Origin: Escherichia coli
GTDB taxonomy: Bacteria > Pseudomonadota > Gammaproteobacteria > Enterobacterales > Enterobacteriaceae
Assembly (NCBI RefSeq): GCF_044647545.1
Contig: NZ_CP172818.1
Reading direction: 5' to 3' (one strand)
Length of the DNA stretch: 64,000 nucleotides
In this document: positions 1-64,000 of the stretch, one piece after another
How the letters are laid out: each line of letters opens with the position of its first letter
Numbering within the stretch: the first letter of the stretch is position 1
Notes under the pieces: model-generated
Seen by the model: only the letters and a program-made list of their open reading frames with translations
Database searches by the model: none
What the model was told of the DNA's origin: nothing
Made by a program: the position numbers and the translations under genes

Positions 1-91
1 AAAAATCATGATTAACTATTTGATGTTATTAGATTAATTATTGACTAAGATTGTTGGTGTTTGTAATAAAAAAACCACTCAGGAGTCTGAT

Positions 92-946
92 ATGGATGCT
101 CTTAGCCGTTTGTTGATGCTTAACGCTCCACAAGGAACGATCGATAAGAATTGCGTGTTAGGAAGTGACTGGCAACTTCCACATGGTGCCGGGGAATTGT
201 CGGTTATTCGTTGGCATGCGTTAACGCAAGGAGCGGCGAAGCTGGAAATGCCGACGGGAGAGATTTTTACATTACGCCCGGGAAATGTGGTCCTGCTACC
301 ACAAAATTCAGCTCATCGCCTGAGTCATGTCGATAATGAATCGACCTGTATTGTCTGTGGCACTCTTCGACTGCAACATTCGGCGCGTTATTTTTTAACG
401 TCTTTGCCGGAAACGCTGTTTGTAGCACCAGTGAACCATAGCGTGGAATATAACTGGCTGAGGGAGGCGATCCCGTTTTTACAACAGGAATCCAGATCGG
501 CAATGCCGGGAGTGGATGCTCTGTGTAGCCAGATCTGCGCTACATTCTTTACCCTCGCGGTGCGTGAGTGGATTGCACAGGTTAATACAGAGAAAAACAT
601 TCTCAGTTTGCTTCTGCATCCACGTCTTGGTGCGGTAATACAGCAAATGCTGGAAATGCCAGGACACGCCTGGACCGTCGAATCGCTGGCCAGCATCGCC
701 CACATGTCCCGGGCAAGTTTTGCCCAGCTTTTCCGTGATGTTTCCGGAACCACGCCGCTGGCTGTATTAACAAAGTTGCGTCTACAAATAGCGGCCCAGA
801 TGTTTTCCCGGGAAACGCTCCCTGTTGTGGTGATCGCTGAGTCAGTAGGCTATGCCAGTGAATCATCTTTTCACAAGGCGTTTGTTCGCGAGTTTGGTTG
901 TACCCCGGGAGAATATCGGGAAAGGGTCAGACAGCTTGCACCCTGA
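92..946 (+). CDS. rclR: AraC-family transcriptional activator (reactive chlorine stress regulator RclR-like), 284 aa from internal ATG of track ORF 41..946
   Basis: ORF track 41..946; C-terminal AraC HTH region; ATG at 92 gives the expected length; synteny upstream of ykgEFG. Confidence 0.8.
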   Translation: MDALSRLLMLNAPQGTIDKNCVLGSDWQLPHGAGELSVIRWHALTQGAAKLEMPTGEIFTLRPGNVVLLPQNSAHRLSHVDNESTCIVCGTLRLQHSARYFLTSLPETLFVAPVNHSVEYNWLREAIPFLQQESRSAMPGVDALCSQICATFFTLAVREWIAQVNTEKNILSLLLHPRLGAVIQQMLEMPGHAWTVESLASIAHMSRASFAQLFRDVSGTTPLAVLTKLRLQIAAQMFSRETLPVVVIAESVGYASESSFHKAFVREFGCTPGEYRERVRQLAP

Positions 947-1471
947 ATAAAACCGCCAGAAATCAGGGCAAAGATAATCCGCATTCCGGGAGTTGTGAGC
1001 CTTTCAACTATTTCTATTTCCAACGGTGGTTTTGGGCTTTATATATTTTTTTGATGGACTCTAGCTCAGTTTTTAAATAAAAATGCAAACTAAATTGCTT
1101 CAATTAAATAAAATCCCGACTATTACTTGATGCGTGATTATTGTCGGTGATTTTTTTGTACACCATCAGTGTATATCTCAATAACCCCTGAATAAGTAGC
1201 TCTGAATAGGTATAAGGGGTGTAGCCTTTTTAAATGGATTTCTTATGCCAAAAATGATCGTCGATTTCCCTATAAAATGTGAGCGATGCCGAAAGAAATA
1301 AAATTAGTTATTGCATTTGAAGTTTAGATGAAAGATTATCATTTGTCATACAAATGAGGGGTGGTATGTTGCTAGCCAATTAAAAAAGAACGCCATATTT
1401 ATTGATGATTGATCCCCCGGAAGGGGGGAACCATCGGGCATAAATGGGCATGAAGTAATGGAGTATTAGTT

Positions 1472-2191
1472 GTGAATGTCAATTTCTTTGTCACCTGTAT
1501 TGGTGACGCCCTGAAATCAAGAATGGCACGAGACTCCGTGCTGCTACTGGAAAAACTCGGCTGTCGCGTAAATTTCCCGGAGAAACAGGGATGCTGCGGT
1601 CAGCCTGCGATCAATAGTGGTTATATCAAAGAAGCGATTCCAGGGATGAAAAATCTGATCGCCGCACTGGAGGATAACGACGCTCCCATTATTTCACCGG
1701 CTGGCTCTTGCACCTATGCCGTAAAAAGTTACCCGACGTATCTGGCGGATGAACCTGAATGGGCATCACGTGCCGAAAAGGTTGCCGCGCGTATGCAGGA
1801 TCTCACCTCTTTTATTGTTAATACATTAGGGGTAGTCGATGTAGGTGCCAGTTTGCAAGGGAGAGCGGTGTATCACCCATCTTGTAGCCTGGCCCGTAAG
1901 CTGGGGGTGAAGGACGAACCACTTACGCTGCTGAAAAATGTGCGTGGACTGGAGCTGTTGACCTTTGCTGAACAGGATACCTGCTGCGGATTTGGCGGCA
2001 CGTTCTCGGTCAAAATGGCCGAAATATCCGGCGAGATGGTGAAAGAAAAGGTTGTGCACCTGATGGAAGTCCGCCCTGAGTATTTAATTGGTGCTGACGT
2101 GAGTTGCCTGCTGAACATCAGTGGACGATTACAACGGGAAGGGCAGAAAGTCAAAGTGATGCATATTGCTGAAGTGCTGATGAGTCGCTGA
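1472..2191 (+). CDS. ykgE: LutA-like Fe-S oxidoreductase subunit (cysteine-rich CCG domains), GTG start
   Basis: ORF track 1472..2191, 239 aa; repeated CCG motifs; GGAG 8-11 nt upstream; forms ykgEFG operon. Confidence 0.85.
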   Translation: MNVNFFVTCIGDALKSRMARDSVLLLEKLGCRVNFPEKQGCCGQPAINSGYIKEAIPGMKNLIAALEDNDAPIISPAGSCTYAVKSYPTYLADEPEWASRAEKVAARMQDLTSFIVNTLGVVDVGASLQGRAVYHPSCSLARKLGVKDEPLTLLKNVRGLELLTFAEQDTCCGFGGTFSVKMAEISGEMVKEKVVHLMEVRPEYLIGADVSCLLNISGRLQREGQKVKVMHIAEVLMSR

Positions 2192-2201
2192 GGATATAAA
2201 G

Positions 2202-3629
2202 ATGTCGATCAAAACCAGTAATACAGATTTTAAGACACGCATCCGTCAGCAAATTGAAGATCCGATCATGCGCAAAGCGGTGGCAAACGCGCAGCAGCGT
2301 ATCGGGGCAAATCGGCAAAAAATGGTCGATGAATTGGGGCACTGGGAGGAATGGCGCGATCGGGCCGCCCAGATACGTGATCATGTTCTGAGTAATCTCG
2401 ACGCTTATCTGTACCAGCTCTCAGAAAAAGTGACGCAAAACGGCGGTCACGTCTATTTTGCAAAAACCAAAGAAGACGCTACCCGCTACATTTTACAGGT
2501 TGCCCAACGCAAAAATGCCCGGAAGGTGGTGAAATCTAAATCGATGGTGACCGAAGAGATTGGTGTCAATCATGTGTTGCAGGATGCTGGCATTCAGGTG
2601 ATTGAAACCGATCTGGGTGAATACATTCTCCAGCTGGATCAAGATCCGCCCTCTCATGTTGTGGTCCCGGCAATTCATAAAGATCGCCATCAGATCCGTC
2701 GAGTGCTACACGAACGTCTGGGCTATGAGGGGCCGGAAACGCCTGAAGCGATGACCTTATTCATTCGGCAAAAAATCCGCGAAGATTTCCTCAGTGCTGA
2801 AATAGGTATTACCGGCTGTAATTTCGCGGTGGCAGAGACCGGTTCGGTATGCCTGGTGACCAATGAAGGTAATGCGCGAATGTGTACCACGCTGCCTAAA
2901 ACGCATATTGCAGTGATGGGAATGGAGCGTATTGCCCCCACGTTTGCCGAGGTAGATGTATTGATCACCATGCTGGCGCGCAGTGCCGTTGGTGCACGTT
3001 TGACGGGATACAACACCTGGCTGACAGGACCGCGCGAAGCGGGGCACGTTGATGGTCCTGAAGAGTTTCATCTGGTTATTGTCGATAACGGGCGTTCTGA
3101 GGTGCTGGCCTCTGAATTTCGGGATGTGCTGCGCTGTATTCGCTGCGGGGCTTGTATGAATACTTGTCCGGCATATCGCCATATTGGCGGTCATGGATAT
3201 GGCTCTATTTATCCAGGGCCAATTGGTGCGGTGATTTCTCCGCTACTTGGCGGCTATAAAGATTTTAAAGATTTACCCTACGCCTGCTCTTTATGCACTG
3301 CTTGTGACAACGTGTGTCCGGTGCGTATTCCGCTGTCAAAACTGATTTTGCGTCATCGTCGGGTGATGGCTGAAAAAGGGATCACCGCAAAAGCAGAGCA
3401 ACGGGCGATAAAAATGTTCGCTTATGCCAATAGTCATCCAGGATTGTGGAAAGTCGGGATGATGGCCGGCGCTCATGCGGCAAGCTGGTTTATCAATGGC
3501 GGCAAAACACCACTCAAATTTGGCGCGATTAGCGACTGGATGGAAGCACGCGATCTTCCTGAAGCTGACGGAGAGAGTTTCCGTAGTTGGTTTAAGAAAC
3601 ATCAGGCGCAGGAGAAAAAGAATGGATAA
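2202..3629 (+). CDS. ykgF: LutB-like iron-sulfur protein (4Fe-4S ferredoxin-type, CxxCxxCxxxCP motifs)
   Basis: ORF track 2202..3629, 475 aa; two CxxCxxC clusters visible in translation. Confidence 0.85.
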   Translation: MSIKTSNTDFKTRIRQQIEDPIMRKAVANAQQRIGANRQKMVDELGHWEEWRDRAAQIRDHVLSNLDAYLYQLSEKVTQNGGHVYFAKTKEDATRYILQVAQRKNARKVVKSKSMVTEEIGVNHVLQDAGIQVIETDLGEYILQLDQDPPSHVVVPAIHKDRHQIRRVLHERLGYEGPETPEAMTLFIRQKIREDFLSAEIGITGCNFAVAETGSVCLVTNEGNARMCTTLPKTHIAVMGMERIAPTFAEVDVLITMLARSAVGARLTGYNTWLTGPREAGHVDGPEEFHLVIVDNGRSEVLASEFRDVLRCIRCGACMNTCPAYRHIGGHGYGSIYPGPIGAVISPLLGGYKDFKDLPYACSLCTACDNVCPVRIPLSKLILRHRRVMAEKGITAKAEQRAIKMFAYANSHPGLWKVGMMAGAHAASWFINGGKTPLKFGAISDWMEARDLPEADGESFRSWFKKHQAQEKKNG

Positions 3630-4317
3630 TCGGAGCGAATTTTTGAATAACGTTGCTCAGGCACTGGGTCGCCCGCAGCGACTTGAACCGCAAGCAGAAG
3701 ATGCGCCGCTAAACAACTATGCTAACGAGCGGCTTACCGAACTTAACCAACAGCAGCGCTGTGACGCGTTTATCCAGTTTGCCAGCGATGTTATGTTGAC
3801 GCGCTGTGAACTGACCAGCGAGGCGCAGGCCGCAGAAGCTGCAATACGTCTGTGTAAAGAGCTGGGAGATCAGTCGATCGTGATTAGCGGTGACACGAGG
3901 CTGGAGGAATTGGGGATTAGCGAACGTTTGCAGCAGGAATGCAATGTCGTTGTTTGGGATCCGGCGAAAGGTATTGAGAACATATCACAAGCAGAGCAGG
4001 CTAAAGTTGGCGTAGTGTATGCTGAATATGGTTTAACCGAATCGGGAGGCGTGGTTCTTTTTTCCGCCGCCGGGCGCGGGCGTTCATTGAGCCTGCTCCC
4101 GGAATCTTCTCTTTTTATCCTGCGTAAAAGCACTATCCTGCCGCGTGTAGCGCAACTCGCAGAAAAATTGCATCAGAAAGCGCAGGCCGGTGAACGAATG
4201 CCTTCCTGCATTAACATCATTAGCGGCCCCAGTTCAACGGCGGATATTGAGCTTATCAAAGTCGTCGGAGTTCATGGCCCGGTGAAAGCGGTGTATCTGA
4301 TTATTGAGGATTGTTGA
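3622..4317 (+). CDS. ykgG: LutC-like subunit, 231 aa from internal ATG overlapping ykgF stop by 8 bp
   Basis: ORF track 3475..4317; ATG at 3622 preceded by GGAG; operon context. Confidence 0.75.
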   Translation: MDNRSEFLNNVAQALGRPQRLEPQAEDAPLNNYANERLTELNQQQRCDAFIQFASDVMLTRCELTSEAQAAEAAIRLCKELGDQSIVISGDTRLEELGISERLQQECNVVVWDPAKGIENISQAEQAKVGVVYAEYGLTESGGVVLFSAAGRGRSLSLLPESSLFILRKSTILPRVAQLAEKLHQKAQAGERMPSCINIISGPSSTADIELIKVVGVHGPVKAVYLIIEDC

Positions 4318-4427
4318 GAGAGATATGAAGTCTGGACATAAACCTGAAGAAGGCATACGAGGTTGAAAATAGCGTTTAGGACAACCTGACTTAACCCCGT
4401 TCCGTCATGGTTATGCTGCTCTTCTGT

Positions 4428-4460
4428 AAATATCCTGGCATTACTAATGCCAGGATATTT
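4428..4460. other. Perfect 33-bp palindrome (15-bp arms, 3-bp loop) between convergent ykgG and ykgH
   Basis: AAATATCCTGGCATT-ACT-AATGCCAGGATATTT read directly; no U-rich tail on either strand. Confidence 0.6.
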
Positions 4461-4559
4461 AAAGTGAAAAAGACAGGCATCCATTCCTGAAAACGGGTTC
4501 CCTTCCCGGTCATTGTCACTTCAGCTTTATACAGGCACTCTCTATCAGAATGCTGTTTA

Positions 4560-5058
4560 TTACTGCCCAGAGTTTTGTTGGTATTCATCTACCATTTTTT
4601 TGACAAGGCAAAACATTACAGAAATCACAATGCTTAGAAAAAATCCCAGAATCAGGCAAATGGCAGCAGGATATTTACTTTTTATTTCCGGTGAGCTTAT
4701 GGTTACACAGTCATCACCGTTCGGATACAATGACCAGTTCCTGGTCAGGTATATCATTTTTGTATAAAGCTCACTGTTAATTGCTGAAGGTGTTTGTATC
4801 TCATCGAGAACTTGCCTGCCGTTATGGTATTCTGACGCATACCATTTGATAATAGACGCATGCACGCGAGATATTTCCGCTTCAGCAGTTGGTAAATCTC
4901 TCTTATCTCCTGACCATTCCAGCTTTATTTCTCGTATACAGAAACAACAGCACCATTGCCATACAGATAGCTATAATAAAAAGGATAATACGAATCTTTT
5001 TCTTCAGATAAAATAAAATCTCAATCAGATCGATATCCTGTTTGATTTGTTCACTCAT
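4560..5058 (-). pseudogene. ykgH: ykgH-like inner membrane protein, reading frame broken by a 1-bp shift near 4930-4945
   Basis: ATG at 5058 opens a 53-codon frame that stops at about 4900; C-terminal 101 aa are in another frame (track ORF 4560..4865); the two parts overlap around an A-run. Confidence 0.5.
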
Positions 5059-5251
5059 AATATATCCAGAAAATAAAATCTGCCGCAGATAAATGAATTA
5101 ATAGTCTGTATCAGGAATGTTCGGGTTAAATATCAGCAAAAAGCCAGCATCATGAATACTGGATATGAAGCATGAGAGTTACCTCAGTGTTTTATATAAG
5201 GATTCGGTCCTCATAGTAGAACGGTAACTCTCAATCTGATAGGTTCCTGAG

Positions 5252-6940
5252 TCAGTTCACATCACGACTCATTTTTTTCGCTCTCACCGGCATCCCATTT
5301 GCCACATAATATCCCGCCGTGCTCCTCGGCAACGCATCCTTCCCGCGAATCATATCCGCTATTTTCTCGCCAATCATAATGGTCGTGGCGTTCAAATTGC
5401 CGGTGATAATTTGCGGCATAATTGACGCATCCACCACGCGCAGGCCTTCCAGCCCGTGTACGCGGCCTTCGCCGTCAACCACTGCCATCTCGTCATAACC
5501 CATTTTGCAGGTACCGCACGGGTGGAAGGCGGTTTCGGCGTGGTTACGCACGAACTCATCGAGCTGCTCATCCGTCTGGCATTCGACACCGGGGCTGATT
5601 TCGCGGCCACGATACTGATCCAGCGCCGGTTGATGCATGATCTCCCGGGTGATGCGAATTGCGTCGCGGAACTCCTGCCAGTCCTGCTCGTGCGACATGT
5701 AGTTAAACAGAATCGCTGGATGCTGGTGCGGGGCGCGGGATTTAATCCGCACATGCCCACGGCTTGGCGAGCGCATCGATCCGACGTGGCACTGGAAGCC
5801 GTGCTCTTTCACTGCGTTCGAGCCGTTATAGTTAATCGCTACTGGCAGGAAATGGTACTGAATATTCGGCCACGCAAATTCCTCACGGCTGCGAATAAAT
5901 CCGCCTGCTTCAAAGTGGTTGCTGGCACCAATGCCGGTGCCGCCAAACAGCCACTCCGCACCGATTTTCGGCTGATTCCACCACTGCAGGGCAGGGTAGA
6001 GGGAAACCGGTTCTTTGCACTCATATTGCAGATACATCTCCAGGTGATCCTGAAGATTTTCGCCGACGCCAGGTAATTCATGCACCAGCGGAATATCAAA
6101 CTCCGCCAGCAGTTCAGCGTTGCCGACGCCGGAGCGTTGCAGGATCTGCGGTGAAGCAATCGCGCCTGCACATAACAGCACTTCTTTATTCGCCGCCGCG
6201 CGGGTCGGAATGGTGCTGTCGCCTTCCAGCCACTCGACGCCCACCGCGCGTTTGCCGTCAAAAATGATGTGATCGGTCATGGCGTGAGTACGAATAGTCA
6301 GGTTAGGGCGCGATTTGGCCTGATCGAGATAGCCACGCGCGGTGCTGGCGCGACGGCCATGCGGCGTGACGGTGCGATCCATCGGGCCAAAACCTTCTTG
6401 CTGATAGCCGTTGAGATCGTCCGTGCGCGGGTAGCCCGCCTGCACGCCCGCTTCAATCATCGCTTCAAACAGCGGATTGACGCCGGGTTTGGAGGTGGTG
6501 ACGCTCACCGGGCCATCACCGCCGTGGTAGTCGTTCTCGCCCACATCGCGAGTCTCGGCCTTGCGGTAGTAGGGCAGGCAGTCGAGATAACTCCAGTTCT
6601 CCAGACCAGGTTCTTGTGCCCAGTTATCGAGATCCAGCGCATTGCCACGGATGTAGCACATACCATTGATCAGCGATGAACCGCCCAGACCTTTGCCGCG
6701 TCCGCACTCCATGCGGCGGTTGTTCATAAACGGTTCGGGTTCCGTCTCATAGGCCCAGTTGTAGCGTTTGCCCTGTAACGGGAACGCCAGCGCGGCGGGC
6801 ATCTGGGTGCGGAAGTCAAAGCGATAGTCCGGGCCGCCTGCTTCAAGCAGCAGCACGGTTATGTTCGGATCTTCAGTCAGACGGGTAGCGAGGACGTTGC
6901 CGGCTGAGCCGGCACCAATAATGATGTAGTCAAATTGCAA
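5252..6940 (-). CDS. betA: Choline dehydrogenase (GMC oxidoreductase), TTG start 5 nt after AGGAGG
   Basis: ORF track 5252..6985; N-terminal FAD motif [11 protein letters not shown]; TTG at 6940 with strong SD. Confidence 0.9.
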
Positions 6941-6953
6941 ATAAACCTCCTGG

Positions 6954-8426
6954 TTAGAATATGGACTGGAATTTAGCCATCTCAACCTGGATGGACTTCA
7001 CCTGGGTGTAACTCTGGAGCGTCATCACGCCGTTCTCGCGACCAATGCCGGAGTGTTTGTAGCCGCCAACGGGCATCTCTGCCGGGGATTCGCCCCAGGT
7101 GTTGATCCAGCAAATACCCGCTTCCAGCTGATGAATGACGCGATGCGCGCGGTTCAGGTCCGCCGTCACGATACCCGCCGCCAGACCGTAGTCGGTATCG
7201 TTAGCGCGGCGAATGACTTCGTCTTCCGACTCGTAGGTCAGAATGGACATCACCGGCCCGAAAATCTCTTCGCGCACGATGGTCATTTCGTCGCGGCAAT
7301 CGGTGAACACGGTCGGTGCAACCCATGCGCCGTTATCGAAGCCATCGCCTTTCAGTACATCGCCGCCGCACAGTACGCGCGCGCCTTCCTCTTTGCCTTT
7401 GGCGATATAGCGCAGCACGTTATCGCGATGCGGGAAGCTGACCAGCGGGCCGAAGTTAGTTTGCGGATCGAAAACGTCGCCCGCGCGAATGCGCTCAACG
7501 CGCGCCAGAATCTTTTGTTCAAATGCGGCTTTGCATTTCGTCGGAACGAAGACGCGAGTGCCGTTGGTACACACCTGACCGGAGCTGAAGAAATTCGCCA
7601 TCATGGCGATATCGGCGGCGAGATCGAGATCCGCATCGTCAAAAACGATCAGCGGTGATTTACCGCCCAGCTCCATGGTCACTTCTTTCAGGGAAGAGGC
7701 CGCCGAGTTAGCCATCACTTTTTTGCCGCTGGCGACACCGCCGGTAAATGACACTTTGGCAATGCCCGGATGCTCGGTCAGATACTGCCCGGTTTCCGCA
7801 CCTACGCCCGGCAGCACGTTAAATACGCCGTCCGGCAGGCCCGCTTCGCTGTAAATGTCGGCCAGCTTTAACGCGGTAAGCGGGGTGACTTCGCTCGGTT
7901 TGAAAATCATCGCGTTGCCTGCCGCCAGCGCCGGTGCGGATTTCCACAAGGCAATCTGGATCGGGTAGTTCCATGCGCCAATCCCTGCCACTACGCCCAG
8001 CGGTTCGCGGCGGGTATAAACAAATGACGTCTCACGCAATGGGATCTGGCTGCCTTCCAGCGCCGGGATCAGCCCGGCGTAGTACTCCAGCACGTCCGCA
8101 CCGGTAACGATATCGACGGTTGATGTTTCCGAATACGCTTTTCCGGTGTCGAGGGTTTCCAGTTTTGCGAGTTCGTCATTGCGTTCACGCAGAATATCAA
8201 CGGCCCGACGCAGAATACGCGAGCGTTCCATAGCGGTCATCGCCGCCCAGATTTTTTGCCCCTGTTGGGCACTCTTCACGGCGCGATCGACATCCTCACG
8301 CCCGGCGGCCTGCACGGTCGCCAGCACGTTACCGTTGGCCGGGTTAATGGTCTCGAAGGTGCGACCGCTGGTGGCGGAGGTATAACCACCATGTATATAA
8401 AGCTGCTGTTCTGCCATTCGGGACAT
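6954..8426 (-). CDS. betB: Betaine aldehyde dehydrogenase
   Basis: ORF track 6954..8429, aldehyde dehydrogenase family sequence, 490 aa from second Met. Confidence 0.9.
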
Positions 8427-8439
8427 CACGTCTCCTCGG

Positions 8440-9027
8440 TTAATCGGTGGGTAAATGCTGAGTAATAAAGTGACGGGTCAGCGAGTGTGCGAGAGGTTTA
8501 TCCAGCGGTTTGCCGCTCAGTGCCGCGCGCAGCCATAATCCGTCAATCAGCGCGGCAAGGCCGTAGCCCGCTTCCTGTGCCTGGTGGCGCGGTAACTCGC
8601 GGTGAAATTCGCTCACCAGATTCGACAACAAGCGGCGGCTGCTCACCTGCTGCAAACGGTAAAGCATCGGCTGATGCATACTGCTGGCCCAAAACGCCAA
8701 CCAGGCTTTCATCGCAGCATTACTGACCTGCGTTTCATCGAAATTCCCGTCAACAATCGCCTGTAATCGCTGCTCTGGGCTACCATCCGTTAGCGCGTGT
8801 AATCGATTCAAAACCGCGTCACGCAGCTGACTGGTGATATCGCGCATGGTTGCTTCCAGCAGACCATTTTTGTCCCTGAAATAGTGGCTGATGATCCCCG
8901 TAGAAACGCCTGCACGGCGGGCGATCTGCGCGATCGTTGCATCGTGCATGCCCACTTCATTTATTGCTTCCAGCGTGGCGTCGATCAGTTGTCTGCGCCG
9001 GATCGACTGCATCCCCAATTTGGGCAT
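8440..9027 (-). CDS. betI: TetR-family repressor of the bet regulon
   Basis: ORF track 8440..9045; ATG at 9027 gives 195 aa; N-terminal HTH. Confidence 0.9.
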
Positions 9028-9071
9028 TTTCGCCACTCCATTCATCAGCGTTGTTTATCTATTAAAGCGGT

Positions 9072-9091
9072 TATTGATTGGACGTTCAATA
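9072..9091. promoter_or_regulatory. Inverted repeat TATTGA-N8-TCAATA in the divergent betI/betT promoter region; candidate BetI operator
   Basis: Palindrome read directly between divergent betI and betT starts. Confidence 0.4.
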
Positions 9092-9155
9092 TAAAATGTG
9101 TCTTAATTGTTACGAGTTTGATTTTAAATGGTAACAATAACAGTGGGGATACTGG

Positions 9156-11189
9156 ATGACAGACCTTTCACACAGCAGGGAAAAGGACAAAATCAATCCG
9201 GTGGTGTTTTACACTTCCGCCGGACTGATTTTGTTGTTTTCCCTGACAACGATCCTGTTTCGCGACTTCTCGGCCCTGTGGATTGGCCGCACGCTGGACT
9301 GGGTCTCTAAAACCTTCGGTTGGTACTATCTGCTGGCGGCAACGCTCTATATTGTCTTTGTGGTCTGTATCGCTTGTTCGCGTTTTGGTTCGGTGAAGCT
9401 CGGGCCAGAACAATCAAAACCGGAATTCAGTCTGCTGAGTTGGGCGGCGATGCTGTTTGCTGCCGGGATCGGTATCGACCTGATGTTCTTCTCCGTAGCC
9501 GAACCGGTCACGCAGTATATGCAGCCGCCGGAAGGCGCGGGTCAGACGATTGAGGCCGCGCGTCAGGCGATGGTCTGGACGCTGTTTCACTACGGCTTAA
9601 CCGGCTGGTCGATGTATGCGCTGATGGGCATGGCGCTCGGATACTTTAGCTATCGTTATAATTTGCCGCTCACCATCCGCTCAGCGCTGTACCCGATCTT
9701 CGGTAAACGGATTAACGGGCCGATAGGTCACTCAGTGGATATTGCAGCGGTGATCGGCACCATCTTCGGTATTGCCACTACGCTCGGTATTGGTGTGGTG
9801 CAGCTTAACTATGGCTTGAGCGTACTGTTTGATATTCCCGATTCAATGGCGGCGAAAGCGGCACTGATCGCCTTGTCGGTGATCATCGCAACGATCTCTG
9901 TCACCTCCGGTGTCGATAAGGGCATTCGCGTGTTATCGGAACTTAACGTTGCGCTGGCGCTGGGGTTGATCCTGTTTGTGCTGTTTATGGGCGACACCTC
10001 GTTCCTGCTTAATGCGCTGGTGCTGAACGTTGGCGACTATGTGAATCGCTTTATGGGCATGACGCTCAACAGTTTTGCCTTCGACCGTCCGGTTGAGTGG
10101 ATGAATAACTGGACGCTCTTCTTCTGGGCATGGTGGGTGGCATGGTCGCCGTTTGTCGGCTTGTTCCTGGCGCGTATCTCGCGTGGGCGTACCATTCGCC
10201 AGTTCGTGCTGGGCACGTTGATTATTCCGTTTACCTTCACGCTGTTATGGCTCTCGGTATTCGGCAATAGCGCGCTGTATGAAATCATCCACGGCGGCGC
10301 GGCATTTGCCGAGGAAGCGATGGTCCATCCGGAGCGCGGCTTCTACAGCCTGCTGGCGCAGTATCCGGCGTTTACCTTTAGCGCCTCCGTCGCCACCATT
10401 ACTGGCCTGCTGTTTTATGTGACCTCGGCGGACTCCGGGGCGCTGGTGCTGGGGAATTTCACCTCGCAGCTTAAAGATATCAACAGCGACGCCCCCGGCT
10501 GGCTGCGCGTCTTCTGGTCGGTGGCGATTGGCCTGCTGACGCTAGGCATGCTGATGACCAACGGGATATCCGCGCTGCAAAACACCACGGTGATTATGGG
10601 CCTGCCGTTCAGCTTTGTGATCTTCTTCGTGATGGCGGGGTTGTATAAATCTCTGAAGGTAGAAGATTACCGCCGTGAAAGTGCCAACCGCGATACCGCG
10701 CCGCGACCGCTGGGGCTTCAGGATCGCCTGAGCTGGAAAAAACGTCTCTCGCGCCTGATGAATTATCCGGGCACGCGTTACACTAAACAGATGATGGAGA
10801 CGGTCTGTTATCCGGCAATGGAAGAAGTGGCGCAGGAACTGCGGTTGCGCGGCGCGTACGTGGAGCTAAAAAACCTGCCGCCGGAAGAGGGACAACAGTT
10901 GGGGCATCTGGATTTGTTGGTGCATATGGGCGAAGAGCAAAACTTTGTCTATCAGATTTGGCCGCAGCAATATTCGGTGCCGGGCTTTACCTACCGCGCA
11001 CGTAGCGGGAAATCGACCTACTACCGGCTGGAAACCTTCCTGTTAGAAGGCAGCCAGGGCAACGACCTGATGGACTACAGCAAAGAGCAGGTGATCACCG
11101 ATATTCTTGACCAGTACGAGCGGCATCTTAACTTTATCCATCTCCATCGTGAAGCGCCGGGCCATAGCGTGATGTTCCCGGACGCGTGA
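9156..11189 (+). CDS. betT: Choline transporter (BCCT family)
   Basis: ORF track 9156..11189, 677 aa, multi-TM BCCT-like sequence. Confidence 0.9.
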   Translation: MTDLSHSREKDKINPVVFYTSAGLILLFSLTTILFRDFSALWIGRTLDWVSKTFGWYYLLAATLYIVFVVCIACSRFGSVKLGPEQSKPEFSLLSWAAMLFAAGIGIDLMFFSVAEPVTQYMQPPEGAGQTIEAARQAMVWTLFHYGLTGWSMYALMGMALGYFSYRYNLPLTIRSALYPIFGKRINGPIGHSVDIAAVIGTIFGIATTLGIGVVQLNYGLSVLFDIPDSMAAKAALIALSVIIATISVTSGVDKGIRVLSELNVALALGLILFVLFMGDTSFLLNALVLNVGDYVNRFMGMTLNSFAFDRPVEWMNNWTLFFWAWWVAWSPFVGLFLARISRGRTIRQFVLGTLIIPFTFTLLWLSVFGNSALYEIIHGGAAFAEEAMVHPERGFYSLLAQYPAFTFSASVATITGLLFYVTSADSGALVLGNFTSQLKDINSDAPGWLRVFWSVAIGLLTLGMLMTNGISALQNTTVIMGLPFSFVIFFVMAGLYKSLKVEDYRRESANRDTAPRPLGLQDRLSWKKRLSRLMNYPGTRYTKQMMETVCYPAMEEVAQELRLRGAYVELKNLPPEEGQQLGHLDLLVHMGEEQNFVYQIWPQQYSVPGFTYRARSGKSTYYRLETFLLEGSQGNDLMDYSKEQVITDILDQYERHLNFIHLHREAPGHSVMFPDA

Positions 11190-11203
11190 TTGTTTTTGCA
11201 TAA

Positions 11204-11240
11204 AACCGCGCCATGTCTGCATATGGCGCGGTTTCTCTTA
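11204..11240 (+). terminator. Rho-independent terminator downstream of betT
   Basis: GC-rich stem AACCGCGCCAT / ATGGCGCGGTT with 8-nt loop followed by TCTCTT, 15 nt after betT stop. Confidence 0.6.
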
Positions 11241-12064
11241 CCTCTTGATACGTTATATCTGTACAGTTAAGCCCTTAGTATCGATTGATGATTGCCAGGC
11301 AACAGATAATAAAAAAGAAAAGAACTATTGAAGCCCAAAACCTACGTTTGGACTGTTGTGAATGTTCAATAAGCTTAGTCTTATTTAATGTAAATATTGG
11401 TGCTAATTTGAAATGACGCTTTATTCATGGGGAACGCGTAGCGCAAATCAACTAAAATCAATGTAACCGTTTGTTGTTTAAGGTTTAATTGTCTGTGTCT
11501 GATATTTTATTGATTGTTTTAAATATTGTTTTTATTGTCATTGTTATAATGTTGGCTATCTATTGCTGAATGGATTCAGTCTTAAAAAGCAGGTTGTTAA
11601 GAGATAGGCATAGAGTAATGACGTGTATGCATAACCAACATCTTTACTCATTATGTCATTGAATGTTGACGCTATGTGTTTATGAGGTTGAGGTATTTTC
11701 AGTTGATCTGGATTGTTAAATTCATATAATGCGCCTTTACTCATGAATGGGCGTCAATACGTAGTGGGAAATTATAAATATCGAAATAGTCCAACTACTT
11801 CTTTATTACCAAAAATGAGTATCTGAATTTTAATATTGCATTCTTGCGTGATTATCTCCTGAGTTTGACTTGTGATTACCTTTTTAAGGTATTTAGCGTA
11901 ACTGTTTTTGAGCGAGCATCAGAGGTAAAGATAATCTTCTTGATAGTGATGTGGGATGTTATACGTATGGCATCGCTAATGTTTATGGTTACCCCTTATG
12001 TGTGCTCAGGAATCCACAGGTAATCACTCATACTGAACAGCGATAAAAGATAAAAGGTGTGTTC

Positions 12065-13153
12065 ATGAATTCATGTGATTTTCGTGTTTTTCTGCAAGAG
12101 TTCGGTACAACGGTTCATTTGTCATTGCCTGGTAGCGTATCCGAGAAAGAACGACTGCTACTCAAGCTGCTGATGCAGGGAATGTCTGTAACAGAAATAT
12201 CACAGTACAGAAATCGCAGTGCAAAGACCATTTCACATCAAAAGAAACAGCTCTTTGAGAAACTGGGGATTCAGAGCGATATTACTTTCTGGCGGGATAT
12301 TTTCTTTCAGTACAATCCGGAGATCATATCCGCCACGGGTAATAATAGTCACAAATATATTAATGATAATCACTATCACCATATCGTCACGCCTGAAGCC
12401 ATCAGTCTGGCGTTGGAAAACCATGAATTTAAACCGTGGATCCAACCGGTTTTCTGCGCGCAGACTGGGGTACTGACGGGCTGTGAGGTGCTTGTTCGCT
12501 GGGAACATCCGCAAACGGGAATTATCCCACCGGATCAGTTTATTCCTCTGGCGGAGTCATCTGGTCTTATCGTCATAATGACTCGCCAGCTGATGAAACA
12601 GACTGCGGATATTCTGATGCCAGTAAAACATTTGCTGCCGGATAATTTCCATATTGGTATCAACGTCTCGGCGGGCTGTTTTTTGGCTGCGGGATTTGAA
12701 AAAGAGTGTCTGAACCTGGTTAAGAAATTAGGTAACGATAAAATCAAACTGGTTCTCGAGTTAACGGAACGTAACCCTATTCCGGTAACGCCAGAAGCCA
12801 GAGCGATATTTGACAGCCTTCATCAGCACAACATTACCTTTGCGCTGGATGACTTTGGTACGGGTTATGCAACCTATCGTTACTTGCAGGCGTTCCCGGT
12901 CGATTTTATTAAGATCGATAAGTCATTTGTGCAAATGGCGAGCGTGGACGAAATATCCGGTCATATTGTGGACAATATTGTCGAACTGGCGCGTAAGCCT
13001 GGTCTGAGTATCGTGGCGGAAGGGGTAGAAACCCAGGAGCAGGCGGATTTAATGATCGGCAAAGGCGTTCACTTTTTGCAGGGCTATTTGTACTCTCCGC
13101 CAGTACCGGGTAATAAATTTATCTCTGAATGGGTAATGAAAGCCGGTGGTTGA
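12065..13153 (+). CDS. pdeL: c-di-GMP phosphodiesterase with LuxR-type HTH and EAL domain
   Basis: ORF track 12059..13153; ATG at 12065; EAL motif (ELTE) present; long AT-rich upstream region. Confidence 0.85.
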   Translation: MNSCDFRVFLQEFGTTVHLSLPGSVSEKERLLLKLLMQGMSVTEISQYRNRSAKTISHQKKQLFEKLGIQSDITFWRDIFFQYNPEIISATGNNSHKYINDNHYHHIVTPEAISLALENHEFKPWIQPVFCAQTGVLTGCEVLVRWEHPQTGIIPPDQFIPLAESSGLIVIMTRQLMKQTADILMPVKHLLPDNFHIGINVSAGCFLAAGFEKECLNLVKKLGNDKIKLVLELTERNPIPVTPEARAIFDSLHQHNITFALDDFGTGYATYRYLQAFPVDFIKIDKSFVQMASVDEISGHIVDNIVELARKPGLSIVAEGVETQEQADLMIGKGVHFLQGYLYSPPVPGNKFISEWVMKAGG

Positions 13154-13194
13154 TGTAAACCGCTATTCACAGCGCATCGGGAGGTTGGCAGCGA

Positions 13195-14127
13195 TTAATT
13201 CTCCCGATGCAGTAAATCCTGATAGATCCCCGTTAATATGCCATTTGGCGCAAATTGTTTTTTAATCCACTGCGTCACCTGACCGGTGGCAGAGTGCTGG
13301 GTCGCCAGTAACATGCGTGAATCCTGGCGCGGATTATGGATTTGTCGGGTAACCAGCAGGGATTGCGCCATCGCCTCACGGACCATGTAATCCGGCAAAA
13401 AACCAATTCCTTCGCCTAAAATCTGGCACTGACATTTGGTGTTGAAATCTGGCACCAGAATCGACTCCTGCCCATGCAGCAACCAGCCCACTTTTTTATT
13501 AATCGTATGCGCGGTGTCTTCCACCATGATATTAGGGTAGAGACGCAGCTGGCTTTCGGCGATGGGTTCCGGCACAAAGGCTAACGGGTGATCCGGGGCG
13601 ATAGCAAAAGCCCAGCGAATCGCGCCAATCTCCGTGTAATCAATGCCGCCGCCGTCCAGCAGTGTGTCGGGCGCGCCGATAGCAATATTCGCCTGATTAT
13701 TAATAATCGCATCCCAGACGCCGTTATACACTTCGGTGGTGACGGTAATCTGGCAGGTAGGAAACTGCTTTTTCAGCACCTGTAATAAGCGTGCGGTGTG
13801 TTTGGGCGTATAAAGCAGCTGATTAATACAAATGCGCACACGCGCTTCTATGCCCTGCGAAATAGTATCGATACTGCGTTTAATGGCATGAAAATCATTC
13901 AGCAGGTCGGTAGCTTTGCGGAAAAAATAACGCCCGGACTCCGTTAACTCAATGCTGCGGGTACTGCGAGTGAACAGCACCACATCCAGCCCCGTCTCCA
14001 TACGTTTAATGGTGTAGCTAATGGCGGAAGTGGTTAAACCCAACTCTTCTGCGGCTTTACTGAAGCTGCCAAAACGCGCAGCGGTAGTAAATGCCAACAG
14101 ATTCTCTTCGGTAAAAATTGAGTTCAT
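13195..14127 (-). CDS. yahB: LysR-family transcriptional regulator
   Basis: ORF track 13195..14127, 310 aa, N-terminal LysR HTH. Confidence 0.85.
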   Translation of the reverse strand: MNSIFTEENLLAFTTAARFGSFSKAAEELGLTTSAISYTIKRMETGLDVVLFTRSTRSIELTESGRYFFRKATDLLNDFHAIKRSIDTISQGIEARVRICINQLLYTPKHTARLLQVLKKQFPTCQITVTTEVYNGVWDAIINNQANIAIGAPDTLLDGGGIDYTEIGAIRWAFAIAPDHPLAFVPEPIAESQLRLYPNIMVEDTAHTINKKVGWLLHGQESILVPDFNTKCQCQILGEGIGFLPDYMVREAMAQSLLVTRQIHNPRQDSRMLLATQHSATGQVTQWIKKQFAPNGILTGIYQDLLHREN

Positions 14128-14218
14128 TGACCCGCTCCCGCCATTTTCGATTCTGAATTTCTCCAGCCATGACTGTAGAGGTATCCATTAAAGATGGATA
14201 ATCATTTTTGAATAACTT

Positions 14219-14716
14219 TTAATACCCGTCGCTTTTGGTCGTCGCTTCGCTTAATTTTTGTCCGCCGTATTCTGAAATTATCCCCACGCAGTTACCCGCC
14301 AGAAAACCCAGTAATGTCACCGTCCAGTTCATCCCGCTGGCAAAAAATAGCGTCATGCCGAGAAAGCCCCCGGGAATAAAAGACAGTAACCAGAAACGTC
14401 CTTGCCAGACCACCACCGCCGAGAAGGGTACAGTCATAATCACGCTCGCCCAGAACGTGGACAATCCACTCACCGAGGCCAGCCAACCGGCAGCCAGCGC
14501 GGCGAAAAACGCCCACACCATCCCGGAATAATTAACCGCCAGGCTTCTGATAAACCCCGATTTACCGCCGCCTGCGGCATAAAAACTGCAAAAGGCGACG
14601 AAGCCAATGGTTCCTAATAATTCCCATCCCTGAGAGAGCCCGACATGTGAAGACACTAACTGCCAAAGCCCTGCACAAATACCGACGGTGACACCCGTTG
14701 CCGTGAGTCCGTTCAT
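14219..14716 (-). CDS. yahC: Small inner membrane protein
   Basis: ORF track 14219..14716, 165 aa, hydrophobic. Confidence 0.75.
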   Translation of the reverse strand: MNGLTATGVTVGICAGLWQLVSSHVGLSQGWELLGTIGFVAFCSFYAAGGGKSGFIRSLAVNYSGMVWAFFAALAAGWLASVSGLSTFWASVIMTVPFSAVVVWQGRFWLLSFIPGGFLGMTLFFASGMNWTVTLLGFLAGNCVGIISEYGGQKLSEATTKSDGY

Positions 14717-14973
14717 CTTGTTCCCCTCTGGTTAGACATGGACGAAAGCTACTCTTACATGTGCAGACTATAGAGAAATAAAACCTGATTGAGTGAAAGG
14801 GTATCGGGTCAAAGAAACAAATATTGCACTACCGCACACTGCGAAAAGATTGTTGAACATCATTCAACAAAAAGGCGAAATACGGCGAATTAAATTTAAG
14901 CGGGTTCTTTTATCAGATTATCGTTGCTATTCGCAATTCATCGAAAACAGCCACAAAAACCAGGGGAATGTGA

Positions 14974-15575
14974 ATGAGTATAAAAAATCTACCTGCCGAC
15001 TATTTATTGGCTGCACAACAGGGTGATATCGATAAAGAAAAACCTGCCTTGCGCTGGGTGTCGATATTAATACCTGCGATCGTCAGGGGAAAACGGCAAT
15101 TACGCTGGCAAGTTTATATCAGCAATATGCTTGCGTTCAGGCATTAATTGATGCCGGAGCGGATATTAATAAGCAAGATCATACTGTTTAAATCCTTTTT
15201 TAATTAGCTGTCTGAACGATGATTTAACGCTACTACGAATTATTTTACCGGCTAACCCGATCTTAATTGCGTAACCCGTTTTGGCGGTGTCGGCCTGACG
15301 CCTGCCTGTGAAAAAGGCCATTTAAGTATTGTAAAAGAGCTTTTGGCGCATACGGAAATTAACGTTAACCAGACCAACCATGTAGGCTGGACGCCGCTAC
15401 TGGAAGCGATTGTGCTTAATGATGGCGGTATTAAACAGCAGGCGATTGTCCAGTATTGCTGGAACATGGTGCCAGTCCGCATCTGACGGATAAATATGGC
15501 AAAACGCCGCTGGAACTGGCGCGGGAACGGGGCTTTGAAGAGATTGCGCAGTTACTGATTGCCGCAGGCGCATAA
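14974..15575 (+). pseudogene. yahD: Ankyrin-repeat protein gene with about four 1-bp deletions
   Basis: ATG at 14974 reads MSIKNLPADYLLAAQQGDIDK then stops; ankyrin-repeat peptide segments recur in shifted frames up to TAA at 15573-15575; span is 602 bp, not a multiple of 3. Confidence 0.65.
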
Positions 15576-15585
15576 CCCGGGAGGC

Positions 15586-16465
15586 TTGCTATCAACACAC
15601 CAGAAAGACGGTGTGTGTGGGCCGCAACTGCGGATGCGGGATTTTCTGGCGCAGCGGGGGCAAGGACAGGTTGAACAGGTCTTTGCCAGAGCGGTAAATA
15701 TCGCACTCCCGGCCGCCAGCAGTTGCTGACGCTGCTTTGTGAAGAGTACGACAATGCGCCAAACAGTTGTCGGTTGGCATCACTCACTTTGATGTCTTTC
15801 GGCATGGTGATAAGGTTCAGTTTGACGATCAAGGCATTACGGTTGGTCAACATCTTCATATAGAGATACGAGTCGTTGTCGGCGTTGGCTGTCCCCAACC
15901 TTGCAAATGACCGCTGTGAATTTTCACCTTATCGCCTGGCTACAGTGGCACGACATTATTCATCAGCACCTGGGGGAAAATGAAACCCTGTTTAATTATC
16001 GCGGCGATAATCCGTTTTATCAGGCGTTAGGTAAAGAATTACATATTAAACGACGGGCAGTTATTCAGGCCGTAAACGATAAACAAAATATCGCCTCAGC
16101 GGTCGCCAGTATGATGGGGTTAGGGATTGGCCTTACGCCATCAGCCGACGATTATTTAACAGGTCTGGCGCTTATTTTATTTATTCCCGGCATCCGGCGG
16201 AAAAATACAAAGAGGAATTTTATCTCGGTCTGCAACGCGGCAAAAATAATACCACATTATTAAGTGCCATAACGCTGGAAGCCGCATTACAACAACGCTG
16301 CCGGGAAAATATTCATCGTTTTATTCACAACATTATTTATGACATCCCTGGGAAAAACCCCGAACTCAGGCAATAGAAAAAATTAAACATATTGGCTCCA
16401 GTTCCGGCTGCGACATGCTGTATGGCATGGCCGATGGTTGTGCGCTGAGCCAAACCTACGGAGGG
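15586..16465 (+). pseudogene. yahE: yahE-like gene, frame fragmented; boundaries approximate
   Basis: Only a 120-aa fragment (track ORF 15901..16263) survives between yahD and yahF; position matches yahE. Confidence 0.35.
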
Positions 16466-16469
16466 AATT

Positions 16470-18009
16470 ATGTCAGTTAAAATAGTCATTAAACCGAATA
16501 CCTATTTTGATTCTGTCTCGCTGATGTCTATCTCCACGCGTGCAAATAAACTCGACGGCGTCGAGCAGGCATTTGTGGCGATGGCGACCGAAATGAATAA
16601 AGGCGTGCTGAAGAATTTAGGACTGCTGACGCCGGAGCTGGAGCAGGCGAAAAACGGCGACCTGATGATTGTCATCAATGGTAAATCGGGTGCGGACAAC
16701 GAGCAGTTGCTGGTGGAGATTGAAGAACTGTTCAACACCAAAGCGCAAAGCGGCTCGCACGAGGCGCGTTACGCCACTATTGGCAGCGCCAAAAAGCATA
16801 TCCCGGAAAGTAACCTGGCGGTGATTTCGGTCAACGGTCTGTTTGCCGCTCGCGAAGCGCGTCAGGCGCTGCAAAACGATCTCAACGTGATGCTGTTTTC
16901 CGATAACGTCTCAGTTGAAGATGAACTGGCGCTCAAGCAACTGGCCCACGAAAAAGGGCTGCTGATGATGGTTAGACTGTGGCACGGCGATTATCAACGG
17001 CGCGGCGCTCTGTTTTGGTAACGCCGTGCGTCGCGGCAACATCGGTATTGTTGGCGCATCCGGCACCGGCAGTCAGGAGTTGAGCGTCCGCATTACTTAA
17101 TTTGGCGGCGGCGTTTCGCAACTGATCGGCACCGGCGGGCCAGCCTGAGCGAGAAATTGGCGGCCTGATGATGCTCGACGCCATCGGGATGCTGGAAAAC
17201 GATCCGCAAACTGAAATCATTGCGCTTATCTCCAAACCGCCTGCGCCTGCGGTGGCCCGCAAAGTGCTGGAACGTGCGCGCGCCTGCCGCAAGCCGGTGG
17301 TCGTCTGCTTCCTCGATCGTGGCGAAACGCCAGTGGATGAGCAGGGGCTACAGTTTGCCCGCGGCACCAAGAGGCAGCGCTAAAAGCGGTGATGCTCTCC
17401 GGCGTGAAACAGGAAAATCTCGACCTGCATACGCTTAACCAGCCGTTGATTGCGGATGTGCGTGCGCGTCTGCAACCGCAGCAGAAATACATTCGTGGCC
17501 TGTTCTGCGGCGGCACGCTGTGCGACGAAACCATGTTCGCGGTGATGGAAAAACATGGCGATGTCTACAGCAACATTCAGCCCGATCCGGAATTCCGCCT
17601 GAAAGATATCAACCGCAGCATCAAACACACCTTCCTCGACTTTGGCGATGACGACTTCACCAACGGCAAGCCGCACCCGATGATTGACCCCACCAACCGC
17701 ATCAGTCGCTTGATCGAAGAGGCGCGCGATCCAGAAGTGGCGGTGATCATGGATTTTGTGCTCGGATTTGGATCGCATGAAGATCCGGTCGGCTCCACCA
17801 TCGAGACGATCAAAGAAGCGAAAGCGATCGCCGCTGCCGAAGGACGCGAGTTGATCATTCTCGCCTATGTGCTGGGTACCGATCTTGATACGCCATCGTT
17901 AGAACAACAAAGCCAGATGCTGCTTGATGCCGGAGTGATTCTGGCGAGCAGCAGCACCAATACCGGATTGCTGGCGCGTGAATTTATCTGCAAAGGGGAG
18001 GAAGCCTGA
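16470..18009 (+). pseudogene. yahF: Succinyl-CoA synthetase alpha-like (CoA-binding) protein gene, split into at least 3 frames
   Basis: Track ORFs 16470..17021, 17168..17383 and 17389..18009 lie in frames 0, 2 and 1 and read as consecutive parts of one protein. Confidence 0.65.
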
Positions 18010-19427
18010 TGAGCCAGTCACTGTTTAGCCAACCATTGAACGTTATTAACGTCGGCATCGCCATGTTTAGCGATGACCTGAAAAAGCAGCATGTAGAAGT
18101 GACTCAACTCGACGGGACGCCGCCGGGGCAGGGCAATATGCAGGTGGTGCAGGCGCTGGATAACATTGCCGATCTTGCCGCTGGCGGACAAAATCGCCGC
18201 CGCTAACCAGCAGGCGCTGGAGCGTATTATCCAGTCGCATCCGGTGCTGATTGGTTTTGATCAGGCGATTAACGTGGTGCCGGGCATGACGGCGAAAACC
18301 ATTCTTCACGCCGGGCCGCCGATCACCTGGGAAAAAATGTGCGGCGCGATGAAAGGCGCGGTCACCGGAGCGCTGGTGTTCGAAGGACTGGCGAAGATCT
18401 CGACGAGGCGGCTGAACTGGCGGCTTCCGGGGAGATCACCTTCTCGCCGTGTCACGAGCACGACTGTGGGATCGATGGCGGGTGTTACCTCGGCCTCGAT
18501 GTTTATGCACATCGTAAAAAACAAAACCTACGGCAACATCGCTTATACCAACATGAGCGAGCAGATGGCGAAGATTTTGCGTATGGGCGCTAACGACCAG
18601 AGCGTGATTGACCGCCTGAACTGGATGCGTGATGTGCAGGGACCAATACTGCGCGACGCGATGAAAATTATCGGCGAAATCGATCTGCGCTTAATGCTGG
18701 CGCAGGCGCTGCGGATAGGGCGATGAGCGCCATAACCGCAATAACGCCGGGACGACACTGCTGATTCAGGCGCTGACGCCGGGGATTATTCAGGCGGGTT
18801 ATTCCGTCGAGCAACAGCGCGAAGTGTTTGAGTTTGTCGCCAGCAGCGACTACTTCTCCGGCCCGACGTGGATGGCGATGTGTAAAGCGGCGATGGATGC
18901 GGCGCATGGCATCGAATACAGCACCGCGGTCACCACCCATGGCGCGTAACGGCGTCGAGTTCGGCATGCGGGTCAGCGGCCTGCGGGGTAATGGTTCAAC
19001 CGGCCCGGCGCAGCAGGTGATCGGCCCGATGTTTGCCGGTTATAAGCCGGAAGATTCGGGGCTGGATATCGGCGACAGCGCCATCACCGAAACCTACGGT
19101 ATTGGCGGATTTGCTATGGCGACCGCGCCCGCTATCGTCGCGCTGGTGGGCGGCACGGTGGAAGAAGCTATTGATTTCTCCCGTCAGATGCGCGAAATCA
19201 CCCTCGGTGAAAACCCCAACGTCACCATTCCGCTGCTCGGTTTTATGGGCGTGCCGTCGGCAATCGACATCACCCGCGTGGGTAGCAGCGGCATTCTGCC
19301 GGTGATCAACACCGCCATCGCCCATAAAGATGCGGGCGTCGGCATGATTGGCGCGGGCATTGTGCATCCACCTTTTGCCTGCTTCGAGAAAGCCATTCTT
19401 GGCTGGTGCGAACGTTACGGCGTCTGA
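18009..19427 (+). pseudogene. yahG: yahG-like (DUF1116) gene with an internal +1 frame segment
   Basis: Track ORFs 18009..18206 (frame 0), 18166..18726 (frame 1) and 18828..19427 (frame 0); total span 1419 bp, a multiple of 3. Confidence 0.6.
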
Positions 19428-19440
19428 CCTACATGTTCAT

Positions 19441-19799
19441 GCCGGATGCGGCGTGAACGCCTTATCCGGCCTACGAATGGCGCAAGAATCTGTAGGCCTG
19501 ATAAGCGTAGCGCATCAGGCATTTGTCACCATTGCCGGATGCGGCGTGAACGCCTTATCCGGCCTACGAATGGCGCAAGAATCTGTAGGCCTGATAAGCG
19601 TAGCGCATCAGGCATTTGCCACCACTGCCGGATGCGGCGTGGACGCCTTATCCGGCCTACGAGTGGCGCGAGAATCTGTAGGCCTGATAAGCGTAGCGCA
19701 TCAGGCATTTGTCACCATTGCCGGATGCGGCGTGAACGCCTTATCCGGCCTACGAGTGGCGCGAGAATTGTAGGCCTGATAAGCGTAGCGCATCAGGCA
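19441..19799. repeat. BIME/REP array, about 3.9 tandem units of 93 bp, each with two REP palindromes
   Basis: Units begin at 19441, 19534, 19627 and 19720 with near-identical sequence GCCGGATGCGGCGTGAACGCCTTATCCGGCCTAC...GTAGGCCTGATAAGCGTAGCGCATCAGGC. Confidence 0.85.
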
Positions 19800-19848
19800 G
19801 TCTGGCGTTGGTCATAACCCCATCACCCTCTGTAGCGGACATAACAAC

Positions 19849-20803
19849 ATGAAAGAGCTTGTGGTCGTTGCCAATGGTGGCAACAGCATTATAGAAAGAT
19901 AACGCCAGCCAGTCGATTGAGCATCAGGCGGAGGCGGTGAAAGCCGTGGCCGATACGGTGCTGGAAATGCTGGCTTCCGATTACGACGTGCTGACCCACG
20001 GTAACGGGCCGCAGGTCGGCTAAGATACGCCGTGCGGAGATTGCCCACGAGCGCGAAGGGCTGCCCTTAACGCCGCTGGCGAACTGTGTGGCAGATACGC
20101 AGGGCGGCATCGGCTATCTGATCCAACAGGCGCTGAATAACCGGCTGGCGCGTCACGGCGAGAAAAAAGCCGTCACCGTGGTAACTCAGGTGGAAGTGGA
20201 TAAAAACGATCCAGGTTTTGCCCATCCACCAAGCCCATTGGTGCATTCTTCAGTGAAAGCCAGCGTGACAAACTACAAAAGGCAAACCCTGACTGGTGTT
20301 TTGTTGAAGATGCCGGACGGGGCTATCGCCGCGTGGTCGCCTCGCCGGAACCGAAACGTATTGTCGGCACCACCATCGCGCGCTGGAGAGATCCAACAAG
20401 GTTTTGTCGTAATTGGCGCGGGCGGCGGTGGAATTCCGGTAGTGCGTACTGAAGCGGGGGATTACCAGAGCGTGGACGCGGTTATTGACAAAGATCTCTC
20501 TACCGCGCTGCTTGTCGCCGTGAAATTCACGCCGACATTCTGGTGATCACCACCGGCGTCGAAAAAGTCTGTATCCACTTTGGTAAACCGCAGCAGCAGG
20601 CGCTGGATCGGGTGGATATTGCCACCATGACTCGCTATATGCAGGAAGGGCATTTTCCGCCCGGCGGCGTGTTGCCAAAAATCATCGCCAGCCTGACGTT
20701 CCTGGAGCAGGGCGGCAAAGAAGTGATTATCACCACGCCGGAATGCCTGCCTGCGGCGCTGCGCGGTGAAACGGGCACCCATATTCTAAACGTAAGGACG
20801 TAG
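19849..20803 (+). pseudogene. yahI: Carbamate kinase-like gene, frameshifted
   Basis: ATG at 19849 reads MKELVVVANGGNSIIER then stops; downstream fragments (track ORFs 20088..20546 and 20543..20803) carry carbamate kinase-like sequence in other frames. Confidence 0.6.
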
Positions 20804-20804
20804 G

Positions 20805-22214
20805 ATGAAAGAAAGCAATAGCCGCCGTGAATTTCTGAGCCAGAGCGGTAAGATGGTCACCGCCGCCGCGCTGTTCGGTACCTCTTTGCCGCTCGCCCAT
20901 GCGGCGGTAGCTGGCACCCTAAACTGCGAAGCGAACAACACCATGAAAATCACTGACCCGCATTACTATCTCGATAACATGCTGCTGGAAACCGGTTTTG
21001 ACTACGAAAACGGTGTGGCGGTGCAGACCCGCACGGCGCGCCAGACCGTGGAGATTCAGGACGGCAAAATTGTCGCCCTGCGCGAGAACAAGCAGCATCC
21101 GGACGCCACGCTGCCGCACTATGACGCTGGCGGTAAGTTGATGCTACCCACCACTCGCGACATGCATATTCATCTCGACAAAACCTTCTACGGCGGGCCG
21201 TGGCGCTCGCTCAATAGTCCGGCAGGCACCACTATCCAGGACATGATCAAGCTTGAGCAGAAAATGCTGCCGGATTACAACCGTATACGCAGGAGCGGGC
21301 GGAAAAACTGATCGATCTATTGCAGTCGAAAGGCACCACCATTGCCCGCAGCCACTGCAATATCGAACCGGTTTGCCGGCCTAAAAAATCTGCAAAATTT
21401 GCAGGCGGTGCTGGCGCGGCGTCGGGCCAGCTCGAGTGTGAAATCGTCGCCTTCCCGCAGCACGGTTTGCTGCTGTCGAGATCGGAACCCTTAATGCGCG
21501 AAGCGATGCAGGCGGGTGCGCATTACGTCGGCGGGCTGGACCCGACCAGTGTCGATGGCGCGATGGAAAGATCCCTCGACACCATGTTTCAGATTGCGCT
21601 GGACTACGACAAAGGTGTCGATATTCACCTGCACGAAACCACTCCATCAGGGCGTGGCAGCCATCAATTATATGGTTGAAACGGTAGAGAAAACGCCGCA
21701 ACTGAAAGGTAAGCTGACCATCAGCCACGCCTTTGCGCTGGCTACGCTCAACGAACAACAGGTCGATGCGCTCGGCGAATCGGATGGCGGCGCAGCAAAT
21801 TTCTATCGCCCTGACGGTGCCGATTGGCACGCTGCATATGCCGCTCAAACAGTTGCACGACAAAGGCGTAAAAGTGATCACTGGCACTGACAGCGTTATC
21901 GACCACTGGTCGCCTTATAGTATCGGCGACATGCTGGAAAAAGCCAATCTCTACGCGCAGCTCTATATTCGTCCTAACGAACAGAACCTCTCCCGTTCGC
22001 TGTTTCTAGCCACTGGCGATATATTGCCGCAATGAAAAAGGCGAGCGTGTATGGCCAAAAGCGCAGGATGATGCCAGCTTTGTGCTGGTGGACGCCTCCT
22101 GTTCCGCCGAGGCGGTGGCGCGTATCTCGCCGAGAACCGCAACGTTCCATAAAGGGCAACTGGTGTGGGGGAGTGTGGCAGGTTGATGCGCATTTGAAAC
22201 GCCTGCAACGGTGA
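20805..22214 (+). pseudogene. yahJ: Amidohydrolase/deaminase-family gene, split into at least 4 frames
   Basis: Track ORFs 20805..21311, 21320..21679, 21516..21890, 21733..22035 and 22032..22214 read as consecutive pieces; metal-binding HxH motif in the first piece. Confidence 0.55.
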
Positions 22215-22563
22215 ATTGTAAAGAGATTTAAGCCCCAGGGAGTGGGGCAATCTGAATATGAGTGTGTCGGCAGAAATGGACATTATCTTTGAGGAATATG
22301 CCCTTATTGACGTTGTGTAGATAACTATTTGTCTACGTGAAAAGATCATCAGTTTTGCCGATTTTAGTCTTTTACAGATAGCAAATATCACACTTACAGG
22401 CGCTCGCCTTATGGGGAACGTTGCTGCTCTGTTTCATTCAGGCTCGCGGCATGTTGGGGCTGGATCGGGTGGTTTAAATATTGGCTATATTCAATGGACG
22501 CGTTTTGCCGCGATGACATATCAGGCGTTGCCAAATACACATAGCTAATCAGGAGTAAACACA

Positions 22564-23613
22564 ATGAAGATCAAAGCTGTTGGTGCATATTCCGCTAAAC
22601 AACCACTTGAACCGATGGATATCACCCGGCGTGAACCGGGACCGAATGATGTCAAAATCGAAATCGCTTACTGTGGCGTTTGCCATTCCGATCTCCACCA
22701 GGTCCGTTCCGAGTGGGCGGGGACGGTTTACCCCTGCGTGCCGGGTCATGAAATTGTGGGGCGTGTGGTAGCCGTTGGTGATCAGGTAGAAAAATATGCG
22801 CCGGGCGATCTGGTCGGTGTCGGCTGCATTGTCGACAGTTGTAAACATTGCGAAGAGTGTGAAGACGGGTTGGAAAACTACTGTGATCACATGACCGGCA
22901 CCTATAACTCGCCGACGCCGGACGAACCGGGCCATACTCTGGGCGGCTACTCACAACAGATCGTCGTTCATGAGCGATATGTTCTGCGTATTCGTCACCC
23001 GCAAGAGCAGCTGGCGGCGGTGGCTCCTTTGTTGTGTGCAGGGATCACCACGTATTCGCCGCTACGTCACTGGCAGGCCGGGCCGGGTAAAAAAGTGGGC
23101 GTGGTCGGCATCGGCGGTCTGGGACATATGGGGATTAAGCTGGCCCACGCGATGGGGGCACATGTGGTGGCATTTACCACTTCTGAGGCAAAACGCGAAG
23201 CGGCAAAAGCCCTGGGGGCCGATGAAGTTGTTAACTCACGCAATGCCGATGAGATGGCGGCTCATCTGAAGAGTTTCGATTTCATTTTGAATACAGTAGC
23301 TGCGCCACATAATCTCGACGATTTTACCACCTTGCTGAAGCGTGATGGCACCATGACGCTGGTTGGTGCGCCTGCGACACCGCATAAATCGCCGGAAGTT
23401 TTCAACCTGATCATGAAACGCCGTGCGATAGCCGGTTCTATGATTGGCGGCATTCCAGAAACTCAGGAGATGCTCGATTTTTGCGCCGAACATGGCATCG
23501 TGGCTGATATAGAGATGATTCGGGCCGATCAAATTAATGAAGCCTATGAGCGAATGCTGCGCGGTGATGTGAAATATCGTTTTGTTATCGATAATCGCAC
23601 ACTAACAGACTGA
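22564..23613 (+). CDS. yahK: Zn-dependent NADPH aldehyde reductase (MDR family)
   Basis: ORF track 22564..23613, 349 aa; GHEIVG zinc motif and GIGGLG Rossmann motif; AGGAG upstream. Confidence 0.9.
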   Translation: MKIKAVGAYSAKQPLEPMDITRREPGPNDVKIEIAYCGVCHSDLHQVRSEWAGTVYPCVPGHEIVGRVVAVGDQVEKYAPGDLVGVGCIVDSCKHCEECEDGLENYCDHMTGTYNSPTPDEPGHTLGGYSQQIVVHERYVLRIRHPQEQLAAVAPLLCAGITTYSPLRHWQAGPGKKVGVVGIGGLGHMGIKLAHAMGAHVVAFTTSEAKREAAKALGADEVVNSRNADEMAAHLKSFDFILNTVAAPHNLDDFTTLLKRDGTMTLVGAPATPHKSPEVFNLIMKRRAIAGSMIGGIPETQEMLDFCAEHGIVADIEMIRADQINEAYERMLRGDVKYRFVIDNRTLTD

Positions 23614-23851
23614 AAAAATTAATAAATACCCTGTGGTTTAACATATTAACTTCGTTCTCCACTTAACTTTTTAGTTAAGGAGAGCGAAATAATATCAAAG
23701 TAGCAGTAAAACCTATAACGTAAATTTAAATTGTTAAATTAACGCCCTCCAGTACACAATACTTCACACGTTAGTTATGAGCGATTTCTGATAGTGCCTG
23801 GTTTAATCAGAGCTTTATTATCTGCGACGTTTATTTTTATTTAGAGATCGC

Positions 23852-24662
23852 GATGATATCATTAAAAGCTCCGCACAATAATTTGATGCCATATACGCAA
23901 CAAAGCATACTTAATACGGTTAAAAACAATCAGTTACCAGAGGATATCAAAAGCGCCTGGTTTCCTGTGTCGATATATTCAAGGTTTTGATTAAACAATA
24001 TTATGATTATCCTTATGATTGTCGTGATGATTTAGTCGATGACGACAAACTCATTCATCTCATGGCTGCCGTACGAGACTGTGAGTGGTCAGACGATAAC
24101 GCACTCACCATAAATGTGCAGTTTAATGATTTCCCTGGATTTTATGACTGGATGGATTACCCTGATCACCCGGTTAGGGTTACTTCATACTTGAAAATCA
24201 AAAAGGGACAGTTTGGGTATATGACCAGGATGATGCGTTTCTTGATATTAAAGCAAACGTGCAGGCTGGACGCTTTACCGGGCTTAAGAAATTAGTGCAG
24301 TTTATCGATTCAGTGCGAACAGATTGCAAATGTATTCTTCTTGAATACCATATGCCTTTGCTGAGAATTTTCCCTAAAGGGAAAGAGTGTATGCATGTGG
24401 AAAAATGGCTTCGCGAAATGTCGTCTATTCCGGAGACAGACGCGCCCATTAAGCAGGCGCTTGCGCATGGATTATTATTACACTTAAAAAATATCTACCC
24501 TGTTTTCCTGAATCACTGGTGATGTTATTGCTCTCTGTTCTGGACGTAAAAACATACAGAGATGATGCGCGATTAAATGAATGGATATCTAATAGAGTGC
24601 AGGAATTAGGTGACAGATATTATCCTGTAAATAAGCACGTTAAAATCCGCTACACTCTTTAG
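23852..24662 (+). pseudogene. yahL: yahL-like gene, frameshifted; boundaries approximate
   Basis: ATG at 23852 stops after about 45 codons; track ORFs 23987..24295 and 24259..24522 continue in other frames. Confidence 0.4.
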
Positions 24663-25176
24663 TTCAGAAAGGGTTCCACCTGCAAGTTGTTATTCCACCT
24701 GAGAGTGAATCGCAATGCAGGTAATCATTTCATCTGTATATCTGTATGCCAACTGGCATTCCATCTCTTTTTTCGCCGATATTTTGTGTGATCGGCGACA
24801 CTTCGCTTAAAAAAGCACCAGTAGTGGTTTCGCAGCCATGCGGTGTATAAAAAATGATCTCATGCAGATGTTTTGTGAATGTGTTGGTTGACATTCATAT
24901 GAAAAAAATCATAATTCCATCATGTTTGTGTGGGGTCTTTTCTGTATCTTACGCATCGCACTCAAGCCTGACAGAAAATATGCTGTAAGGCTCATATAAA
25001 AAACGCCATTAGCTCATCAGGAAGAGCAGACGACAACCAGGATTGTTGTATGGTACGGGGTTCGAGGCCTCGATGGCGGTCCAACTTTCAAAACTCTTCT
25101 GAATCAGATCCCCTTATTATCATCCCTGCAAAGTGGAACATTGCCATTGTTTGGCTATTCAGGATGGGGCAGACCA

Positions 25177-25356
25177 ATGAAAAAAGCCCACACAGGGGAG
25201 AGTGGGCTGAAATGGGAAGCTAAAGACTCAAGTAAACTTATCGGAAATAAGGACCACGCATCAGGGGCTATCATCGCCGATGGCCGTGATTCGGCAAATC
25301 AGGTTGATTACGTAGAGAGTAAATTATCTGCTCACCGCTGCGTCACCCCTTCGTAA
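25177..25356 (+). CDS. Small hydrophilic ORF (59 aa from ATG) in the yahM position; identity uncertain
   Basis: Part of track ORF 25141..25356; promoter-like TTGACA-N17-ATAATT at 24888-24916 lies upstream. Confidence 0.2.
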   Translation: MKKAHTGESGLKWEAKDSSKLIGNKDHASGAIIADGRDSANQVDYVESKLSAHRCVTPS

Positions 25357-26003
25357 ATCAGGCGTAGCGCGAATACACCAATAATTGCACCAATAACCCG
25401 ACTGGCAACGCGTTGCATACGCCCATAAGCACGACGCACAGCGGGCAAAGAAAACGCCTGACTAAGAAAAACTCGCCAGATAATTGATGCGAGCACAATC
25501 CCCGCCCAGGCCATTAAACGTGCCCATGTTGGTGTTTCGGCATTTAATGTTACTGAGAAAATACTGATAAAAAATAAAACGGTTTGCGGGTTAGAGAGAT
25601 CGGTAATTAATCCGCGGCGAAAAAAGACATACCAGGGGGCGCTAATCGGTTGTTGTAGTGTGCTCATTTGCGGTGTTGACTGGCGGCGCATGCTGCACCA
25701 CGCAAACCATAAGAGATAAGCGCCGCCGACGATTCTGATAAGCGAAAAAATCTCCTCACACTGCGTAATTAGCGTTGCAAGACCAAACAAACCCAACCCG
25801 GAATAAAATGCATCGCCCAGCGCCACGCCCAGCCCGGTCAGCACCCCTGCGCGTCGACCGGAAGCCAGGCTGGTTTGTACTACCACAAAGAGATTGGCTC
25901 CCGGATTAAAAAAAGTAATCACGAACAGTCCTACGGTCAGGTAAACGGCATGCAAAGGATCCATAGTGATTTCATCCATAAATAAGTGAACTAACTGCAT
26001 CAT
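25332..26003 (-). CDS. yahN: LysE/RhtB-family amino acid exporter
   Basis: ORF track 25332..26003, 223 aa, multi-TM. Confidence 0.85.
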   Translation of the reverse strand: MMQLVHLFMDEITMDPLHAVYLTVGLFVITFFNPGANLFVVVQTSLASGRRAGVLTGLGVALGDAFYSGLGLFGLATLITQCEEIFSLIRIVGGAYLLWFAWCSMRRQSTPQMSTLQQPISAPWYVFFRRGLITDLSNPQTVLFFISIFSVTLNAETPTWARLMAWAGIVLASIIWRVFLSQAFSLPAVRRAYGRMQRVASRVIGAIIGVFALRLIYEGVTQR

Positions 26004-26149
26004 ATTTCTACCAAAAATAATCGGGTGCGAGAGAGATCACAAAGTGTCTTATTTCCGGTTACTGGCGTTTATGCCCTGACTGAACTAATTATTAATCAAC
26101 CCAATAATGTGGGTGGGTGATAGTGTGATAACAACTCTGGAGCCGTAAT

Positions 26150-26425
26150 ATGAAAATAATCTCTAAAATGTTAGTCGGTGCGTTAGCGTTAGCCGTTACC
26201 AATGTCTATGCCGCTGAATTGATGACCAAAGCGGAATTTGAAAAAGTTGAATCGCAGTATGAAAAAATAGGTGATATTTCAACCAGCAATGAAATGTCGA
26301 CTGCAGATGCAAAAGAAGATTTGATCAAAAAAGCGGATGAAAAAGGGGCTGATGTGTTGGTACTGACCTCCGGTCAAACTGACAATAAGATCCACGGCAC
26401 GGCAAATATTTATAAGAAGAAGTAA
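26150..26425 (+). CDS. yahO: Small secreted protein (YdgH/BhsA/McbA-like, DUF1471)
   Basis: ORF track 26150..26425, 91 aa, signal peptide [21 protein letters not shown]. Confidence 0.8.
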
Positions 26426-26522
26426 TTCTGAATCCTATGTAAACATCTCCGATGCGTAAGTTTATCGGTGATCATCTATTGAAATTTATGCCGGATAAAG
26501 CGTTCGCGCTGCATTCGGCAGT

Positions 26523-28109
26523 TCAGCTTTTCAGCCGCCGCCAGAACGTCGTCCGGCTGATGCCTAAATAATTCGCCGCTGCTGTTTTATCGCCATTAAA
26601 TTTCTCCAGTGCCTGTTGTGGTGTCAGTAAGCGTGGAGCGGGAGTTTTCGCCGACTCGCGCGCCAGTTCCGGCAGTAGCAGTTGCATAAACTGCGGCGTT
26701 AAATCCGGCGTCGGTTCCACACTTAAAAACAGCGCCAGTCGTTCCATCATATTGCGCAGTTCACGAATATTGCCTGGCCAGTCGTAGTGCAGCAGCACAG
26801 TTTCACTTGCCTGTAACCCCTGGCGTAATGCAGCAGAAAATGGGGCGGAGAGCGCCGCCAGAGACACTTTCAAAAAGCTTTCCGCCAGCGGAAGAATATC
26901 CGCCACCCGCTCGCGCAGTGGTGGCAATTGCAGACGCAAAATACTCAGCCGATAAAACAGATCACGGCGAAAACGTCCTTGCTGCATATCTTCTTCCAGA
27001 TTGCAGTGAGTGGCGCTAATGACCCGTACATCTACCGGAACAGGCTGATGCCCGCCGACGCGGGTGACCTCTTTTTCTTCCAGCACCCGCAGCAGCCGGG
27101 TCTGCAAAGGTAGCGGCATTTCGCCAATCTCATCCAGAAACAGCGTACCGCCGTGGGCAATTTCGAACAGCCCGGCGCGACCTCCGCGTCGCGAGCCGGT
27201 AAACGCCCCTTCCTCATAGCCAAACAGTTCTGCTTCCAGCAGCGATTCGGCAATCGCCCCGCAGTTGACGGCAACAAACGGATGCGACTTTTTGCCCTGT
27301 CGCGCATCGTGGCGGGCAAAATATTCCCGATGAATCGCCTGGGCCGCCAGCTCTTTGCCCGTCCCCGTTTCCCCCTCAATCAACACCGCCGCACTGGAGC
27401 GGGCATACAGCAAAATAGTCTGCCGTACTTGTTCCATCTGTGGTGATTGACCGAGCATATCGCCCAGCACGTAACGAGTACGCAGGGCGTTGCGGGTGGC
27501 ATCGTGAGTGTTATGGCGTAACGACATGCGCGTCATATCCAGCGCATCGCTGAACGCCTGGCGCACGGTGGCGGCGGAATAGATAAAAATTCCGGTCATT
27601 CCGGCTTCTTCTGCCAAATCGGTAATCAGCCCTGCGCCGACCACCGCTTCGGTGCCGTTAGCTTTTAGCTCGTTAATCTGCCCGCGTGCGTCTTCCTCGG
27701 TAATGTAGCTACGTTGGTCGAGGCGCAAATTAAAGGTTTTTTGAAACGCCACCAGCGCTGGAATGGTTTCCTGATAGGTGACAACGCCGATAGAAGAGGT
27801 GAGTTTTCCGGCTTTTGCCAGTGCCTGTAACACATCGTAGCCGCTCGGTTTAATCAAAATAACTGGCACTGACAGGCGGCTTTTCAGGTACGCGCCGTTA
27901 GAGCCAGCCGCGATGATGGCGTCACAGCGTTCGTTTGCCAGTTTCTTGCGGATGTAGGTCACTGCTTTTTCAAAGCCAAGCTGAATAGGGGTAATGTTCG
28001 CCAGGTGATCAAACTCGAGGCTGATATCGCGAAACAGCTCGAACAGGCGCGTTACAGATACCGTCCAGATAACCGGTTTGTCGTCATTAAGCCGTGGTGG
28101 ATGTGCCAT
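26523..28109 (-). CDS. prpR: Sigma-54-dependent activator of the propionate operon (AAA+ enhancer-binding protein)
   Basis: ORF track 26523..28121; ATG at 28109; GAFTGA motif and Walker A GETGTGKE present. Confidence 0.9.
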
Positions 28110-28285
28110 AGCGCACCGCAAAGTTAAGAAACCGAATATTGGGTTTAGTCTTGTTTCATAATTGTTGCAATGAAACGCGGTGAAACATTGCCTGAAACGT
28201 TAACTGAAACGCATATTTGCGGATTAGTTCATGACTTTATCTCTAACAAATTGAAATTAAACATTTAATTTTATTAAGGCAATTG

Positions 28286-28301
28286 TGGCACACCCCTTGC
28301 T
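28286..28301 (+). promoter_or_regulatory. Sigma-54 (-24/-12) promoter TGGCAC-N5-TTGCT upstream of prpB
   Basis: TGGCACACCCCTTGCT read directly about 47 bp upstream of the prpB ATG; matches RpoN consensus. Confidence 0.65.
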
Positions 28302-28347
28302 TTGTCTTTATCAACGCAAATAACAAGTTGATAACAAAGGATGGGCT

Positions 28348-29304
28348 ATGTCTCTACACTCTCCAGGTAAAGCGTTTCGCGCTGCACTGACTAAAGAAAA
28401 TCCATTGCAGATTGTTGGCACCATCAACGCTAATCATGCGCTGTTGGCGCAGCGTGCCGGATATCAGGCAATTTATCTTTCTGGCGGTGGCGTGGCGGCA
28501 GGTTCGCTGGGGCTGCCCGATCTCGGTATTTCTACCCTTGATGATGTGCTGACCGACATTCGCCGTATCACCGACGTTTGTTCGCTGCCGCTGCTGGTGG
28601 ATGCGGATATCGGTTTTGGTTCTTCGGCCTTTAACGTGGCGCGCACCGTGAAATCGATGATTAAAGCCGGTGCGGCAGGATTGCATATTGAAGATCAGGT
28701 TGGTGCGAAACGCTGCGGTCATCGTCCGAATAAAGCGATCGTCTCGAAAGAAGAGATGGTGGATCGGATCCGCGCGGCGGTGGATGCGAAAACCGATCCT
28801 GATTTTGTGATCATGGCGCGCACCGATGCTCTGGCGGTAGAGGGGCTGGATGCGGCGATCGAGCGTGCGCAGGCCTATGTTGAAGCGGGTGCCGAGATGT
28901 TGTTCCCGGAGGCGATTACCGAACTCGCCATGTACCGCCAGTTTGCCGATGCGGTGCAGGTGCCGATCCTCGCCAATATTACCGAATTTGGCGCAACACC
29001 GCTGTTTACTACCGATGAATTACGCAGTGCCCATGTTGCAATGGCGCTGTACCCGCTTTCAGCGTTTCGCGCCATGAACCGCGCCGCCGAACATGTCTAC
29101 AACGTCCTGCGTCAGGAAGGCACGCAGAAAAGCGTCATCGACACCATGCAAACCCGCAACGAGCTGTACGAAAGCATCAATTACTACCAGTACGAAGAGA
29201 AGCTCGACGACCTGTTTGCCCGTAGCCAGGCGAACCCCCCCCCCCCCCCCCACAACGAAAAATATCTCGACCCTACAAAAAAAAAAATGACGAGGACAAT
29301 ATGA
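28348..29304 (+). CDS. prpB: 2-methylisocitrate lyase; the C-terminus runs through a C17 tract, giving an aberrant tail
   Basis: ORF track 28348..29304, 318 aa; sequence is lyase-like up to FARSQ, then [24 protein letters not shown] encoded by the homopolymer region. Confidence 0.7.
29235..29251. repeat. Homopolymer tract C17, followed by A11 at 29277-29287
   Basis: Counted directly in the sequence. Confidence 0.9.
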
Positions 29305-30468
29305 GCGACACAACGATCCTGCAAAACAGTACCCATGTCATTAAACCGAAAAAATCGGTAGCACTTTCTGGCGTTCCGGCGGGCAATACGGCGCTCTGCA
29401 CCGTGGGTAAAAGTGGCAATGACTTGCATTACCGTGGTTACGATATTCTTGATCTGGCGGAACATTGCGAATTTGAAGAAGTGGCGCATCTGCTGATCCA
29501 CGGCAAACTGCCGACCCGTGACGAACTCGCCGCCTACAAAACGAAACTGAAAGCCCTGCGCGGTTTACCGGCTAACGTGCGTACCGTGCTGGAAGCCTTA
29601 CCGGCGGCGTCGCACCCGATGGATGTTATGCGCACCGGCGTTTCCGCGCTCGGCTGCACGCTGCCAGAAAAAGAGGGGCATACCGTCTCTGGCGCGCGGG
29701 ATATTGCCGACAAACTGCTGGCGTCACTTAGCTCGATTCTTCTCTACTGGTATCACTACAGCCACAACGGCGAACGCATTCAGCCGGAAACCGATGACGA
29801 CTCCATCGGCGGTCACTTCCTGCATCTGCTGCATGGCGAAAAGCCGTCGCAAAGCTGGGAAAAGGCGATGGAGATCCGCTGGTGCTGTACGCCGAACACG
29901 AGTTTAACGCCTCCACCTTTACCAGCCGGGTGATCCGGCGGGCACCGGCTCTGATATGTATTCCGCGATTATTGGCGCGATTGGTGCACTGCGCGGCTGA
30001 AGCACGGCGGGGCGAATGAAGTGTCGCTGGAGATCCAGCAACGCGACGAAACGCCGGACGAAGCCGAAGCCGATATCCGCAAGCGGGTGGAAAACAAAGA
30101 AGTGGTCATTGGTTTTGGTCATCCGGTTTATACCATCGCCGACCCGCGTCATCAGGTGATCAAACGTGTGGCGAAGCAGCTCTCGCAGAAGGCGGCTCGC
30201 TGAAGATGTACAACATCGCCGATCGCCTGGAAACGGTGATGTGGGAGAGCAAAAGATGTTCCCCAATCTCGACTGGTTCTCCGCTGTTTCCTACAACATC
30301 AGGGGCTTTCCCACCGAGACGTTCACCCCACTGTTTGTTATCGCCCGCGTCACCGGCTGGGCGGCGCACATTATCGAACAACGTCAGGACAACAAAATTA
30401 TCCGTCCTTCCGCCAATTATGTTGGACCGGAAGCACGCCCGTTTGTCGCGCTGGATAAGCGCCAGTAA
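29301..30468 (+). pseudogene. prpC: 2-methylcitrate synthase gene, split into at least 3 frames
   Basis: Track ORFs 29301..29933, 30021..30203 and 30166..30468 read as consecutive citrate synthase-family segments; span 1168 bp. Confidence 0.7.
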
Positions 30469-30501
30469 ACCTCTACGAATAACAATAAGGAAACGTACCC
30501 A

Positions 30502-31952
30502 ATGTCAGCTCAAATCAACAACATCCGCCCGGAATTTGATCGTGAAATCGTTGATATCGTCGATTACGTCATGAACTACGAAATCAGCTCCAAAGCAGCC
30601 TACGACACCGCCCATTACTGCCTGCTCGACACGCTCGGCTGCGGTCTTGAAGCTCTCGAATACCCGGCCTGTAAAAAACTGCTGGGGCCAATTGTCCCCG
30701 GCACCGTCGTCCCCAACGGCGCGCGCGTCCCCGGAACTCAGTTCCAGCTCGACCCCGTCCAGGCGGCATTTAACATCGGCGCGATGATCCGCTGGCTCGA
30801 TTTCAACGATACCTGGCTGGCGGCGGAGTGGGGCCATCCTTCCGACAACCTCGGCGGCATTCTGGTACGGCGGACTGGCTTTCGCGCAACGCGGTCGCCA
30901 GCGGCAAAGCGCCGTTGACCATGAAACAGGTGCTGACCGCAATGATCAAAGCCCATGAAATTCAGGGCTGCATCGCGCTGGAAAACTCCTTTAACCGCGT
31001 CGGCCTCGACCACGTTCTGTTAGTGAAAGTGGCTTCCACCGCCGTGGTCGCCGAAATGCTCGGCCTGACCCGCGAGGAAATTCTCAACGCCGTTTCGCTG
31101 GCGTGGGTGGACGGTCAGCCGCTGCGCACCTATCGCCATGCGCCGTAACACCGGCACGCGTAAATCCTGGGCGGCGGGCGATGCCACTTCCCGCGCGGTA
31201 CGTCTGGCACTGACGGCGAAAACGGGCGAAATGGGTTACCCGTCAGCCCTGACTGCGCCGGTGTGGGGCTTCTACGACGTCTCCTTTAAAGGTGAGTCGT
31301 TCCGCTTCCAGCGCCCGTACGGTTCCTACGTTATGGAAAATGTGCTGTTCAAAATCTCCTTCCCGGCGGAGTTCCACTCCCAGACGGCAGTTGAAGCAGC
31401 GATGACGCTCTATGAACAGATGCAGGCAGCAGGCAAAACGGCGGCGGATATCGAAAAAGTGACCATTCGCACCCACGAAGCCTGTATTCGCATCATCGAC
31501 AAAAAAGGACCGCTCAATAACCCGGCAGACCGCGATCACTGCATTCAGTACATGGTGGCGATCCCGCTGCTGTTCGGGCGCTTAACGGCGGCAGATTACG
31601 AGGACAACGTTGCGCAAGATAAACGCATCGACGCCCTGCGCGAGAAGATCAATTGCTTTGAAGATCCGGCATTTACCGCTGACTACCACGACCCGGAAAA
31701 ACGCGCCATCGCCAATGCCATTACCCTTGAGTTCACCGACGGACGCGATTTGAAGAAGTGGTGGTGGAGTACCCCATTGGTCATGCTCGCCGCCGTCAGG
31801 ATGGTATTCCGAAACTGGTCGATAAATTCAAAATCAATCTCGCGCGCCAGTTCCCGACTCGCCAACAGCAGCGCATTCTGGAGGTTTCTCTCGACAGAGC
31901 TCGCCTGGAACAGATGCCGGTCAATGAGTATCTCGACCTGTACGTCATTTAA
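30502..31952 (+). pseudogene. prpD: 2-methylcitrate dehydratase gene, split into at least 3 frames
   Basis: Track ORFs 30502..30918, 30828..31148, 31138..31956 and 31758..31952; span 1451 bp. Confidence 0.7.
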
Positions 31953-31990
31953 GTAAACGGCGGTAAGGCGTAAGTCAACAGGAGACCATT

Positions 31991-33871
31991 ATGTTTTAGC
32001 GAATTTTATCAGCGTTCGATTAACGAACCGGAGCAGTTCTGGGCCGAGCAGGCCGTGTATTGACTGGCAGACGCCCTTTACGCAAACGCTCGATCACAGC
32101 AATCCGCCGTTTGCCCGTTGGTTTTGTGAAGGCTGAACCAACTTGTGCACAACGCTATCGACCGCTGGCTGGAGAAACAGCCAGAGGCGCTGGCGCTGAT
32201 TGCCGTCTCTTCGGAAACAGAAGAAGAGCGCACCTTTACCTTTCGTCAGCTGCATGACGAAGTGAACGCGGTGGCCTCAATGTTGCGTTCATTGGGCGTG
32301 CAGCGTGGCGATCGGGTGCTGGTGTATATGCCGATGATTGCCGAAGCGCATATTACTCTGCTGGCCTGCGCGCGCATTGGCGCTATTCACTCGGTGGTGT
32401 TTGGGGGATTTGCCTCGCACAGCGTGGCGGCGCGAATTGATGATGCTAAACCGGTGCTGATTGTCTCGGCTGATGCCGGAGCGCGCGGTGGCAAAATCAT
32501 TCCCTATAAAAAATTGCTCGACGATGCGATAAGTCAGGCGCAGCACCAGCCACGCCATGTTTTGCTGGTGGATCGCGGGCTGGCGAAAATGGCGCGCGTC
32601 AGCGGGCGGGATGTCGATTTCGCGTCGTTGCGCCATCAACACATCGGCGCGCGGGTACCGGTGGCGTGGCTGGAATCCAACGAAACCTCCTGCATTCTCT
32701 ACACCTCCGGCACGACCGGCAAACCTAAAGGCGTGCAGCGTGACGTCGGCGGATATGCGGTGGCGCTGGCGACCTCGATGGACACCATTTTTGGCGGCAA
32801 AGCGGGCGGTGTGTTCCTTTGTGCTTCGGATATCGGCTGGGTGGTGGGGCGTTCTATATCGTCTACGCGCCGCTGCTGGCGGGGATGGCGACTATCGTTT
32901 ACGAAGGATTACCGACCTGGCCGGACTGCGGCGTGTGGTGGAAAATCGTCGAGAAATATCAGGTTAGCCGGATGTTCTCAGCGCCGACCGCCATTCGCGT
33001 GCTGAAAAAATTCCCTACCGCTGAAATTCGCAAACACGATCTCTCGTCGCTGGAAGTGCTCTATCTGGCTGGAGAACCGCTGGACGAGCCGACCGCCAGT
33101 TGGGTGAGCAATACGCTGGATGTGCCGGTGATCGACAACTACTGGCAGACCGAATCCGGCTGGCCGATTATGGCGATTGCTCGCGGTCTGGACGACAGGC
33201 CGACGCGTCTGGGAAGCCCCGGTGTGCCGATGTATGGCTATAACGTGCAGTTGCTTAATGAAGTCACCGGCGAACCGTGTGGCGTCAACGAGAAAGGGAT
33301 GCTGGTGGTGGAAGGGCCGCTGCCGCCGGGGTGTATTCAGACCATCTGGGGCGACGACGGCCGCTTTGTGAAGACTTACTGGTCGCTGTTTTCCCGCCCG
33401 GTGTACGCCACCTTTGACTGGGGCATCCGTGACGCTGACGGTTATCACTTTATTCTCGGGCGCACTGACGATGTGATTAACGTTGCCGGGCATCGGCTGG
33501 GGACGCGCGAGATTGAAGAGAGTATCTCCAGCCATCCGGGCGTTGCCGAAGTGGCGGTGGTTGGGGTGAAAGATGCGCTGAAAGGGCAGGTGGCGGTGGC
33601 GTTTGTCATTCCGAAAGAGAGCGACAGTCTGGAAGATCGTGATGTGGCGCACTCGCAAGAGAAGGCGATTATGGCGCTGGTGGACAGCCAGATTGGCAAC
33701 TTTGGCCGCCCGGCGCACGTCTGGTTTGTCTCGCAATTGCCAAAAACGCGATCCGGAAAAATGCTGCGCCGCACGATCCAGGCGATTTGCGAAGGACGCG
33801 ATCCTGGAGATCTGACGACCATTGATGATCCTGCGTCGTTGGATCAGATCCGCCAGGCGATGGAAGAGTAG
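31991..33871 (+). pseudogene. prpE: Propionyl-CoA synthetase gene, frameshifted
   Basis: ATG at 31991 followed by TTT TAG; track ORFs 32145..33005 and 32819..33871 carry acyl-CoA synthetase sequence in different frames. Confidence 0.7.
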
Positions 33872-33876
33872 GTTAT

Positions 33877-34050
33877 TGTCGGATGCGTCGCGCGGCGCAT
33901 CCGGCACTGGTGCCGATGCCTGATGCGACGCTGACGCGTCTTATCATGCCTACGGACCTGAACCGTAGGTCGGATAAGGCGCTCGCGCCGCATCCGACAC
34001 CATGCTCAGATGCCTGATGCGACGCTGACGCGTCTTATCAGGCCTACCCA
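33877..34050. repeat. BIME cluster of about 4 REP palindromes between prpE and codB
   Basis: Repeated GCCTGATGCGACGCTGACGCGTCTTATCAGGCCTAC-type palindromes read directly. Confidence 0.7.
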
Positions 34051-34117
34051 CTGTTTTTACACCGATAATTTTTCCCCCACCTTTTTGCACTCATTCATAT
34101 AAAAAATATATTTCCCC

Positions 34118-34135
34118 ACGAAAACGATTGCTTTT
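34118..34135. promoter_or_regulatory. PUR-box-like sequence ACGAAAACGATTGCTTTT upstream of codB
   Basis: About 12 of 16 matches to the ACGCAAACGTTTGCGT PurR consensus; codBA is purine-regulated in E. coli. Confidence 0.3.
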
Positions 34136-34199
34136 TATCTTCAGATGAATAGAATGCGGCGGATTTTTTGGGTTTCAAACAGCAAAAAGGGGGAATTTC

Positions 34200-35455
34200 G
34201 TGTCGCAAGATAACAACTTTAGCCAGGGGCCAGTCCCGCAGTCGGCGCGGAAAGGGGTATTGGCATTGACGTTCGTCATGCTGGGATTAACCTTCTTTTC
34301 CGCCAGTATGTGGACCGGCGGCACTCTGGAACCGGTCTTAGCTATCATCAATTCTTTCCTCGCAGTTCTCATCGGTAATCTTCTCCTCGGTATTTACACT
34401 TGATTTCTCGGTTACATTGGCGCAAACCGGCCTGACCACTCATCTTCTTGCTCGCTTCTGGTTTGGTGTTAAAGGCTCATGGCTGCCTTCACTGCTACTG
34501 GGCGGAACTCAGGTTGGCTGGTTTGGCGTCGGTGTGGCGATGTTTGCCATTTCGGTGGGTAAGGCAACCGGGCTGGATATTAATTTGCTGATTGCCGTTT
34601 CCGGTTTACTGATGACCGTCACCGTCTTTTTTGGCATTTGGCGCTGACGGTTCTTTCGGTGATTGCGGTTCCGGCTATCGCCTGCCTGGGCGGTTATTCC
34701 GTGTGGCTGGCTGTTAACGGCATGGGCGGCCTGGACGCATTAAAAGCGGTCGTTCCCGCACAACCGTTAATTTCAATCTCGCGCTGGCGCTGGTTGTGGT
34801 CATTTTCTGGTGGGTACGCTCGCCGCTGGCGCCTTTTGTCCGGTTTGGTCGCAATGCCAAACTGGCGGTGCTGGTGGCGATGGTGGCCTTTTTCCTCGGC
34901 AACTGGTTGATGTTTATTTTCGGTGCAGCGGGCGCTGCGGCACTGCGCATGGCGGATATCTCTGATGTGATGATTGCTCAGGGCCTGCTGCTGCCTGCGA
35001 TTGTGGTGCTGGGGCTGAATATCTGGACCACCAACGATAACGCACTCTATGCGTCGGGTTTAGGTTTCGCCAACATTACCGGGATGTCGAGCAAAACCCT
35101 TTCGGTAATCAACGGTATTATCGGTACGGTCTGCGCATTATGGCTGTATAACAATTTTGTCGGCTGGTTGACCTTCCTTTCGGCAGCTATTCCTCCAGTG
35201 GGTGGCGTGATCATCGCCGACTATCTGATGAACCGTCGCCGCTATGAGCACTTTGCGACCACGCGTATGATGAGTGTCAATTGGGTGGCGATTCTGGCGG
35301 TCGCCTTGGGGATTGCTGCAGGCCACTGGTTACCGGGAATTGTTCCGGTCAACGCGGTATTAGGTGGCGCGCTGAGCTATCTGATCCTTAACCCGATTTT
35401 GAATCGTAAAACGACAGCAGCAATGACGCATGTGGAGGCTAACAGTGTCGAATAA
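34200..35455 (+). pseudogene. codB: Cytosine permease gene, split into 4 frame segments
   Basis: Track ORFs 34200..34403, 34417..34647, 34638..34910 and 34796..35455 read as consecutive permease segments; span 1256 bp. Confidence 0.7.
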
Positions 35456-36728
35456 CGCTTTACAAACAATTATTAACGCCCGGTTACCAGGCGAAGAGGG
35501 GCTGTGGCAGATTCATCTGCAGGACGGAAAAATCAGCGCCATTGATGCGCAATCCGGCGTGATGCCCATAACTGAAAACAGCCTGGATGCCGAACAAGGT
35601 TTAGTTATACCGCCGTTTGTGGAGCCACATATTCACCTGGACACCACGCAAACCGCCGGACAACCGAACTGGAATCAGTCCGGCACGCTGTTTGAAGGCA
35701 TTGAACGCTGGGCCGAGCGCAAAGCGTTATTAACCCATGACGATGTGAAACAACGCGCATGGCAAACGCTGAAATGGCAGATTGCCAACGGCATTCAGCA
35801 TGTGCGTACCCATGTCGATGTTTCGGATGCAACGCTAACTGCGCTGAAAGCAATGCTGGAAGTGAAGCAGGAAGTCGCGCCGTGGATTGATCTGCAAATC
35901 GTCGCCTTCCCTCAGGAAGGGATTTTGTCGTATCCCAACGGTGAAGCGTTGCTGGAAGAGGCGTTACGCTTAGGGGCAGATGTAGTGGGGGCGATTCCGC
36001 ATTTTGAATTTACCCGTGAATACGGCGTGGAGTCGCTGCATAAAACCTTCGCCCTGGCGCAAAAATACGACCGTCTCATCGACGTTCACTGTGATGAGAT
36101 CGATGACGAGCAGTCGCGCTTTGTCGAAACCGTTGCTGCCCTGGCGCACCATGAAGGCATGGGCGCGCGAGTCACCGCCAGCCACACCACGGCAATGCAC
36201 TCCTATAACGGGGCGTATACCTCACGCCTGTTCCGCTTGCTGAAAATGTCCGGTATTAACTTTGTCGCCAACCCGCTGGTCAATATTCATCTGCAAGGAC
36301 GTTTCGATACGTATCCAAAACGTCGCGGCATCACGCGCGTTAAAGAGATGCTGGAGTCCGGCATTAACGTCTGCTTTGGTCACGATGATGTCTTCGATCC
36401 GTGGTATCCGCTGGGAACGGCGAATATGCTGCAAGTGCTGCATATGGGGCTGCATGTTTGCCAGTTGATGGGCTACGGGCAGATTAACGATGGCCTGAAT
36501 TTAATCACCCACCACAGCGCAAGGACGTTGAATTTGCAGGATTACGGCATTGCCGCCGGAAACAGCGCCAACCTGATTATCCTGCCGGCTGAAAATGGGT
36601 TTGATGCGCTGCGCCGTCAGGTTCCGGTACGTTATTCGGTACGTGGCGGCAAGGTGATTGCCAGCACACAACCGGCACAAACCACCGTATATCTGGAGCA
36701 GCCAGAAGCCATCGATTACAAACGTTGA
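35445..36728 (+). CDS. codA: Cytosine deaminase, GTG start
   Basis: ORF track 35430..36728; GTG at 35445 gives 427 aa; HxH metal motif PHIHLD. Confidence 0.9.
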
Positions 36729-36750
36729 ACGACTGGGTTACAGCGAGCTT

Positions 36751-37150
36751 AGTTTATGCCGGATGCGGCGTGAACGCCTTATCCGGCCTACGTAGAGCAC
36801 TGAACTCGTAGGCCTGATAAGCGTAGCGCATCAGGCAATTCCAGCCGCTGATCTGTGTCAGCGGCTACCGTGATTCATTCCCGCCAACAACCGCGCATTC
36901 CTCCAACGCCATGTGCAAAAATGCCTTCGCAGCGGCTGTCTGCCAGCTGTAGTTTATGCCGGATGCGGCGTGAACGCCTTATCCGGCCTACGTAGAGCAC
37001 TGAACTCGTAGGCCTGATAAGCGTAGCGCATCAGGCAATTCCAGCCGCAGACCTGTGTCAGCGGCTACCGTGATTCATTTCCGCCAACAACCGCGCATTT
37101 ATCCAACGCCATGTGCAAAAATGCCTTCGCGGCGGCTGTCTGCCAGCTAT
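36751..37150. repeat. Tandem direct duplication, 2 x 200 bp at about 97% identity, each copy holding a REP element, a hairpin and the last ~85 bp of cynR
   Basis: Copy 1 at 36751..36950 and copy 2 at 36951..37150 aligned by eye; about 6 mismatches. Confidence 0.85.
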
Positions 37151-37964
37151 TTTTCCGCCGCAACAAAACCGCCGTTCTCTCCAGTAGTGGCGGGGCAAGA
37201 GAAATAGCTTTAAGCCCGTCATGTTGTGTGGCAATCGCTGCTGGTAACAATGTGGAAAGGGAAGTGCGGCGAATCAGCTCCAGAACCGCGCTAATTGAGT
37301 TCGCCTCAATGACCACCTGTGGATGTAGCCCCGCTTTCTCGCAGTAGTGGTCAATTTGCTCTCTGGTGGCAAATTCCGCGCTGAGCAGGACCAGTTTTTC
37401 ATCATGCAAGCGACTCAACGCCACCTGTTCATGGACGGCCAGCGGATGATGTTGCGCCACGACTAACGCTAAACTTTCTGTCAGTAAAGGAATTGCCTCC
37501 AGCTCCGGCGAATGCACAGGCGCGAAGGCAATCCCAACGTCCAACTCGTCGCGGCAAAGCATATCCTCGATTTTCTCCTGCGACATTTCCTGTAGCTGGA
37601 GCGTGATGCTGGGATAGCGCGCATAGAAATCCGCCATTAAGGGGCCGATAAAGTAGCTCGTAAAGGTGGGGGTGACGGCGATACGCAGCGATCCTCGCGT
37701 CAGATCGGCAACATCATGAATCGCCCGTTTACCCGCCCCCAGTTCCTGTAACGCCCGGCTGGCGTACTGTCGCCAGACTTCTCCTGCATCAGTGAGACGA
37801 ATCGTTCGCCCGCTACGGTCAAACAGCGGCACGCCTAAACTCTCCTCTAACTGGCGAATCTGCTGGGAAAGCGCAGGTTGGGAGACGTGCAACGCACTGG
37901 CGGCACGGGTGAAGCTGCCATGTTCAGCCACGGCAAGAAAATAATTGATATGTCGAGAGAGCAT
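37065..37964 (-). CDS. cynR: LysR-family activator of the cyn operon
   Basis: ORF track 37065..38048; ATG at 37964 gives 299 aa. Confidence 0.9.
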
Positions 37965-38072
37965 TCGCAACCTATAAGTAAATCCAATGGAACTCATCAT
38001 AAATGAGACTTTTACCTTATGACAATCGGCGAGTAGTCTGCCTCTCATTCCAGAGACAGACAGAGGTTAACG

Positions 38073-38732
38073 GTGAAAGAGATTATTGATGGATTCCTTA
38101 AATTCCAGCGCGAGGCATTTCCGAAGCGGGAAGCCTTGTTTAAACAGCTGGCGACACAGCAAAGCCCGCGCACACTTTTTATCTCCTGCTCCGACAGCCG
38201 TCTGGTCCCTGAGCTGGTGACGCAACGTGAGCCTGGCGATCTGTTCGTTATTCGCAACGCGGGCAATATCGTCCCTTCCTACGGGCCGGAACCCGGTGGC
38301 GTTTCTGCTTCGGTGGAGTATGCCGTCGCTGCGCTTCGGGTATCTGACATTGTGATTTGTGGTCATTCCAACTGTGGCGCGATGACCGCCATTGCCAGCT
38401 GTCAGTGCATGGACCATATGCCTGCCGTCTCCCACTGGCTGCGTTATGCCGATTCAGCCCGCGTCGTTAATGAGGCGCGCCCGCATTCCGATTTACCGTC
38501 AAAAGCTGCGGCGATGGTACGTGAAAACGTCATTGCTCAGTTGGCTAATTTGCAAACTCATCCATCGGTGCGCCTGGCGCTCGAAGAGGGGCGGATCGCC
38601 CTGCACGGCTGGGTCTACGACATTGAAAGCGGCAGCATCGCAGCTTTTGACGGCGCAACCCGCCAGTTTGTGCCACTGGCCGCTAATCCTCGCGTTTGTG
38701 CCATACCGCTACGCCAACCGACCGCAGCGTAA
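38073..38732 (+). CDS. cynT: Beta-class carbonic anhydrase
   Basis: ORF track 38073..38732, 219 aa. Confidence 0.9.
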
Positions 38733-38744
38733 CCTTATTTTTAA

Positions 38745-39233
<489 letters not shown>

Positions 39234-39265
39234 CAGCCATGCGCAACCATCAAAAGACGTTCACG

Positions 39266-40420
39266 ATGCTGCTGGTACTGGTGCTGATTGGTCTTAATAT
39301 GCGACCACTGCTCACCTCCGTCGGGCCACTGCTACCGCAATTGCGCCAGGCGAGCGGAATGAGCTTTAGCGTGGCTGCCCTGTTGACCGCTCTGCCGGTG
39401 GTTACCATGGGCGGGCTGGCGCTGGCCGGAAGCTGGCTTCATCAGCATGTCAGCGAACGTCGCAGTGTCGCCATCAGTCTGTTGCTGATTGCCGTCGGTG
39501 CATTGATGCGTGAGCTTTACCCGCAAAGTGCGCTGCTGCTTAGCAGCGCACTGCTTGGTGGGGTGGGGATCGGCATCATTCAGGCGGTGATGCCTTCGGT
39601 GATTAAACGGCGGTTTCAGCAGCGCACGCCACTGGTGATGGGGCTGTGGTCCGCGGCTCTGATGGGCGGCGGTGGGCTTGGTGCCGCCATAACGCCCTGG
39701 TTAGTTCAACATAGCGAAACCTGGTATCAAACACTCGCCTGGTGGGCGCTGCCTGCCGTTGTTGCGCTCTTTGCCTGGTGGTGGCAAAGCGCCCGCGAGG
39801 TCGCCTCTTCCCACAAGACAACAACCACTCCGGTTCGCGTGGTATTCACTCCCCGCGCGTGGACGCTGGGTGTTTACTTCGGTCTGATTAACGGCGGTTA
39901 CGCCAGCCTGATTGCCTGGTTACCCGCTTTCTATATTGAGATTGGTGCCAGCGCGCAGTACAGCGGTTCCTTACTGGCATTGATGACGCTTGGGCAAGCC
40001 GCAGGAGCTTTGCTGATGCCTGCTATGGCTCGCCATCAGGATCGGCGCAAACTGTTAATGCTGGCGCTGGTGTTACAACTGGTGGGGTTCTGCGGCTTTA
40101 TCTGGCTGCCGATGCAATTGCCGGTATTGTGGGCGATGGTGTGTGGGTTAGGTCTGGGCGGCGCGTTTCCGCTCTGTTTGCTGCTGGCGCTCGATCACTC
40201 TGTGCAACCGGCTATTGCTGGCAAGCTGGTGGCGTTTATGCAGGGAATCGGTTTTATCATCGCCGGGCTTGCCCCGTGGTTTTCTGGCGTGCTGCGTAGT
40301 ATCAGCGGCAATTACCTGATGGACTGGGCATTTCATGCGCTGTGCGTCGTTGGGCTGATGATCATAACCCTGCGTTTTGCACCAGTACGTTTTCCGCAGC
40401 TGTGGGTCAAAGAGGCATGA
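39266..40420 (+). CDS. cynX: MFS cyanate transporter
   Basis: ORF track 39239..40420; ATG at 39266 gives 384 aa. Confidence 0.85.
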   Translation: MLLVLVLIGLNMRPLLTSVGPLLPQLRQASGMSFSVAALLTALPVVTMGGLALAGSWLHQHVSERRSVAISLLLIAVGALMRELYPQSALLLSSALLGGVGIGIIQAVMPSVIKRRFQQRTPLVMGLWSAALMGGGGLGAAITPWLVQHSETWYQTLAWWALPAVVALFAWWWQSAREVASSHKTTTTPVRVVFTPRAWTLGVYFGLINGGYASLIAWLPAFYIEIGASAQYSGSLLALMTLGQAAGALLMPAMARHQDRRKLLMLALVLQLVGFCGFIWLPMQLPVLWAMVCGLGLGGAFPLCLLLALDHSVQPAIAGKLVAFMQGIGFIIAGLAPWFSGVLRSISGNYLMDWAFHALCVVGLMIITLRFAPVRFPQLWVKEA

Positions 40421-40447
40421 TGCGACGCTTGTTCCTGCGCTTTGTTC

Positions 40448-40512
40448 ATGCCGGATGCGGCTAATGTAGATCGCTGAACTTGTAGGCCTGATAAGCGCAG
40501 CGTATCAGGCAA
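40448..40512. repeat. REP element between cynX and lacA
   Basis: GCCGGATGCGGC...GTAGGCCTGATAAGCGCAGCGTATCAGGC read directly. Confidence 0.6.
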
Positions 40513-40522
40513 TTTTTATAAT

Positions 40523-41134
40523 TTAAACTGACGATTCAACTTTATAATCTTTGAAATAATAGTGCTTATCCCGGTCGTTTATTTCGCGAATAACCCGACA
40601 AGGAACGCCAGCCGCCACGACGTTTGGTGGAATGTCTTTTGTGACGATACTACCCGCGCCAATAACAGAATTATCCCCGATGGTGACGCCTGGATTAATA
40701 ACCACATGACTTCCGATCCAGACGTTATTGCCAATCGTTATCGGAAAAGAGTACATCTCGCCGTTTTTTCTCAATTCATGGTGTACAGGGTGTCCCGTAA
40801 CGGAAAGAGTAACGTTGGGTGCAATCAGTACGTTATCACCGATTGTTACCGTGTAGTCATCGACAATGGTTAAATTGAAATTTGCATAAAAATTGCGGCC
40901 TATATGGATGTTGGAACCGTAAGAGAAATAGACAGGCGGTTCTACCCAGGCGTTTTCCCCTACCGTGGCAAACATTTCTTTAATCAGGCTTTCTCTTTTT
41001 TCAACTTCTGATGGATGCGAGTGATTAAACTCATACATTAACGTTTTCCCACGAAGTCTTTTTTCCGGTAAGCCTTCGCACATATCGGTAAATAGCTTGC
41101 CTGCTCTTATTCTTTCGGTCATTGGCATGTTCAA
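40523..41134 (-). CDS. lacA: Galactoside O-acetyltransferase, TTG start
   Basis: ORF track 40523..41185; hexapeptide-repeat acetyltransferase; TTG at 41134 gives 203 aa. Confidence 0.9.
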   Translation of the reverse strand: MNMPMTERIRAGKLFTDMCEGLPEKRLRGKTLMYEFNHSHPSEVEKRESLIKEMFATVGENAWVEPPVYFSYGSNIHIGRNFYANFNLTIVDDYTVTIGDNVLIAPNVTLSVTGHPVHHELRKNGEMYSFPITIGNNVWIGSHVVINPGVTIGDNSVIGAGSIVTKDIPPNVVAAGVPCRVIREINDRDKHYYFKDYKVESSV

Positions 41135-41160
41135 TGCGATCACTCCGTTATGATATGTTG

Positions 41161-41190
41161 GTCGGATAAGGCGCTCGCGCCGCATCCGAC
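41161..41190. repeat. REP element between lacA and lacY
   Basis: GTCGGATAAGGCGCTCGCGCCGCATCCGAC palindrome. Confidence 0.55.
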
Positions 41191-41199
41191 ATTGATTGC

Positions 41200-42498
<1,299 letters not shown>

Positions 42499-42504
42499 TT
42501 ATTA

Positions 42505-45617
<3,113 letters not shown>

Positions 45618-45622
45618 TCACA

Positions 45623-45686
45623 CAACATACGAGCCGGACGCATAAAATGTAAAGCCTGGGGTGCCTAATGAGTGAGCTGACTCACA
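45623..45686 (-). promoter_or_regulatory. lac promoter: -10 TATGTT (45623-45629), -35 TTTACA (45648-45653) and CAP site (45668-45686)
   Basis: Reverse complement reads TGTGAGTCAGCTCACTCATTAGGCACCCCAGGCTTTACATTTTATGCGTCCGGCTCGTATGTTGTGTG. Confidence 0.85.
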
Positions 45687-45701
45687 TTAATTGCGTTGCG
45701 C

Positions 45702-46784
45702 TCACTGCCCGCTTTCCAGTCGGGAAATTTGTCGCGCCAGCTGCATTAAAGAATCTGCCAACGCCTGGGGAGAAGCGGTTTGCGTATTGGACGGAAGGGT
45801 GGTTTTTCTTTTCACCAGTGAGACGGGCAACAGCTGATTGCCCTTCACCGCCTGGCCCTGAGAGAGTTGCAGCAAGCGGTCCACGCTGGTTTGCCCCAGC
45901 AGGCGAAAATCCTGTTTGATGGTGGTTAACGGCGGGATATAACACGAGCTGTCTTCGGTATCGTCGTATCCCACTACCGAGATATCCGCACCAACGCGCA
46001 GCCCGGACTCGGTAATGGCGCGCATTGCGCCCAGCGCCATCTGATCGTTGGCAACCAGCATCGCAGTGGGGACGATGCCCTCATTCAGCATTTGCATGGT
46101 TTGTTGAAAACCGGACATGGCACTCCAGTCGCCTTCCCGTTCCGCTATCGGCTGAATTTGATTGCGTGTGAGATATTTATGCCAGCCCGCCAGACGCAGA
46201 CGCGCCGAGACAGAACTTAATGGACCTGCTAACAGCGCGATTTGCTGGTGACCCAATGCGACCAGATGCTCCACGCCCAGTCGCGTACCGTCTTCATGGG
46301 AGAAAATAATACTGTTGATGGGTGTCTGGTCAGAGACATCAAGAAATAAAGCCGGAACATTAGCGCAGGCAGCTTCCACAGCAATGGCATCCTGGTCATC
46401 CAGCGGATAGTTAATGATCAGCCCACTGACGCGTTGCGCGAGAAGATTGTGCACCGCCGCTTTACAGGCTTCGACGCCGCTTCGTTCTACCATCGACACC
46501 ACCACGCTGGCACCCAGTTGATCAGCGCGAGATTTAATCGCCGCGACAATTTGCGACGGCGCGTGCAGGGCCAGACTGGAAGTGGCAACGCCAATCAGCA
46601 ACGACTGTTTGCCCGCCAGTTGTTGTGCCACGCGGTTGGGAATGTAATTCAGCTCCGCCATCGCCGCTTCCACTTTTTCCCGCGTTTTCGCAGAAACGTG
46701 GCTGGCCTGGTTCACCACGCGGGAAACGGTCTGATAAGAGACACCGGCATATTCTGCGACATCGTATAGCGTTACTGGTTTCAC
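45702..46784 (-). CDS. lacI: Lactose repressor, GTG start
   Basis: ORF track 45702..46793; GTG at 46784 gives 360 aa beginning VKPVTLYDVAEYAGVSYQTVSRVVNQ. Confidence 0.95.
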   Translation of the reverse strand: MKPVTLYDVAEYAGVSYQTVSRVVNQASHVSAKTREKVEAAMAELNYIPNRVAQQLAGKQSLLIGVATSSLALHAPSQIVAAIKSRADQLGASVVVSMVERSGVEACKAAVHNLLAQRVSGLIINYPLDDQDAIAVEAACANVPALFLDVSDQTPINSIIFSHEDGTRLGVEHLVALGHQQIALLAGPLSSVSARLRLAGWHKYLTRNQIQPIAEREGDWSAMSGFQQTMQMLNEGIVPTAMLVANDQMALGAMRAITESGLRVGADISVVGYDDTEDSSCYIPPLTTIKQDFRLLGQTSVDRLLQLSQGQAVKGNQLLPVSLVKRKTTLPSNTQTASPQALADSLMQLARQISRLESGQ

Positions 46785-46860
46785 ATTCACCACCCTGAAT
46801 TGACTCTCTTCCGGGCGCTATCATGCCATACCACGAAAGGTTTTGCGCCATTCGATGGTT

Positions 46861-47694
46861 TCAGCGTAAATGCACGCCGCTTCGCCTTCCCGCTACCAGA
46901 ATAGCCTGCGATTCAACCCCTTCTTCGATCTGTTTTGCCACCCGTTGCAGCGCCGGAAGATGCTTTTCCGCTGCCTGTTCGATGGTCATTGCGCTCGCCA
47001 TATACACCAGATTCAGACAGCCAATCACCCGTTGTTCACTGCGCAGCGGTACGGCGATAGAGGCGATCTTCTCCTCCTGATCCCAGCCGCGGTAGTTCTG
47101 TCCGTACCCCTCTTTGCGCGCGCGCGCCAGAATGGCTTCCAGCTTTAACGGTTCTCGTGCCAGTTGATAGTCATCACCGGGGCGGGAGGCTAACATCTCG
47201 ATTAATTCCTTGCGTTCTTGTTCCGGGCAAAAGGCCAGCCAGGTCAGGCCCGAGGCGGTTTTCAGAAGCGGTAACCGTCGCCCGACCATTGCCCGGTGAA
47301 AAGATAAGCGGCTGAAACGATGGGTGGTTTCGCGTACCACCATTGCATCAACATCCAGCGTGGACACATCTGTCGGCCATACCACTTCGCGCAACAGATC
47401 GCCCAGCAGTGGGGCCGCCAGTGCAGAAATCCACTGTTCGTCACGAAATCCTTCGCTTAATTGCCGCACTTTGATGGTCAGACGAAAACTGTCATCGGAG
47501 GTACTGCGCCGGACATATCCCTCTTCCAGTAACGTCTCCAGCAGTCGCCGCACAGTGGTGCGATGCAGGCCGCTGAGTTCCGCCAGCAGCCCGACGCTGG
47601 CACCGCCGTCAAGTTTATTTAACATATTTAATAACATTAGACCGCGGGTTAAGCCGCGCACGGTTTTGTATTCCGTCTGCTCATTGTTCTGCAT
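46861..47694 (-). CDS. mhpR: IclR-family activator of the mhp operon
   Basis: ORF track 46861..47706; ATG at 47694 gives 277 aa. Confidence 0.85.
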   Translation of the reverse strand: MQNNEQTEYKTVRGLTRGLMLLNMLNKLDGGASVGLLAELSGLHRTTVRRLLETLLEEGYVRRSTSDDSFRLTIKVRQLSEGFRDEQWISALAAPLLGDLLREVVWPTDVSTLDVDAMVVRETTHRFSRLSFHRAMVGRRLPLLKTASGLTWLAFCPEQERKELIEMLASRPGDDYQLAREPLKLEAILARARKEGYGQNYRGWDQEEKIASIAVPLRSEQRVIGCLNLVYMASAMTIEQAAEKHLPALQRVAKQIEEGVESQAILVAGRRSGVHLR

Positions 47695-47726
47695 ATTAAT
47701 TGACATTTATATAGTTAAAACAACGT

Positions 47727-47743
47727 TGTGCACCTGGTGCACA
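47727..47743. promoter_or_regulatory. Perfect 17-bp palindrome TGTGCACCTGGTGCACA in the mhpR/mhpA divergent region; candidate MhpR operator
   Basis: Read directly; lies between the divergent mhpR and mhpA starts. Confidence 0.5.
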
Positions 47744-47884
47744 TTCGGGCATGTTTTGATTGTAGCCGAAAACACCCTTCCTATACTGAGCGCACAATAA
47801 AAAATCATTTACATGCTTTTAACAAAATAAGTTGCGCTGTACTGTGCGCGCAACGGCATTTTGTCCGAGTCGTGAGGTACTGAA

Positions 47885-49549
47885 ATGGCAATACAACACC
47901 CTGACATCCAGCCTGCTGTTAACCATAGCGTTCAGGTGGCGATCGCTGGTGCCGGTCCGGTCGGGCTGATGATGGCGAACTATCTCGGCCAGATGGGCAT
48001 TGACGTGCTGGTGGTGGAGAAACTCGATAAGTTGATCGACTACCCGCGTGCGATTGGTATTGATGACGAGGCGCTGCGCACCATGCAGTCGGTTGGCCTG
48101 GTCGATAATGTTCTGCCGCACACTACGCCGTGGCACGCGATGCGTTTTCTCACCCCAAAAGGTCGCTGTTTTGCTGATATTCAGCCAATGACCGATGAAT
48201 TTGGCTGGCCGCGCCGTAACGCCTTTATTCAGCCTCAGGTCGATGCGGTAATGCTGGAAGGATTGTCGCGTTTTCCGAATGTGCGCTGCCTGTTTTCCCG
48301 CGAGCTGGAGGCCTTCAGCCAGCAAGATGACGAAGTGACCGTGCACCTGAAAACGGCAGAAGGGCAGCGGGAAACGGTCAAAGCCCAGTGGCTGGTGGCC
48401 TGTGATGGTGGGGCAAGTTTTGTCCGTCGCACCCTGAATGTGCCGTTTGAAGGTAAAACTGCGCCAAATCAGTGGATTGTGGTAGATATCGCCAACGATC
48501 CGTTAAGTACGCCGCATATCTATTTGTGTTGTGATCCGGTGCGCCCGTATGTTTCTGCCGCGCTGCCTCATGCGGTACGTCGCTTTGAATTTATGGTGAT
48601 GCCGGGAGAAACCGAAGAACAGCTGCGTGAGCCGCAAAATATGCGCAAGCTGTTAAGCAAAGTGCTGCCTAATCCGGACAATGTTGAATTGATTCGCCAG
48701 CGTGTCTACACCCACAACGCGCGACTGGCGCAACGTTTTCGTATTGATCGCGTACTGCTGGCGGGCGATGCCGCGCACATCATGCCGGTGTGGCAGGGGC
48801 AGGGCTATAACAGTGGTATGCGCGACGCCTTTAACCTCGCATGGAAACTGGCGTTGGTTATCCAGGGGAAAGCCCGCGATGCGCTGCTCGATACCTATCA
48901 ACAAGAACGTCGCGATCACGCCAAAGCGATGATTGACCTGTCCGTGACGGCGGGCAACGTGCTGGCTCCGCCGAAACGCTGGCAGGGTACGTTACGTGAC
49001 GGCGTTTCCTGGCTGCTGAATTATCTGCCGCCAGTAAAACGCTACTTCCTCGAAATGCGCTTCAAGCCGATGCCGCAATATTACGGCGGTGCGCTGGTGC
49101 GTGAGGGCGAAGCGAAGCACTCTCCGGTCGGCAAGATGTTTATTCAGCCGAAAGTCACGCTGGAAAACGGCGACGTGACGCTGCTCGATAACGCGATCGG
49201 CGCGAACTTCGCGGTAATTGGCTGGGGATGCAATCCACTGTGGGGGATGAGCGACGAGCAAATCCAGCAGTGGCGCGCGTTGGGCACACGCTTCATTCAG
49301 GTGGTGCCGGAAGTGCAAATTCATACCGCACAGGATAACCACGACGGCGTACTACGCGTGGGGGATACGCAAGGTCGCCTGCGTAGCTGGTTCGCGCAAC
49401 ACAATGCTTCGCTGGTGGTGATGCGCCCGGATCGCTTTGTTGCCGCCACCGCCATTCCGCAAACCCTGGGCAAGACCCTGAATAAACTGGCGTCGGTGAT
49501 GACGCTGACCCGCCCTGATGCCGACGTTTCTGTCGAAAAGGTAGCCTGA
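47885..49549 (+). CDS. mhpA: 3-(3-hydroxyphenyl)propionate hydroxylase (FAD monooxygenase)
   Basis: ORF track 47885..49549, 554 aa, GAGPVG FAD motif. Confidence 0.9.
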
Positions 49550-49550
49550 T

Positions 49551-50495
49551 ATGCACGCTTATCTTCACTGTCTTTCCCACTCGCCGCTGGTGGGGTATGT
49601 CGACCCGGCACAAGAGGTACTCGATGAGGTCAATGGCGTGATTGCCAGCGCCCGCGAGCGTATTGCGGCTTTCTCCCCTGAACTGGTGGTGCTGTTTGCG
49701 CCAGATCACTACAACGGCTTTTTCTATGACGTGATGCCACCGTTCTGTTTAGGCGTTGGAGCGACGGCAATTGGTGATTTCGGCAGTGCGGCAGGTGAGC
49801 TGCCCGTGCCTGTGGAGCTGGCGGAGGCCTGTGCGCATGCCGTCATGAAGAGCGGGATCGATCTTGCCGTTTCTTACTGTATGCAGGTGGACCACGGGTT
49901 CGCCCAGCCGCTGGAGTTCCTGCTCGGTGGGCTGGATAAGGTGCCAGTTCTGCCTATGTTCATCAACGGTGTCGCCACGCCGCTGCCCGGTTTCCAGCGT
50001 ACCCGCATGTTGGGGGAAGCCATTGGACGTTTCACCAGCACTCTCAATAAACGCGTGCTGTTCCTTGGGTCCGGTGGGCTTTCCCATCAGCCGCCGGTGC
50101 CAGAACTGGCGAAAGCCGATGCCCATATGCGCGACCGTCTATTGGGGAGCGGGAAAGATTTACCCGCCAGTGAGCGCGAATTGCGTCAGCAACGGGTGAT
50201 TAGCGCCGCTGAGAAGTTTGTTGAGGATCAGAGAACGCTGCATCCGCTCAACCCGATTTGGGATAACCAGTTCATGACTTTGCTGGAGCAGGGACGCATA
50301 CAGGAACTGGATGCCTTCAGTAACGAAGAGCTTTCCGCCATTGCCGGAAAGTCGACACATGAAATCAAAACCTGGGTCGCCGCTTTTGCCGCTATTTCTG
50401 CGTTTGGCAACTGGCGTAGCGAAGGGCGTTATTACCGCCCAATCCCGGAGTGGATTGCCGGATTTGGCTCGTTAAGCGCCAGAACAGAGAACTGA
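49551..50495 (+). CDS. mhpB: 2,3-dihydroxyphenylpropionate 1,2-dioxygenase (extradiol)
   Basis: ORF track 49551..50495, 314 aa. Confidence 0.9.
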
Positions 50496-50512
50496 ATATG
50501 CAGGAGAAGATG

Positions 50513-51379
50513 ATGAGTTATCAGCCACAAACCGAAGCCGCCACCAGCCGTTTTCTGAATGTAGAAGAAGCGGGTAAAACGCTGCGCATCCATTTTAATG
50601 ACTGCGGACAAGGCGACGAAACTGTTGTCCTGCTGCATGGTTCCGGCCCGGGTGCTACTGGCTGGGCGAACTTCAGCCGCAATATCGATCCGCTGGTAGA
50701 GGCGGGCTATCGGGTGATCCTGCTGGATTGTCCGGGTTGGGGCAAGAGCGATTCGATCGTTAATAGTGGTTCGCGATCGGATCTTAATGCACGAATCCTG
50801 AAAAGCGTGGTGGATCAACTGGATATCGCCAAAATCCACCTGCTGGGCAACTCGATGGGTGGCCATAGTTCTGTGGCGTTCACCCTTAACTGGCCGGAGC
50901 GCGTCGGCAAACTGGTGCTGATGGGCGGCGGTACGGGCGGCATGAGTTTGTTTACGCCGATGCCAACCGAAGGTATTAAGCGACTGAATCAGCTTTATCG
51001 TCAGCCGACTATCGAAAACCTGAAGCTGATGATGGATATCTTCGTTTTTGATACCAGCGATTTGACCGACGCCCTGTTTGAAGCGCGTCTGAATAATATG
51101 CTGTCGCGCCGCGATCACCTGGAAAACTTCGTTAAGAGCCTGGAAGCCAATCCGAAACAGTTCCCGGATTTTGGCCCACGGCTGGCGGAAATCAAAGCGC
51201 AAACCCTGATTGTCTGGGGGCGCAACGACCGCTTTGTGCCGATGGATGCGGGTCTGCGTCTGCTGTCCGGCATTGCCGGTTCTGAACTGCATATCTTCCG
51301 CGACTGTGGTCACTGGGCGCAGTGGGAACATGCCGACGCTTTCAATCAACTGGTGCTGAATTTCCTCGCACGCCCTTAA
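50513..51379 (+). CDS. mhpC: Alpha/beta hydrolase acting on the ring-cleavage product
   Basis: ORF track 50450..51379; ATG at 50513 after GGAG gives 288 aa; GNSMGG nucleophile motif. Confidence 0.9.
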
Positions 51380-53141
<1,762 letters not shown>

Positions 53142-53145
<4 letters not shown>

Positions 53146-54155
53146 ACGATAAAAAACTTTATATCTCGGACGTCACGTTGCGTGATGGTATGCACGCCAT
53201 TCGTCATCAGTATTCATTGGAAAACGTTCGCCAGGTTGCCAAAGCACTGGACGATGCCCGCGTGGATTCGATTGAAGTGGCCCACGGCGACGGTTTGCAA
53301 GGTTCCAGCTTTAACTATGGTTTCGGCGCACATAGCGACCTTGAATGGATTGAAGCGGCGGCGGATGTGGTGAAGCACGCCAAAATCGCGACGTTGTTGC
53401 TGCCTGGAATCGGCACTATTCACGATCTGAAAAATGCCTGGCAGGCTGGCGCGCGGGTGGTTCGTGTGGCTACGCACTGTACCGAAGCTGATGTTTCCGC
53501 CCAGCATATTCAGTATGCCCGCGAGCTCGGAATGGACACCGTTGGCTTTCTGATGATGAGCCATATGACCACGCCGGAGAATCTCGCAAAGCAGGCAAAG
53601 CTGATGGAAGGCTACGGTGCGACCTGTATTTATGTGGTGGATTCTGGCGGTGCGATGAACATGAGCGATATCCGTGACCGTTTCCGCGCCCTGAAAGCAG
53701 TGCTGAAACCAGAAACGCAAACCGGCATACACGCTCACCATAACCTGAGTCTTGGCGTGGCGAACTCTATCGCGGCGGTGGAAGAGGGCTGCGACCGAAT
53801 CGATGCCAGTCTCGCGGGAATGGGCGCGGGCGCAGGTAACGCGCCGCTGGAAGTGTTTATTGCCGCCGCGGATAAACTGGGTTGGCAGCATGGGACCGAT
53901 CTCTATGCGTTAATGGATGCCGCTGACGACCTGGTGCGTCCGTTGCAGGATCGTCCGGTACGAGTCGATCGCGAAACGCTGGCGCTGGGATACGCCGGTG
54001 TTTACTCCAGCTTCCTGCGTCACTGTGAAACGGCGGCGGCGCGTTATGGCTTAAGCGCGGTGGATATTCTCGTTGAGTTGGGCAAACGCCGGATGGTTGG
54101 CGGTCAGGAGGATATGATCGTCGATGTGGCGCTGGATCTGCGCAACAACAAATAA
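53142..54155 (+). CDS. mhpE: 4-hydroxy-2-oxovalerate aldolase
   Basis: ORF track 53142..54155, 337 aa. Confidence 0.9.
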
Positions 54156-54329
54156 TGATGACTGCCGAGAACGTGCATTTTGTATGCCCATCCCAGCACG
54201 ACTGCCGGATGTAAACGCCTTGTTCGGCCTACATTTTCTTCGCCTGTAGGCAGTCATTAAATGGTTCTGATTACGCGGCTGGCAATGTATCAGCCGCGAT
54301 TCACCTGCACTCGCAACGAGGTTCATCTT

Positions 54330-55541
54330 ATGTCGACTCGTATCCCTTCATCATCTTCATCCCGCCTGATGCTGACCATCGGGCTTTGTTTTTTGGTCGC
54401 TCTGATGGAAGGACTGGATCTTCAGGCGACTGGCATTGCGGCGGGTGGCATCGCCCAGGCTTTCGCACTCGATAAAATGCAAATGGGCTGGATATTCAGC
54501 GCCGGAATACTCGGTTTGCTACCCGGCGCGCTGGTTGGCGGAATGCTGGCGGACCGTTATGGTCGTAAGCGTATTTTAATTAGCTCAGTTGCGCTGTTTG
54601 GTTTGTTCTCACTGGCAACGGCGATTGCCTGGGATTTCCCCTCACTGGTCTTTGCGCGGCTGATGACCGGTGTCGGGCTGGGGGCGGCGTTGCCGAATCT
54701 TATCGCCCTGACGTCTGAAGCCGCAGGGCCACGTTTTCGTGGGACGGCAGTGAGCCTGATGTATTGCGGTGTTCCCATTGGCGCGGCGCTGGCGGCGACG
54801 CTGGGTTTCGCGGGGGCAAACTTAGCATGGCAAATGGTGTTTTGGGTCGGTGGTGTGGTGCCGTTGATTCTGGTGCCGCTATTAATGCGCTGGCTGCCGG
54901 AGTCGGCGGTGTTCGCTGGCGAAAAACAGGCTGCGCCACCACTGCGTGCGTTATTTGCGCCAGAAACGGCTACCGCGACGCTGCTGCTGTGGTTGTGTTA
55001 TTTCTTCACTCTGCTGGTGGTCTACATGTTGATCAACTGGCTACCGCTGCTTTTGGTGGAGCAAGGATTGCAGCCATCGCAGGCGGCAGGGGTGATGTTT
55101 GCACTGCAAATGGGTGCGGCAAGCGGGACGTTAATGTTGGGCGCATTGATGGATAAGCTGCGTCCAGTAACCATGTCGCTACTGATTTATAGCGGCATGT
55201 TAGCTTCGCTGCTGGCGCTGGGAACGGTGTCGTCATTTAACGGTATGTTGCTGGCGGGATTCGTCGCGGGGTTGTTTGCGACAGGTGGGCAAAGCGTTTT
55301 GTATGCCCTGGCACCGTTGTTTTACAGTTCGCAGATCCGCGCAACAGGTGTGGGAACAGCCGTGGCGGTAGGGCGTCTGGGGGCTATGAGCGGTCCGTTA
55401 CTGGCCGGGAAAATGCTGGCATTAGGCACTGGCACGGTTGGCGTAATGGCCGCTTCTGCGCCGGGTATTCTTGTTGCCGGCCTGGCAGTGTTTATTTTGA
55501 TGAGCCGGAGATCACGAATGCAGCCGTGTGCAGATGCCTGA
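54330..55541 (+). CDS. mhpT: MFS transporter for 3-hydroxyphenylpropionate
   Basis: ORF track 54261..55541; ATG at 54330 gives 403 aa. Confidence 0.85.
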   Translation: MSTRIPSSSSSRLMLTIGLCFLVALMEGLDLQATGIAAGGIAQAFALDKMQMGWIFSAGILGLLPGALVGGMLADRYGRKRILISSVALFGLFSLATAIAWDFPSLVFARLMTGVGLGAALPNLIALTSEAAGPRFRGTAVSLMYCGVPIGAALAATLGFAGANLAWQMVFWVGGVVPLILVPLLMRWLPESAVFAGEKQAAPPLRALFAPETATATLLLWLCYFFTLLVVYMLINWLPLLLVEQGLQPSQAAGVMFALQMGAASGTLMLGALMDKLRPVTMSLLIYSGMLASLLALGTVSSFNGMLLAGFVAGLFATGGQSVLYALAPLFYSSQIRATGVGTAVAVGRLGAMSGPLLAGKMLALGTGTVGVMAASAPGILVAGLAVFILMSRRSRMQPCADA

Positions 55542-55642
55542 CGCGCCTTATTAAGCAGGGGCGAAAGGGACTTCCCCCCAATACACCTACGGCGTTTACA
55601 GGTATACTCGCTAAAAATTATTCAGCGGGTTTGGAAACAAAG

Positions 55643-56182
55643 ATGGCAAAACTTACCTTACAAGAGCAGTTGCTCAAAGCAGGATTAGTCACCAGCAAAA
55701 AAGCGGCGAAGGTCGAGAGAACGGCGAAAAAATCGCGCGTTCAGGCGCGTGAAGCTCGGGCGGCGGTAGAAGAAAATAAAAAGGCACAGCTTGAGCGTGA
55801 TAAACAGCTTAGTGAGCAGCAAAAACAAGCGGCGTTGGCGAAAGAATATAAAGCTCAGGTGAAGCAGCTTATCGAAATGAACCGGATCACCATTGCCAAT
55901 GGCGATATCGGTTTTAACTTTACCGATGGCAATCTGATTAAGAAGATTTTTGTCGATAAGCTCACACAAACGCAGTTGATTAATGGTCGTCTGGCGATTG
56001 CACGTTTGCAGATCGATAACAATAGCGAAGGTGAATACGCCATTATTCCCGCCAGCGTTGCCGATAAAATTGCTCAGCGTGATGCCAGCAGTATTGTGTT
56101 GCACAGCGCGCTCAGCGCCGAAGAGCAGGATGAAGACGATCCGTATGCTGACTTCAAAGTGCCTGATGATTTGATGTGGTAA
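55643..56182 (+). CDS. yaiL: DUF2058-family protein
   Basis: ORF track 55526..56182; ATG at 55643 gives 179 aa. Confidence 0.8.
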   Translation: MAKLTLQEQLLKAGLVTSKKAAKVERTAKKSRVQAREARAAVEENKKAQLERDKQLSEQQKQAALAKEYKAQVKQLIEMNRITIANGDIGFNFTDGNLIKKIFVDKLTQTQLINGRLAIARLQIDNNSEGEYAIIPASVADKIAQRDASSIVLHSALSAEEQDEDDPYADFKVPDDLMW

Positions 56183-56223
56183 ACATTGATAAATCGTGTG
56201 CAGCACCCACACCAGCCAGCAAG

Positions 56224-56329
56224 AGCGGATAAGGCGTCCGCCCACCGGCAGCGTGCATCCTGATGACGCTTTGCATCTATCATCCTAGTTTCCAGAAATA
56301 GGATAAGGCGTTCACGCCGCATCCGGCAG
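56224..56329. repeat. REP elements between yaiL and frmB
   Basis: GCGGATAAGGCGTCCGCC... and GGATAAGGCGTTCACGCCGCATCCGGCAG palindromes. Confidence 0.5.
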
Positions 56330-56342
56330 TCGTGCACTATTA

Positions 56343-57176
56343 TCAACGCATATTCAGTTTATTGGCGTGGTACGCAATATGCTCGCCAATAAAACTGGAG
56401 ACAAAATAATAGCTGTGATCATAACCCTCGTGATAACGGATTAACGTCTTGATATTCATCTCCTGGCAGATCTTTTCAAGATTTGAAGTCCGCAGCTGTT
56501 CTGCGTAAAAATCATCACTCAACCCCTGATCAACCATTATTTCCGCAACGCGTTGACCTTGTGAAATAAGGCTCACCGGATCGTAATCCAACCAGGCTTC
56601 TTTATTTTCACCAAGATACGCGGCAAAGGCTTGCTGTCCCCACGGTACTTGCGATGGGGAGACAATGGGCGAAAACGCCGAGACGCTGGCATATTCATCT
56701 GGGTTACGTAACGCCAGCACCAGCGCGCCCAGCCCGCCCATAGAATGACCCGATATCGACTTTCTTGCCGTTGCTGGAAAATGTTTCAGCACTAAATCTG
56801 GTAGCTCGCTGCGGATGTAGTCATACATTTTGAAATGTTCATTCCACGGCGCTTGTGTTGCGTTCAGGTAGAACCCGGCACCTTGCCCGAGATCGTAACG
56901 GTCGGCATCTGCGACATGACTGCCTCGCGGACTGGTGTCTGGCGCAACAACAATAATGTTGTGCTCCGCCGCGTAACGTTGCATCCCCGATTTAGTAATG
57001 AAATTCTGCTCGTTGCAGGTCAGGCCCGAAAGCCAGTACAGCACCGGTAATTTTTCATTCCCGGCTTTTGGTGGGAGATAGACGCCGACATTCATTTCAC
57101 ATTTCAGTGATTGGGAATAATGCCGATACACATTTTGCCAGCCGCCAAAGCTGGCATGTTTTTCAATGAGTTCCAT
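56343..57176 (-). CDS. frmB: S-formylglutathione hydrolase (esterase D family)
   Basis: ORF track 56343..57176, 277 aa, GHSMGG motif. Confidence 0.9.
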   Translation of the reverse strand: MELIEKHASFGGWQNVYRHYSQSLKCEMNVGVYLPPKAGNEKLPVLYWLSGLTCNEQNFITKSGMQRYAAEHNIIVVAPDTSPRGSHVADADRYDLGQGAGFYLNATQAPWNEHFKMYDYIRSELPDLVLKHFPATARKSISGHSMGGLGALVLALRNPDEYASVSAFSPIVSPSQVPWGQQAFAAYLGENKEAWLDYDPVSLISQGQRVAEIMVDQGLSDDFYAEQLRTSNLEKICQEMNIKTLIRYHEGYDHSYYFVSSFIGEHIAYHANKLNMR

Positions 57177-57267
57177 CAGTCATTATCTCACGGTTAATCC
57201 CCCGGACGGCTGCCCGGGGAGAGTATTAAGAACCCCGTCTGAACTGGACGGGTAAACCTGCGGGAAA

Positions 57268-58407
<1,140 letters not shown>

Positions 58408-58411
58408 TCAG

Positions 58412-58687
58412 CTATTTAAGATAGGCACGAACCAGTTCAATAGTGTCGTCAACGGATTGGCTGACTTCGCGGCTGTAGCAGTCATTTCGGTCAAACGTTT
58501 CCCGGATATGGCTTTCAAGCACTTCTGCCATCAGCCCGTTAGCCGCGCCCCGAACGGCAGCGATCTGTTGGAGTATGGCACGGCATTCGGCATCACCCTC
58601 CAGCGACCGTTCCAGAGCATCAATTTGCCCCCGAATACGACGAACTCGAGTAAGGACCTTTTTCTTCTCTTCCGGAGTACTGGGCAT
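58412..58687 (-). CDS. frmR: Formaldehyde-responsive repressor (CsoR/RcnR family)
   Basis: ORF track 58412..58708; ATG at 58687 gives 91 aa. Confidence 0.85.
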
Positions 58688-58713
58688 TTCGCACCTCATC
58701 ATCTGCACGCAAT

Positions 58714-58762
58714 ATACTATAGGGGGGTATGCTATATGTCAATGCATACCCCCCTATAGTAT
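58714..58762. promoter_or_regulatory. Inverted repeat ATACTATAGGGGGGTAT-N15-ATACCCCCCTATAGTAT just upstream of frmR; candidate FrmR operator
   Basis: 17-bp arms with G6/C6 tracts read directly; G/C tract flanked by AT-rich arms is typical of RcnR/FrmR-family operators. Confidence 0.55.
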
Positions 58763-58871
58763 ATAACACTGGAGAATAAAATTTATCCGGTGAATGTAGT
58801 CGGATAACAAAAAGGAAAGAGGGGCCTAATCGACAGGGAAGGCCGCCCCGGATAGCGGGCGGCAGAAGCAA

Positions 58872-59645
58872 TCAGAATTTCCAGGTCAGATGGGCTGCAA
58901 GTTGCAGACCGTTATAATCATCGGTTGGGGTGTCGTACCACACTTTACCTGCCGTCAGCCCGAGATTAAGTTGCTCAGTCAGCGGTTGAATACGTTGCAG
59001 ACTGACGCTCTTCATGCTGCCGTAGCGTGTTTCTGGCGTCCAGTCATAGGTGTAAGCGCCTGTTCCGCGGCTTAGCCATAGTTGCGTATAACCAGTGCCG
59101 CGCGGGTCATTCAGACGCACGGAAATCATATTGCTGTAACTACCACCTGCATCGCTGGAGTCATAATGGGTATAGCGGTAGCTGGAGATCACCGGGCCAG
59201 TATAGAGGGATACGCCGCCTTGCCAGGCATCGACTTCGACATCATCGTAATATTTAGTGTAGCGATAACCGGTCGTGAAAAGCGTTTTTGGCAACAGGGC
59301 CAGGTTAATATCCTGACGAAAATCCTGGCGGGCAAAGACCGGCGTATTATCCGCAAAGGCAATACCCGTTCGGGTTGTCAGCCAGTTATTCCATTTATAC
59401 CAGACCGCACCCTGACCGCGAGTGGCATTGAAATGTTCAGTTTCATAATCACGACGCCCCTGGGAAAGATTAAAAAGCAGCGTTGCGTTTTCAACTTTCG
59501 CCACCAGTTCAGCATACGCTAAATTACGATTGCCATGATCGCCAGAATAATCGGTAAAATCGTAGCCCGCGGTAATGGAAGTTAACCCGGCATAAGCGGG
59601 CAATGTGCTAAAAATGGCCGCCGCTAATAACGTCCGTTTTATCAT
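58872..59645 (-). CDS. yaiO: Outer membrane beta-barrel protein
   Basis: ORF track 58872..59645, 257 aa, signal peptide, terminal F. Confidence 0.85.
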   Translation of the reverse strand: MIKRTLLAAAIFSTLPAYAGLTSITAGYDFTDYSGDHGNRNLAYAELVAKVENATLLFNLSQGRRDYETEHFNATRGQGAVWYKWNNWLTTRTGIAFADNTPVFARQDFRQDINLALLPKTLFTTGYRYTKYYDDVEVDAWQGGVSLYTGPVISSYRYTHYDSSDAGGSYSNMISVRLNDPRGTGYTQLWLSRGTGAYTYDWTPETRYGSMKSVSLQRIQPLTEQLNLGLTAGKVWYDTPTDDYNGLQLAAHLTWKF

Positions 59646-59646
59646 T

Positions 59647-60200
59647 TTAATCTCCTGTACGGATAAGTTCTTGTCGGAGTGAATAAGTTCCGGTAGGTAA
59701 ATTACGTTCTACAATCACGCGCGGGCCAAGTTGCGTGTTCGGGGAAATAATTCGCCCAGGCAAAATAATAACTTGTACGCCAAGGCGTGAACGCTGTCCG
59801 ATATAACAACCTAATTTATCGCATCCGGTAGCGATAATTCCCTCTGGAGTTCGAACAGACACGGGCTGTTCATCCAGACGATGATTACTGGTACGTACTT
59901 GTGCGCCCAAATATGCCTGGTTTGCGACTACCGAGTCGGCAATAAAACATTGCGGACCAATCGTTGCTTCCGCTTCAATAACCGCATTTTTAATTTCGGT
60001 GGCGAAACCAATTTTTACGCCATTGCTGATTATTGTGCCAGGACGAATAAACGAAATTACCTATCAGGCAGTTTGCGCCAATCACTACCGGACCCTGAAT
60101 AACGGCACCGTGACAAATACGGGTATTCGCGCCGATAACAACTTCACCTGCAGTTTCATCAATAATTACCTGGTCTGCAATCTGAATATTTTTCTCTTTA
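59647..60200 (-). pseudogene. yaiX: Hexapeptide-repeat acetyltransferase gene with a single frameshift near 60050-60060; start approximate
   Basis: Track ORFs 59990..60355 and 59647..59910; re-reading one frame over from about 60055 restores a continuous hexapeptide protein down to 59647. Confidence 0.5.
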
Positions 60201-60203
60201 ACA

Positions 60204-61400
60204 TTAAGCTTCAGAAAGTTTTTCAGTTCCTGTGACAGAAGGTTGGGAATAAGCGGTTGACGCTTCCACCAGTGCGGAATAGCGGGTGGGTTTGTCGCGC
60301 TGAGGTTCGCGTCCAGTAAAAAAGGCAATAAGTCCATAAATAATCCAGATGGCATAAGCTAATAATACATACACAACGGAAAGCGGCGCTAAAGGCACCA
60401 ACAACCAGCAACGATGAAACCAGGCGCTAAAAGCACCAATAACACAAACTACGCCGACCCAGATAAGCGGAAACATTGCCAACACCACACCATGCGGCCC
60501 GGTGGTGATGAATTCATTAAACCAGGTAGTGAGATAAATCCCAACGCCATAAAGCACAACCAACAGCATAGGAAATATACTGAAGATACCGAAGCGGCTA
60601 AATAAAAGTCTTTTATGCAGGCGCATACAGACCGCGTAGCCCACAATCCAACGCCGCCAGCGACGCCATTCCTCACGCGGGCTGTTGCATTCCTGTGGGT
60701 ATACGATGCAGCGATTCGCCTGCCGAATACGATAGCCGTTTGCCACCAATGTCCAGGTGAGATCAAGGTCTTCGACTTTAGTACGATCAGAGAAACCGAA
60801 CTTACGCAATACATCAGTACGGAACATCCCGCAGGCACCGCTGATAATAAACGGTGCGCCGCCCAGGAGCTGCTGTAGCGTGCGCTTCATAACAATCATC
60901 GGCAACTTTACGGTCGCGCGGATGTGCGGTAACAGCCCCGCGCCTTTCAACGCAGTAGAGGGAATGCCGCCTACGGCATCAGCACCGCGCTCAATTTCTG
61001 CCAGCATATAGCCCATTCCGTCTTGATCGGGCGGAACATAGGTGTCGGCATCACTTAAAAAAACCTGGTCGCAGGTGGCGTAATTGAGGCCATTCATCAG
61101 CGCACCACCTTTACCGGTATTTTTTTGCGTGACGGCAACAAAGCGGTCGCCCCATTTGCGTTTGACTTCCGCCATGACCGCTTCGGTATTGTCCGTGGAG
61201 CCGTCGTTAACGCAAATTACCCGGCAAAAATAAGGGTTACGCAGCAGATTATCCAGTGACTGCGCCAGACACGGGCCTTCGTTATAAGCAGGTATAATGG
61301 CGTCAATACAGCCTTTTTTTTGGCTGGGCTTACGCCTTAACGTACTCAGGAACCATAGCAATATTGCTACGGCCATACAGATAAATATCCAGGTTTTCAT
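60204..61400 (-). CDS. yaiP: Family 2 glycosyltransferase with C-terminal membrane region
   Basis: ORF track 60204..61400, 398 aa. Confidence 0.85.
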   Translation of the reverse strand: MKTWIFICMAVAILLWFLSTLRRKPSQKKGCIDAIIPAYNEGPCLAQSLDNLLRNPYFCRVICVNDGSTDNTEAVMAEVKRKWGDRFVAVTQKNTGKGGALMNGLNYATCDQVFLSDADTYVPPDQDGMGYMLAEIERGADAVGGIPSTALKGAGLLPHIRATVKLPMIVMKRTLQQLLGGAPFIISGACGMFRTDVLRKFGFSDRTKVEDLDLTWTLVANGYRIRQANRCIVYPQECNSPREEWRRWRRWIVGYAVCMRLHKRLLFSRFGIFSIFPMLLVVLYGVGIYLTTWFNEFITTGPHGVVLAMFPLIWVGVVCVIGAFSAWFHRCWLLVPLAPLSVVYVLLAYAIWIIYGLIAFFTGREPQRDKPTRYSALVEASTAYSQPSVTGTEKLSEA

Positions 61401-61409
61401 GCAATTTGC

Positions 61410-62081
61410 TCAAAGAATCATTTTATGAATTACAAAGCCTTCACCCAGATCGCTATTGACCTGTTGCCCGCGAAATTGTGCAACTGCACGCAGGCGATCA
61501 TGACGCATATAATCGCGTCGTTCCTGGCTTTTATGTTTTTTTAATGCAGCAAGTTTGACTGTGAAATATTCTTCTTTAACGGATTCAAAAACCTGAGGCA
61601 TAAATGAAAGCCAGGTACTCGGGGTTTCGTAGCCGAGAATTTGTGGAATAGTTCGGCAGGCAACCATTGAGGCTTGATAGACTGCAAGATGATCCTGATG
61701 GCGGTCAGCATCATGCATGGTGTATACACGAATGATTTCTACATCAGACGGAATTTGATTTTTAATGATGTCTTCCAGGGCGGAAATCATATCATTGAGC
61801 TGTAAATGAGCGCGGGTGTCAGCAAAATTAAGATGAATAGTTTGGTGGCACCCTAATATCTTTAGGGCGTTGCGCGATTCTTCATGGCGATCGATTATTC
61901 CATCTGTGCCAGAGTTGCCGGTAGTCATCACCACGGCTGCGATATAAATTCCTTTTTGCGCAAGACGAGCAAGCGATGCGCCACAGCCTAATTCTATATC
62001 GTCAGGATGTGCGCCAATAGCAAGGATACCCTTTCTTTTATTTGCCGAAGAAAGGAGGGCTGAATCTAAAACCTTATCCAC
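61410..62081 (-). CDS. yaiS: PIG-L family (LmbE-like) deacetylase
   Basis: ORF track 61410..62081, 223 aa; AHPDDIE motif near N-terminus; exact start uncertain. Confidence 0.7.
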   Translation of the reverse strand: MDKVLDSALLSSANKRKGILAIGAHPDDIELGCGASLARLAQKGIYIAAVVMTTGNSGTDGIIDRHEESRNALKILGCHQTIHLNFADTRAHLQLNDMISALEDIIKNQIPSDVEIIRVYTMHDADRHQDHLAVYQASMVACRTIPQILGYETPSTWLSFMPQVFESVKEEYFTVKLAALKKHKSQERRDYMRHDRLRAVAQFRGQQVNSDLGEGFVIHKMIL

Positions 62082-62696
62082 TTAATGACACTCCATTTTA
62101 TTTATTATACTACAAGCACAACGATGCACTCAGAGACGTAATCTCTGGCGCAGCCAGATGCTAATTTATAAGTGTTAAATGTTGCTAATAATTGAAAAGC
62201 CAGGGCTTTCAGATCCGGGGGGGCGACTGGTTAATGTTTTTATGCAATTCATATGTTAAGTGTTTGTATGTTTGGTATGTATAGTTATTTTGTTTTATAC
62301 ATTGTATTTAGATGTGATTTAGTTTGTCAATTAATTGCATTTAAAAAATATGTTCTGTGAACAAGTATTGTTTATATACATTATGTGAATGTAATATGCG
62401 AGTGATTGAGAATGATACAGTGATATATATAATGCGAATATAATAGTTTTATTATATGTATTGATATTGATAGAAATAATGAAGTAATAAATCTCGTAAT
62501 GTGGTTGTTTATGCATCACTAAAATGAAGTGTAGTAATTTTCCCAATTGTTAGAACGGAGTAATTGCATATTTAATCTTTCCTTTGCCGTTTTTTTGCTA
62601 AGAATAAAATCATCTGTGCGATAACGACTAATTCTTTTAATGAATGTTTTTATTCCTGAATACTGCTCCCATAACAAGACAGGGGAGCAGACAATC

Positions 62697-63659
62697 ATGG
62701 CAATTTCATCGCGTAACACACTTCTTGCCGCACTGGCATTCATCGCTTTTCAGGCACAGGCGGTGAACGTCACCGTGGCGTATCAAACCTCAGCCGAACC
62801 GGCGAAAGTGGCTCAGGCCGACAACACCTTTGCTAAAGAAAGCGGAGCAACCGTGGACTGGCGTAAGTTTGACAGCGGAGCCAGCATCGTGCGGGCGCTG
62901 GCTTCAGGCGACGTGCAAATCGGCAACCTCGGTTCCAGCCCGTTAGCGGTTGCAACCAGCCAACAGGTGCCGATTGAAGTCTTCTTGCTGGCGTCAAAAC
63001 TGGGTAACTCCGAAGCGCTGGTGGTAAAGAAAACTATCAGTAAACCGGAAGACTTGATTGGTAAACGCATCGCCGTACCGTTTATCTCCACCACCCACTA
63101 CAGCCTGCTGGCGGCGCTGAAACACTGGGGTATTAAACCCGGGCAAGTGGAGATTGTGAACCTGCAGCCGCCCGCGATTATCGCCGCATGGCAGCGGGGA
63201 GACATTGATGGTGCTTATGTCTGGGCACCGGCGGTTAACGCCATGGAAAAAGATGGCAAGGTGCTGACCGATTCTGAACAGGTCGGGCAGTGGGGCGCGC
63301 CGACACTGGACGTCTGGGTCGTGCGGAAAGATTTTGCCGAGAAACATCCAGAGGTCGTGAAAGCGTTCGCCAAAAGCGCCATCGATGCTCAGCAACCGTA
63401 CATTGCTAACCCAGACGTGTGGCTGAAACAGCCGGAAAACATCAGCAAACTGGCGCGTTTAAGCGGCGTGCCTGAAGGTGACGTTCCGGGGCTGGTGAAG
63501 GGGAATACCTATCTGACGCAGCAGCAACAAACGGCAGAACTGACCGGACCGGTGAATAAAGCGATCATCGATACCGCGCAGTTTTTGAAAGATCAGGGCA
63601 AAGTCCCTGCCGTGGCGAATGATTACAGCCAGTACGTGACCTCGCGCTTCGTGCAATAA
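62697..63659 (+). CDS. tauA: Taurine ABC transporter periplasmic binding protein
   Basis: ORF track 62640..63659; ATG at 62697 after AGGGGAG gives 320 aa with a signal peptide. Confidence 0.9.
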   Translation: MAISSRNTLLAALAFIAFQAQAVNVTVAYQTSAEPAKVAQADNTFAKESGATVDWRKFDSGASIVRALASGDVQIGNLGSSPLAVATSQQVPIEVFLLASKLGNSEALVVKKTISKPEDLIGKRIAVPFISTTHYSLLAALKHWGIKPGQVEIVNLQPPAIIAAWQRGDIDGAYVWAPAVNAMEKDGKVLTDSEQVGQWGAPTLDVWVVRKDFAEKHPEVVKAFAKSAIDAQQPYIANPDVWLKQPENISKLARLSGVPEGDVPGLVKGNTYLTQQQQTAELTGPVNKAIIDTAQFLKDQGKVPAVANDYSQYVTSRFVQ

Positions 63660-63671
63660 AAGGAGGCGCAG

Positions 63672-64000
63672 ATGCTGCAAATCTCTCATCTTTACGCCGA
63701 TTATGGCGGCAAACCGGCACTGGAAGATATCAACCTGACGCTGGAAAGCGGCGAGCTTCTGGTAGTTCTGGGGCCGTCTGGCTGCGGCAAAACTACGTTG
63801 CTGAATTTGATTGCCGGTTTTGTGCCTTATCAGCATGGCAGCATTCAACTGGCGGGTAAGGGTATTCAGGGACCGGGGGCAGAGCGTGGCGTAGTTTTTC
63901 AGAATGAAGGGCTACTACCGTGGCGCAATGTACAGGACAACGTGGCATTCGGCCTGCAACTGGCAGGCGTAGAGAAAATGCAGCGACTGGAAATCGCGCA
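63672..64000 (+). CDS. tauB: Taurine ABC transporter ATPase, 5' part only (runs off the window)
   Basis: ATG at 63672 after AGGAGG; translation [42 protein letters not shown] contains Walker A. Confidence 0.85.

Follow-up and report, generated by a model that had tools for sequence, protein, structure and literature searches.

A Single-Copy, Escherichia coli-Specific Palindrome between the Convergent ykgG and ykgH Genes, Most Simply a 3′-UTR Hairpin

A long perfect palindrome lies between the convergent genes ykgG and ykgH of Escherichia coli, and the question that it raises is what, if anything, it does there. An initial annotation of this DNA, made from the letters alone, had suggested a bidirectional hairpin terminator, a protein-binding site or an RNA processing site. 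Our analyses of a 64,000-nt stretch of E. coli DNA (the window), of complete E. coli genomes and of published K-12 transcript maps indicate that the palindrome is real, statistically striking, present in a single copy and specific to E. coli, and that it is most simply explained as a 3′-UTR hairpin of a known general kind. Among the three proposed functions, an RNA-level 3′-end or putative processing hairpin is the one that survives best.

In the window, the lutABC-like genes ykgE, ykgF and ykgG follow one another on the plus strand and are succeeded by ykgH and then betA on the minus strand. ykgG (lutC), the last gene of ykgEFG, occupies 3622–4317, as given by annotation transferred from NZ_CP033850, and the minus-strand stop codon of ykgH lies at 4560–4562. 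The palindrome does lie between the two convergent genes, midway in a spacer of 242 bp, and is included in the ykgG 3′ UTR, 107–110 nt past the stop codon. It had been described as AAATATCCTGGCATT-ACT-AATGCCAGGATATTT at 4428–4460, with perfect arms of 15 bp, and is present exactly so. Its symmetry is, however, larger than was noted. One additional base pair gives a perfect palindrome at 4427–4461, with 17-bp arms around the central base C4444, and the dyad, which belongs to neither strand, extends further to 4424–4464, where 20-nt arms around the same central base are 95% symmetric with G4426/A4462 as the sole mismatch. Position 4462 is C in seven other E. coli strains, which results in a 41-bp palindrome, CTGTAAATATCCTGGCATTA-N-TAATGCCAGGATATTTACAG; in an alignment of eight strains, those of O157 and AR452 carry it without any mismatch. 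The G+C pairs are found in an inner stem-loop, CCTGGCATT-ACT-AATGCCAGG (4434–4454), while the outer parts of the arms (4424–4433 and 4455–4464) consist almost entirely of A and T (TAAATAT...ATATTTA).

A palindrome of this length is far more than chance would produce. None of the other perfect hairpins of the window is as long: the runners-up have G+C-rich arms of 11–12 bp, including a terminator-like one at 11203–11234 that is flanked by A and T tracts, and the longest perfect arm in 200 block shuffles was 12 bp. Folding of the transcript, which had been proposed as a check, yielded a strong hairpin on both strands: the folding energy of the 91-nt context was −32.7 kcal/mol (z −5.6) for the plus strand and −35.7 kcal/mol (z −6.8) for the minus strand, and none of 200 shuffles was as stable in either case. 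The energy of the hairpin RNA ranged from −22 to −29 kcal/mol on both strands of every haplotype sampled. The stem comprises 19 pairs closed by a 3-nt loop in perfect haplotypes, and 16 pairs plus a bulged extension in the window. No paper printing the palindrome sequence was found in our literature search.

The region that contains the palindrome is present in 5,141 of the 5,426 complete E. coli genomes, and in 5,139 genomes haplotype-specific 50-mers had a single match per genome, so that the suspicion of a repeat family, which further genomic copies would have raised, does not arise. The second place found by the 91-mer search (median of 2 per genome) and by the plasmid search is the match of the palindrome to itself on the reverse strand; the same figure in another search came, we would guess, from an island between ykgH and betA that splits the matches in some lineages. 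A search of the window with up to 3 mismatches allowed found no second copy of the palindrome, either whole or as a half-site. Because the palindrome is single-copy, REP/BIME, ERIC, MITE and other dispersed repeats were rejected. The earlier remark that it differs from REP elements is also borne out, given that REP elements are multi-copy and G+C-rich, whereas this palindrome is single-copy and AT-rich with a perfect stem of 17–20 bp. An Rfam search with E-values up to 10 returned just spurious eukaryotic microRNA matches far under the gathering scores, and a known structured-RNA family was rejected as well. Viral contigs contained no matches to the palindrome. Plasmid matches were to 13 Escherichia records, several of them megabase-sized, each with the region once, and in 7 of them the match overlapped an annotated ykgH. 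None of the RefSeq records among the matches listed had an annotation under the palindrome. A scan of metagenome contigs with a flanking 18-mer recovered the same three haplotypes that are described below, unrelated chance matches and two chimeric contigs.

All but two of the 5,141 carrier genomes (5,139) have one of three haplotypes. The perfect haplotype, whose center is ACT or AGT, is found in 2,083 genomes (~38% of the complete E. coli genomes), the K-12 type (GGTATTACC) in 1,878 and the B2 type (GACATTAAT) in 1,178. Compared to the perfect form, each of the other two has two transitions that are exactly 6 nt apart, at 4439 and 4445 in the K-12 type and at 4438 and 4444 in the B2 type, and these four positions are the most variable ones. 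The K-12 type has a G·U pair in the plus-strand RNA and an A·C mismatch in the minus-strand RNA, the B2 type an A·C mismatch in the plus-strand RNA and a G·U pair in the minus-strand RNA; overall, the stem contains a mismatch or wobble in ~60% of the carrier genomes. In the right arm, the sole substitution is the window's own A4462. The window form, which combines an ACT center with A4462, is rare, as its 91-mer was matched exactly by just 68 records, and it differs from the K-12 palindrome at three positions. The central base varies among strains and is C, G or A; a C/G flip at the center is the expected product of a hairpin template switch. By parsimony, the perfect 41-bp form is probably ancestral, with the K-12 and B2 types each breaking one pair. 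In the alignment of eight strains, 5 of the 41 columns inside the palindrome are variable vs. 25 of the 204 columns in the rest of the spacer. There is thus no sign of purifying selection on the palindrome, whose substitution density is that of its flanks, and no compensatory changes in the stem were found in this alignment or among the three haplotypes. In strain RM9088, an IS1A copy has inserted inside the right arm directly after GGATAT (locus L003 1559–2312, ~window 4458) and destroyed the palindrome.

The palindrome, the adjoining small-RNA region and ykgH together lie in an AT-rich islet (4318–5250, assigned to neither strand), which has a G+C content of 0.34–0.44 vs. 0.5–0.6 on either side and is found solely in E. 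coli. DNA homology to other Enterobacteriaceae extends no further than the ykgG stop codon, after which different genes follow. Given that the boundary of the islet is at 4318, the palindrome is not at that boundary, and a role for it as islet boundary or recombination site was rejected. ykgH itself (4560–5058, minus strand) is a pseudogene in the window, with a 168-bp in-frame deletion and a 2-bp frameshifting deletion at ~4933. The former is common to the ykgH lineage of the window and shortens the product to 166 amino acids, compared to 222 in K-12. Damage to ykgH is also seen elsewhere, as an internal stop in O157 Rafaela_II and as a frameshift in RM9088. Its product is an orphan: the 48 relatives of YkgH are near-identical E. 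coli-type sequences or fragments, bar one at 54% identity that is encoded on a metagenome contig, and there are none outside Escherichia. The other divergent matches came from error-prone or IS-disrupted assemblies, and a scan of genome contigs found just two tiny contaminant contigs. We noticed that B2 strains have the autotransporter gene hyxB between ykgH and betA (ATCC 25922, locus L004 2513–3091), that the ykgH-like gene with 54% identity (contig L010 2–262) also follows an autotransporter beta-domain, and that the YkgH N-terminus has a sub-threshold Wzz-like match. ykgH may be the remnant of an adhesin island.

Does the palindrome terminate transcription? The absence of a U-tract from both strands, which the initial annotation had pointed out, is essentially right: the tail of the inner stem reads AUAUUUA on both strands and has a U-tail score of 1.33–1.36, the tails of the full stem being UGAAAAAG (plus strand) and AAGAGCAG (minus strand). 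Scores of 3.06–3.45 were obtained for real terminators of the window, among them the bidirectional terminator at 11203–11234 (3.3–3.4) and the UCUUUUU tail of the ykgH 3′-UTR RNA (3.06). Thus, the stable stem-loop of an intrinsic terminator is there and the U-rich tract directly 3′ of it is not, and our terminator scan did not call the palindrome. With a classical bidirectional terminator (A-tract, G+C stem, U-tract), such as that at 11203–11234, the element has in common that it is an extended palindrome with A/T-only outer arm parts; the classical terminator has a G+C content of 56% and a tail score of 3.3–3.4, whereas the palindrome has 34% and 1.3, respectively.

Published transcript maps, which are all from K-12, whose palindrome is unlike that of the window at three positions, lead to the same conclusion. 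They also revealed a feature next to the palindrome that had been overlooked initially. The ykgH 3′ UTR (4467–4559, minus strand) was named in RIL-seq studies as a putative Hfq-associated, 3′-UTR-derived small RNA (PMC5145812, PMC8175672); RNA-seq reads accumulate there, and two northern probes failed (PMC8175672). Given that the published probe sequences match the plus strand at 4479–4517, this RNA is encoded on the minus strand just before the palindrome. The Term-seq data of Adams et al. (2021; PMC7815308, supplementary file 1) include a 3′ end of class "orphan" at 324603(−), with read values of 43,492 and 126,276, whose printed 61-mer matches K-12 and ends with ...CCUGUCUUUUU, followed by CACUGUAAAU. 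As the K-12 palindrome is at MG1655 324564–324596 and 324603 corresponds to window 4467, this 3′ end precedes the base of the extended hairpin by 3 nt, and the abundant minus-strand RNA therefore excludes the hairpin. The RNA has a hairpin and a U tract of its own: a UCUUUUU tract (U5; 4467–4473, minus strand) ends at the mapped 3′ end, and directly before it folds and alignment place a small hairpin, CAGGAAUGGAUGCCUG (CAGG...CCUG; 4474–4489, minus strand), which is probably a weak intrinsic terminator of the ykgH 3′-UTR RNA. The stem of this small hairpin is lengthened to 6 bp in B2 strains, owing to a G-to-U change.

The curated Term-seq lists of the same study, which cover three K-12 conditions, contain no other 3′ end from 324,400 to 324,799 on either strand (PMC7815308), and thus none at the foot of the palindrome hairpin, although plus-strand expression was low. 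Transcript 3′ ends mapping to the palindrome were what would have made it a terminator in the initial annotation. The TERMITe supplements have no entry for ykgG or ykgH, and both genes are weakly expressed (gene-level table, PMC7373196). In the Rho table (PMC7815308), 324578(−) is bicyclomycin-sensitive, with read-through of 16/160 in untreated cells and 199/572 with bicyclomycin; ~65% of the minus-strand coverage drop at this position remains under bicyclomycin. The same table lists 324913(+), antisense to ykgH (score 6.7, p = 2e-23), which is ~317–320 nt beyond the palindrome. A Rho region so placed suggests that plus-strand transcription passes the palindrome. The poor tail score and the published 3′-end maps, with a minus-strand end before the hairpin, none at its foot and a plus-strand Rho region ~320 nt beyond, disfavor a classical intrinsic terminator, either uni- or bidirectional. 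The palindrome is not the terminator of the ykgH 3′-UTR RNA, nor is it an efficient intrinsic terminator in either direction.

If the palindrome acts at all, it would act as RNA. The reading that we favor, which we regard as plausible and still short of probable, is that it is a stem-loop without U-tract in the 3′ region common to both convergent transcripts, serving as an exonuclease barrier for a Rho-terminated ykgEFG mRNA and as a backstop on the minus strand. On the plus strand, the ykgEFG (lutABC) mRNA, which has no intrinsic terminator, would continue through the palindrome; Rho would stop transcription within antisense ykgH, some hundreds of nucleotides downstream; and 3′-to-5′ exonucleases would then trim the transcript back to the hairpin, which would set and protect the mature 3′ end. 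On the minus strand, where the ykgH 3′-UTR RNA of K-12 ends before the hairpin, only read-through transcripts include it, and in these the hairpin could cause a pause or serve as a backstop before Rho terminates transcription.

In transcripts that Rho terminates, the mature 3′ end is reportedly set by a stem-loop, and REP elements are similar 3′ stabilizers. The palindrome resembles such stem-loops in being a stable hairpin without U-tract in a 3′ UTR with a same-strand Rho-dependent termination region downstream, and differs from them in that the K-12 lists map no 3′ end at its foot. Dar and Sorek (2018; PMC6061677) deal with transcripts of that kind, which are terminated by Rho and trimmed back to a stable stem-loop. 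Consistent with a barrier are the high stability of the hairpin on both strands and in all haplotypes and the absence of an alternative terminator: the terminator scan found no intrinsic terminator between the ykgG stop codon and the palindrome. Loci of other Enterobacteriaceae are informative in this respect. At three of them, a G+C-rich hairpin without U-tract is found 13–17 nt after the ykgG stop codon, for example ACCGCTCTGGC-N7-GCCAGAGCGGT; such post-ykgG hairpins are located at L018 2710–2738, ~15 nt after the stop codon in L019 and L020, and in L021, and the genes beyond them differ (GntP permease, IS1, DUF386). E. coli is without this hairpin. The islet replaced the DNA that held it, so the palindrome is now the sole strong structure in the ykgEFG 3′ UTR and would take the place of the post-ykgG hairpin of other Enterobacteriaceae. 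Against a barrier are the flank-level variation, the lack of compensatory pairs and the toleration of an IS1 insertion in one strain. The missing plus-strand 3′ end at the hairpin foot in the K-12 Term-seq lists also counts against it, as weak evidence, because ykgEFG was weakly expressed in those conditions.

The main and serious rival to this 3′-UTR stem-loop is a young palindrome without selected function, which was brought in by, or arose in, the acquired ykgH islet, is decaying neutrally and forms an RNA hairpin as a by-product. We consider it possible, if on balance rather unlikely. The confinement of the element to E. coli, the orphan status of YkgH outside Escherichia, the loss of homology to other genera past the ykgG stop codon and the repeated degradation of ykgH to a pseudogene are all consistent with neutrality, as are a substitution density equal to that of the flanks, arm changes that are all uncompensated and confined to one arm bar the window's A4462, the central place of the perfect form by parsimony, from which 1,878 K-12-type and 1,178 B2-type genomes each break one pair, and the IS1 insertion in an arm of one strain. 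A 41-bp perfect palindrome is not, however, a chance product, and it is still perfect in ~38% of genomes. Its hairpin, at least −22 kcal/mol in strength on both strands of every haplotype sampled, is strong, and it lies exactly between two 3′ ends, as a functional hairpin would be expected to. Moreover, the divergence within E. coli is too low to separate neutrality from weak constraint. Anatomically, the closest described class is that of the collision-type bidirectional terminators (Ju et al., 2019; 10.1101/2022.10.23.513370), in which a hairpin pauses the polymerases that arrive from both sides and head-on and trailing collisions release them, neither a U-tract nor Rho being needed. These terminators, known from SEnd-seq, were described as Rho-independent and located between convergent E. 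coli genes; they "do not resemble intrinsic terminators," and their collisions must be positioned by a stem-loop (10.1101/2022.10.23.513370). The convergent gene pair, the same strong stem-loop encoded on both strands and the lack of resemblance to an intrinsic terminator all fit. That the palindrome belongs to this class is nevertheless unlikely. Both 3′ ends of its members are past the hairpin and overlap, whereas the dominant minus-strand end here precedes the hairpin and the published K-12 Term-seq ends include none on the plus strand near it (PMC7815308); bicyclomycin-sensitive regions are reported on both strands, at 324578(−) and 324913(+), although 65% of the minus-strand drop persists with the drug; collisions should be rare, as both ykgG and ykgH are weakly expressed (PMC7373196); and the ykg genes are absent from the main text of 10.1101/2022.10.23.513370.

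A DNA site for a dimeric protein, be it a transcription factor, the sigma-54 holoenzyme or a roadblock responsible for the nearby 3′ end, would account for the perfect dyad symmetry. This is the second function proposed by the initial annotation, and we found no support for it and regard it as improbable. The palindrome lies downstream of both genes and has nothing to regulate, its half-sites of 17–20 bp are far longer than usual operators, and the most variable positions (4438, 4439, 4444 and 4445) are located in what would be the protein-readable core. TGGCAT-N5-ATGC has a sigma-54-like GG/GC spacing on both strands, but the sigma-54 core (TGGCA-N7-TGC) occurs 7 times in the window vs. 4.8 expected by chance. 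With the core at chance frequency and a gene downstream in neither direction, a sigma-54 promoter was rejected. In the K-12 haplotype, two K-12-type substitutions produce CCTGGTATTACCAATG, which has a perfect TGGTnnnACCA core (locus L005 5571–5586, equivalent to window 4434–4449) and agrees with the PdhR box AATTGGTnnnACCAATT at 10 of 14 positions, beside a lactate-utilization operon. This PdhR/LldR-like box is missing from the window (TGGCattACTA) and from the perfect haplotypes, and the main text of the PdhR and LldR gSELEX papers, with its tables, lists no ykg site. A FadR-type GntR operator was rejected on these two grounds, the K-12-only core and the lack of a SELEX site. A genomic SELEX peak of the RpoE holoenzyme does fall between ykgG and ykgH, at ~324608 in current coordinates (323832 in the old ones; PMC5493296), and no convincing sigma-E promoter was seen near it by eye. 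That peak corresponds to ~window 4472, within ~10 bp of both the palindrome and the small-RNA 3′ end. RNase III, for which about two helical turns are the usual minimum, might alternatively cleave the 19–20-bp stem in read-through and plus-strand transcripts and so separate the convergent transcripts; on the minus strand, cleavage would permit trimming to the Hfq-protected U tract. The stem extends over about two helical turns in the perfect and K-12 forms, and its 19 pairs in perfect haplotypes (16 and a bulged extension in the window form) are in line with the ~20 bp of uninterrupted double-stranded RNA of an RNase III substrate. The abundant 3′ end is just 3 nt from the stem base, and the hairpin upstream of this end is weak. 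Even so, the U5 tract after the small hairpin explains the end more simply, and a coverage drop of which ~65% persists with bicyclomycin fits termination before the palindrome hairpin, so that cleavage by RNase III seems very doubtful. Similarly remote is a putative active maturation or insulation element, perhaps self-symmetrized at the DNA level by hairpin template switching. RNase III or another hairpin-specific factor would recognize the 19–20-bp stem in read-through transcripts, generate or sharpen the end of the ykgH 3′-UTR RNA 3 nt away and uncouple the convergent transcripts, and template switching would explain both the C/G flip at the center and the paired substitutions near the apex.

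With the 3′-UTR stem-loop as the favored reading, it is probably at the palindrome that the ykgEFG (lutABC) mRNA and the read-through transcripts of ykgH gain stable 3′ ends. If it is indeed an exonuclease barrier, it would be one more case of horizontally acquired DNA that gave a resident operon a replacement 3′-end structure. The practical value of these findings is small. A mildly interesting point is how close the palindrome lies, at 3 nt, to the end of a candidate Hfq-dependent small RNA, for which northern validation failed. For the design of probes or deletions at the locus, it is useful to know that the 3′ end of this RNA, at window 4467, precedes the hairpin, and ykgH is often named in metabolic-engineering papers.

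The two chimeric metagenome contigs mentioned above are both joined via a stretch that resembles the Illumina P7 adapter. In the window, CTGAAGAAGGCATACGAGGTTG at 4346–4368 resembles the P7 adapter sequence CAAGCAGAAGACGGCATACGAGAT. One of the two contigs (L025) begins with the P7 adapter itself and departs from E. coli right after an A5 tract, and on account of this start and of the divergence directly after the tract it looks like an assembly chimera. The other (L031) departs from E. coli at the same junction.

Follow-up and report, generated by a model that had tools for sequence, protein, structure and literature searches.

The stretch of Escherichia coli DNA analysed here, referred to as the window, is 64,000 nucleotides long and contains, between betA and ykgG (lutC) and on the betA strand, a gene that is divided between two reading frames. 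Because it is flanked by these two neighbours, the split gene can be placed at the E. coli ykgH locus, as the first-pass annotation had proposed from the letters of the DNA; the parts of the gene that are kept are also similar to annotated ykgH at both the nucleotide and the protein level. The features of the locus are as follows.

4560 to 5058, minus strand: the ykgH remnant, 499 bp, equivalent by alignment and synteny to a short (168-bp-deleted) allele minus 2 further bases.
4903 to 5058, minus strand: the 5′ ORF, 51 codons and a stop, consisting of the N-terminus, the first transmembrane segment and then 10 out-of-frame residues (TRNKAGMVRR).
4560 to 4934, minus strand: the rest of ykgH, read in the shifted frame over 124 codons and a stop, with the putative periplasmic remainder and the second transmembrane segment.
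4931 to 4940, minus strand: the lesion, TGTATACGAG in place of the short allele's TGTATAACAGAG, combining the junction of the 168-bp deletion with a 2-bp net loss.
4921 to 4932, minus strand: the A-rich 12-mer GAGAAATAAAGC, unchanged in a three-way alignment.
5252 to 6985, minus strand: betA, the neighbour on one side.
Ending at 4317, plus strand: ykgG/lutC, the neighbour on the other side.

Translation of the minus strand from the ATG at 5058 gives MSEQIKQDIDLIEILFYLKKKIRIILFIIAICMAMVLLFLY and then ten unrelated residues before the stop. In the second frame, the sequence reads REIKLEWSGDKRDLPTAEAEISRV from 4934 and runs on to VDEYQQNSGQ, with the stop at 4562-4560; the 124 codons of this piece, from REIKLEWSG at the start to QQNSGQ at the end, are identical to residues 43-166 of a 166-aa allele. 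Kyte-Doolittle hydropathy, computed in 19-residue windows with a threshold of 1.6, places a hydrophobic segment in the first ORF, where windows above the threshold begin at residues 20-26. The earlier description of a hydrophobic N-terminus that opens at 5058 and stops early, with the protein going on in another frame from about 4935, thus agrees with the translation and the hydropathy profile, in which the homologous frame restarts at 4934; the early end of the N-terminal ORF stands, but its length of 53 codons has to be corrected to 51 codons and a stop. What is missing from the locus is a single intact ORF, either the canonical one of 222 aa or the short one of 166 aa, as the 51- and 124-codon pieces lie in different frames.

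YkgH is an uncharacterised, dispensable protein, predicted to lie in the inner membrane with two transmembrane segments, and its gene serves as a neutral integration locus. Some sources label YkgH as a polysaccharide co-polymerase, and it appears to share with the Wzz/FepE proteins an N-terminal motif with a first transmembrane segment, a periplasmic stretch and a C-terminal transmembrane segment, along with weak Pfam matches. Every one of these matches falls below the curated gathering threshold that was taken as the limit for family membership: Pfam Wzz (PF02706) scores 16.5 bits with the full-length protein, 15.6 with the short protein and 20.2 with the 51-aa piece against a cutoff of 25.5, Pfam GNVR (PF13807) scores 12 bits against 27.7, and TIGR01006 scores 15.9 bits against 296. 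A sequence search of the PDB with YkgH returned no match. In hydropathy, the protein consists of two hydrophobic segments around an intervening stretch, and it is, we assume, much shorter than the Wzz proteins. The resemblance to polysaccharide co-polymerases, as far as the sequence suggests it, is a weak lead rather than membership.

The range of intact ykgH alleles was surveyed by a megablast search, with the ykgH locus of the window as the query and 5,426 complete E. coli genomes as the target. Matches were found in 5,211 of them, mostly as two pieces spanning about 170 bp more than the query. The canonical gene, as in strain SCU-102 and in K-12 (b0310), is 669 bp long and encodes 222 aa. 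The K-12 gene (NP_414844.1, 'uncharacterized protein YkgH') resembles that of the window in its position between betA and ykgG, in a nucleotide identity of about 95-98% in the kept parts and in its two hydrophobic segments, whose 19-residue windows start at residues 20-26 and 184-196; the gene in the window differs in being short by 170 bp (168 + 2) and in occupying two frames, and it cannot encode 222 aa. The closest relatives carry a short allele of 501 bp, an in-frame CDS of 166 aa annotated as 'hypothetical protein', and include FDAARGOS_497, IAI39, CE10, ST648, MS6198, ECONIH1 and others; in FDAARGOS_497 (NZ_CP033850.1) the allele occupies 2,676,323-2,676,823. We take the strains with this allele (IAI39, CE10, the ST648 type, FDAARGOS_497 and their kin) to belong to phylogroup F. 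A three-way alignment of the window with the 501-bp allele of FDAARGOS_497 and the 669-bp allele of SCU-102 shows that the 168 bp missing from the short allele are codons 42-97, which correspond to the membrane-proximal part between the two hydrophobic segments. With a 40-mer able to seed only across the junction, the in-frame short form was found in 89 of the 5,426 complete genomes, always as a CDS annotated as intact, and at least 1,000 contigs are recorded as carrying the 166-aa sequence of the FDAARGOS_497 allele. The ends of the 168-bp deletion share just 1 bp of microhomology.

A different disruption of ykgH, apparently natural, is present in E. coli E200086 (NZ_CM128605.1, 1706-2205 of the extracted locus). 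There the gene can be aligned with ykgH as far as nucleotide 260 or so of the CDS, after which the alignment resumes only at the 3′ end; a 1-bp gap lies near the start, and the annotation gives a partial pseudogene and an ORF of 65 aa.

The gene in the window is also 168 bp below the length of canonical ykgH, a point that the first-pass annotation had missed. Outside the junction it is the short allele of FDAARGOS_497 base for base, and both lack codons 42-97. The DNA of the short alleles (WP_022645243.1 in FDAARGOS_497, WP_000003127.1 in IAI39) is thus identical except at the junction, where they have TATAACAGAG and the window has TATACGAG, a net difference of 2 bp that puts the gene in the window out of frame. 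In the short allele codon 41 is joined to codon 98, TGTATA being followed by ACAGAG; in the window the same position reads TGTATACGAG, with the deletion shared and 2 more bases absent. Read from 4940 to 4921, the window has TGTATACGAGAAATAAAG where the short allele has TGTATA followed by ACAGAGAAATAAAG. The loss of the two bases aligns as two 1-bp gaps on either side of one kept base.

This geometry bears on the location of the frame change, which had been put within the homopolymer-rich GAGAAATAAAGC (4932-4921) and read as a frameshift in an A-run. A single-base slip in this 12-mer, perhaps as a phase-variable or sequencing-prone run, would suit a region that is A-rich and a frame change that occurs a few bases away. 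The 12-mer is invariant among the window, the short allele and the full-length allele, its longest A run is 3 bases, and the net change is of 2 bases and lies just 5′ of it; no mononucleotide run differs in length from the in-frame alleles, as a homopolymer-slippage or phase-variable tract would require. As the 12-mer is unchanged and no homopolymer is altered, the A-run reading fails, and the chance that slippage of this kind made the frameshift is close to nil. Instead, the lesion is complex: a net 2 bp are lost just where the flanks of a lineage-specific in-frame deletion of 168 bp meet.

Other simple routes to the junction were considered and set aside. A single mis-placed deletion straight from full-length ykgH is ruled out, since removing any 170 contiguous bp from the K-12 or the SCU-102 gene fails to give TATACGAG. 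Deletion between the two copies of the AATAAAG direct repeat is excluded as well: the copies are separated by 173 bp, and the junction falls outside them. By eye, the deletion junction of the short allele (window 4931-4950; about 1815-1835 in the extracted locus of a relative) makes a small quasi-palindrome, CTGT-ATA-ACAG, which can be extended to TTTCTGT...ACAGAGAAA with a 2-nt bulge. Templated correction at this quasi-palindrome was set aside, the variant in the window being no more palindromic.

Alignment with homologues, the check that the first-pass annotation had itself suggested, indicates that the split is not the normal structure of the gene. The junction of the window was found in none of the 5,426 complete E. 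coli genomes by a 40-mer search, nor in any contig of a metagenome contig collection searched with a 30-mer across the junction; a programmed frameshift or a normally split gene would keep the frame change in other genomes, and it is kept in none of those searched. The truncated 51-aa product, carrying MSEQIKQDIDLIEILFYLKKKIRIILFIIAICMAMVLLFLYTRNKAGMVRR, has one record only, on an NCBI contig.

The sequence around ykgH can be assigned to parental types by a three-way comparison of the window, FDAARGOS_497 and K-12 MG1655 at discriminating sites. From 26 to 14,879, the window is of FDAARGOS_497 type at 466 of 467 sites, and from 41,578 to 63,969 at all 518, so that the two flanks combined carry the FDAARGOS_497 allele at 984 of 985 sites and the K-12 allele at one. 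Alignment of positions 1-14,900 with FDAARGOS_497 reveals 3 substitutions and the ykgH lesion and nothing else, and between 42 kb and 64 kb there are zero substitutions. The intervening 26 kb (14,978-41,301; yahD to lacA, with the 3′ end of lacY) are of K-12 MG1655 type or mixed: identity to MG1655 is 100% in kb 26-27 and 35-40, while kb 20-21 and 29-34 mix alleles of both parents with unique changes. The boundaries of the chimera lie in the yahC-yahD spacer and in the 3′ part of lacY.

The FDAARGOS_497-type blocks add up to 37 kb, in which the alignment of the window with K-12 breaks at exactly four places: at the 168 bp of ykgH, between mhpE and mhpT (about 390 bp), between yaiL and frmB (one REP unit) and in yaiX, where K-12 has IS2A (1,331 bp, target duplication ATTAC). 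Relative to FDAARGOS_497, the window has only four indel differences in the same 37 kb, and these are located at the four K-12 breakpoints. The small window-specific indels thus coincide with parental structural differences at four sites out of four, and for the two sites outside REP sequence (ykgH and yaiX) alone the probability of coincidence by chance is about 5e-7. The three scars other than that of ykgH are listed below.

60053 to 60060, no strand assigned: the yaiX scar, CGCATAATTAC changed to CGAAATTAC, a 2-bp net loss located 1-2 bp from the ATTAC target site of the K-12 IS2A.
54197 to 54211, no strand assigned: the scar in the mhpE-mhpT REP spacer, 5 bp (GCGGC) lost relative to FDAARGOS_497, at the place where K-12 has about 390 extra bp.
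56203 to 56301, no strand assigned: a garbled, deletion-riddled REP stretch between yaiL and frmB, unlike both FDAARGOS_497 (one unit) and K-12 (two units).

The yaiX scar frameshifts the yaiX-like acetyltransferase gene beside yaiP into ORFs of 121 aa and 87 aa. Its form is like that of the ykgH scar, two 1-bp gaps around one kept base, and its junction is likewise absent from all 5,426 genomes.

These data can be set against a genuine, strain-specific pseudogenisation of ykgH, by which a further complex mutation would have struck the junction of the 168-bp deletion, either as two 1-bp deletions or as a 2-bp deletion plus a substitution, leaving pieces of 51 aa and roughly 101-124 aa. The lesion is, after all, present in the sequence as given, the surrounding 15 kb are otherwise clean, and ykgH is non-essential and has been independently disrupted in other lineages (for example E200086); a real inactivating mutation in a gene that is dispensable and disrupted elsewhere would therefore be unremarkable. 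Against this, the lesion is unique with respect to 5,426 genomes, and it would be a complex mutation of a rare type. It also lies 0-3 bp from a structural difference between K-12 and the other parent, as does the only further indel in coding sequence across the 37 clean kb, and two double-deletion frameshifts exceed what would be expected from a background of 3 substitutions relative to FDAARGOS_497 in 15 kb. Natural pseudogenisation is regarded as unlikely, though it is the chief alternative to an artefact.

Parts of the K-12-type segment of the window are plainly noisy. In kb 15-19, the mismatches per kb number only 3-10 and the indel bases 4-14, and between 15,000 and 22,500, on a background that is near K-12, ORFs of at least 200 aa have almost all disappeared. 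The indel bases number 4 in yahD, 16 in yahE, 8 in fdrA/yahF, 10 in yahG, 22 in yahI and 7 in yahJ, and all six genes are broken by indels of 1-3 bp. An indel-to-substitution ratio near one is not expected of natural bacterial pseudogene decay and is typical of sequence or consensus noise. As indel bases rival substitutions in the yahD-yahJ block, natural decay is ruled out there, and the block looks like sequence noise. An origin of the 1-bp deletions in ambiguous SNP positions that had been dropped is also ruled out, because 17 of the 21 deleted bases lie at positions for which K-12 and FDAARGOS_497 have the same letter. Among the 5,426 E. coli genomes, no better natural donor for the noisy blocks was found above 97.8% for 15,000-22,500 or above 97.4% for 28,900-31,000.

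Between 28,980 and 34,900 (prpB to prpE, codB), alleles of K-12 and FDAARGOS_497 type alternate at nearly every site, unique substitutions and indels are present as well, and prpC, prpD, prpE and codB have no full-length ORFs in the window. One feature of this region stands out.

29235 to 29290, no strand assigned: C17 and A11 tracts, the C17 replacing ATAAAAC (including the prpB stop codon) and the A11 replacing AAA 25 bp further on.

With the prpB stop removed by the C17 tract, the ORF at 28348 to 29304 reads through. At the site of the two tracts, K-12 is longer by 405 bp of REP sequence between prpB and prpC. Both tracts, like the garbled REP stretch between yaiL and frmB, are further signs of noise.

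A recombinational origin would turn the scars into traces of a real hybrid between K-12 and an FDAARGOS_497-type strain, in which loops formed in heteroduplex DNA at large heterologies were repaired in an error-prone manner. The crisp parental blocks and the presence of scars at all four heterologies are what such an event might leave behind, but K-12 alleles at 1 of 985 sites in the scar-bearing blocks give no sign that K-12 DNA ever paired there, and the patches in which indels are about as frequent as substitutions, together with the C17 and A11 tracts, are left unexplained; we consider this origin highly improbable. A reading in which the 2-bp losses are genuine in vivo events, owed either to the junction quasi-palindrome CTGT-ATA-ACAG as a local mutation hotspot or to a true recombinant with mutagenic repair scars beside every large heterology, is very unlikely.

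The 2-bp frameshift in ykgH is probably a scar of assembly or consensus building in which K-12-like sequence was involved, and not a mutation of the organism. The indels match the parental structural differences one to one and the yaiX scar is alike in form, which makes a scar the most likely account of the ykgH frameshift. K-12 alleles are nearly absent from these blocks, and a cell therefore cannot 'know' where K-12 differs in structure, whereas a computation that aligns K-12-like sequence can. According to this scheme, K-12-like sequence would have entered the computation of the genome, either as the template for mapping or among contaminating or polishing data, and alignments that break at large indels would leave or create small errors beside them. 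The NCBI contig that encodes the truncated product is 4,499,902 bp long, smaller than K-12 (4,641,652 bp) and far smaller than FDAARGOS_497 (5,231,450 bp), a size that fits a K-12-templated consensus.

The pattern is similar to the reference-bias and polishing artefacts of templated assemblies, in which small spurious indels flank each of the large structural differences from a second genome, stretches identical to the template take turns with stretches identical to the sample, and repeats stay unpolished. It differs in that no one nameable method accounts for the C17 and A11 tracts or for the K-12-type patches dense in indels. Some observations weigh against an assembly or consensus artefact: no simple rule or named pipeline reproduced the exact ykgH scar, ykgH sits in a clean block and not in a noisy one, two of the four coincidences are in REP regions, which vary naturally between strains, and divergence from K-12 alone does not predict which blocks are messy, kb 8-11 being equally divergent and clean. 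Weighed together, the split ykgH is most likely not a real biological feature.

As the window is chimeric and patchily noisy, its other frameshifts and odd tracts are likely to be artefacts too, and the split genes, homopolymer tracts and 'decayed operons' that it appears to contain, including yahD to yahJ, prpB to prpE, codB and the yaiX-like acetyltransferase gene, should be treated as suspect pending checks at the level of the reads. For the biology of E. coli, the split ykgH carries small weight, the gene being uncharacterised and dispensable and its short in-frame allele being annotated already in dozens of genomes. If the scar is computational in origin, the living strain would keep an intact 501-bp ORF, the ordinary in-frame short allele that would encode a YkgH of 166 aa.

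Follow-up and report, generated by a model that had tools for sequence, protein, structure and literature searches.

A 562-residue BetA allele of Escherichia coli that differs from the K-12 form by one base in a homopolymer near the stop codon

The bet genes of Escherichia coli were characterized in the late 1980s to early 1990s, and the oxidation of choline to betaine-aldehyde is established for the K-12 choline dehydrogenase, BetA, whose 556 amino acid protein is the experimentally characterized form. The betA gene described here lies in a 64,000-nucleotide stretch of E. coli DNA (the window; NZ_CP172818.1). It shares its operon position, its TTG start and its catalytic core with K-12 betA (WP_001159094.1), and the two proteins are 98% identical. 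The difference considered here is at the carboxyl end: the K-12 gene has a run of six A (A6) and stops after the residues AKK, while the gene in the window has a run of seven A (A7) and adds the six residues MSRDVN.

The gene is identified by its sequence as betA, encoding a choline dehydrogenase of the GMC oxidoreductase type. It scored 1022.9 bits against the NCBIfam equivalog profile TIGR01810, for which the cut-off is 732.1, with the profile matched end to end over residues 4–537. Its 562-codon coordinates agree with the RefSeq annotation of strain FDAARGOS_497, and the TTG start is also present in K-12-type genomes. The neighboring genes are those expected of a bet cluster, betT and betI-betB-betA, in the expected order and orientation and all above the curated cut-offs (Table 1). 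The betB name is also found in the annotation of strains PD007 and FDAARGOS_497, and the true start of betI is probably a few codons inside the listed ORF.

Table 1. Features of the betA region, in window coordinates.
Feature	Coordinates	Strand	Remarks
betA, choline dehydrogenase	5252..6940	-	562 codons plus stop; TTG start, TGA stop
betA start codon, TTG	6940-6938	-	seven bases past AGGAGG
A7 homopolymer	5272..5278	-	seven T on the plus strand; covers two Lys codons plus the first base of the next ATG
Six codons ATG AGT CGT GAT GTG AAC (MSRDVN)	5255..5272	-	translated in the long allele only
betA stop codon of the long allele, TGA	5254-5252	-
betB, betaine-aldehyde dehydrogenase	6954..8429	-	directly upstream of betA, same operon; NF009725, 918 bits (cut-off 593)
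betI, repressor	8440..9045	-	NF001978, 307 bits (cut-off 118)
betT, choline transporter	9156..11189	+	divergent transcription; NF007399, 1315 bits (cut-off 695)
3' untranslated region of betA	5144..5233	-	long hairpin, arms GAGAGTTACC / GGTAACTCTC extended, then 8-pair hairpin
8-pair hairpin with U-run	5162-5144	-	terminator-like site
ykgH	4558-5058	-	shortened
ykgH deletion junction	4934-4935
Region variable between strains	about 3600-5250

Downstream of betA, the 8-pair hairpin and its U-run are probably the terminator of the operon, as judged from the form of the site. The fold of the 3' untranslated region had a z-score of −3.5 relative to shuffled sequences, and the hairpin arm GATTGAGAGTTACCGTTC was kept in every strain aligned. 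A scan of Rfam around the 3' end of betA matched no family.

The region 3' of betA is a variable spot between strains. In K-12, 042 and 7/2, betA is followed by ykgH and then ykgG. In O157:H7, ST131, LR-28 and SCU-316, about 1 kb is followed by an ipbA/fimX tyrosine invertase. The lineage of the window has a deleted ykgH in this position. The ykgH of FDAARGOS_497 encodes 166 amino acids and has lost an internal segment after the residues LFLY; its K-12 counterpart encodes 222. At the junction of this deletion, ACA in FDAARGOS_497 corresponds to a single C in the window, a net loss of two bases that splits the frame into ORFs of 51 and 101 amino acids. From this sequence, ykgH is a probable pseudogene in the strain of the window.

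The end of betA in the window reads, on the minus strand from 5290 to 5252, ccg gtg aga gcg aaa aaa atg agt cgt gat gtg aac tga. When PD007, a K-12-type genome of 4,641,666 bp, was aligned to the window, the sole gap was one base within the A run; this bears out the initial annotation, which had placed seven consecutive A (seven T on the plus strand) and a possible six extra C-terminal amino acids here relative to K-12. In the K-12-type sequence, GCG AAA AAA TGA, the protein ends in PVRAKK after 556 amino acids. The suggestion that one fewer A would put a TGA directly after AKK, the tentative K-12 ending of that annotation, was thus correct. The same 52-mer as in PD007 was found in MG1655, W3110 and BL21. 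K-12 has the same 18 bases as the MSRDVN codons of the window, but there they come after the stop codon. At the stop position itself the window has TGA, versus TAA in K-12, 042, LR-28 and RMDEC465. A7 thus holds the frame open for six codons more, and A6 puts a TGA directly after the two lysines.

The window's allele is a common natural one that is already in the annotation. MSRDVN had been noted as a possible extension of the protein, and any idea that it is peculiar to this sequence falls away, as the reference BetA proteins of FDAARGOS_497, 13E0767 and UID2309220003 end in the same six residues. BetA of O157:H7, 042 and SCU-316 has the tail MSRDLN. Both lengths of the protein are annotated by PGAP/RefSeq as intact, normal choline dehydrogenase.

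Using queries of 52 or 53 bases spanning the run, 5426 complete E. coli genomes were searched, and the region was present in 5182 records. Alleles were counted as exact matches (in the band of 99% or higher identity) and were split by flanking haplotype. With the flanks found in the window (GGTG..GATGTG), 510 records had A7 and 3308 had A6; with the flanks GGTG..GATTTG, 81 had A7 and 443 had A6. Two haplotypes had only one run length: all 346 records with O157:H7-type flanks (CCAGTA..GATTTG) had A7, and all 223 with the flanks GTG..TAT had A6. The long form was thus found in at least 937 of the 5182 records (18%) and the short form in at least 3974 (77%), with other flanking variants making up the remaining 271. 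Among sequenced E. coli genomes, roughly one in five carries the 562 amino acid allele. Long alleles include those of O157:H7, 042, FDAARGOS_497, 13E0767 and SCU-316; short alleles include those of K-12, BL21, O145 and ST131. These counts rule out a laboratory mutation in K-12. A separate observation concerns the locus of strain APEC E12049 (1–1805), in which an insertion of ISVsa5 (IS4 family) cuts betA; the last 714 bases of the gene are left, still with A7.

The two run lengths are not confined to separate lineages. Each run length occurs in large numbers with either base at a G/T site about 15 nucleotides downstream, and each is also found with either stop codon, TGA or TAA. In neighbor-joining trees of betA, each of the two major clades contains both run lengths. 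The run is the only difference between some near-identical alleles, for example between those of the window and ST131, or between that of 13E0767 and those of H10 and AR_0119. Fitch parsimony gave 4–5 changes among 15 alleles, from strains hand-picked to span the variants and so not a random sample. That all four gametes occur across a span of about 15 bases points to more than one slippage of a single base in the A run. The betA gene is also visibly mosaic, with trees that disagree between segments of the gene, so part of the 4–5 changes may be recombination instead of new slippage. Taken from the sequences, the changes point to recurrent one-base slippage, to recombination, or to both: A6 and A7 would be interconverted by slippage of one base in the homopolymer during replication, and recombination may also carry both alleles between lineages.

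Exchange of bet genes may extend beyond the species. The betA gene of Pseudocitrobacter vendiensis (1501–3171) differs from that of the window at only 122 of 1650 bases, a distance similar to those between E. coli alleles (up to 105). Over the first 1100 bases it clusters with that of E. coli RMDEC465 (118–1806), and its last third clusters with E. coli UID2309220003. This clustering suggests that bet genes have been exchanged between Pseudocitrobacter and Escherichia.

Overall, it is highly probable that the window carries a long, natural allele of betA, encoding 562 amino acids, that arose through slippage and/or recombination, with A6 probably the derived state and the tail probably neutral.

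The evidence on the direction of change comes from a third form of the sequence. Strains LR-28 and RMDEC465 have GCG AAA AAA CTG AAT CGC GAT TTG AAY TAA, which encodes a 562 amino acid protein ending in KKLNRDLN. This has the spacing of the long allele with C as the seventh base, so AAAAAAC cannot have come from A6 by simple slippage. In the tree, the remaining E. coli alleles group to the exclusion of RMDEC465 betA, and the root was the long state by parsimony in every sub-alignment tried. On these two lines of evidence the long frame is probably older, and the A6 allele of the K-12 type is probably a one-base deletion that truncates the 562 amino acid form. A plausible path is that AAAAAAC became AAAAAAA, changing Leu to Met, and that one A was then lost, possibly several times. 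The initial annotation had called the tail a possible extension; it is indeed six amino acids longer than the K-12 end, but the direction that the word implies is probably backwards.

The opposite direction, in which the short K-12-type allele is ancestral and A7 is a derived one-base insertion reading into formerly non-coding sequence, a true extension, is unlikely, though it is the best placed of the alternatives. It would fit with A6 being the majority allele, including that of K-12, BL21, O145 and ST131. A frame would stay open for six codons by chance with a probability of about three in four (our own arithmetic), so the open frame is no evidence of former coding. This direction does not account for the seven-base spacing that ends in C in LR-28 and RMDEC465, nor for the long state at the parsimony root. 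The long tail also has a second Arg, like the PVRxxPxR of most orthologs, although the resemblance is weak.

Because the comparison included no Escherichia outgroup species, the ancestry of the long frame is something we infer. When the 562 amino acid E. coli BetA was used to query a species-representative genome collection, no Escherichia locus was returned, and the best match was from Pseudocitrobacter, with 97% amino acid identity. A degenerate DNA pattern for the C-terminus, which K-12 should match, had no match in the same collection; Escherichia seems to be absent from it. The closest outgroup tail, PVKRSFA in Pseudocitrobacter, could not be aligned to its E. coli counterpart.

A homopolymer in a coding sequence could also be a contingency tract, through which BetA would alternate frequently between two functional forms. 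Of the three features that define phase variation, the A7 run supplies the tract itself, and both of its lengths recur across several haplotype backgrounds. The other two features are lacking. There is no on/off effect, as the conserved core is complete in both alleles and only the last six amino acids differ. Close relatives do not vary in run length, with no A6 among the 346 O157-type records and no A7 among the 223 of the GTG..TAT type; the uniformity within each of these groups indicates that the tract is not hypermutable. A run of six or seven A is also short for a contingency locus. Phase variation of BetA is therefore very improbable.

Slippage during expression, rather than in the DNA, would be another way to the long protein. 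Sites of programmed frameshifting or transcriptional slippage have either a slippery X_XXY_YYZ heptamer, read in the zero frame, or a run of about nine or more A or T. Programmed −1 frameshifting and transcriptional slippage were rejected here, as the zero frame has a G before AAA AAA (GCG AAA AAA) and so no canonical heptamer, and the A tract is just 6–7 bases long. A low-level event in A6 alleles is very improbable: with the stop codon waiting in the A site, the tRNA-Lys in the P site would slip by −1 at AAA AAA TGA, or RNA polymerase would slip, restoring the 562 amino acid form. The one hint toward it is that the 18 bases past the stop in A6 strains are intact and little changed. If it were true, A6 strains would make both isoforms, and these 18 bases would still be under selection.

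An error of sequencing or assembly in the source of the window, of the kind that is common for homopolymer lengths in some long-read assemblies, is excluded for practical purposes by the A7 counts – the exact A7 53-mer was in 510 complete-genome records and A7 with other flanks in a further 427 or more, sequenced in many laboratories and on many platforms – and run length tracked lineage perfectly in the O157-type and GTG..TAT-type groups.

The long allele of natural origin that we favor most likely makes no difference to the function of the enzyme. Its six additional residues fall outside the conserved GMC oxidoreductase core and are most likely dispensable: the equivalog profile stops at residue 537 in both the 556 and the 562 amino acid forms, the tails of orthologs are variable, and it is the 556 amino acid K-12 enzyme that has been characterized. 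An AlphaFold2 model made from a 64-sequence alignment was poor (mean pLDDT 55.9), so the low confidence of residues 545–562 in it says little about the tail. A full-text literature search found nothing on the BetA C-terminus; the betA mutation reported in PMC5460176, G9D, is unrelated to it.

The variant carries little biological weight. It cautions against taking K-12 as the ancestral state in every case, as here K-12 probably has a truncated tail. It also illustrates that a homopolymer of 6–7 bases near a stop codon can give rise to recurrent differences in protein length that annotation pipelines accept as normal. For pangenome and comparative work, it is best to group BetA proteins of 556 and 562 amino acids in a single gene family whose end is prone to slippage, and to read neither length as a sign of a frameshift error or of a pseudogene.

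Compared with the other named BetA proteins of E. coli, the protein in the window is closest to that of FDAARGOS_497 (WP_022645244.1, 562 amino acids), which is identical across the whole of betA. The proteins of O157:H7 (WP_001159114.1) and 042 (WP_001159138.1) have the same length and frame as that of the window, but end in MSRDLN and not MSRDVN, with two synonymous changes just upstream. Outside of the species, BetA orthologs of other Enterobacterales and of Pseudomonas, including one of solved structure (PDB 9lq0), have the GMC oxidoreductase fold family in common with the BetA of the window, and are conserved to about residue 553, ending in PVR. Past this point they differ from the window in both sequence and length, with endings such as R, KPAQR, AEPMRG and GKPLREVGPTAQ. 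Among 80 orthologs read, the tail was between 1 and 19 residues long. A protein search with the C-terminal 122 amino acids gave only short fragments, which showed further tails but had little taxonomic labeling. In Enterobacter and Klebsiella the end is PVRR (554 amino acids), in Citrobacter PVRKPAQR and in Pantoea PVRAEPMRG; the tails of Pseudomonas and Moraxella are longer, and that of PDB 9lq0 begins PVRGKSL.

Follow-up and report, generated by a model that had tools for sequence, protein, structure and literature searches.

The frameshifts that break up yahD–yahJ in this Escherichia coli contig very probably represent consensus errors, left in four poorly supported patches of the assembly, and not mutations of a living genome. 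The breakage itself is present in the sequence, far above what chance would give. Within the window (the whole 64,000-nucleotide stretch that was analysed), global alignment of each gene to K-12 J53, which is the source of the indel counts, places 4–11 small indels in each of yahD, yahE, yahF, yahG, yahI and yahJ. There are four in yahD (14974-15575), each a 1-bp deletion (15037, 15183, 15253 and 15453), seven in yahE (15615-16480; six frameshifting), five in yahF/fdrA (16470-18009; four frameshifting), seven in yahG (18009-19427; all seven frameshifting), 11 in yahI (19849-20795; ten frameshifting) and six in yahJ (20805-22186; all six frameshifting). The division of each of the six genes into several frame pieces, which had been the core of the original prediction, is thus borne out, as are its roughly four single-base losses in yahD. 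When the indels are removed in silico, the encoded proteins return to near-identity with those of K-12 (yahD, 100%; yahE, 99.0%; yahF, 99.2%; yahG, 98.3%; yahI, 95.6%; yahJ, 96.3%). The flanking genes yahB, yahC and yahK are intact, as had also been proposed, with zero indels in the alignment to K-12 J53, and the yahK DNA is 100% identical to that of K-12. All six broken genes are intact in NZ_AP022161.1, the closest relative of the flanks, and likewise in each further complete genome for which the annotation was examined.

The damage is not confined to 14974-22214, the interval to which it had been assigned. Frameshifts also occur in yahL, yahM, prpC, prpD, prpE and codB, with two to nine events in each, and all 12 frameshifted genes, together with prpB, reside inside a 26.4-kb tract (~14.9–41.3 kb) that extends from yahD to the 3′ end of lacY. 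This tract consists of four noisy zones (13,989 bp) that alternate with four clean ones (12,380 bp). Noisy zone A1 (14933..18997, plus strand) holds yahD, yahE, yahF/fdrA and most of yahG on a K-12-like background, and its private load, that is, changes seen in this assembly only, amounts to 25 substitutions, 12 inserted bases and 16 gap sites. It is followed by clean zone P1 (18998..19873, plus strand), which comprises the 3′ end of yahG and the yahH/BIME array, the latter made up of 3.9 copies of a 93-bp unit; one substitution distinguishes P1 from K-12, and private events are absent from it. Noisy zone A2 (19874..22220, plus strand) spans yahI and yahJ, follows the lineage of strain BS-04 (L006) rather than that of K-12, and bears 27 private substitutions, 12 inserted bases and 11 gap sites. 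Clean zone P2 (22221..23654, plus strand), with the intact yahK, shows no difference from K-12. In noisy zone B (23655..25261, plus strand), yahL has three frameshifts and yahM two, and indels are found in the spacers as well.

Clean zone P3 (25262..28976), which contains yahN, yahO, prpR and the 5′ part of prpB, again differs from K-12 by one substitution and has no private events. The largest of the noisy zones, C (28977..34946, plus strand), runs from the 3′ end of prpB through prpC, prpD and prpE into the first 750 bp of codB. It carries 51 private substitutions and derives in part from a third lineage; prpC has five frameshifts, prpD three, prpE four and the 5′ 750 bp of codB nine, and the prpB stop codon is gone, leaving a 318-aa ORF. 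Clean zone P4 (34947..41301), containing the 3′ end of codB, codA, cynR, cynTSX, lacA and the 3′ end of lacY, is without differences from K-12 J53. The noisy zones do not respect gene boundaries: the 3′ end of codB and the 5′ part of prpB are clean and intergenic spacers are hit.

Taken over the four noisy zones, there are 109 private substitutions and 75 indel events, or 184 events in 13,989 bp (1.3%), and the interleaved 12,380 bp of clean sequence contain none, a contrast that under a uniform rate has P ~3e-38. This patchy, sharp-edged density of errors is what uneven data quality, rather than evolutionary time, would be expected to produce. The private changes are also blind to coding constraint, as expected for consensus error. 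Private substitutions fall on codon positions 1/2/3 in the numbers 39/29/36 (P=0.47 versus uniform), and 76 of them are non-synonymous or create stops, as against 28 that are synonymous, so that 73% alter the protein. By comparison, 84% of the lineage-shared substitutions in the same genes are at third positions, with 130 synonymous and 22 non-synonymous. The ratio of transitions to transversions is 63:46, or 1.4, for the private substitutions and 2.8 for natural variation. Indels are abundant relative to substitutions (75:109, ~0.7), deletions outnumber insertions by 55 to 20, and the events are typically 1–5-bp indels, often bundled with adjoining substitutions; between 24% and 41% of events lie within 5 nt of another, where 3–8% would be expected.

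The association of the indels with base runs is weak. Among the 40 one-base deletions, 45% occur at a non-repeated base (background, 55%) and 10% in runs of at least 4, a distribution that does not depart significantly from background (chi-square P=0.11). The original statement on yahD, that its losses sit mostly in short runs, holds for that gene and not for the set as a whole, and the more specific attribution to homopolymer-type error is not sustained. Private events were not found to be enriched at Dam or Dcm motifs.

The variants are private to this single assembly, as consensus error requires. Among 5,426 complete E. coli genomes, a collection that leaves Shigella genomes outside the search, the noisy zones reach a best identity of 97.6–97.9%, and the adjoining clean zones and flanks have 100% matches. 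Each of five ORF products that are truncated or extended in the noisy zones is found on a single contig among ~15 billion proteins, and Logan and ENA assemblies have no record of any of them. A 45-mer across one indel cluster had no matches in GTDB representative genomes or in JGI metagenomes, a result that is weak when taken alone. Lesions shared with related genomes, as decay would show, were present in no complete genome or other assembly.

Outside of the tract, the window is nearly identical to genomes of the ST648 clone. The left flank (1..14879; rclR′ to yahC) has no substitutions relative to that clone, its sole difference being a −2 delins at 4933. The right flank (41578..64000), which contains the 5′ part of lacY, lacZ, lacI and the mhp, frm, yai and tau genes, is likewise free of substitutions and differs by a 5-bp loss in a REP element at 54210, a −2 delins at 60053 and a scrambled REP/BIME patch (56204-56300) in which 16 bases are lost in ~40 bp. 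The delins at 4933 and 60053 each frameshift a gene that is otherwise identical to that of the clone. This flank damage, sparse and similar in kind to that of the tract, was counted in favor of an artefact.

Comparison of diagnostic alleles reveals that the tract is also foreign to its surroundings. ST648 alleles extend to 14879 and resume from 41578, with K-12-type or other alleles between them, and this contiguous, sharp-edged block has the form of the mosaic segment by which a homologous recombination tract is recognized. The order of lineages along the window is ST648, K-12-like, BS-04-like, K-12-like, third lineage, K-12-like and ST648; most of the tract thus resembles K-12 and phylogroup A, with BS-04-like alleles in yahI–yahJ and a third type in prpC–prpE. 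Zone A1 is K-12-like at 108 of ~121 diagnostic sites, and ST648-type alleles occur inside it in short runs (15426-15509, 15835 and 17127). Lineage switches fall at both edges of A2 and where zone C starts, which is the pattern that joining pieces of separate origin should give. A simple mixture of an ST648 strain and a K-12-like strain is insufficient to account for this pattern, since zone A2 and part of zone C come from additional lineages. Nor does the match to K-12 point specifically to a laboratory K-12 origin of the tract, the P4 allele being found at 100% identity in many natural phylogroup-A isolates.

The change from ST648-type to K-12/phylogroup-A-type alleles takes place in the yahC–yahD spacer (14880..14977), where the first private change is found at 14933; the last position with an allele that sets ST648 apart from all of the other five genomes of the panel is 14543. 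The return to ST648-type alleles occurs within lacY (41302..41577). The exact right junction exists in no complete genome (best match, 99.7%), and the 26.4-kb tract is carried by no other ST648 genome. Contigs encoding the LacY product were considered as sister genomes but are ordinary fragments from the contig ends of other strains. The right junction interval includes a 9-bp site (41363-41372) that is the position of an IS1 in four ST648 genomes and lacks the element in this window. The IS1 of the closest reference sits exactly in this interval, a coincidence that is only suggestive. An IS1-based account of the junction was set aside, because only those four ST648 genomes have the lacY IS1 and many IS1-less ones fit the flank equally well. 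Whether the lineage switches reflect a real recombination tract or an assembly chimera is about evenly balanced.

Relaxed selection and a mutator history, which the original prediction had left open, are largely excluded by the clean genes and 37 kb of flanks without private substitutions, the absence of codon-position bias and the indel:substitution ratio of ~0.7. It is very improbable that yah, prp and codB, having become dispensable to the strain or to whichever lineage donated the tract, gathered lesions over time as true pseudogenes. The affected genes are accessory catabolic or transport genes, the private substitutions appear unselected, and frameshifted adjacent accessory operons with more deletions than insertions are familiar from host-restricted E. 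coli and Shigella; a pseudogene there usually has a single lesion, a handful of them or an IS, is shared by a clade and is accompanied by synonymous divergence, none of which applies here. Natural pseudogenes show a ratio very different from the 4–11 indels per gene and <1% private substitution seen here, no lesion is common to any other genome, and damage crosses gene boundaries. Decay would further predict ~22 synonymous changes in the 10.3 kb of clean-zone coding sequence, where none is private (P ~1e-7) and only two changes from K-12 exist in total, and >60 in the 37 kb of flanks, which have no substitutions relative to contemporary ST648 isolates. These unmarked flanks and interleaved intact genes also disfavor a genome-wide mutator with a mismatch-repair defect and slippage frameshifts, an explanation that is scarcely credible: some deletions do lie in runs of 2–5 bases, but the run-length distribution is not significantly off background, transitions are not in excess, and multi-base indels and delins are common.

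Processes restricted to the tract are also disfavored. Targeted hypermutation, in which sub-tracts would have been copied in an error-prone manner (for example, by repair synthesis as diverged DNA recombined) upon import of 26 kb into ST648, seems very improbable. It would suit the restriction of the damage to a tract with recombinant-like allele switches, the clustered and complex events, and the short ST648-type runs of zone A1, which resemble mismatch-repair mosaics. Against it, the clean zones of the same import are untouched, and similar damage appears in REP elements and at two isolated flank sites. Moreover, no bacterial process is known to give an error rate of ~1.3% across kilobases, with indels making up 40% of the errors, and known DSB-associated mutagenesis is weaker by orders of magnitude. 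A fuller version of this scenario, a real and recent import into ST648 that perhaps repaired lacY::IS1 and whose four sub-tracts were resynthesized by an extraordinarily error-prone, indel-rich process tied to recombination of diverged DNAs, inactivating 12 genes at once and sparing the segments in between, is highly improbable. Hardly any weight can be given to patches from divergent homologues, whether the allF/G/H/K paralogues donated them by gene conversion or they came from an Escherichia or Shigella lineage absent from the collection. The BS-04-like A2, the third lineage in zone C and the place of Shigella beyond the collection searched are compatible with such a source, but alleles of functional homologues would be mainly synonymous and in frame, unlike the evenly distributed, mostly protein-altering and frameshifted private changes; zone A1 is predominantly K-12-like and so does not represent a divergent import, and no genome or paralogue with the private variant clusters was found in the genomes and metagenomes searched.

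The privacy of the variants, their patchiness, the indifference of the changes to coding and the indel-rich spectrum together favor low-quality consensus, as originally suggested. The most economical mechanism would be a contig assembled from several strains or from data that varied in quality, for example, from low-depth, error-prone long reads with incomplete short-read polishing or from a sample that was mixed or contaminated. Well-supported pieces would then be identical to common database alleles, and poorly supported pieces would retain ~1.3% random errors in the form of 1–5-bp indels, with deletions exceeding insertions, and clustered substitutions. The essentially error-free flanks imply that such a pipeline must have given very uneven quality, which counts against an artefact. 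Nor do the weak homopolymer bias and the lack of a Dam/Dcm link match what 454, Ion Torrent or polished Nanopore data classically show. The deletion excess, too, speaks against an artefact, in that Mira, Ochman and Moran are said to have shown in 2001 that deletions exceed insertions in real bacterial pseudogenes.

Fragmentation of genes by indels is documented for long-read assemblies and Nanopore MAGs (PMC12007338; PMC8103633), and the present case shares with errors of long-read and hybrid assemblies the splitting of conserved genes by small indels in one assembly only, the restoration of near-identical proteins when the indels are removed and the involvement of REP/BIME repeats. It departs from them in that the errors are concentrated ~100-fold in four patches rather than spread genome-wide, with little homopolymer bias, no link to methylation motifs, bundled substitutions and a location within sequence of foreign lineage. 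Contigs that join several strains, as obtained from mixed cultures or metagenomes, offer a parallel for the abrupt switches between E. coli lineages, the shift in quality exactly at some of them and the unique right junction, although a real homologous-recombination tract would give an identical allele pattern. Likewise, a 26.4-kb replacement with sharp diagnostic-allele edges and donor alleles common in phylogroup A is reminiscent of inter-phylogroup recombination tracts in E. coli, but its absence from other ST648 genomes is not, and recombination alone makes no private indels.

Error and decay can be separated here without reads, by setting private against shared substitutions and by drawing on the intact genes between the noisy zones and on the flanks that match the clone. 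Indels that proved real would constitute a remarkable case of localized hypermutation, at ~1.3%. The main relevance of the finding is one of data hygiene, as an artefact of this kind would inflate pseudogene counts. Taken at face value, the sequence would signify that an ST648 strain has lost the yahD–J carbamate-kinase/amidohydrolase cluster, propionate catabolism (prpCDE) and cytosine uptake (codB), and it could also imply a recombination event that may not exist.

The window carries the E. coli rclR–ykg–bet–yah–prp–cod–cyn–lac–mhp–frm–yai–tau region. When each K-12 gene is aligned to it, yahD, yahE, yahF (fdrA), yahG, yahI and yahJ (14974–22214) are found to contain 4, 7, 5, 7, 11 and 6 small indel events, respectively, nearly all of them frameshifting. 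The original prediction that each of these genes is fragmented by several indels is thus borne out, and in silico removal of the indels restores products with 95.6–100% identity to their K-12 counterparts. The roughly four 1-bp losses proposed for yahD are likewise present, as deletions at 15037, 15183, 15253 and 15453, and yahB, yahC and yahK are intact as stated, with no indels relative to K-12. The yahD–yahJ block is part of a larger damaged region, however, so its broken state was correctly described but its extent incompletely: yahL, yahM, prpC, prpD, prpE and codB each carry 2–9 frameshifting indels in the K-12 alignments, and prpB has lost its stop codon, giving a 318-aa ORF (28348–29304) that runs across the prpC start. 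The prpB–prpC spacer is of a short, REP-less type (~60 bp), as opposed to the 440-bp type in K-12.

Private changes, defined as window bases absent from all genomes of a six-member panel (K-12 J53, KE58, TKEC21-59, 33-6, BS-04 and the ST648 reference), are confined within the surrounding tract to four noisy zones (14933–18997, 19874–22220, 23655–25261 and 28977–34946; 13,989 bp in total). Private substitutions there number 109, alongside 75 indel events of 1–5 bp (55 deletions, 20 insertions), amounting to 1.3%. The interleaved clean zones (18998–19873, 22221–23654, 25262–28976 and 34947–41301; 12,380 bp in total) contain no private events and just two differences from K-12, and the probability of a clean set of this size under a uniform rate is ~3e-38. 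Complete base identity to K-12 extends over yahH, yahK, yahN, yahO, prpR, codA, cynR, cynT, cynS, cynX and lacA. The zones start and stop without regard to gene boundaries: codB is clean over its last 500 bp and prpB over its first 630 bp, and spacers are damaged.

The damage also appears to be unique to this sequence. The best match to the noisy zones in a set of 5,426 complete E. coli genomes reaches 97.6–97.9% identity; clean zones and flanks are matched at 100%. Five aberrant ORF products encoded in the noisy zones each occur on just one contig (NCBI, 4,499,902 bp) among ~15 billion proteins; that contig lacks protein accessions, no Logan or ENA counterpart of it was found, and a 45-mer spanning an indel cluster has no occurrences in GTDB representative genomes or in JGI metagenomes.

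Substitutions shared with other lineages in the same genes are 84% third-position (130 synonymous versus 22 non-synonymous), and these genes have therefore been under ordinary purifying selection through their natural history. Private substitutions are spread evenly over codon positions 1, 2 and 3 (39/29/36; P=0.47 versus uniform), comprise 28 synonymous, 72 non-synonymous and 4 stop changes, and have a transition:transversion ratio of 63:46; judged by this codon pattern, the private layer appears to be unselected noise. Relaxed selection and a mutator history, which the original prediction had kept as alternatives, are largely excluded by the lack of private substitutions in the clean zones and the 37-kb flanks. 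At the observed 0.78% per site, ~22 synonymous changes would be expected in the 10.3 kb of clean-zone coding sequence and none is private (P ~1e-7); dozens would be expected in the flanks if the noise had accumulated over time, and there are zero. Gradual decay of the damaged genes is thus largely excluded, since the intact genes between them lack private synonymous changes and the flanks lack substitutions, and the indel:substitution ratio of ~0.7 also argues against it. Natural bacterial pseudogenes have ratios very far from this value. A genome-wide mutator history is excluded because the expected changes are missing from both interleaved genes and flanks, as is import from paralogues or other species, because imported alleles would be mainly synonymous and in frame.

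The homopolymer-type errors originally proposed are not supported by the run lengths at 1-bp deletions, which do not differ significantly from background: a non-repeated base is removed in 45% (background 55%), and runs of at least four account for 10% (P=0.11). Association of events with Dam or Dcm motifs was looked for and none was found. Events are instead bundled, with 24–41% lying within 5 nt of another versus 3–8% expected, and an indel is found no more than 10 nt away from 41 of the 109 private substitutions. Damage of this kind also occurs sparsely in the flanks. In a REP/BIME patch of the right flank (56204–56300), ~55 extra REP-like bases are followed, relative to the ST648 reference, by the loss of 16 bases, mostly G or C, within ~40 bp. 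Five bases (GCGGC) are deleted from a REP at 54210, apparently in the window alone, as the ST648 matches listed align with a single gap. Delins events of −2 at 4933 (CTCTGTTATAC to CTCGTATAC) and 60053 (ACGCATAATT to ACGAAATT), in sequence otherwise free of substitutions relative to the ST648 clone, disrupt the reading frames of a ykgH-like gene and of an acetyltransferase gene adjoining yaiP, respectively. As to platform and pipeline, we infer that the noisy zones probably represent a consensus with light support, built from error-prone reads, in which polishing would have worked only where accurate data were adequate. Residual indels that fragment genes are well documented in long-read assemblies and Nanopore MAGs (PMC12007338, PMC8103633).

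The window as a whole is a lineage mosaic. The flanks (1–14879 and 41578–64000) show no substitutions relative to NZ_AP022161.1 and many other ST648-clone genomes, including CP008697.1 ("strain ST648"). The source contig is 0.55–0.8 Mb shorter than the chromosomes of ST648 genomes with 100% flank matches. From ~14.9 to 41.3 kb, the window shows 16–63 substitutions per kb relative to the ST648 clone and has alleles of K-12/phylogroup-A type, with those of yahI–yahJ (19948–22217) belonging to the lineage of strain BS-04 and a third allele set in prpC–prpE. On the left, alleles switch lineage in the spacer between yahC and yahD (14880–14977), and on the right within a 276-bp interval of lacY (41302–41577); none of the ST648 genomes in the collection searched was found to carry the tract. 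Among its repeats, the annotated "yahH" ORF (19440–19799) consists of 3.9 tandem copies of a 93-bp REP/BIME unit, identical to K-12, in place of which the ST648 reference has a short yahG–yahI spacer only. The codA–cynR spacer (36729–37064) contains a ~200 bp direct duplication with REP sequences, identical to K-12 J53; in strain KE58 this spacer is 136 bp, without the duplication.

There is about an even chance that the lineage switch is an assembly chimera. The right junction is unique to the window (no genome has it exactly; best match 99.7%), the 26 kb draw on at least three donor lineages, and the contig has a length of just 4.50 Mb versus 5.05–5.3 Mb for ST648 chromosomes. Sequence quality also shifts at lineage switch points; these points coincide with the two ends of the yahI–yahJ zone and with the position at which the prp zone begins. 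That the switch reflects a real import could equally well be right or wrong: natural isolates commonly carry the donor alleles, and short runs of ST648-type alleles in the first noisy zone resemble mismatch-repair mosaics. Four ST648 genomes (WP5-S18-ESBL-08, S1-IND-02-A, MINF_9A and NZ_CM188076.1) carry an IS1 in lacY at a 9-bp site (41363–41372) within the same interval as the right switch, and lacY in the window is uninterrupted. This coincidence is compatible with a repeat-induced contig break as well as with selection for repair of lacY, and is given little weight because most ST648 genomes lack that IS1.

The proposal that low-quality consensus underlies the yahD–yahJ damage is supported by private, patchy and unselected events with substitution-free flanks, and biological alternatives to consensus error are largely excluded on this sequence evidence. 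The damage is probably, and with good confidence, best classed as no real biological feature.

Follow-up and report, generated by a model that had tools for sequence, protein, structure and literature searches.

Private frameshifts in yahG of an Escherichia coli chromosome, probably reflecting locally poor consensus quality

We compared yahG and its surroundings in the window (the whole stretch of Escherichia coli DNA that was analysed, 64,000 nucleotides) with intact relatives, and the frameshift pattern of the gene, judging from these alignments, probably stems from a consensus of locally poor quality, in an assembly that is chimeric or hybrid, and not from decay or recoding. The broken yahG is most likely ordinary and not a biological finding. 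Until the reads have been checked, neither the twelve apparent pseudogenes between yahD and codB nor the strain mosaic in which they seem to lie should be taken as biology, and a lost carbamoyltransferase/carbamate-kinase pathway, propionate catabolism or cytosine uptake should not be inferred from these genes.

Identity and reading frames of yahG

The gene lies at 18009-19427 on the plus strand, with its ATG at 18009 and its TGA at 19425-19427, and aligns end to end with yahG of K-12 (1419/1419 bp, 98.8% nucleotide identity), which confirms the span of exactly 1419 bp given in the first-pass annotation. Chance homology is excluded (tblastn segment E-values reported as 0). As in K-12, fdrA/yahF lies upstream (1-nt overlap) and the yahH REP cluster and yahI lie downstream, and the locus order between fdrA/yahF and yahI is collinear with K-12, FDAARGOS_497, BS-04, HS-01 and TKEC21-59. 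Full-length homology and conserved position both place the gene in the AllG/DUF1116 family (PF06545); we take yahG to be a paralogue of ylbE/allG, an oxamate carbamoyltransferase subunit. The AllG domain is still recognisable, as matches divided among the ORF fragments (E = 1e-28 and 1e-10), but unlike in K-12 it is scattered over three frames. The five compared references all have yahG as a single frame of 472 codons, whereas the window copy has no intact ORF of about that length: stops occur in every frame and the frame changes seven times. Among 5,426 complete E. coli genomes the best match is 98.9% identical to the window copy, and 5,019 genomes have a yahG that spans 80% or more of the query.

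Alignment with four or five intact references yielded seven private length-changing events within the gene (+1, -1, -2, +1, +1, -1, +1; net 0; see table), and the same seven gap openings were found against each of the five references named above. Five isolated substitutions, also private, are all nonsynonymous. When traced by tblastn with K-12 YahG, the homology runs through all three frames: frame 0 at 18009-18173, +1 at 18174-18393, 0 at 18394-18465, +1 at 18466-18716, +2 at 18717-18935 and again 0 at 18936-19427, interrupted for 14 nt at 18984-18997. The first-pass annotation had described outer fragments in one frame around a middle of about 600 bp read throughout in +1, explained by at least one deletion and one compensating insertion. 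The outer fragments do share frame 0 and a +1 ORF of 561 bp does exist, but 72 nt inside that ORF are out of frame and a +2 segment of 219 nt had been overlooked. The single pair of 1-bp indels gives way to seven events in three frames, and the alignment showed several premature stops, an outcome that the annotation itself had named as speaking against its premise.

Table. Coordinates in the window of the lesions, ORF fragments and sub-blocks discussed in the text
Feature	Position (strand)	Description	Frame, private events or basis
yahG event 1	18174-18176 (+)	TC>CTT: +1 insertion of C plus C>T; references mutually agree against window	frame 0 to +1
yahG event 2	18393-18394 (+)	1-bp deletion, A lost from GAAAG	frame +1 to 0
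yahG event 3	18465-18466 (+)	2-bp deletion, CTGCGTGGG>CTGTGGG	frame 0 to +1
yahG event 4	18713-18717 (+)	complex ATAT>GGATA, net +1	frame +1 to +2
yahG event 5	18936 (+)	1-bp insertion of C	frame +2 to 0
yahG events 6 and 7	18983-18998 (+)	1-bp C deletion at 18983; T>CA at 18997-18998 (+1); C>T at 18989 between	14-nt frame excursion
ORF fragment	18009-18206 (+)	65 aa, native start to first premature stop (18204-18206)	frame 0
ORF fragment	18166-18726 (+)	561 bp, 186 aa; includes 72-nt stretch out of frame with respect to YahG	frame +1
ORF fragment	18828-19427 (+)	199 aa; YahG match from 18936 onward only	frame 0
YahG residues 238-310	18717-18935 (+)	219 nt	frame +2; tblastn
K-12/ST10-like segment	14880-41577	~26 kb, yahD to lacY, in FDAARGOS_497-like background	three-way alignment, flank comparison
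Noisy sub-block 1	14933-18998	yahD, yahE, fdrA/yahF, yahG to 18998	36 private events, 8.9 per kb
Clean sub-block	18999-19873	3' 430 bp of yahG, yahH REP cluster, yahI start; identical to K-12	0 private events
Noisy sub-block 2	19874-22220	yahI, yahJ; natural BS-04-like haplotype beneath lesions	25 private events
Clean sub-block	22221-23654	yahK, 343 bp of upstream and 41 bp of downstream sequence; 100% identical to K-12
Noisy sub-block 3	23655-25263	yahL, yahM and intergenic DNA	10 private events
Indel-free sub-block	25264-29233	yahN, yahO, prpR, prpB; 100% identical to K-12 up to 28976
3' prpB, within indel-free sub-block	28977-29181	private third-codon-position transitions, no indels
Noisy sub-block 4	29234-34946	prpB stop codon, prpC, prpD, prpE, codB	54 private events
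C17 homopolymer	29235-29251 (+)	in place of ATAAAA; prpB stop codon lost
A11 homopolymer	29277-29287 (+)	prpB-prpC spacer; relatives have A3
Clean sub-block	34947-41301	3' codB, codA, cynRTSX, lacA, 3' lacY; 100% identical to K-12 and many wild phylogroup-A strains

Distribution and nature of the damage

Eleven neighbouring genes are broken in the same way as yahG, with 2-10 gap openings per damaged gene, and no indels were found in the other 44 genes of the window. The net length changes are -4 in yahD, +2 in yahE, -8 in fdrA/yahF, -4 in yahI, -1 in yahJ, -6 in yahL, -3 in yahM, -2 in prpC, -1 in prpD, -4 in prpE and -4 in codB. The first-pass annotation had read length-preserving pairs of indels as a sign of noise; because a net change of zero occurs in only one of the twelve damaged genes, yahG itself, that argument is invalid. 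The net zero of yahG is a coincidence, and equal gene length is no evidence for paired indels.

Clusters of private events were called in a five-way alignment at sites where at least three of the four references agree. This gave 134 clusters in 14,700-36,800, of which 125 fall in the four noisy sub-blocks (13.7 kb; ~9 per kb overall, 6-11 per kb in each), and none in the intervening sub-blocks, ~12 kb of sequence without a single difference from K-12. Whichever of the five references is used, the gap counts stay the same, and these references represent three natural haplotypes. Length-changing events outnumber isolated substitutions (69 versus 47) and deletions outnumber insertions (50 versus 19), while 50 of the 134 clusters are complex or multi-base (e.g. 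20367-20389 and 34797-34834); within the noisy sub-blocks the intergenic DNA is damaged as well. Plus-strand pyrimidines are favoured by the private substitutions and 1-bp deletions (47:24, P about 0.009). The single-base deletions (n = 21) show a weak homopolymer enrichment, with 9 in runs of one and 6 in runs of at least three, for which the background values are 54% and 17%, and events at most 3 nt from GATC or CCWGG are not enriched (5 observed versus 6.1 expected). Noisy and clean sub-blocks do not differ in GC content (0.40-0.57 and 0.50-0.58, respectively), and the damaged block contains no IS elements. The isolated substitutions are nonsynonymous in 7/7 cases in codB and 5/5 in yahG, which is mildly unexpected under random error (P about 0.03). 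Four of the six boundaries between noisy and clean DNA (14933, 22220, 23655 and 29234) lie within about 40 bp of a gene end, a coincidence for which the rough chance estimate, made with flexible definitions, is about 0.01.

The lesions are confined to this one assembly. None is common to any relative among the 5,426 complete E. coli genomes, and exact-pattern scans of genome_contigs and metagenome_contigs with a 29-mer over event 3 (CACGAGCACGACTGTGGGATCGATGGCGG) gave no match. The exact product of the 18166-18726 ORF (P0001) was found a single time in a collection of 15 billion proteins, encoded by an NCBI contig of 4,499,902 bp; likewise, each of the tested broken products that is present in the protein collection came from just one contig and had no protein accession. 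The protein database also contains further frameshifted YahG fragments, but their lesions are different and unrelated to those of the window.

Consensus error versus gene decay

Spurious frameshifted genes are a known class of artefact in long-read or hybrid assemblies that are unpolished or of low depth, where they stem from indel errors. The window resembles this class in its deletion bias, an error density of about 1%, the breakage of every gene in a stretch, the damage to intergenic DNA, the restriction to one assembly and the sharply two-state layout; it differs in that the errors show little concentration at homopolymers and none at Dam/Dcm sites and affect only portions of a single 26-kb segment, with several edges at gene ends. 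We envisage that the yahD-lacY region of the assembly may have been filled from another strain at low coverage or from another type of data, so that accurate sequence (short-read contigs or polished stretches) would be interspersed with long-read bridges of low depth that had not been polished. The noisy sub-blocks would then carry about 0.9% random-looking errors (single-base deletions in excess of insertions, substitutions and short garbled patches), and yahG would be caught within one such sub-block, its seven indel events summing to zero by chance. The pyrimidine strand bias fits errors from a few reads of one orientation.

Noisy consensus is favoured because the damage is two-state, the clean DNA matches K-12 at 100%, the high-quality flanks show 1 SNP in about 37 kb relative to E. 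coli FDAARGOS_497 and indels exceed substitutions, and also because intergenic DNA is affected and no other assembly has the lesions. The odd C17 and A11 runs at 29235-29287 point the same way. The private events fall at sites on which at least three of four references agree. Their density is 6-11 per kb in the four noisy sub-blocks, intergenic DNA included, and changes abruptly to 0 elsewhere in the segment, with the caveat that several of the edges lie near gene ends. Several observations speak against an artefact: the boundaries at gene ends are not predicted by assembly error; the error profile, with no Dam/Dcm enrichment and little homopolymer bias, fits no platform cleanly; the isolated substitutions in yahG and codB are all nonsynonymous; and the K-12-like haplotype may be of natural origin. 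As specific causes, nanopore errors at methylation motifs were rejected for the lack of GATC/CCWGG enrichment, and for homopolymer-driven errors or slippage only a weak bias was seen. The preference of the first-pass annotation for noisy consensus over decay is the best-supported conclusion, albeit on grounds other than the preserved length.

The alternative of Shigella-like decay, in which selection on yahD-J, yahLM, prpCDE and codB was lost and recombination afterwards brought the segment into this background, appears unlikely. It would account for the limitation of the damage to 12 genes with 44 others untouched, for block boundaries that follow gene or operon units and spare yahK with its promoter region, and for a 50:19 deletion bias like that of bacterial pseudogene decay; the contig is also small for the clone (4.50 Mb versus 5.23 Mb). 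As in Shigella-type decay, contiguous metabolic genes (yah, prp, codB) are frameshifted and deletions exceed insertions. However, natural decay yields far more substitutions than indels, whereas here the indel events exceed the isolated substitutions (7 versus 5 in yahG), with 2-10 gap openings per gene and almost no substitutions. If decay had given yahG its five isolated substitutions, about 9 synonymous changes would be expected in ~10 kb of intact neighbours; 0 were seen, and the ~12 kb of interleaved K-12-identical genes contains no substitution at all, synonymous ones included. Because the flanks differ from FDAARGOS_497 by so little, time was too short for more than 100 mutations to accumulate. 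The deletions, moreover, show only a weak association with homopolymers, unlike natural slippage, garbled multi-base patches are present, the neighbours show zero divergence, IS elements are lacking, and none of the 5,426 genomes shares a lesion. Natural decay cannot give such damage beside unchanged DNA. If the lesions were real after all, contrary to our expectation, a two-state, gene-delimited and indel-dominated pattern next to unchanged DNA would be very unusual.

Background of the segment and further alternatives

The segment switches from the FDAARGOS_497-like to the K-12-like sequence within 14880-14977 and back within 41302-41577. The 6.4-kb clean sub-block at its end is 100% identical in many wild isolates. 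Since the donor haplotype, K-12-like as it is, could plausibly be a mosaic of natural origin, the chimera could be a real recombinant. Two candidate origins were rejected. The segment is not a gap-fill of the IS1-mediated deletion (14749-41672) of the flank-identical strain ECONIH1: the edges do not match, because the window is still FDAARGOS_497-like at 14858-14879 and at 41578. A patch of laboratory K-12 reference sequence in the clean sub-blocks is not demonstrable, as these are not specific to laboratory K-12, being equally identical to many wild phylogroup-A isolates, and yahI-J is BS-04-like.

That the K-12-like segment is engineered, synthetic or made in silico (by error-prone synthesis or PCR, reference patching, or as simulated or generated sequence) seems to us somewhat less probable still than decay. 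Damage that tracks gene units, a predominance of single-base deletions like that of oligonucleotide-synthesis errors, the unnatural C17 and A11 tracts where two genes meet, clean sub-blocks with exactly the K-12 sequence and the near coincidence of the segment with the ECONIH1 deletion could all be read this way. The clean sub-blocks, however, match many wild phylogroup-A isolates equally well, yahI-J and 3' prpB show natural third-position polymorphism from a non-K-12 haplotype, the switch points differ from the ends of the ECONIH1 deletion, and there is no cassette, scar or vector sequence. Real, localized, indel-rich hypermutation of a freshly imported 26-kb K-12-like segment, sparing yahK, yahN-prpB and codA-lacA, is highly improbable; if true, it would imply an unknown process that selectively scrambles new DNA while the rest of the chromosome gains ~1 SNP. 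Expression of yahG by programmed ribosomal frameshifting or recoding, with a functional +1 segment, might be suggested by the three long pieces of ORF, which change from frame 0 to +1 and back and overlap at 18166-18206, but is effectively refuted by the alignments, as it would need seven shifts in three frames with no single conserved shift site, all five compared orthologues are single-frame, each shift corresponds to a private indel with respect to the references, and the +1 ORF would translate 18394-18465 out of frame.

Two minor observations on sequence other than the yahD-codB genes also favour poor consensus quality: the flanks of the segment too have private deletions of 2 bp (among them those at 4933 and 60053) and 5 bp, with almost no private SNPs, and a duplicated, garbled REP lies at 56204-56300.

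Length-changing lesions in yahG

The gene at 18009-19427 is E. coli yahG, which aligns end to end with its K-12 counterpart (1419 versus 1419 bp, 98.8% identity) between normal neighbours: fdrA/yahF upstream, and the yahH REP cluster followed by yahI-yahJ downstream. The first-pass annotation had divided it into reading-frame pieces in frames 0, +1 and 0, and these pieces are real (see table). The one deletion and one compensating insertion that it proposed as their cause are refuted, on the criterion that it had itself set, by the alignment with K-12, which contains seven length-changing events and spreads the gene over three frames. In a tblastn search with K-12 YahG as query, the homology path in the window runs through frames 0, +1, 0, +1, +2 and 0, plus a 14-nt excursion, and needs all three frames; 72 nt of the '+1 ORF' are not in frame with YahG, and a frame +2 stretch of 219 nt had been overlooked. 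Translation from the native start meets a stop after 65 codons, and the Pfam domain AllG (PF06545, 'oxamate carbamoyltransferase subunit AllG'; residues 143-357 of K-12 YahG) is divided among the ORF fragments. Programmed frameshifting in yahG was excluded.

Positions of the yahG ORF fragments and length-changing events, and of the noisy (error-bearing) and clean sub-blocks
Feature	Position	Strand	Details
yahG ORF fragment	18009-18206	+	frame 0
yahG ORF fragment	18166-18726	+	frame +1
yahG ORF fragment	18828-19427	+	frame 0
yahG event	18174	+	+1, TC>CTT
yahG event	18393	+	-1
yahG event	18465	+	-2
yahG event	18713-18717	+	net +1, ATAT>GGATA
yahG event	18936	+	+1
yahG event	18983	+	-1
yahG event	18997-18998	+	+1, T>CA
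Noisy sub-block	14933-18998
Noisy sub-block	19874-22220
Noisy sub-block	23655-25263
Noisy sub-block	29234-34946
Clean sub-block	18999-19873		0 private events; 100% K-12 identity
Clean sub-block	22221-23654		0 private events; 100% K-12 identity
Clean sub-block	25264-28976		0 private events; 100% K-12 identity
Clean sub-block	34947-41301		0 private events; 100% K-12 identity

Identical gap openings, seven in number, were recovered against the intact genes of FDAARGOS_497, BS-04, HS-01 and TKEC21-59, so that all yahG gap events are private to the window (differing in the window alone, where at least three of four references agree). The lesions are shared by no complete E. coli genome (closest yahG match 98.9%); over 10.4 kb the best such genome matches at 98.1%, with no lesion in common. 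A lesion-spanning 29-mer was found neither in 100,044 species-representative genomes nor in JGI metagenomes, and those broken ORF products that are present in the protein collection occur once each among ~15 billion proteins, all on a single NCBI contig (4,499,902 bp) and without protein accession. There are also five isolated substitutions in yahG (18114, 18728, 18927, 18966 and 18989). The isolated private substitutions are nonsynonymous throughout in yahG (5/5) and codB (34200-35455; 7/7), jointly 12/12, and none occupies codon position 3.

When 56 K-12 genes were compared with the window, 12 contained gaps (2-10 openings each) and the remaining 44 none. The net length changes were: yahD -4, yahE +2, fdrA -8, yahG 0, yahI -4, yahJ -1, yahL -6, yahM -3, prpC -2, prpD -1, prpE -4 and codB -4. 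With yahG alone netting zero among 12 damaged genes, its unchanged length is a coincidence, and the meaning formerly attached to it falls away.

Alternation of noisy and clean sub-blocks

A five-way alignment yielded 125 private event clusters, all within four sub-blocks (6-11 per kb there), and quality inside the surrounding 26-kb segment is two-state. The noisy sub-blocks contain 69 events that alter length, 50 by shortening and 19 by lengthening, versus 47 isolated substitutions, in intergenic DNA as well; complex or multi-base clusters make up 50 of 134 over 14,700-36,800 (e.g. 20367-20389 and 34797-34834). Across these sub-blocks, plus-strand pyrimidines are hit more often than purines by private substitutions and 1-bp deletions (47:24), and single-base deletions associate only weakly with homopolymers. 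The events are not enriched at Dam/Dcm sites, show little bias towards homopolymers and bear no relation to GC, and there is no clear signature of a sequencing platform.

Four of the six noisy/clean edges at 14933, 22220, 23655, 25263, 29234 and 34946 lie within ~40 bp of gene ends, a placement for which an assembly artefact offers no explanation; the damage also leaves out yahK, along with 343 bp before and 41 bp after the gene. The yahH 'gene' region (19428-19848) consists of about four REP/BIME units of 93 bp in tandem and is identical to K-12 despite lying between two noisy sub-blocks. The spacer at this position is much shorter in FDAARGOS_497 and BS-04.

Third-codon-position variation that looks natural underlies the noise in yahI-yahJ and at the prpB 3' end. 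The yahI-yahJ haplotype (19874-22220) is BS-04-like rather than K-12-like; with BS-04 as reference the polymorphism vanishes, and the remaining noise is private, at positions identical in K-12 and BS-04. The prpB 3' end (28977-29181) is free of indels and carries 7-8 third-position transitions: 7 set the window apart from every one of the four references, and the count against K-12 and FDAARGOS_497 is 8. Just beyond, in the prpB-prpC spacer, lie the sole runs of at least nine bases in the 64-kb window: C17 (29235-29251), which replaces 'ATAAAA' including the prpB stop codon, and A11 (29277-29287), which is A3 in relatives. The PrpB product lacking its native stop is predicted to have 318 aa and a proline-rich tail.

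Flanks and the K-12-like segment

The flanks (1-14879 and 41578-64000) are nearly identical to FDAARGOS_497 and to a set of clinical isolates, ECONIH1 and MS6198 among them, with one SNP in ~37 kb. From one switch point (14880-14977) to the other (41302-41577) the haplotype is of K-12/ST10 type; this segment (14880-41577) covers yahD through the lacY 3' end. It is either a true recombinant or a strain-chimeric assembly, and the same mosaic was found in no complete RefSeq E. coli genome. The flank-identical ECONIH1 (NZ_CP009859.1, 375500-381000) has an IS1-mediated deletion of window positions 14749-41672, from just beyond yahC into lacY, nearly coextensive with the segment; its edges differ from the exact switch points.

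Private deletions occur in the flanks at 4933 (2 bp), 60053 (2 bp) and 54210 (5 bp), and given the near-perfect SNP identity the flanks too show indels in excess of SNPs. Both 2-bp deletions, searched directly, matched no complete genome, and the 5-bp deletion was absent from the flank-identical genomes compared. The former lie inside genes that are undamaged in relatives and code for a ykgH-like hypothetical protein and an acetyltransferase; the latter is intergenic. In the yaiL-fghA spacer, comparison with FDAARGOS_497 shows the REP at 56204-56300 to be duplicated and garbled; it has lost 1-3 bp at many points, in most cases G or C.

Origin of the lesions

Biologically the yahG pattern is no feature of interest; it serves as a caution for the reading of the entire yahD-codB block. 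The earlier observation is partly confirmed: its suspicion of noisy consensus rather than decay is the best-supported reading, and its two-indel mechanism is wrong. The record is probably a patchwork consensus, in which accurate stretches alternate with low-quality ones at ~1% error; the C17/A11 runs, the garbled REP, the private flank deletions and the pyrimidine bias are further signs of a quality problem. Across the affected region a second haplotype was probably assembled into an FDAARGOS_497-like chromosome. In one candidate scenario the data set would be mixed or hybrid, the clean sub-blocks being putative short-read contigs or polished stretches and the noisy ones a putative low-depth long-read consensus bridging them. 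The ECONIH1 deletion shows that this clone can be without almost exactly this region, which may then have been filled from another source; as the origin of the gap it is a lead, with edges that do not exactly coincide.

Real lesions in the strain are unlikely. Zero differences from K-12 in ~12 kb of interleaved DNA and a single SNP in 37 kb of flanks leave no time for over 100 mutations to build up within 13.7 kb, and decay with a selection filter would predict ~9 synonymous changes in the intact neighbours at the substitution density of yahG, where none was seen. The excess of length-changing events over substitutions is the reverse of that expected for natural divergence, and the absence of the lesions from complete E. 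coli genomes and of the 29-mer from both large collections, and the single-copy products on one contig, likewise speak against decay; the weak homopolymer association may point the same way. An engineered, synthetic or in-silico origin is considered unlikely as well. Both alternatives are kept alive by the edges near gene ends, the wholly nonsynonymous substitutions and the indistinct platform signature.

Follow-up and report, generated by a model that had tools for sequence, protein, structure and literature searches.

The REP23 BIME array between yahG and yahI of Escherichia coli: a known repeat of variable copy number and a probable relic beside frameshifted yah genes

The repeat array and its setting

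The 64-kb stretch of Escherichia coli DNA considered here (the window) aligns collinearly with positions 320137-386535 of E. coli K-12 MG1655 at an identity of 95.8-98.4%, and it is from this collinearity that the genes on either side of the array are assigned as yahG and yahI. The array lies downstream of the yahG stop codon (19425-19427) and upstream of the yahI start (19849), and the whole of the intervening 421-nt spacer is 100% identical to that of K-12 MG1655 and of strain 08-00022. It corresponds to the cluster of eight hairpin-forming REPs that is catalogued in E. coli as REP23/"yahH", and is not new; at the level of sequence, its homology to K-12 REP23 is settled by the 100% identity. 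The K-12 locus has been named 'yahH (filled with REP23 sites)' (PMC11551758), and X002 of EHEC EDL933 has been equated with yahH and described as 'five sequence repeats', a REP element and a member of the BIME group (PMC4765031). In K-12, yahH (b0322) is annotated inside the yahG-yahI spacer, and RefSeq carries a 'protein YahH'. The preliminary description of the window had placed a BIME array between yahG and yahI, which is borne out by the tandem array itself and by the collinearity with MG1655; the array is real and was both correctly located and correctly typed. It is an ordinary intergenic repeat with a copy number that varies between strains. The literature already covers the element with its repeat structure and its variable number of units, as well as the doubtful yahH reading frame, and the locus carries little weight as a discovery.

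Tandem Repeats Finder reports a single array with a period of 93, 3.9 copies, 96% matches, no indels and a score of 664, one of two tandem arrays that score at least 80 in the whole 64-kb window. The four aligned units have a mean column identity of 95%. On the + strand, the unit reads 5' to 3' as T, a Y REP (GCCGGATGCGGCGTGAACGCCTTATCCGGCCTAC), a 17-nt linker, an inverted Z REP (GTAGGCCTGATAAGCGTAGCGCATCAGGCA) and an 11-nt linker (TTTGTCACCAT), so that the array holds four Y and four inverted Z REPs, eight in all, in strictly alternating orientation (Table 1). Each Y REP ends in GGCCTAC and each Z REP starts with GTAGGCC, and the hairpins have the usual internal mismatch. In the four-unit alignment, every variable column falls in a linker or in the Y loop, and none in any of the eight stems. 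The presence of two REPs of opposite orientation in each unit, as originally described, is confirmed by the unit alignment, the inverted repeats and the motif positions. The description as 4 x 93 bp is right in that there are four near-identical 93-bp units, but not in length: the linker of unit 4 measures 16 nt instead of the 17 nt of the others, and because this last unit lacks the trailing 11-nt linker, the array spans 360 bp (3.9 copies) and not 4 x 93 = 372 bp.

Folding of the corresponding RNA yields a Y hairpin of -21.3 kcal/mol (z -4.7) and a Z hairpin of -12.9 kcal/mol. The complete 421-nt intergenic RNA reaches -194.5 kcal/mol (z -6.7), and 0 of 100 shuffled sequences were equally stable. 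A search of 18800-20400 for an intrinsic terminator or a terminator with a T-run returned none.

Table 1. Features of the yahG-yahI junction, in window coordinates
Feature	Position	Strand	Basis or remark
yahG (AllG/DUF1116 family), pseudogene	18009..19427	+	7 frameshifting indels vs K-12
Repeat-derived ORF, 'yahH' frame	19348..19773	+	ORF list, stop-free frame
12-nt spacer, yahG stop codon to first REP	19428..19439	+	sequence
BIME array (REP23 of K-12), 3.9 x 93-bp units, eight REPs	19440..19799	no strand	TRF, alignment, inverted repeats
Y REP, unit 1 (CTAC at 3' end, + strand)	19441..19474	+	motif positions, inverted-repeat arms, folding
Remaining Y REPs	19534-19567, 19627-19660, 19720-19753		
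17-nt tail-to-tail linker GAATGGCGCAAGAATCT, BIME-2-array type	19475..19491	+	unit alignment
Remaining tail-to-tail linkers	19568-19584, 19661-19677, 19754-19769 (16 nt)		
Short Z REP, unit 1 (GTAG at 5' end, + strand)	19492..19521	+	motif positions, inverted repeats, folding
Remaining Z REPs	19585-19614, 19678-19707, 19770-19799		
11-nt head-to-head linker TTTGTCACCAT	19522..19532	+	unit alignment
Remaining head-to-head linkers	19615-19625, 19708-19718		
Repeat-derived ORF, 372 nt (4 x 93)	19446..19817	+	counterpart of EHEC X002, 465 nt (5 x 93)
K-12 b0322 equivalent	19453-19773		
PGAP 'protein YahH' equivalent	19477-19773		
Rfam RF02564 (naRNA4) match, head-to-head Z/Y pair	19495..19564	-	covariance-model score
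Further RF02564 matches	19588-19657, 19681-19750	-	
yahI (carbamate kinase family), pseudogene	19849..20803	+	11 indels vs K-12

Two overlapping open reading frames run through the array because 93 nt equals 31 codons and two + frames of the unit are without a stop; in the consensus unit, the stop-free frames are two of the three on this strand. What closes the frames is either flanking sequence or a 1-nt deletion in unit 4. They had been reported as lying entirely inside the array and as artefacts of the repeat. As by-products of a 31-codon unit they do appear to be artefacts: comparison of three repeat ORFs with NCBIfam and Pfam gave only matches below the cut-offs, and no such ORF is annotated in 0- or 1-unit alleles. 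Neither, however, is confined to the array, since the 'yahH' frame starts 92 nt upstream of it, inside the 3' end of yahG, and the 372-nt frame extends 18 nt beyond it. It had also gone unrecognised that these frames are the historical yahH (b0322) and EHEC X002. Their status as artefacts is the majority view, contested by ribosome footprints on X002 (PMC4765031). The array thereby provides a clean example of how ORFs arise from a repeat length divisible by three and continue to be called by annotation pipelines ('protein YahH').

Unit number across strains and the state of the yah operon

Comparison of unit counts between strains, the check proposed in the preliminary description, shows that the number differs: complete E. 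coli genomes carry 0, 1, 2, 3, 4 or 5 units, with 1 and 4 the commonest. Among fetched sequences, SBF22 has none and a different small hairpin at the site, WWCOL-256 and EC958 (ST131) have one unit, 2022H047 has two, K-12 GM4792 has three, MG1655, 08-00022 and the window strain have four, and O157:H7 has five. In a systematic sample of 60 records, in which the count was read from the length of the matched place, about 16 had 4 units, 2 had 3, 2 had 2, 23 had 1, 6 had 0 and 2 had 5. Even K-12 assemblies differ, with four units in MG1655 (L003) and three in GM4792 (L001) through an exact 93-bp loss; this one-unit difference reflects either a recent event on a laboratory time scale or an assembly collapse in one of the two. 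The suggestion that the array can drive local recombination is essentially right, as unit number varies and as strain P276M has a deletion of ~315 bp that starts inside the array and runs from the unit-3 Z REP into yahI (locus L011, 2778-3040). In P276M, yahG is annotated with an internal stop. These observations agree with reports that, within one locus, tandem BIME copies are well conserved but strain-variable in number (PMC3333891) and that multi-copy BIMEs show length polymorphism (PMC1187871).

At this site, the REP-free allele (SBF22, L009 1279-1372; also L025 and L030) has another small palindrome, CCTTCTCCCTTTTGGGGAGAAGG, and the BIME therefore replaced that sequence or was replaced by it, and was not cleanly inserted. 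The natural series of 0 to 5 units at one operon junction offers ready-made alleles for testing whether the number of REP hairpins tunes the ratio of upstream to downstream expression.

The genes around the array are decayed in the window strain. Relative to K-12, the coding sequences of yahD, yahE, yahF and yahJ carry 4, 7, 5 and 6 indels, respectively, which together with those of yahG and yahI (Table 1) makes 40 in yahD/E/F/G/I/J. Further coding-sequence indels occur in yahL (3), xtpA (2), yahM (1), prpC (5), prpD (3), prpE (4), codB (9) and betA (1), and ~40 other genes of the window have none. The indel-bearing regions are 15000-22500, 24000-25300 and 29900-35000. In yahE/F/G, there are roughly as many indels as substitutions, a ratio that is unusual for natural decay. 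The coding-sequence indels of the window are shared by none of four E. coli strains in which they were sought. Among complete E. coli genomes, none exceeds 98.5% identity over the yahD-yahG segment (14800-19430), none of 100,044 species-representative genomes contains a 39-mer that spans window-specific indels, and no record exists of the truncated YahF and YahJ fragments. For LacZ and BetT, the window carries very common alleles. Because yahD-yahJ carry ~40 frameshifting indels, the array in this strain probably no longer regulates anything and is a relic.

Comparison with K-12 along the whole window also brought out several features away from the array. Patches 100% identical to MG1655 (18999-19873, 22221-23654, 25264-28976 and 34947-41577; up to 6.6 kb) are interleaved with stretches that are 2-6% diverged, a sharp mosaic attributable either to recent recombination or to a consensus or assembly effect. 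The last of these patches includes a 200-bp tandem duplication between codA and cynR (36746-37148; 2.0 copies, 96%), each copy of which contains a Y/short-Z REP pair and a further GC-rich hairpin, without difference from K-12. Of the intergenic stretches, the yaiL-frmB spacer (56209-56336, with a REP at ~56315) is the richest in indels relative to K-12; it has ~20 gaps, among them -25 and -7. At 60053-60055, the window lacks the IS2A insertion by which yaiX is split in K-12, and the alignment jumps from K-12 381250 to 382590.

Proposed function and competing explanations

As a whole, the locus is very probably a REP23 multi-copy BIME of the yahDEFG(H)IJ operon that acts as an RNA hairpin block and has probably become a relic in the window strain. 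In the origin suggested by the literature, a single REP pair would have been placed at the site by a REP-associated tyrosine transposase (RayT/TnpA-REP) and local amplification would have followed, through RayT-mediated strand transfer or through slippage or unequal recombination between 93-bp units. In strains that keep an intact operon, the array would be transcribed on the + strand together with yahG, and its RNA would fold into a run of stable hairpins. Such hairpins are predicted to block 3'->5' exonucleases, which would stabilise the upstream yahEFG message, and to attenuate transcription into yahIJ, partly through Rho. By analogy with characterised arrays, the most likely function is accordingly that of an intercistronic block of RNA hairpins, by which the upstream mRNA would be stabilised and read-through attenuated, and the array would be expected to favour yahEFG, which correspond to the oxamate-carbamoyltransferase-like AllH/AllF/AllG families, over yahIJ, a carbamate kinase and an amidohydrolase (Pfam names). 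The first hairpin, 12-13 nt past the yahG stop codon, may also be near enough to stall the terminating ribosome. Ribosomes are reported to stall when <=15 nt separate stop codon and REP (Liang et al. 2015, as cited in PMC12306157); the spacer measures 12 nt in the window, under this value, and 22 nt in the B2-type allele. At the DNA level, the Y REPs could serve as candidate gyrase sites.

The analogy is drawn chiefly from REP325, which makes the mRNA of upstream yjdM more stable and, in a partly Rho-dependent manner, attenuates transcription into yjdN, and from the genome-wide observation that tandem gene pairs split by a REP have a raised upstream/downstream expression ratio (bioRxiv 10.64898/2026.03.23.713779). 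The same study finds REP effects to be context-dependent and widely variable, which counts against the proposed function. So would the footprints on the EHEC allele, which, if they represent true translation, would abolish Rho-dependent attenuation there.

Several other explanations have to be set against the hairpin block. That the array is a neutral selfish repeat, functionless at this locus in any strain and drifting in unit number by slippage, is possible but doubtful. It would suit the common occurrence of 0- and 1-unit alleles in which the operon is intact, the death of the flanking genes in the window strain, and the weakness and variability of REP effects genome-wide. Yet the stems are invariant in the eight REPs and between strains while loops and linkers vary, the analogous REP325 measurably affects its operon, and the array lies within an 875-bp stretch (18999-19873) without any change from K-12 inside an otherwise decaying operon. 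Nor would a pure relic be predicted to leave 875 bp unchanged beside indel-rich coding sequence. Because the array and the 875 bp around it are unchanged amid ~40 frameshifts, there is a hint that it is kept for its own sake, independent of its neighbours, either as a chromosome- or RNA-level element or as a translated YahH/X002, although this is quite improbable. An interpretation of the perfect match as selection was not adopted, given that other patches identical to K-12 reach 6.6 kb and that the four-unit allele is widespread. It is very improbable that yahH/X002 is a genuine gene for a repetitive arginine-rich protein, the 'triple function' locus of Neuhaus et al., despite ribosome footprints over the 465-nt ORF in EHEC EDL933 (RPKM 56, coverage 0.61; PMC4765031) and the 'protein YahH' that RefSeq/PGAP still annotates in strains with 4 and 5 units. 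No single conserved frame that has a start signal and whose conservation is independent of the repeat was found. The two overlapping + frames are open only through the stop-free 31-codon unit, and annotations choose different frames and starts (GTG 19453, ATG 19477 and ATG 19446). Two of these candidate starts, 19446 and 19453, fall within the -21 kcal/mol Y hairpin and lack an upstream Shine-Dalgarno motif. The ORF lengthens in step with the number of units, is missing from 0/1-unit alleles (about half of the genomes) and has no family match above the cut-off, and all sequence variation falls in loops and linkers, which points to constraint on the palindromes. Reads from a sequence repeated several hundred-fold per genome and from nuclease-resistant hairpins could mimic footprints, and low weight is given to the EHEC claim since the sequence is highly repeated and forms stable hairpins.

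A role of the array transcript beyond the operon is harder to credit still. On the - strand, the three matches to RF02564 score 78, 72.4 and 78 bits, above the gathering score of 59.5, and REP325 RNA has been reported to bind HU and condense DNA (PMC4550694), so that the array might be thought a source of naRNA4-like nucleoid-associated RNAs that condense the chromosome with HU; this is exceedingly improbable. The matching strand is antisense to the yah operon, and the + strand of the array scores 53-54 bits, below the threshold. RF02564 also matches unrelated head-to-head REP pairs, at 33968-34044 on the + strand of the window in the prpE-codB spacer (75.4 bits) and in the phnE-phnD spacer, and therefore detects BIME pairs in general. 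Only one promoter-like site points antisense into the array, at consensus level: a sigma-70-like TCGACT-17-TATAAT inside the 5' end of yahI (19888-19916, - strand), which is a consensus match only, with 10/12 matches, and whose -10 hexamer arises from a 1-nt insertion at 19893 that is specific to the window. A DNA-level role as an architectural site that binds both gyrase and IHF, as had been supposed at the outset, is unlikely, and its two halves fare differently. Multi-copy BIMEs are enriched in gyrase cleavage sites, and most of these lie in REPs of the Y type (PMC6379681); the array carries four canonical Y REPs; by this analogy, these are candidate gyrase sites and gyrase binding is plausible. 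Against it stands the fact that cleavage is documented for only a subset of multi-copy BIMEs, with several large arrays lacking any (PMC6379681) and several of >280 bp, REP325 included, having 0 gyrase sites under ciprofloxacin (PMC6379681, supplement). The Topo-Seq tables of that study have no entry for the locus, and their BIME lists jump from 258 kb to 374 kb, a gap that we infer to be the argF-lac deletion of the strain used. As regards IHF, BIME-1 elements are bound by this protein, and the binding belongs to the L linker of single-copy BIME-1 (PMC3333891). The array linkers measure 17 and 11 nt against the ~35 nt of the L motif in real BIME-1s, and a search of the spacer for the IHF consensus WATCAANNNNTTR with 0 or 1 mismatch gave no match. 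The claim of IHF binding is thus not borne out: because the linkers are short and neither an L motif nor an IHF consensus is present, the sequence gives no reason to expect it at the array.

BIME type and comparison with known systems

The RNA hairpin block preferred here would be formed by an array that has the general features of a BIME, namely alternating REPs, short conserved linkers, an intergenic position and GTAG/CTAC at the foot of the palindromes. BIME-1 combines Y with z1 in a single copy and has a long L linker often containing an IHF site, BIME-2 combines Y with z2 in tandem copies with short linkers, and 'atypical' BIMEs are multi-copy chimeras in which motifs from BIME-1 are combined with those from BIME-2 (PMC3333891). 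With its period of 93, its 3.9 copies and its linkers of 17 and 11 nt, the array shows the tandem arrangement and short linkers of BIME-2. Its Z is the short form and is identical to that of two typical 97-bp BIME-1s of MG1655 (cueO-gcd and mscK-ybaM). The Z of the REPtron 5' BIME, which has been called y + z2 (PMC3333891), and those of REP325 and the K-12 mhpE-mhpT array are 7 nt longer. Since typical BIME-1s carry exactly the short Z and the Z of z2 elements is longer, the array Z is most likely Z1, the Z1/Z2 naming being read from the sequences of these reference elements. The opposite equation of the short Z with 'Z2' was rejected, as it is contradicted by the sequences of real BIME-1s, REPtron and REP325. 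If the Z is Z1, the array is formally, and most likely, an atypical, BIME-2-like BIME, in which Y and short Z, the palindromes of BIME-1, are joined by short linkers of BIME-2 type and present in tandem copies.

BIME-1 elements (RIB/RIP; cueO-gcd and mscK-ybaM of K-12) thus share with the array the same Y and short Z, placed tail to tail; they differ in being single-copy with a ~35-nt L linker that holds an IHF site, whereas the array is multi-copy (3.9 tandem copies) with a 17-nt linker and no IHF consensus. The BIME-2 between mhpE and mhpT of K-12 (4.4 x 101 bp) likewise has a Y REP and a tandem arrangement, and its linker, GGATGGCGCGAGAATTT, is near-identical to GAGTGGCGCGAGAATCT of the array, but it has the long Z where the yahG-yahI array has the short one. 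In the window, the mhpE-mhpT spacer (54195-54255) contains one degenerate REP only at the place of the 4.4 x 101-bp BIME-2 (Y + long Z) of K-12, which makes it a second BIME presence/absence polymorphism relative to K-12.

REP325 (naRNA1-6; yjdM-yjdN), the model multi-copy BIME-2, resembles the array in its alternating Y and Z REPs, in its 17-nt tail-to-tail and 11-nt head-to-head linkers, and in units that are 96% alike; the tail-to-tail linker of the array also resembles that of REP325, and both elements separate co-oriented genes within a single operon. The Z of REP325 is the long form, its period is 100 and it has 5.8 copies, in contrast to the short Z, period of 93 and 3.9 copies of the array. 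The orientation of the array relative to transcription is opposite to that of REP325, which counts against the analogy. REP325 also scores 95-111 bits with RF02564, compared with 72-78 bits for the array, and its naRNA4-sense strand is the transcribed strand, whereas that of the array is antisense.

The REPIN/RAYT system, in which REP doublets are dispersed by a domesticated IS200/IS605-like Y1 transposase, shares with the array the inverted REP pairs and the conserved GTAG, and rayT of E. coli is flanked by REP pairs of the same kind (PMC3333891). No rayT gene adjoins the array, and mobilisation here is putative. The closest counterparts are alleles of the same element. X002 of EHEC EDL933 is the five-unit allele, and REP23/yahH (b0322) of MG1655 lies at the same locus with the same sequence and the same four units as in the window; the array itself shows no difference from it, and what differs is the flanking yah genes, which are frameshifted pseudogenes in the window strain.

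Follow-up and report, generated by a model that had tools for sequence, protein, structure and literature searches.

The near-consensus sigma-70 promoter in the yahL-yahN gap of this Escherichia coli DNA (hereafter the window, i.e., the whole analysed stretch of 64,000 nucleotides) very probably drives the xtpA transcription unit, i.e., a leaderless RNA that carries a tRNA-like element and is read through into the yahM region. The 59-codon ORF that follows further along does not represent a gene of its own. The locus itself is known: promoter, transcript and both ORFs are already part of the curated K-12 annotation (xtpA, yahM). What might be new is that the tRNA-like RNA, and not either of the two peptides, is the conserved entity. 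We tentatively suggest that the product kept by selection could be the tRNA-shaped RNA, i.e., a domesticated relic of a phage argN gene with its own sigma-70 promoter, and neither the XtpA nor the YahM peptide.

The features used below are, in their order along the window:

23853-24662: yahL, split into four ORFs (45, 102, 87 and 47 aa; K-12 yahL has 271 aa)
24888-24893, + strand: -35 hexamer TTGACA of the xtpA (yahM-upstream) promoter, invariant in 16/16 aligned Escherichia copies
24910-24915, + strand: -10 hexamer CATAAT, 16-nt spacer, 11/12 match (alternatively ATAATT at 24911-24916 with a 17-nt spacer)
24922-24999, + strand: xtpA frame in the window, 25 codons, premature stop from a private 1-nt deletion (K-12 frame of 60 codons, to about 25102)
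24922-25002, + strand: 5' transcript segment (leader), 82-88% identity in divergent Escherichia lineages
25003-25083, + strand: tRNA-like element of 81 nt (detected by ARAGORN), about 81 nt past the predicted transcript start
25073-25315, + strand: region homologous to K-12 yahM (b0327, 81 codons, MAVQLFKTLLNQ…), frame-broken in the window
25177-25356, + strand: 59-codon ORF (MKKAHTGESGLKWEAKD...), ATG 25177, stop 25354-25356; YahM residues 36-63 plus 31 out-of-frame residues
25180-25207, - strand: probable yahN intrinsic terminator, stem GCCCAC/GTGGGC (25186-25191, 25202-25207), TTTTTT at 25185-25180
25332-26003, - strand: yahN (LysE-family exporter), stop codon 25332-25334, convergent with the xtpA/yahM transcript

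Promoter and leaderless xtpA transcript

The original prediction of a near-consensus sigma-70 promoter at 24888-24916 is confirmed: the hexamers are present with 11/12 matches, and the reading with an N17 spacer and ATAATT is equally valid. The TTGACA/CATAAT pair is the sole strong + strand promoter match in the gap. Within the 64-kb window, we observe 3 sites with at least 11/12 matches compared to 0.62 expected from dinucleotide-matched simulations. Given this expectation, a single 11/12 site could be due to chance, i.e., the match alone is suggestive and not decisive. Rather than its score alone, it is conservation and geometry that make the promoter convincing. The -10 hexamer is kept in all aligned copies but E. 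albertii, which shows CATATT/TATTTT with a shortened spacer, and the ATG at 24922 starts exactly 7 nt past the -10 hexamer, which is the geometry expected of a leaderless mRNA. The further 11/12 matches of the window (TTGAGA-16-TATAAT at 62406 on the + strand and TTGACA-18-TACAAT at 62330 on the - strand) are divergent and located near yaiS/ykiC.

A matching gene has been published. According to title and database annotation, on which we base both the leaderless start and the link to GcvB, xtpA is a leaderless mRNA including a tRNA-like sequence, and XtpA affects the expression of the GcvB sRNA (Muto, Goto, Kurita, Ushida, Soma and Himeno 2022, J Biochem 171:459-465, PMID 35081614). RegulonDB v12 attributes xtpA to the same study. 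The MG1655 record lists xtpA (b4845) at 345252-345434 as a 60 aa 'putative transcriptional regulator XtpA', and its ATG aligns with position 24922 of the window. The window shares with K-12 xtpA the position between yahL and yahN, the promoter hexamers, an ATG where transcription is predicted to start and the tRNA-like element. It differs in that its frame stops after 25 codons and in base 1 of the tRNA-like element. Given these two differences, the unit might be compromised in this strain, unless sequence errors account for them.

With high probability, the promoter at 24888-24915 is thus the xtpA promoter. What it transcribes first is the leaderless RNA published as xtpA, rather than the ORF about 260 bp downstream that had been noted together with it. 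The tRNA-like element at 25003-25083, the ATG at 24922 and a minus-strand hairpin with T-run under the ORF start had been overlooked. The course of events may be summarized as follows. The hexamer pair would drive the published xtpA unit with transcription starting at the A of ATG 24922, such that the resulting leaderless RNA would carry the argN-derived, tRNA-shaped element about 81 nt downstream of its start. Since a consensus terminator scan found no + strand terminator between promoter and yahN, transcription would read through across the yahM region and converge with yahN. Such read-through could explain the yahM signals of transcriptomics.

Among these signals, yahM RNA was found in a small-RNA-enriched pool and was detected and differentially expressed in several studies. 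A Reg-Seq preprint reports, without giving coordinates, an active yahM promoter that is repressed by IHF, and we infer that this promoter is the hexamer pair at 24888-24915. A scan of 24780-25010 with the IHF consensus (WATCAANNNNTTR, at most 1 mismatch) found no site. Shimada et al. 2017 describe a genomic SELEX peak near yahM, which we discounted as support for the promoter because the authors place it inside yahL.

The 59-codon ORF and yahM

The ORF had been described as ending 20 bp before the convergent yahN stop. Its frame is open, as stated, and can even be extended to TTG 25141 (71 aa), but it overlaps yahN by 25 nt. The 20-bp gap probably reflects the K-12 arrangement, where yahM stops 16 nt before the yahN stop. 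The suggested identity with yahM is likewise correct in part: genomic position and the first 28 residues equal those of YahM (residues 36-63), but both ends are lost to frameshifts. That is, a private 1-nt deletion at 25085 disconnects the K-12 yahM start (window 25073), and a private 2-nt deletion at 25261 shifts the YahM C-terminus into another frame that runs into yahN. Compared to K-12 yahM, the N-terminus of the ORF is thus cut, its C-terminus replaced and yahN overlapped, and no intact 81-codon yahM frame is found in the window.

To this adds the substitution pattern of the YahM frame. Among nine E. coli and three divergent Escherichia copies, we count 10 distinct nonsynonymous changes vs 1 synonymous change (pN/pS about 3). 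In O157 the frame is interrupted by a nonsense codon (position 12), and it is shifted in six copies, namely E. albertii, SCPM8794, E1V33, the window and the two yahL-less E. coli lineages FHI_NMBU03 and muskdeer13-4. From four further Escherichia lineages (L142-L145, selected via YahN, see below) the yahM DNA is absent altogether, and neither K-12 YahM nor the 59-aa ORF has a Pfam or NCBIfam match. Both start codons also coincide with other elements: that of K-12 yahM is part of the acceptor strand at the 3' side of the tRNA-like element, and that of the ORF, read with the AAAAAA after it, is complementary to the T-run of the minus-strand hairpin, i.e., of the probable yahN terminator, and to the CAT that adjoins this run. 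Judged from these sequence comparisons, YahM is without coding constraint and the 59-codon ORF is a frame-shifted yahM remnant and not an independent gene.

We therefore weighed whether the ORF, or full-length YahM in other strains, is nevertheless a genuine small protein that is translated from the transcript of the promoter. The frame is open in the window, most E. coli genomes have an open and annotated 81-codon yahM, such that translation in some strains is possible, and the published RNA signals fit an expressed gene. Given the 10:1 ratio of nonsynonymous to synonymous changes, the repeated disruption, the loss of the whole region from four lineages, the missing family match, the placement of both start codons and an ORF tail that is in the window an artefact of the private 2-nt deletion, we consider a genuine small protein highly improbable. 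This also answers the earlier suggestion of an unannotated small protein, for which lack of conservation in related genomes had been named, next to lack of a transcript, as a refuting observation: the ORF is not conserved there.

The highlighted ORF is an artefact of frameshifts in the window and, in the form first noted, matters little. The label 'protein YahM', on the other hand, has been propagated to thousands of genomes. This annotation deserves questioning, since the frame shows no sign of coding constraint, begins within the tRNA-like acceptor stem and extends across the probable yahN terminator.

Structure, phage origin and conservation of the tRNA-like element

The cloverleaf is both the MFE and the centroid structure of the tRNA-like element. 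It comprises an acceptor stem (perfect in K-12), a D arm with G18G19, a T arm with TTCGA loop, a discriminator U and an encoded CCA. The window copy carries a private C to A change at position 1, and the resulting A1-G72 mismatch opens the 1-72 pair. A common E. coli variant, also present in O157, replaces a G·U pair of the T stem by G-C. In place of the anticodon arm, the MFE structure has a 7-bp stem and a loop of 6 nt, i.e., the canonical 5-bp stem, 7-nt loop, U33 and purine 37 are not found. The alternative anticodon reported by ARAGORN (GGA, position 38) comes with 4 extra nucleotides after the D arm and with A33/U37. An Rfam search of 24600-25450 at E<=10 yielded neither a tRNA (RF00005) match nor any other RNA family; the sole near-hit was a terminator-like hairpin.

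Non-decoding tRNA-like RNAs are known, e.g., the tRNA-like domain of tmRNA or the Bacillus cereus pseudo-tRNA 'tRNA-Other'. The element studied here resembles both by shape, i.e., in the combination of an intact top half (acceptor and T arm) with a non-canonical anticodon region. By analogy, this combination suggests recognition by tRNA-processing enzymes without decoding, and RNase P-type processing of the element would be expected.

To trace its origin, we compared the locus by BLAST with phages and plasmids. Only the tRNA body matches (window 25000/25004 to 25083/25084), and the homologues are located between ileZ and argO, namely in the lambdoid phages phiP27 and mEp460, whose copies are degenerate, and in a phage-like plasmid. 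The copy of phiP27 (an Stx2e phage) is unannotated and shows 84.5% identity to the tRNA-like element; the plasmid copy is labelled 'tRNA-OTHER', and on chromosomes the element is never annotated. PhiR49_2 encodes an intact tRNA-Arg(TCG) at 76.5% identity. Acceptor stem (CCGCCAT/ATGGCGG), D arm, T arm, discriminator U and CCA are identical to those of phage argN, but the UCG anticodon arm is replaced by a hairpin known only from chromosomes. On this homology, the element is a derivative of the lambdoid-phage argN tRNA-Arg(UCG) gene. The chromosomal copy is solitary with its own promoter, whereas phage argN is part of the ileZ-argN-argO tRNA array of lambdoid/Stx phages.

A degenerate form of argN is found in more than 120 viral contigs of IMG/VR (L019-L138; e.g., L021, L047, L031). 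Here, T-loops are destroyed, a G-run varies from 5 to 11 G, and some copies are truncated. Going by these lesions, the degenerate argN of enterobacterial (pro)phages is a decaying pseudogene that is widespread and mostly unlabelled in annotations. That is, phage pseudo-copies decay whereas the chromosomal copy is invariant. None of the viral contigs (0) carries the chromosomal central arm, which leaves a recent phage donor of the chromosomal variant unsupported.

Next to origin, we assessed conservation. The block from about 24866 to 25085, i.e., promoter, leader and tRNA-like element, is kept in every Escherichia lineage examined, while its flanks are unalignable between lineages on both sides. 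Citrobacter and Salmonella have yahO-yahN without the module. A 33-nt bait from the tRNA-like element itself had retrieved the first three divergent lineages; the second sample was drawn via YahN alone, provided the four lineages L142-L145 and was used for the divergence figures. Among E. coli records, the element is 100% identical in 4782/5199, compared to 3590/5170 for an equal-length control from the yahM body. It shows no substitutions in the seven divergent Escherichia lineages: three of the four YahN-selected ones are identical in 81/81 positions, and the fourth has one inserted base. For the same four, the leader diverges by 16-18% and yahN by 34-39% at third and 4-5% at first plus second codon positions. 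The difference between tRNA-like element and leader is significant (Fisher test, p = 4e-12). Compared to yahN third codon positions (61-66% identity in divergent Escherichia lineages), the 82-88% identity of the leader indicates moderate constraint on this part of the sequence as well.

The XtpA frame behaves differently. It is intact with 60 codons in K-12, O157 and several other E. coli lineages, and E1V33 has an open equivalent of 59 codons; in the window, no intact frame is found. E. albertii, SCPM8794 and the four YahN-selected lineages have a stop at codon 4 (TGG to TAG) or lack the ATG, and the frame is shifted in two E. coli lineages. Newer PGAP runs label it no more than 'hypothetical protein' (WP_437438054.1) in part of the genomes and leave it out in the majority. 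Invariance that includes synonymous positions, combined with repeated loss of the XtpA frame, points to the RNA, rather than the peptide, as the target of selection.

It follows how we rate the 60-aa XtpA peptide as the selected product, which would make the tRNA-like sequence incidental coding sequence. The title of the published study and the EcoCyc/RefSeq annotation speak for the peptide, as do the lineages with open frames. On the other hand, the frame is closed, shifted, truncated or without ATG in the lineages named above, and selection on a peptide cannot yield an 81-nt stretch free of substitutions where yahN third positions differ by 34-39%. We thus consider the peptide somewhat unlikely as the selected product. 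If it is the tRNA-shaped RNA that is kept, the intact top half and the non-decoding anticodon arm imply that tRNA-processing enzymes would handle an RNA that acts without decoding, and the published GcvB effect might be an effect of the RNA or a recent addition of the K-12 lineage. A phage-derived, non-decoding tRNA-like RNA that is invariant genus-wide, in contrast to the reported peptide, would provide a testable alternative for how xtpA acts.

With regard to GcvB, we also evaluated direct pairing. In this crude test, duplex energies of the xtpA RNA with GcvB (or its R1 region) are no better than those of 80-89% of shuffled or genomic controls. An RNA sponge in which the CA-rich central-arm strand ACGACAAC pairs with the GU-rich GcvB seed is rejected at this level given the absent duplex-energy signal.

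Invariance could also arise when the element serves as an integration site, i.e., when mobile elements repeatedly overwrite it with their own copy, such that no RNA function is needed. Just 3' of the element, the DNA of different lineages cannot be aligned, a pattern typical of the region that follows tRNA attachment sites, and the element is of phage origin. Nevertheless, none of the genomes examined has an integrase or island at the locus, the chromosomal central arm occurs in no viral contig, and in the YahN-selected sample both halves of the element are equally invariant, while overwriting of attachment sites would not reach the 5' half. Repeated integration is thus very unlikely to be the cause, and selection on the tRNA-shaped RNA is the reading we tentatively follow.

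Convergence with yahN and state of the locus

On the minus strand, a hairpin located 124 nt after the yahN stop combines a GC-rich stem with a U-run, which makes it the probable intrinsic terminator of yahN. Hairpin and U-run align to a terminator-type Rfam model below threshold, and RNAfold supports the hairpin. A strict terminator consensus scan omits it because its loop exceeds 8 nt.

According to ExcludonFinder, yahM and yahN form a pair of convergent transcripts that overlap in at least 50% of RNA-seq samples, and we infer that the xtpA RNA is read through into yahN. The promoter might hence mainly serve antisense or convergent interference with yahN (an excludon), with the RNA content being secondary. 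Beside the frequency of the overlapping pair, the lack of a + strand terminator ahead of yahN fits such a role, as does the distance of only 33 nt between tRNA-like element and yahN stop in the YahN-selected lineages. This would, however, leave unexplained why exactly the 81 tRNA-like nucleotides are invariant compared to a leader divergence of 16-18%. In addition, the minus-strand terminator predicted for E. coli would halt yahN transcripts ahead of the module. Interference as the main purpose is thus unlikely, and we keep to the leaderless, tRNA-like-bearing RNA as the primary product of the promoter.

In the YahN-selected lineages, yahN (2501-3133) is located between an autotransporter gene and a gene for a 1079-aa SNF2-family helicase, and not between prpR-yahO and yahK/yahL; the module spans about 3160-3400 on the minus strand.

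The gene order of the window is yahK, yahL, gap, yahN, yahO and prpR. Overall, the window is 97-98% identical to MG1655, which is why we rejected that it represents K-12 with sequencing errors. The yahL-yahN gap shows about 99% identity to the K-12-type locus and aligns base for base with it and with MG1655 xtpA. The indels of the window's gap are absent from every complete RefSeq E. coli genome (best match 99.0%).

Small indels relative to MG1655 are frequent in three regions (14000-22100, 23840-25265 and 28000-35000), with 4-16 events per 2 kb. Such dense indels are limited to yahC-yahJ, yahL-yahM and prpB-codB, while the bet, lac and mhp operons show substitutions only. This patchiness would fit either gene decay confined to certain operons (Shigella-like?) or sequence of poor quality in places. 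Within yahL, private indels at about 23842, 23954, 24185 and 24502 split the gene into the listed ORFs. The E. coli lineages FHI_NMBU_03 and muskdeer13-4 have no yahL at all, with the xtpA module starting about 220 nt after yahK, which identifies yahL as an accessory insertion.

Finally, repeat units of about 93 nt form arrays at 19440-19800 and 36740-37150. The arrays match each other as well as MG1655 sequence near yahH and cynR, and are presumably REP-type elements; yahH is described in the literature as 'filled with REP23 sites'.

Follow-up and report, generated by a model that had tools for sequence, protein, structure and literature searches.

The DNA analysed here is one stretch of 64 kb, hereafter referred to as the window, which corresponds to the betT-yah-prp-cod-cyn-lac-mhp region of Escherichia coli. 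At the junction between prpB and prpC it carries two long homopolymers, a run of 17 cytosines (C17) and a run of 11 adenines (A11). An earlier note, made from the sequence alone, had drawn attention to these runs, and both their exact coordinates and the gene identities and positions given for the junction were confirmed. Changes private to this assembly were isolated with panels of 5-10 genomes, and they gather in three segments that are referred to below as noisy blocks. The features discussed are as follows:

14933-22220, strand not applicable: noisy block 1, yahD to yahJ, with 103 private events.
23655-25263, strand not applicable: noisy block 2, yahL and yahM, with 16 private events.
25264-29234, strand not applicable: clean block with yahN, yahO, prpR and prpB, free of private substitutions and of indels in a comparison with 10 references.
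28348-29304, + strand: prpB open reading frame as read, 318 aa; residues 1-295 are those of a very common E. coli allele and the 22-aa tail is unique.
29235-29251, + strand: C17 run, which replaces ATAAAAC of the short spacer, changes K296 to N and deletes TAA; first lesion of noisy block 3.
29252-29276, + strand: native core of the short-type prpB-prpC spacer, 25 nt, unaltered (ACAACGAAAAATATCTCGACCCTAC), between C17 and A11.
29277-29287, + strand: A11 run; the corresponding letters are AAA in short-spacer strains and AAATGATAACAA in K-12-type strains.
29235-34946, strand not applicable: noisy block 3, prpC, prpD, prpE and the 5' half of codB, with 63 assembly-private events (~1.1 per 100 nt).
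34947-54000, strand not applicable: clean 19 kb from the 3' half of codB to mhpE, in which neither private substitutions nor indels occur.

Both homopolymers stand apart from everything else in the window, whose runner-up runs are C6, G7, A7 and T8. From the base composition, about 7e-6 runs of at least C17 and about 1e-2 runs of at least A11 are expected by chance per 64 kb; with the two runs separated by 25 nt and expectations this small, chance does not account for them. C17 begins at the third base of the final sense codon of prpB and converts AAA to AAC (K296N), and since the TAA stop is lost, the reading frame continues to 29304 and yields a product of 318 aa. The poly-C run had been thought to replace the C-terminus of the lyase with a new tail. 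A tail of 22 residues is indeed appended, but the C-terminus itself (…LFARSQA) is intact and only its last residue is changed.

The TGA stop of the tailed PrpB overlaps the ATG of prpC (ATGA, 29301-29304), an arrangement that resembles translational coupling and is a by-product of the lost prpB stop. The GAGGA ribosome-binding site of prpC begins 3 nt past the end of A11. When the length of the cytosine run was altered in silico, C16 or C19 gave an alternative short PrpB tail, and C15 or C18 gave an in-frame PrpB-PrpC fusion; such a length-dependent product holds for any run placed at the end of a coding sequence and is no evidence of function. Furthermore, between 29050 and 29450 no newly created promoter-like or terminator-like signals were found.

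Two kinds of prpB-prpC spacer occur naturally in E. coli, a short one of 44 nt without REP sequences and REP/BIME arrays of 340-433 nt. The earlier note had mentioned a longer, REP-containing spacer in K-12, and this was borne out (433-440 nt); its suggestion that the tract took the place of such a spacer was not, as the window carries the natural 44-nt short type with two lesions. Counted by identity band, the 44-nt spacer is present in 2,064 of 5,220 complete E. coli genomes, or about two-fifths. In the window, the 25-nt core and the flanks match the short alleles exactly, and none of the REP palindromic units that characterise the K-12-type spacer lies between prpB and prpC. The first lesion turns the natural GCGAA-ATAAAAC-ACAACG into GCGAA-C17-ACAACG, and the second turns CTAC-AAA-TGACG into CTAC-A11-TGACG.

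The natural alleles vary by whole REP units of ~93 nt and by a 9-nt segment (TGATAACAA), and homopolymers are found in none of them. The reading was GAAATAAAACACAACG…CTACAAA in every short-spacer strain that was examined, and runs of intermediate length were found in none. Since C17 overwrites six bases that are not cytosine (ATAAAA), it is not the expansion of a seed run, and slippage cannot yield it.

The altered junction was sought in broader collections. Among ~5,220 complete RefSeq E. coli genomes matching the junction, none had a longer junction than the canonical short or REP forms, and the short-spacer strains were all 18 nt shorter than the window at this place. A pattern scan for six or more cytosines at the prpB-prpC junction, which recovered the copy of the window itself as a control, gave no match in GTDB species representatives or JGI metagenomes. 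Finding a stable C17 in several isolates had been proposed as the mark of a genuine locus; not one further isolate carried it in the complete genomes, the GTDB representatives or the metagenomes.

At the protein level, the exact 318-aa tailed PrpB was present in one NCBI contig only among ~15 billion proteins, and nine predicted variants of tract length (C10-C23, and A10) were absent from the same collection. PrpB with the normal …SQAK ending was found in at least 1000 contigs, as was the intact PrpR of the window. Those fragments of the broken genes that are present in the collection are all confined to that same single contig with the tailed PrpB, and never occur in Logan, ENA or other NCBI assemblies. 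Of the two possibilities left by the earlier note, an artefact or a hypermutable tract, the former is thus favoured, and the latter finds no backing in a tract that is restricted to one contig and has no length variants.

A key part of the context had been missed in that first description, namely the private indels that riddle prpC, prpD and prpE. Over its 5.7 kb, block 3 leaves prpC, prpD, prpE and the 5' half of codB multiply frameshifted, and C17 is its first event, lying exactly on the boundary between clean and noisy DNA at the last codon of prpB. The three blocks together hold 182 private events (114 substitutions, 50 deletions and 18 insertions), at 1.0-1.4 per 100 nt in each. A comparison with strain EC931 gave ~95 indels in 15-35 kb; over 35-54 kb there were none.

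Adjoining DNA is free of such changes. In yahK, yahN, prpR and prpB (4.2 kb) and in 35-54 kb (19 kb), ~23 kb in all, we found 0 private substitutions and 0 indels, and this clean DNA spans intergenic and synonymous sites too. prpR is 100% identical to that of another sequenced strain, EFF60-type strains match the stretch from 35 to ~41.3 kb at 100% identity, and FDAARGOS_497 does so from ~41.6 to 54 kb. Several block edges lie near the ends of genes, at 42 nt past the yahK stop (by the private-event panel; the comparison with EC931 only has an indel 11 nt past that stop), at the prpB stop itself and at 69 nt from the yahN stop, and the right edge of block 3 falls in the middle of codB. Homopolymer junk is missing from the other five block edges, and no vector, scar or recombination-site sequences were found at the edges.

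The private changes also differ in kind from natural variation in the same genes. Private substitutions are spread evenly over the three codon positions (39:35:25), whereas shared natural polymorphisms are biased towards the third position (25:21:177), and this difference shows that the private changes form an unselected layer on top of normal functional alleles. They are strongly clustered, with 39% of the gaps between events at 5 nt or less against 6% expected. Indels and mismatches number 68 and 114 in the blocks, a ratio of ~0.6:1, and 11 of 33 1-nt deletions (~33%) fall in runs of three or more. Within the noisy blocks, the transition to transversion ratio is 1.5, deletions outnumber insertions by 2.8:1 with a geometric distribution of sizes, and no enrichment at Dam/Dcm sites was detected.

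Other insertions in these blocks reach 5 nt at most, and C17 and A11 are far longer. At 16355-16362, in block 1, a lesion turns GAATTC into GAAAAACCCCG, so that CCTGGGAAAAACCCCGAACTC, with A5 followed by C4, stands in the window in place of the reference CCTGGGAATTCAACTC; this smaller lesion is of the same kind as C17 and A11 and resembles them in miniature.

In our reading, C17 and A11 are probably a sequencing or assembly artefact absent from the DNA of the organism, and not a genuine hypermutable locus; we assign this a probability of about 0.82. As would be expected of an artefact, the tracts are confined to a single assembly and are embedded in unselected private errors beside perfect DNA, with no natural precursor. 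Since the perfect flanks are identical to those of other strains, the lineage must be very young relative to sequenced strains, and ~1% of private change in the adjoining blocks is incompatible with a uniform molecular clock. Taken together, the sharp blocks, the clean flanks and the flat spectrum rule out a decay that depends on time, and mark the blocks as probable local corruption in one assembly. Counting against this reading are the error profile of the blocks, the lack of homopolymer junk at the other five block edges and the proximity of several edges to gene ends; this last is what selection on real mutations would be expected to give and has no explanation in a purely technical model, although block 3 ends within codB.

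As for how this could have come about, accurate contigs or well-polished stretches may have been joined to, or filled with, low-depth and error-prone sequence, and the join, which would lie where prpB ends, may have retained low-complexity junk. Candidates for such junk would be the poly-G/C that two-colour chemistry leaves at contig ends, or homopolymers invented by a basecaller or a consensus step. In that case, the spacer of the real strain would be the ordinary one of 44 nt, its PrpB would have the normal 296 aa, and its prpBCDE operon would be intact.

Long-read and hybrid assemblies of bacteria are known to carry gene-fragmenting indels, and their residual errors are concentrated where short-read polishing fails (PMC12007338, PMC11232133). 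The window resembles the residual-error regions of long-read, hybrid or gap-filled assemblies in that private indels fragment normal genes and give spurious pseudogenes within a limited region, the rest being perfect (PMC12007338, PMC11232133). It differs from them in an indel to mismatch ratio of ~0.6:1, against 4:1 to 47:1 in the benchmark (PMC11232133), and in errors that are not dominated by homopolymers, as well as in blocks that are kilobases long, sharp-edged and provided with homopolymer insertions of 16 nt and 8 nt.

In a benchmark of unpolished nanopore consensus, the ratio of indels to mismatches was 47:1 and 96% fell in homopolymers (PMC11232133). A standard unpolished ONT consensus was consequently rejected as a label for the blocks, given 0.6:1 against 47:1 (PMC11232133), errors that are not homopolymer-dominated and the lack of a Dam/Dcm signal. 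The profile looks more like sequence at single-read depth than a consensus.

With the poly-G/C artefact of two-colour Illumina chemistry the window shares a G/C homopolymer that has no biological counterpart and lies at a junction of quality, but that artefact leaves the A11 run 25 nt further on unaccounted for, and the other five block edges are free of runs. Our literature search returned nothing directly citable on two-colour poly-G assembly artefacts at bacterial contig ends.

Three further candidates were considered and set aside. A globally poor assembly does not fit 19 kb without an indel or a private substitution. A Shigella-like, IS-rich and host-restricted lineage does not fit a window with no IS element, in which lacZYA, lacI and the mhp and cyn genes are intact. 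Old pseudogenes, or an allele acquired from a divergent donor, do not fit a flat private spectrum lying atop third-position polymorphism between perfect flanks.

The alternative that survives best, although we consider it improbable, is that a real private deletion-insertion made C17 and A11 in this isolate, leaving tracts prone to slippage, and that the surrounding noise is still an artefact. The position of the run exactly at the clean/noisy boundary is what one would see if a long G/C homopolymer had stopped accurate assembly, and a genuine poly-C tract could itself break a short-read contig exactly here; the excess of both runs over all other insertions in the noisy blocks (5 nt at most) also fits. 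Such an origin requires that two very rare events took place at sites separated by 25 nt and that one of them overwrote six non-cytosine bases, and among ~5,220 genomes there is no precursor allele, nor are there length variants anywhere. Moreover, a homopolymer would account for a short gap but not for 5.7 kb of noise downstream of it.

Real decay of the region is considerably less probable. Under this explanation, yahD-J, yahL/M, prpCDE and codB would have been pseudogenes for a long time, and the homopolymers would be neutral changes in a dead prp operon, whose stop and spacer were no longer under selection. The damage is gene-specific, with several block edges near gene ends; the deletion excess of 2.8:1 with geometric sizes and the transition to transversion ratio of 1.5 are as in natural mutation, and the private substitutions are unselected. 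Against this, the ~23 kb of adjoining DNA, without private substitutions and 100% identical to other strains, leaves no time to decay. For decay, the ratio of indels to substitutions (~0.6) is excessive and the clustering of the events too strong, the fragments are shared with no other assembly among hundreds of thousands, and block 3 stops inside codB.

Slightly further down the scale, real localized hypermutation or engineering might have damaged kilobase blocks and left untemplated homopolymers behind. Sharp edges, a uniform density of 1-1.4% and a restriction to dispensable genes would suit it, but the edges have no vector, scar or recombination-site sequences. Targeted mutators make specific base changes within short windows, and we know of no in vivo process in E. 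coli that gives ~1% of mixed substitutions and indels over blocks of 2-7 kb. It is equally doubtful that both blocks and homopolymers are real products of a localized mutagenic process as yet undescribed, one that would hit kilobase blocks of dispensable genes with ~1% of unselected substitutions and indels and with untemplated homopolymers, and spare adjacent ones.

Least credible of all is a contingency (phase-variation) locus, evolved as a switch for the C-terminus of PrpB or for prpB-prpC translational coupling: the tract does span the stop, the extended frame does end in an ATGA overlap with prpC and a change of ±1 does alter the product, but the tract is in no other genome and has no length polymorphism, prpB encodes a housekeeping metabolic enzyme and is atypical for phase variation, the downstream genes that would be regulated are unreadable in this assembly, and no promoter-like or terminator-like signal was created. 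The contingency loci of Neisseria, Haemophilus, Campylobacter and Helicobacter likewise have a long mononucleotide run over the end of a coding sequence, where ±1 alters the protein. In contrast to them, the tract of the window is neither conserved nor length-polymorphic in relatives, belongs to a housekeeping catabolic operon and did not grow from a repeat but overwrites bases unrelated to it. To our knowledge, E. coli chromosomes are essentially without homopolymer tracts of the contingency type.

If the tracts were real, C17 would be among the longest homopolymers of any E. coli chromosome and would constitute a rare slippage switch in a core metabolic operon. Most likely, their value is that of a data-quality flag for this assembly, and a biological interpretation is unsupported. 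In this context, the assembly is no sound basis for concluding that propionate catabolism (prpCDE), the yahD-J cluster or codB has been lost, and pseudogene counts and "novel" proteins taken from it, such as the tailed PrpB, are probably spurious. The same holds for a 219-aa C-terminal fragment of codB (34796-35455), which has received the RefSeq accession WP_400165115.1 ('cytosine permease') and shows that probable errors have propagated into protein databases. A block-wise analysis of private changes against a few close genomes offers a quick flag for such regions that does not depend on reads.

Three minor observations concern other parts of the window. A clean mosaic breakpoint lies in lacY, at 41301-41578: to its left (~35-41.3 kb) the sequence is phylogroup-A-like and 100% identical to EFF60 and 23CRST038, and to its right (41.6-54 kb) the strains that match at 100% identity are FDAARGOS_497 and IMT16316. 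The breakpoint could stem from recombination in nature or from an assembly in which two strains were combined into a chimera. In the ykgH region (4935-5272), comparison with one reference, EC931, revealed a gap of ~172 nt and several indels of 1-2 nt, and no ykgH reading frame of at least 150 aa is present; a further small noisy block, the fourth, could account for this, as could natural variation. Finally, at 19440-19800, near yahH-yahI, tandem REP/BIME-like units of ~93 nt give multiple offset self-matches to the reference, and their copy number is variable among strains.
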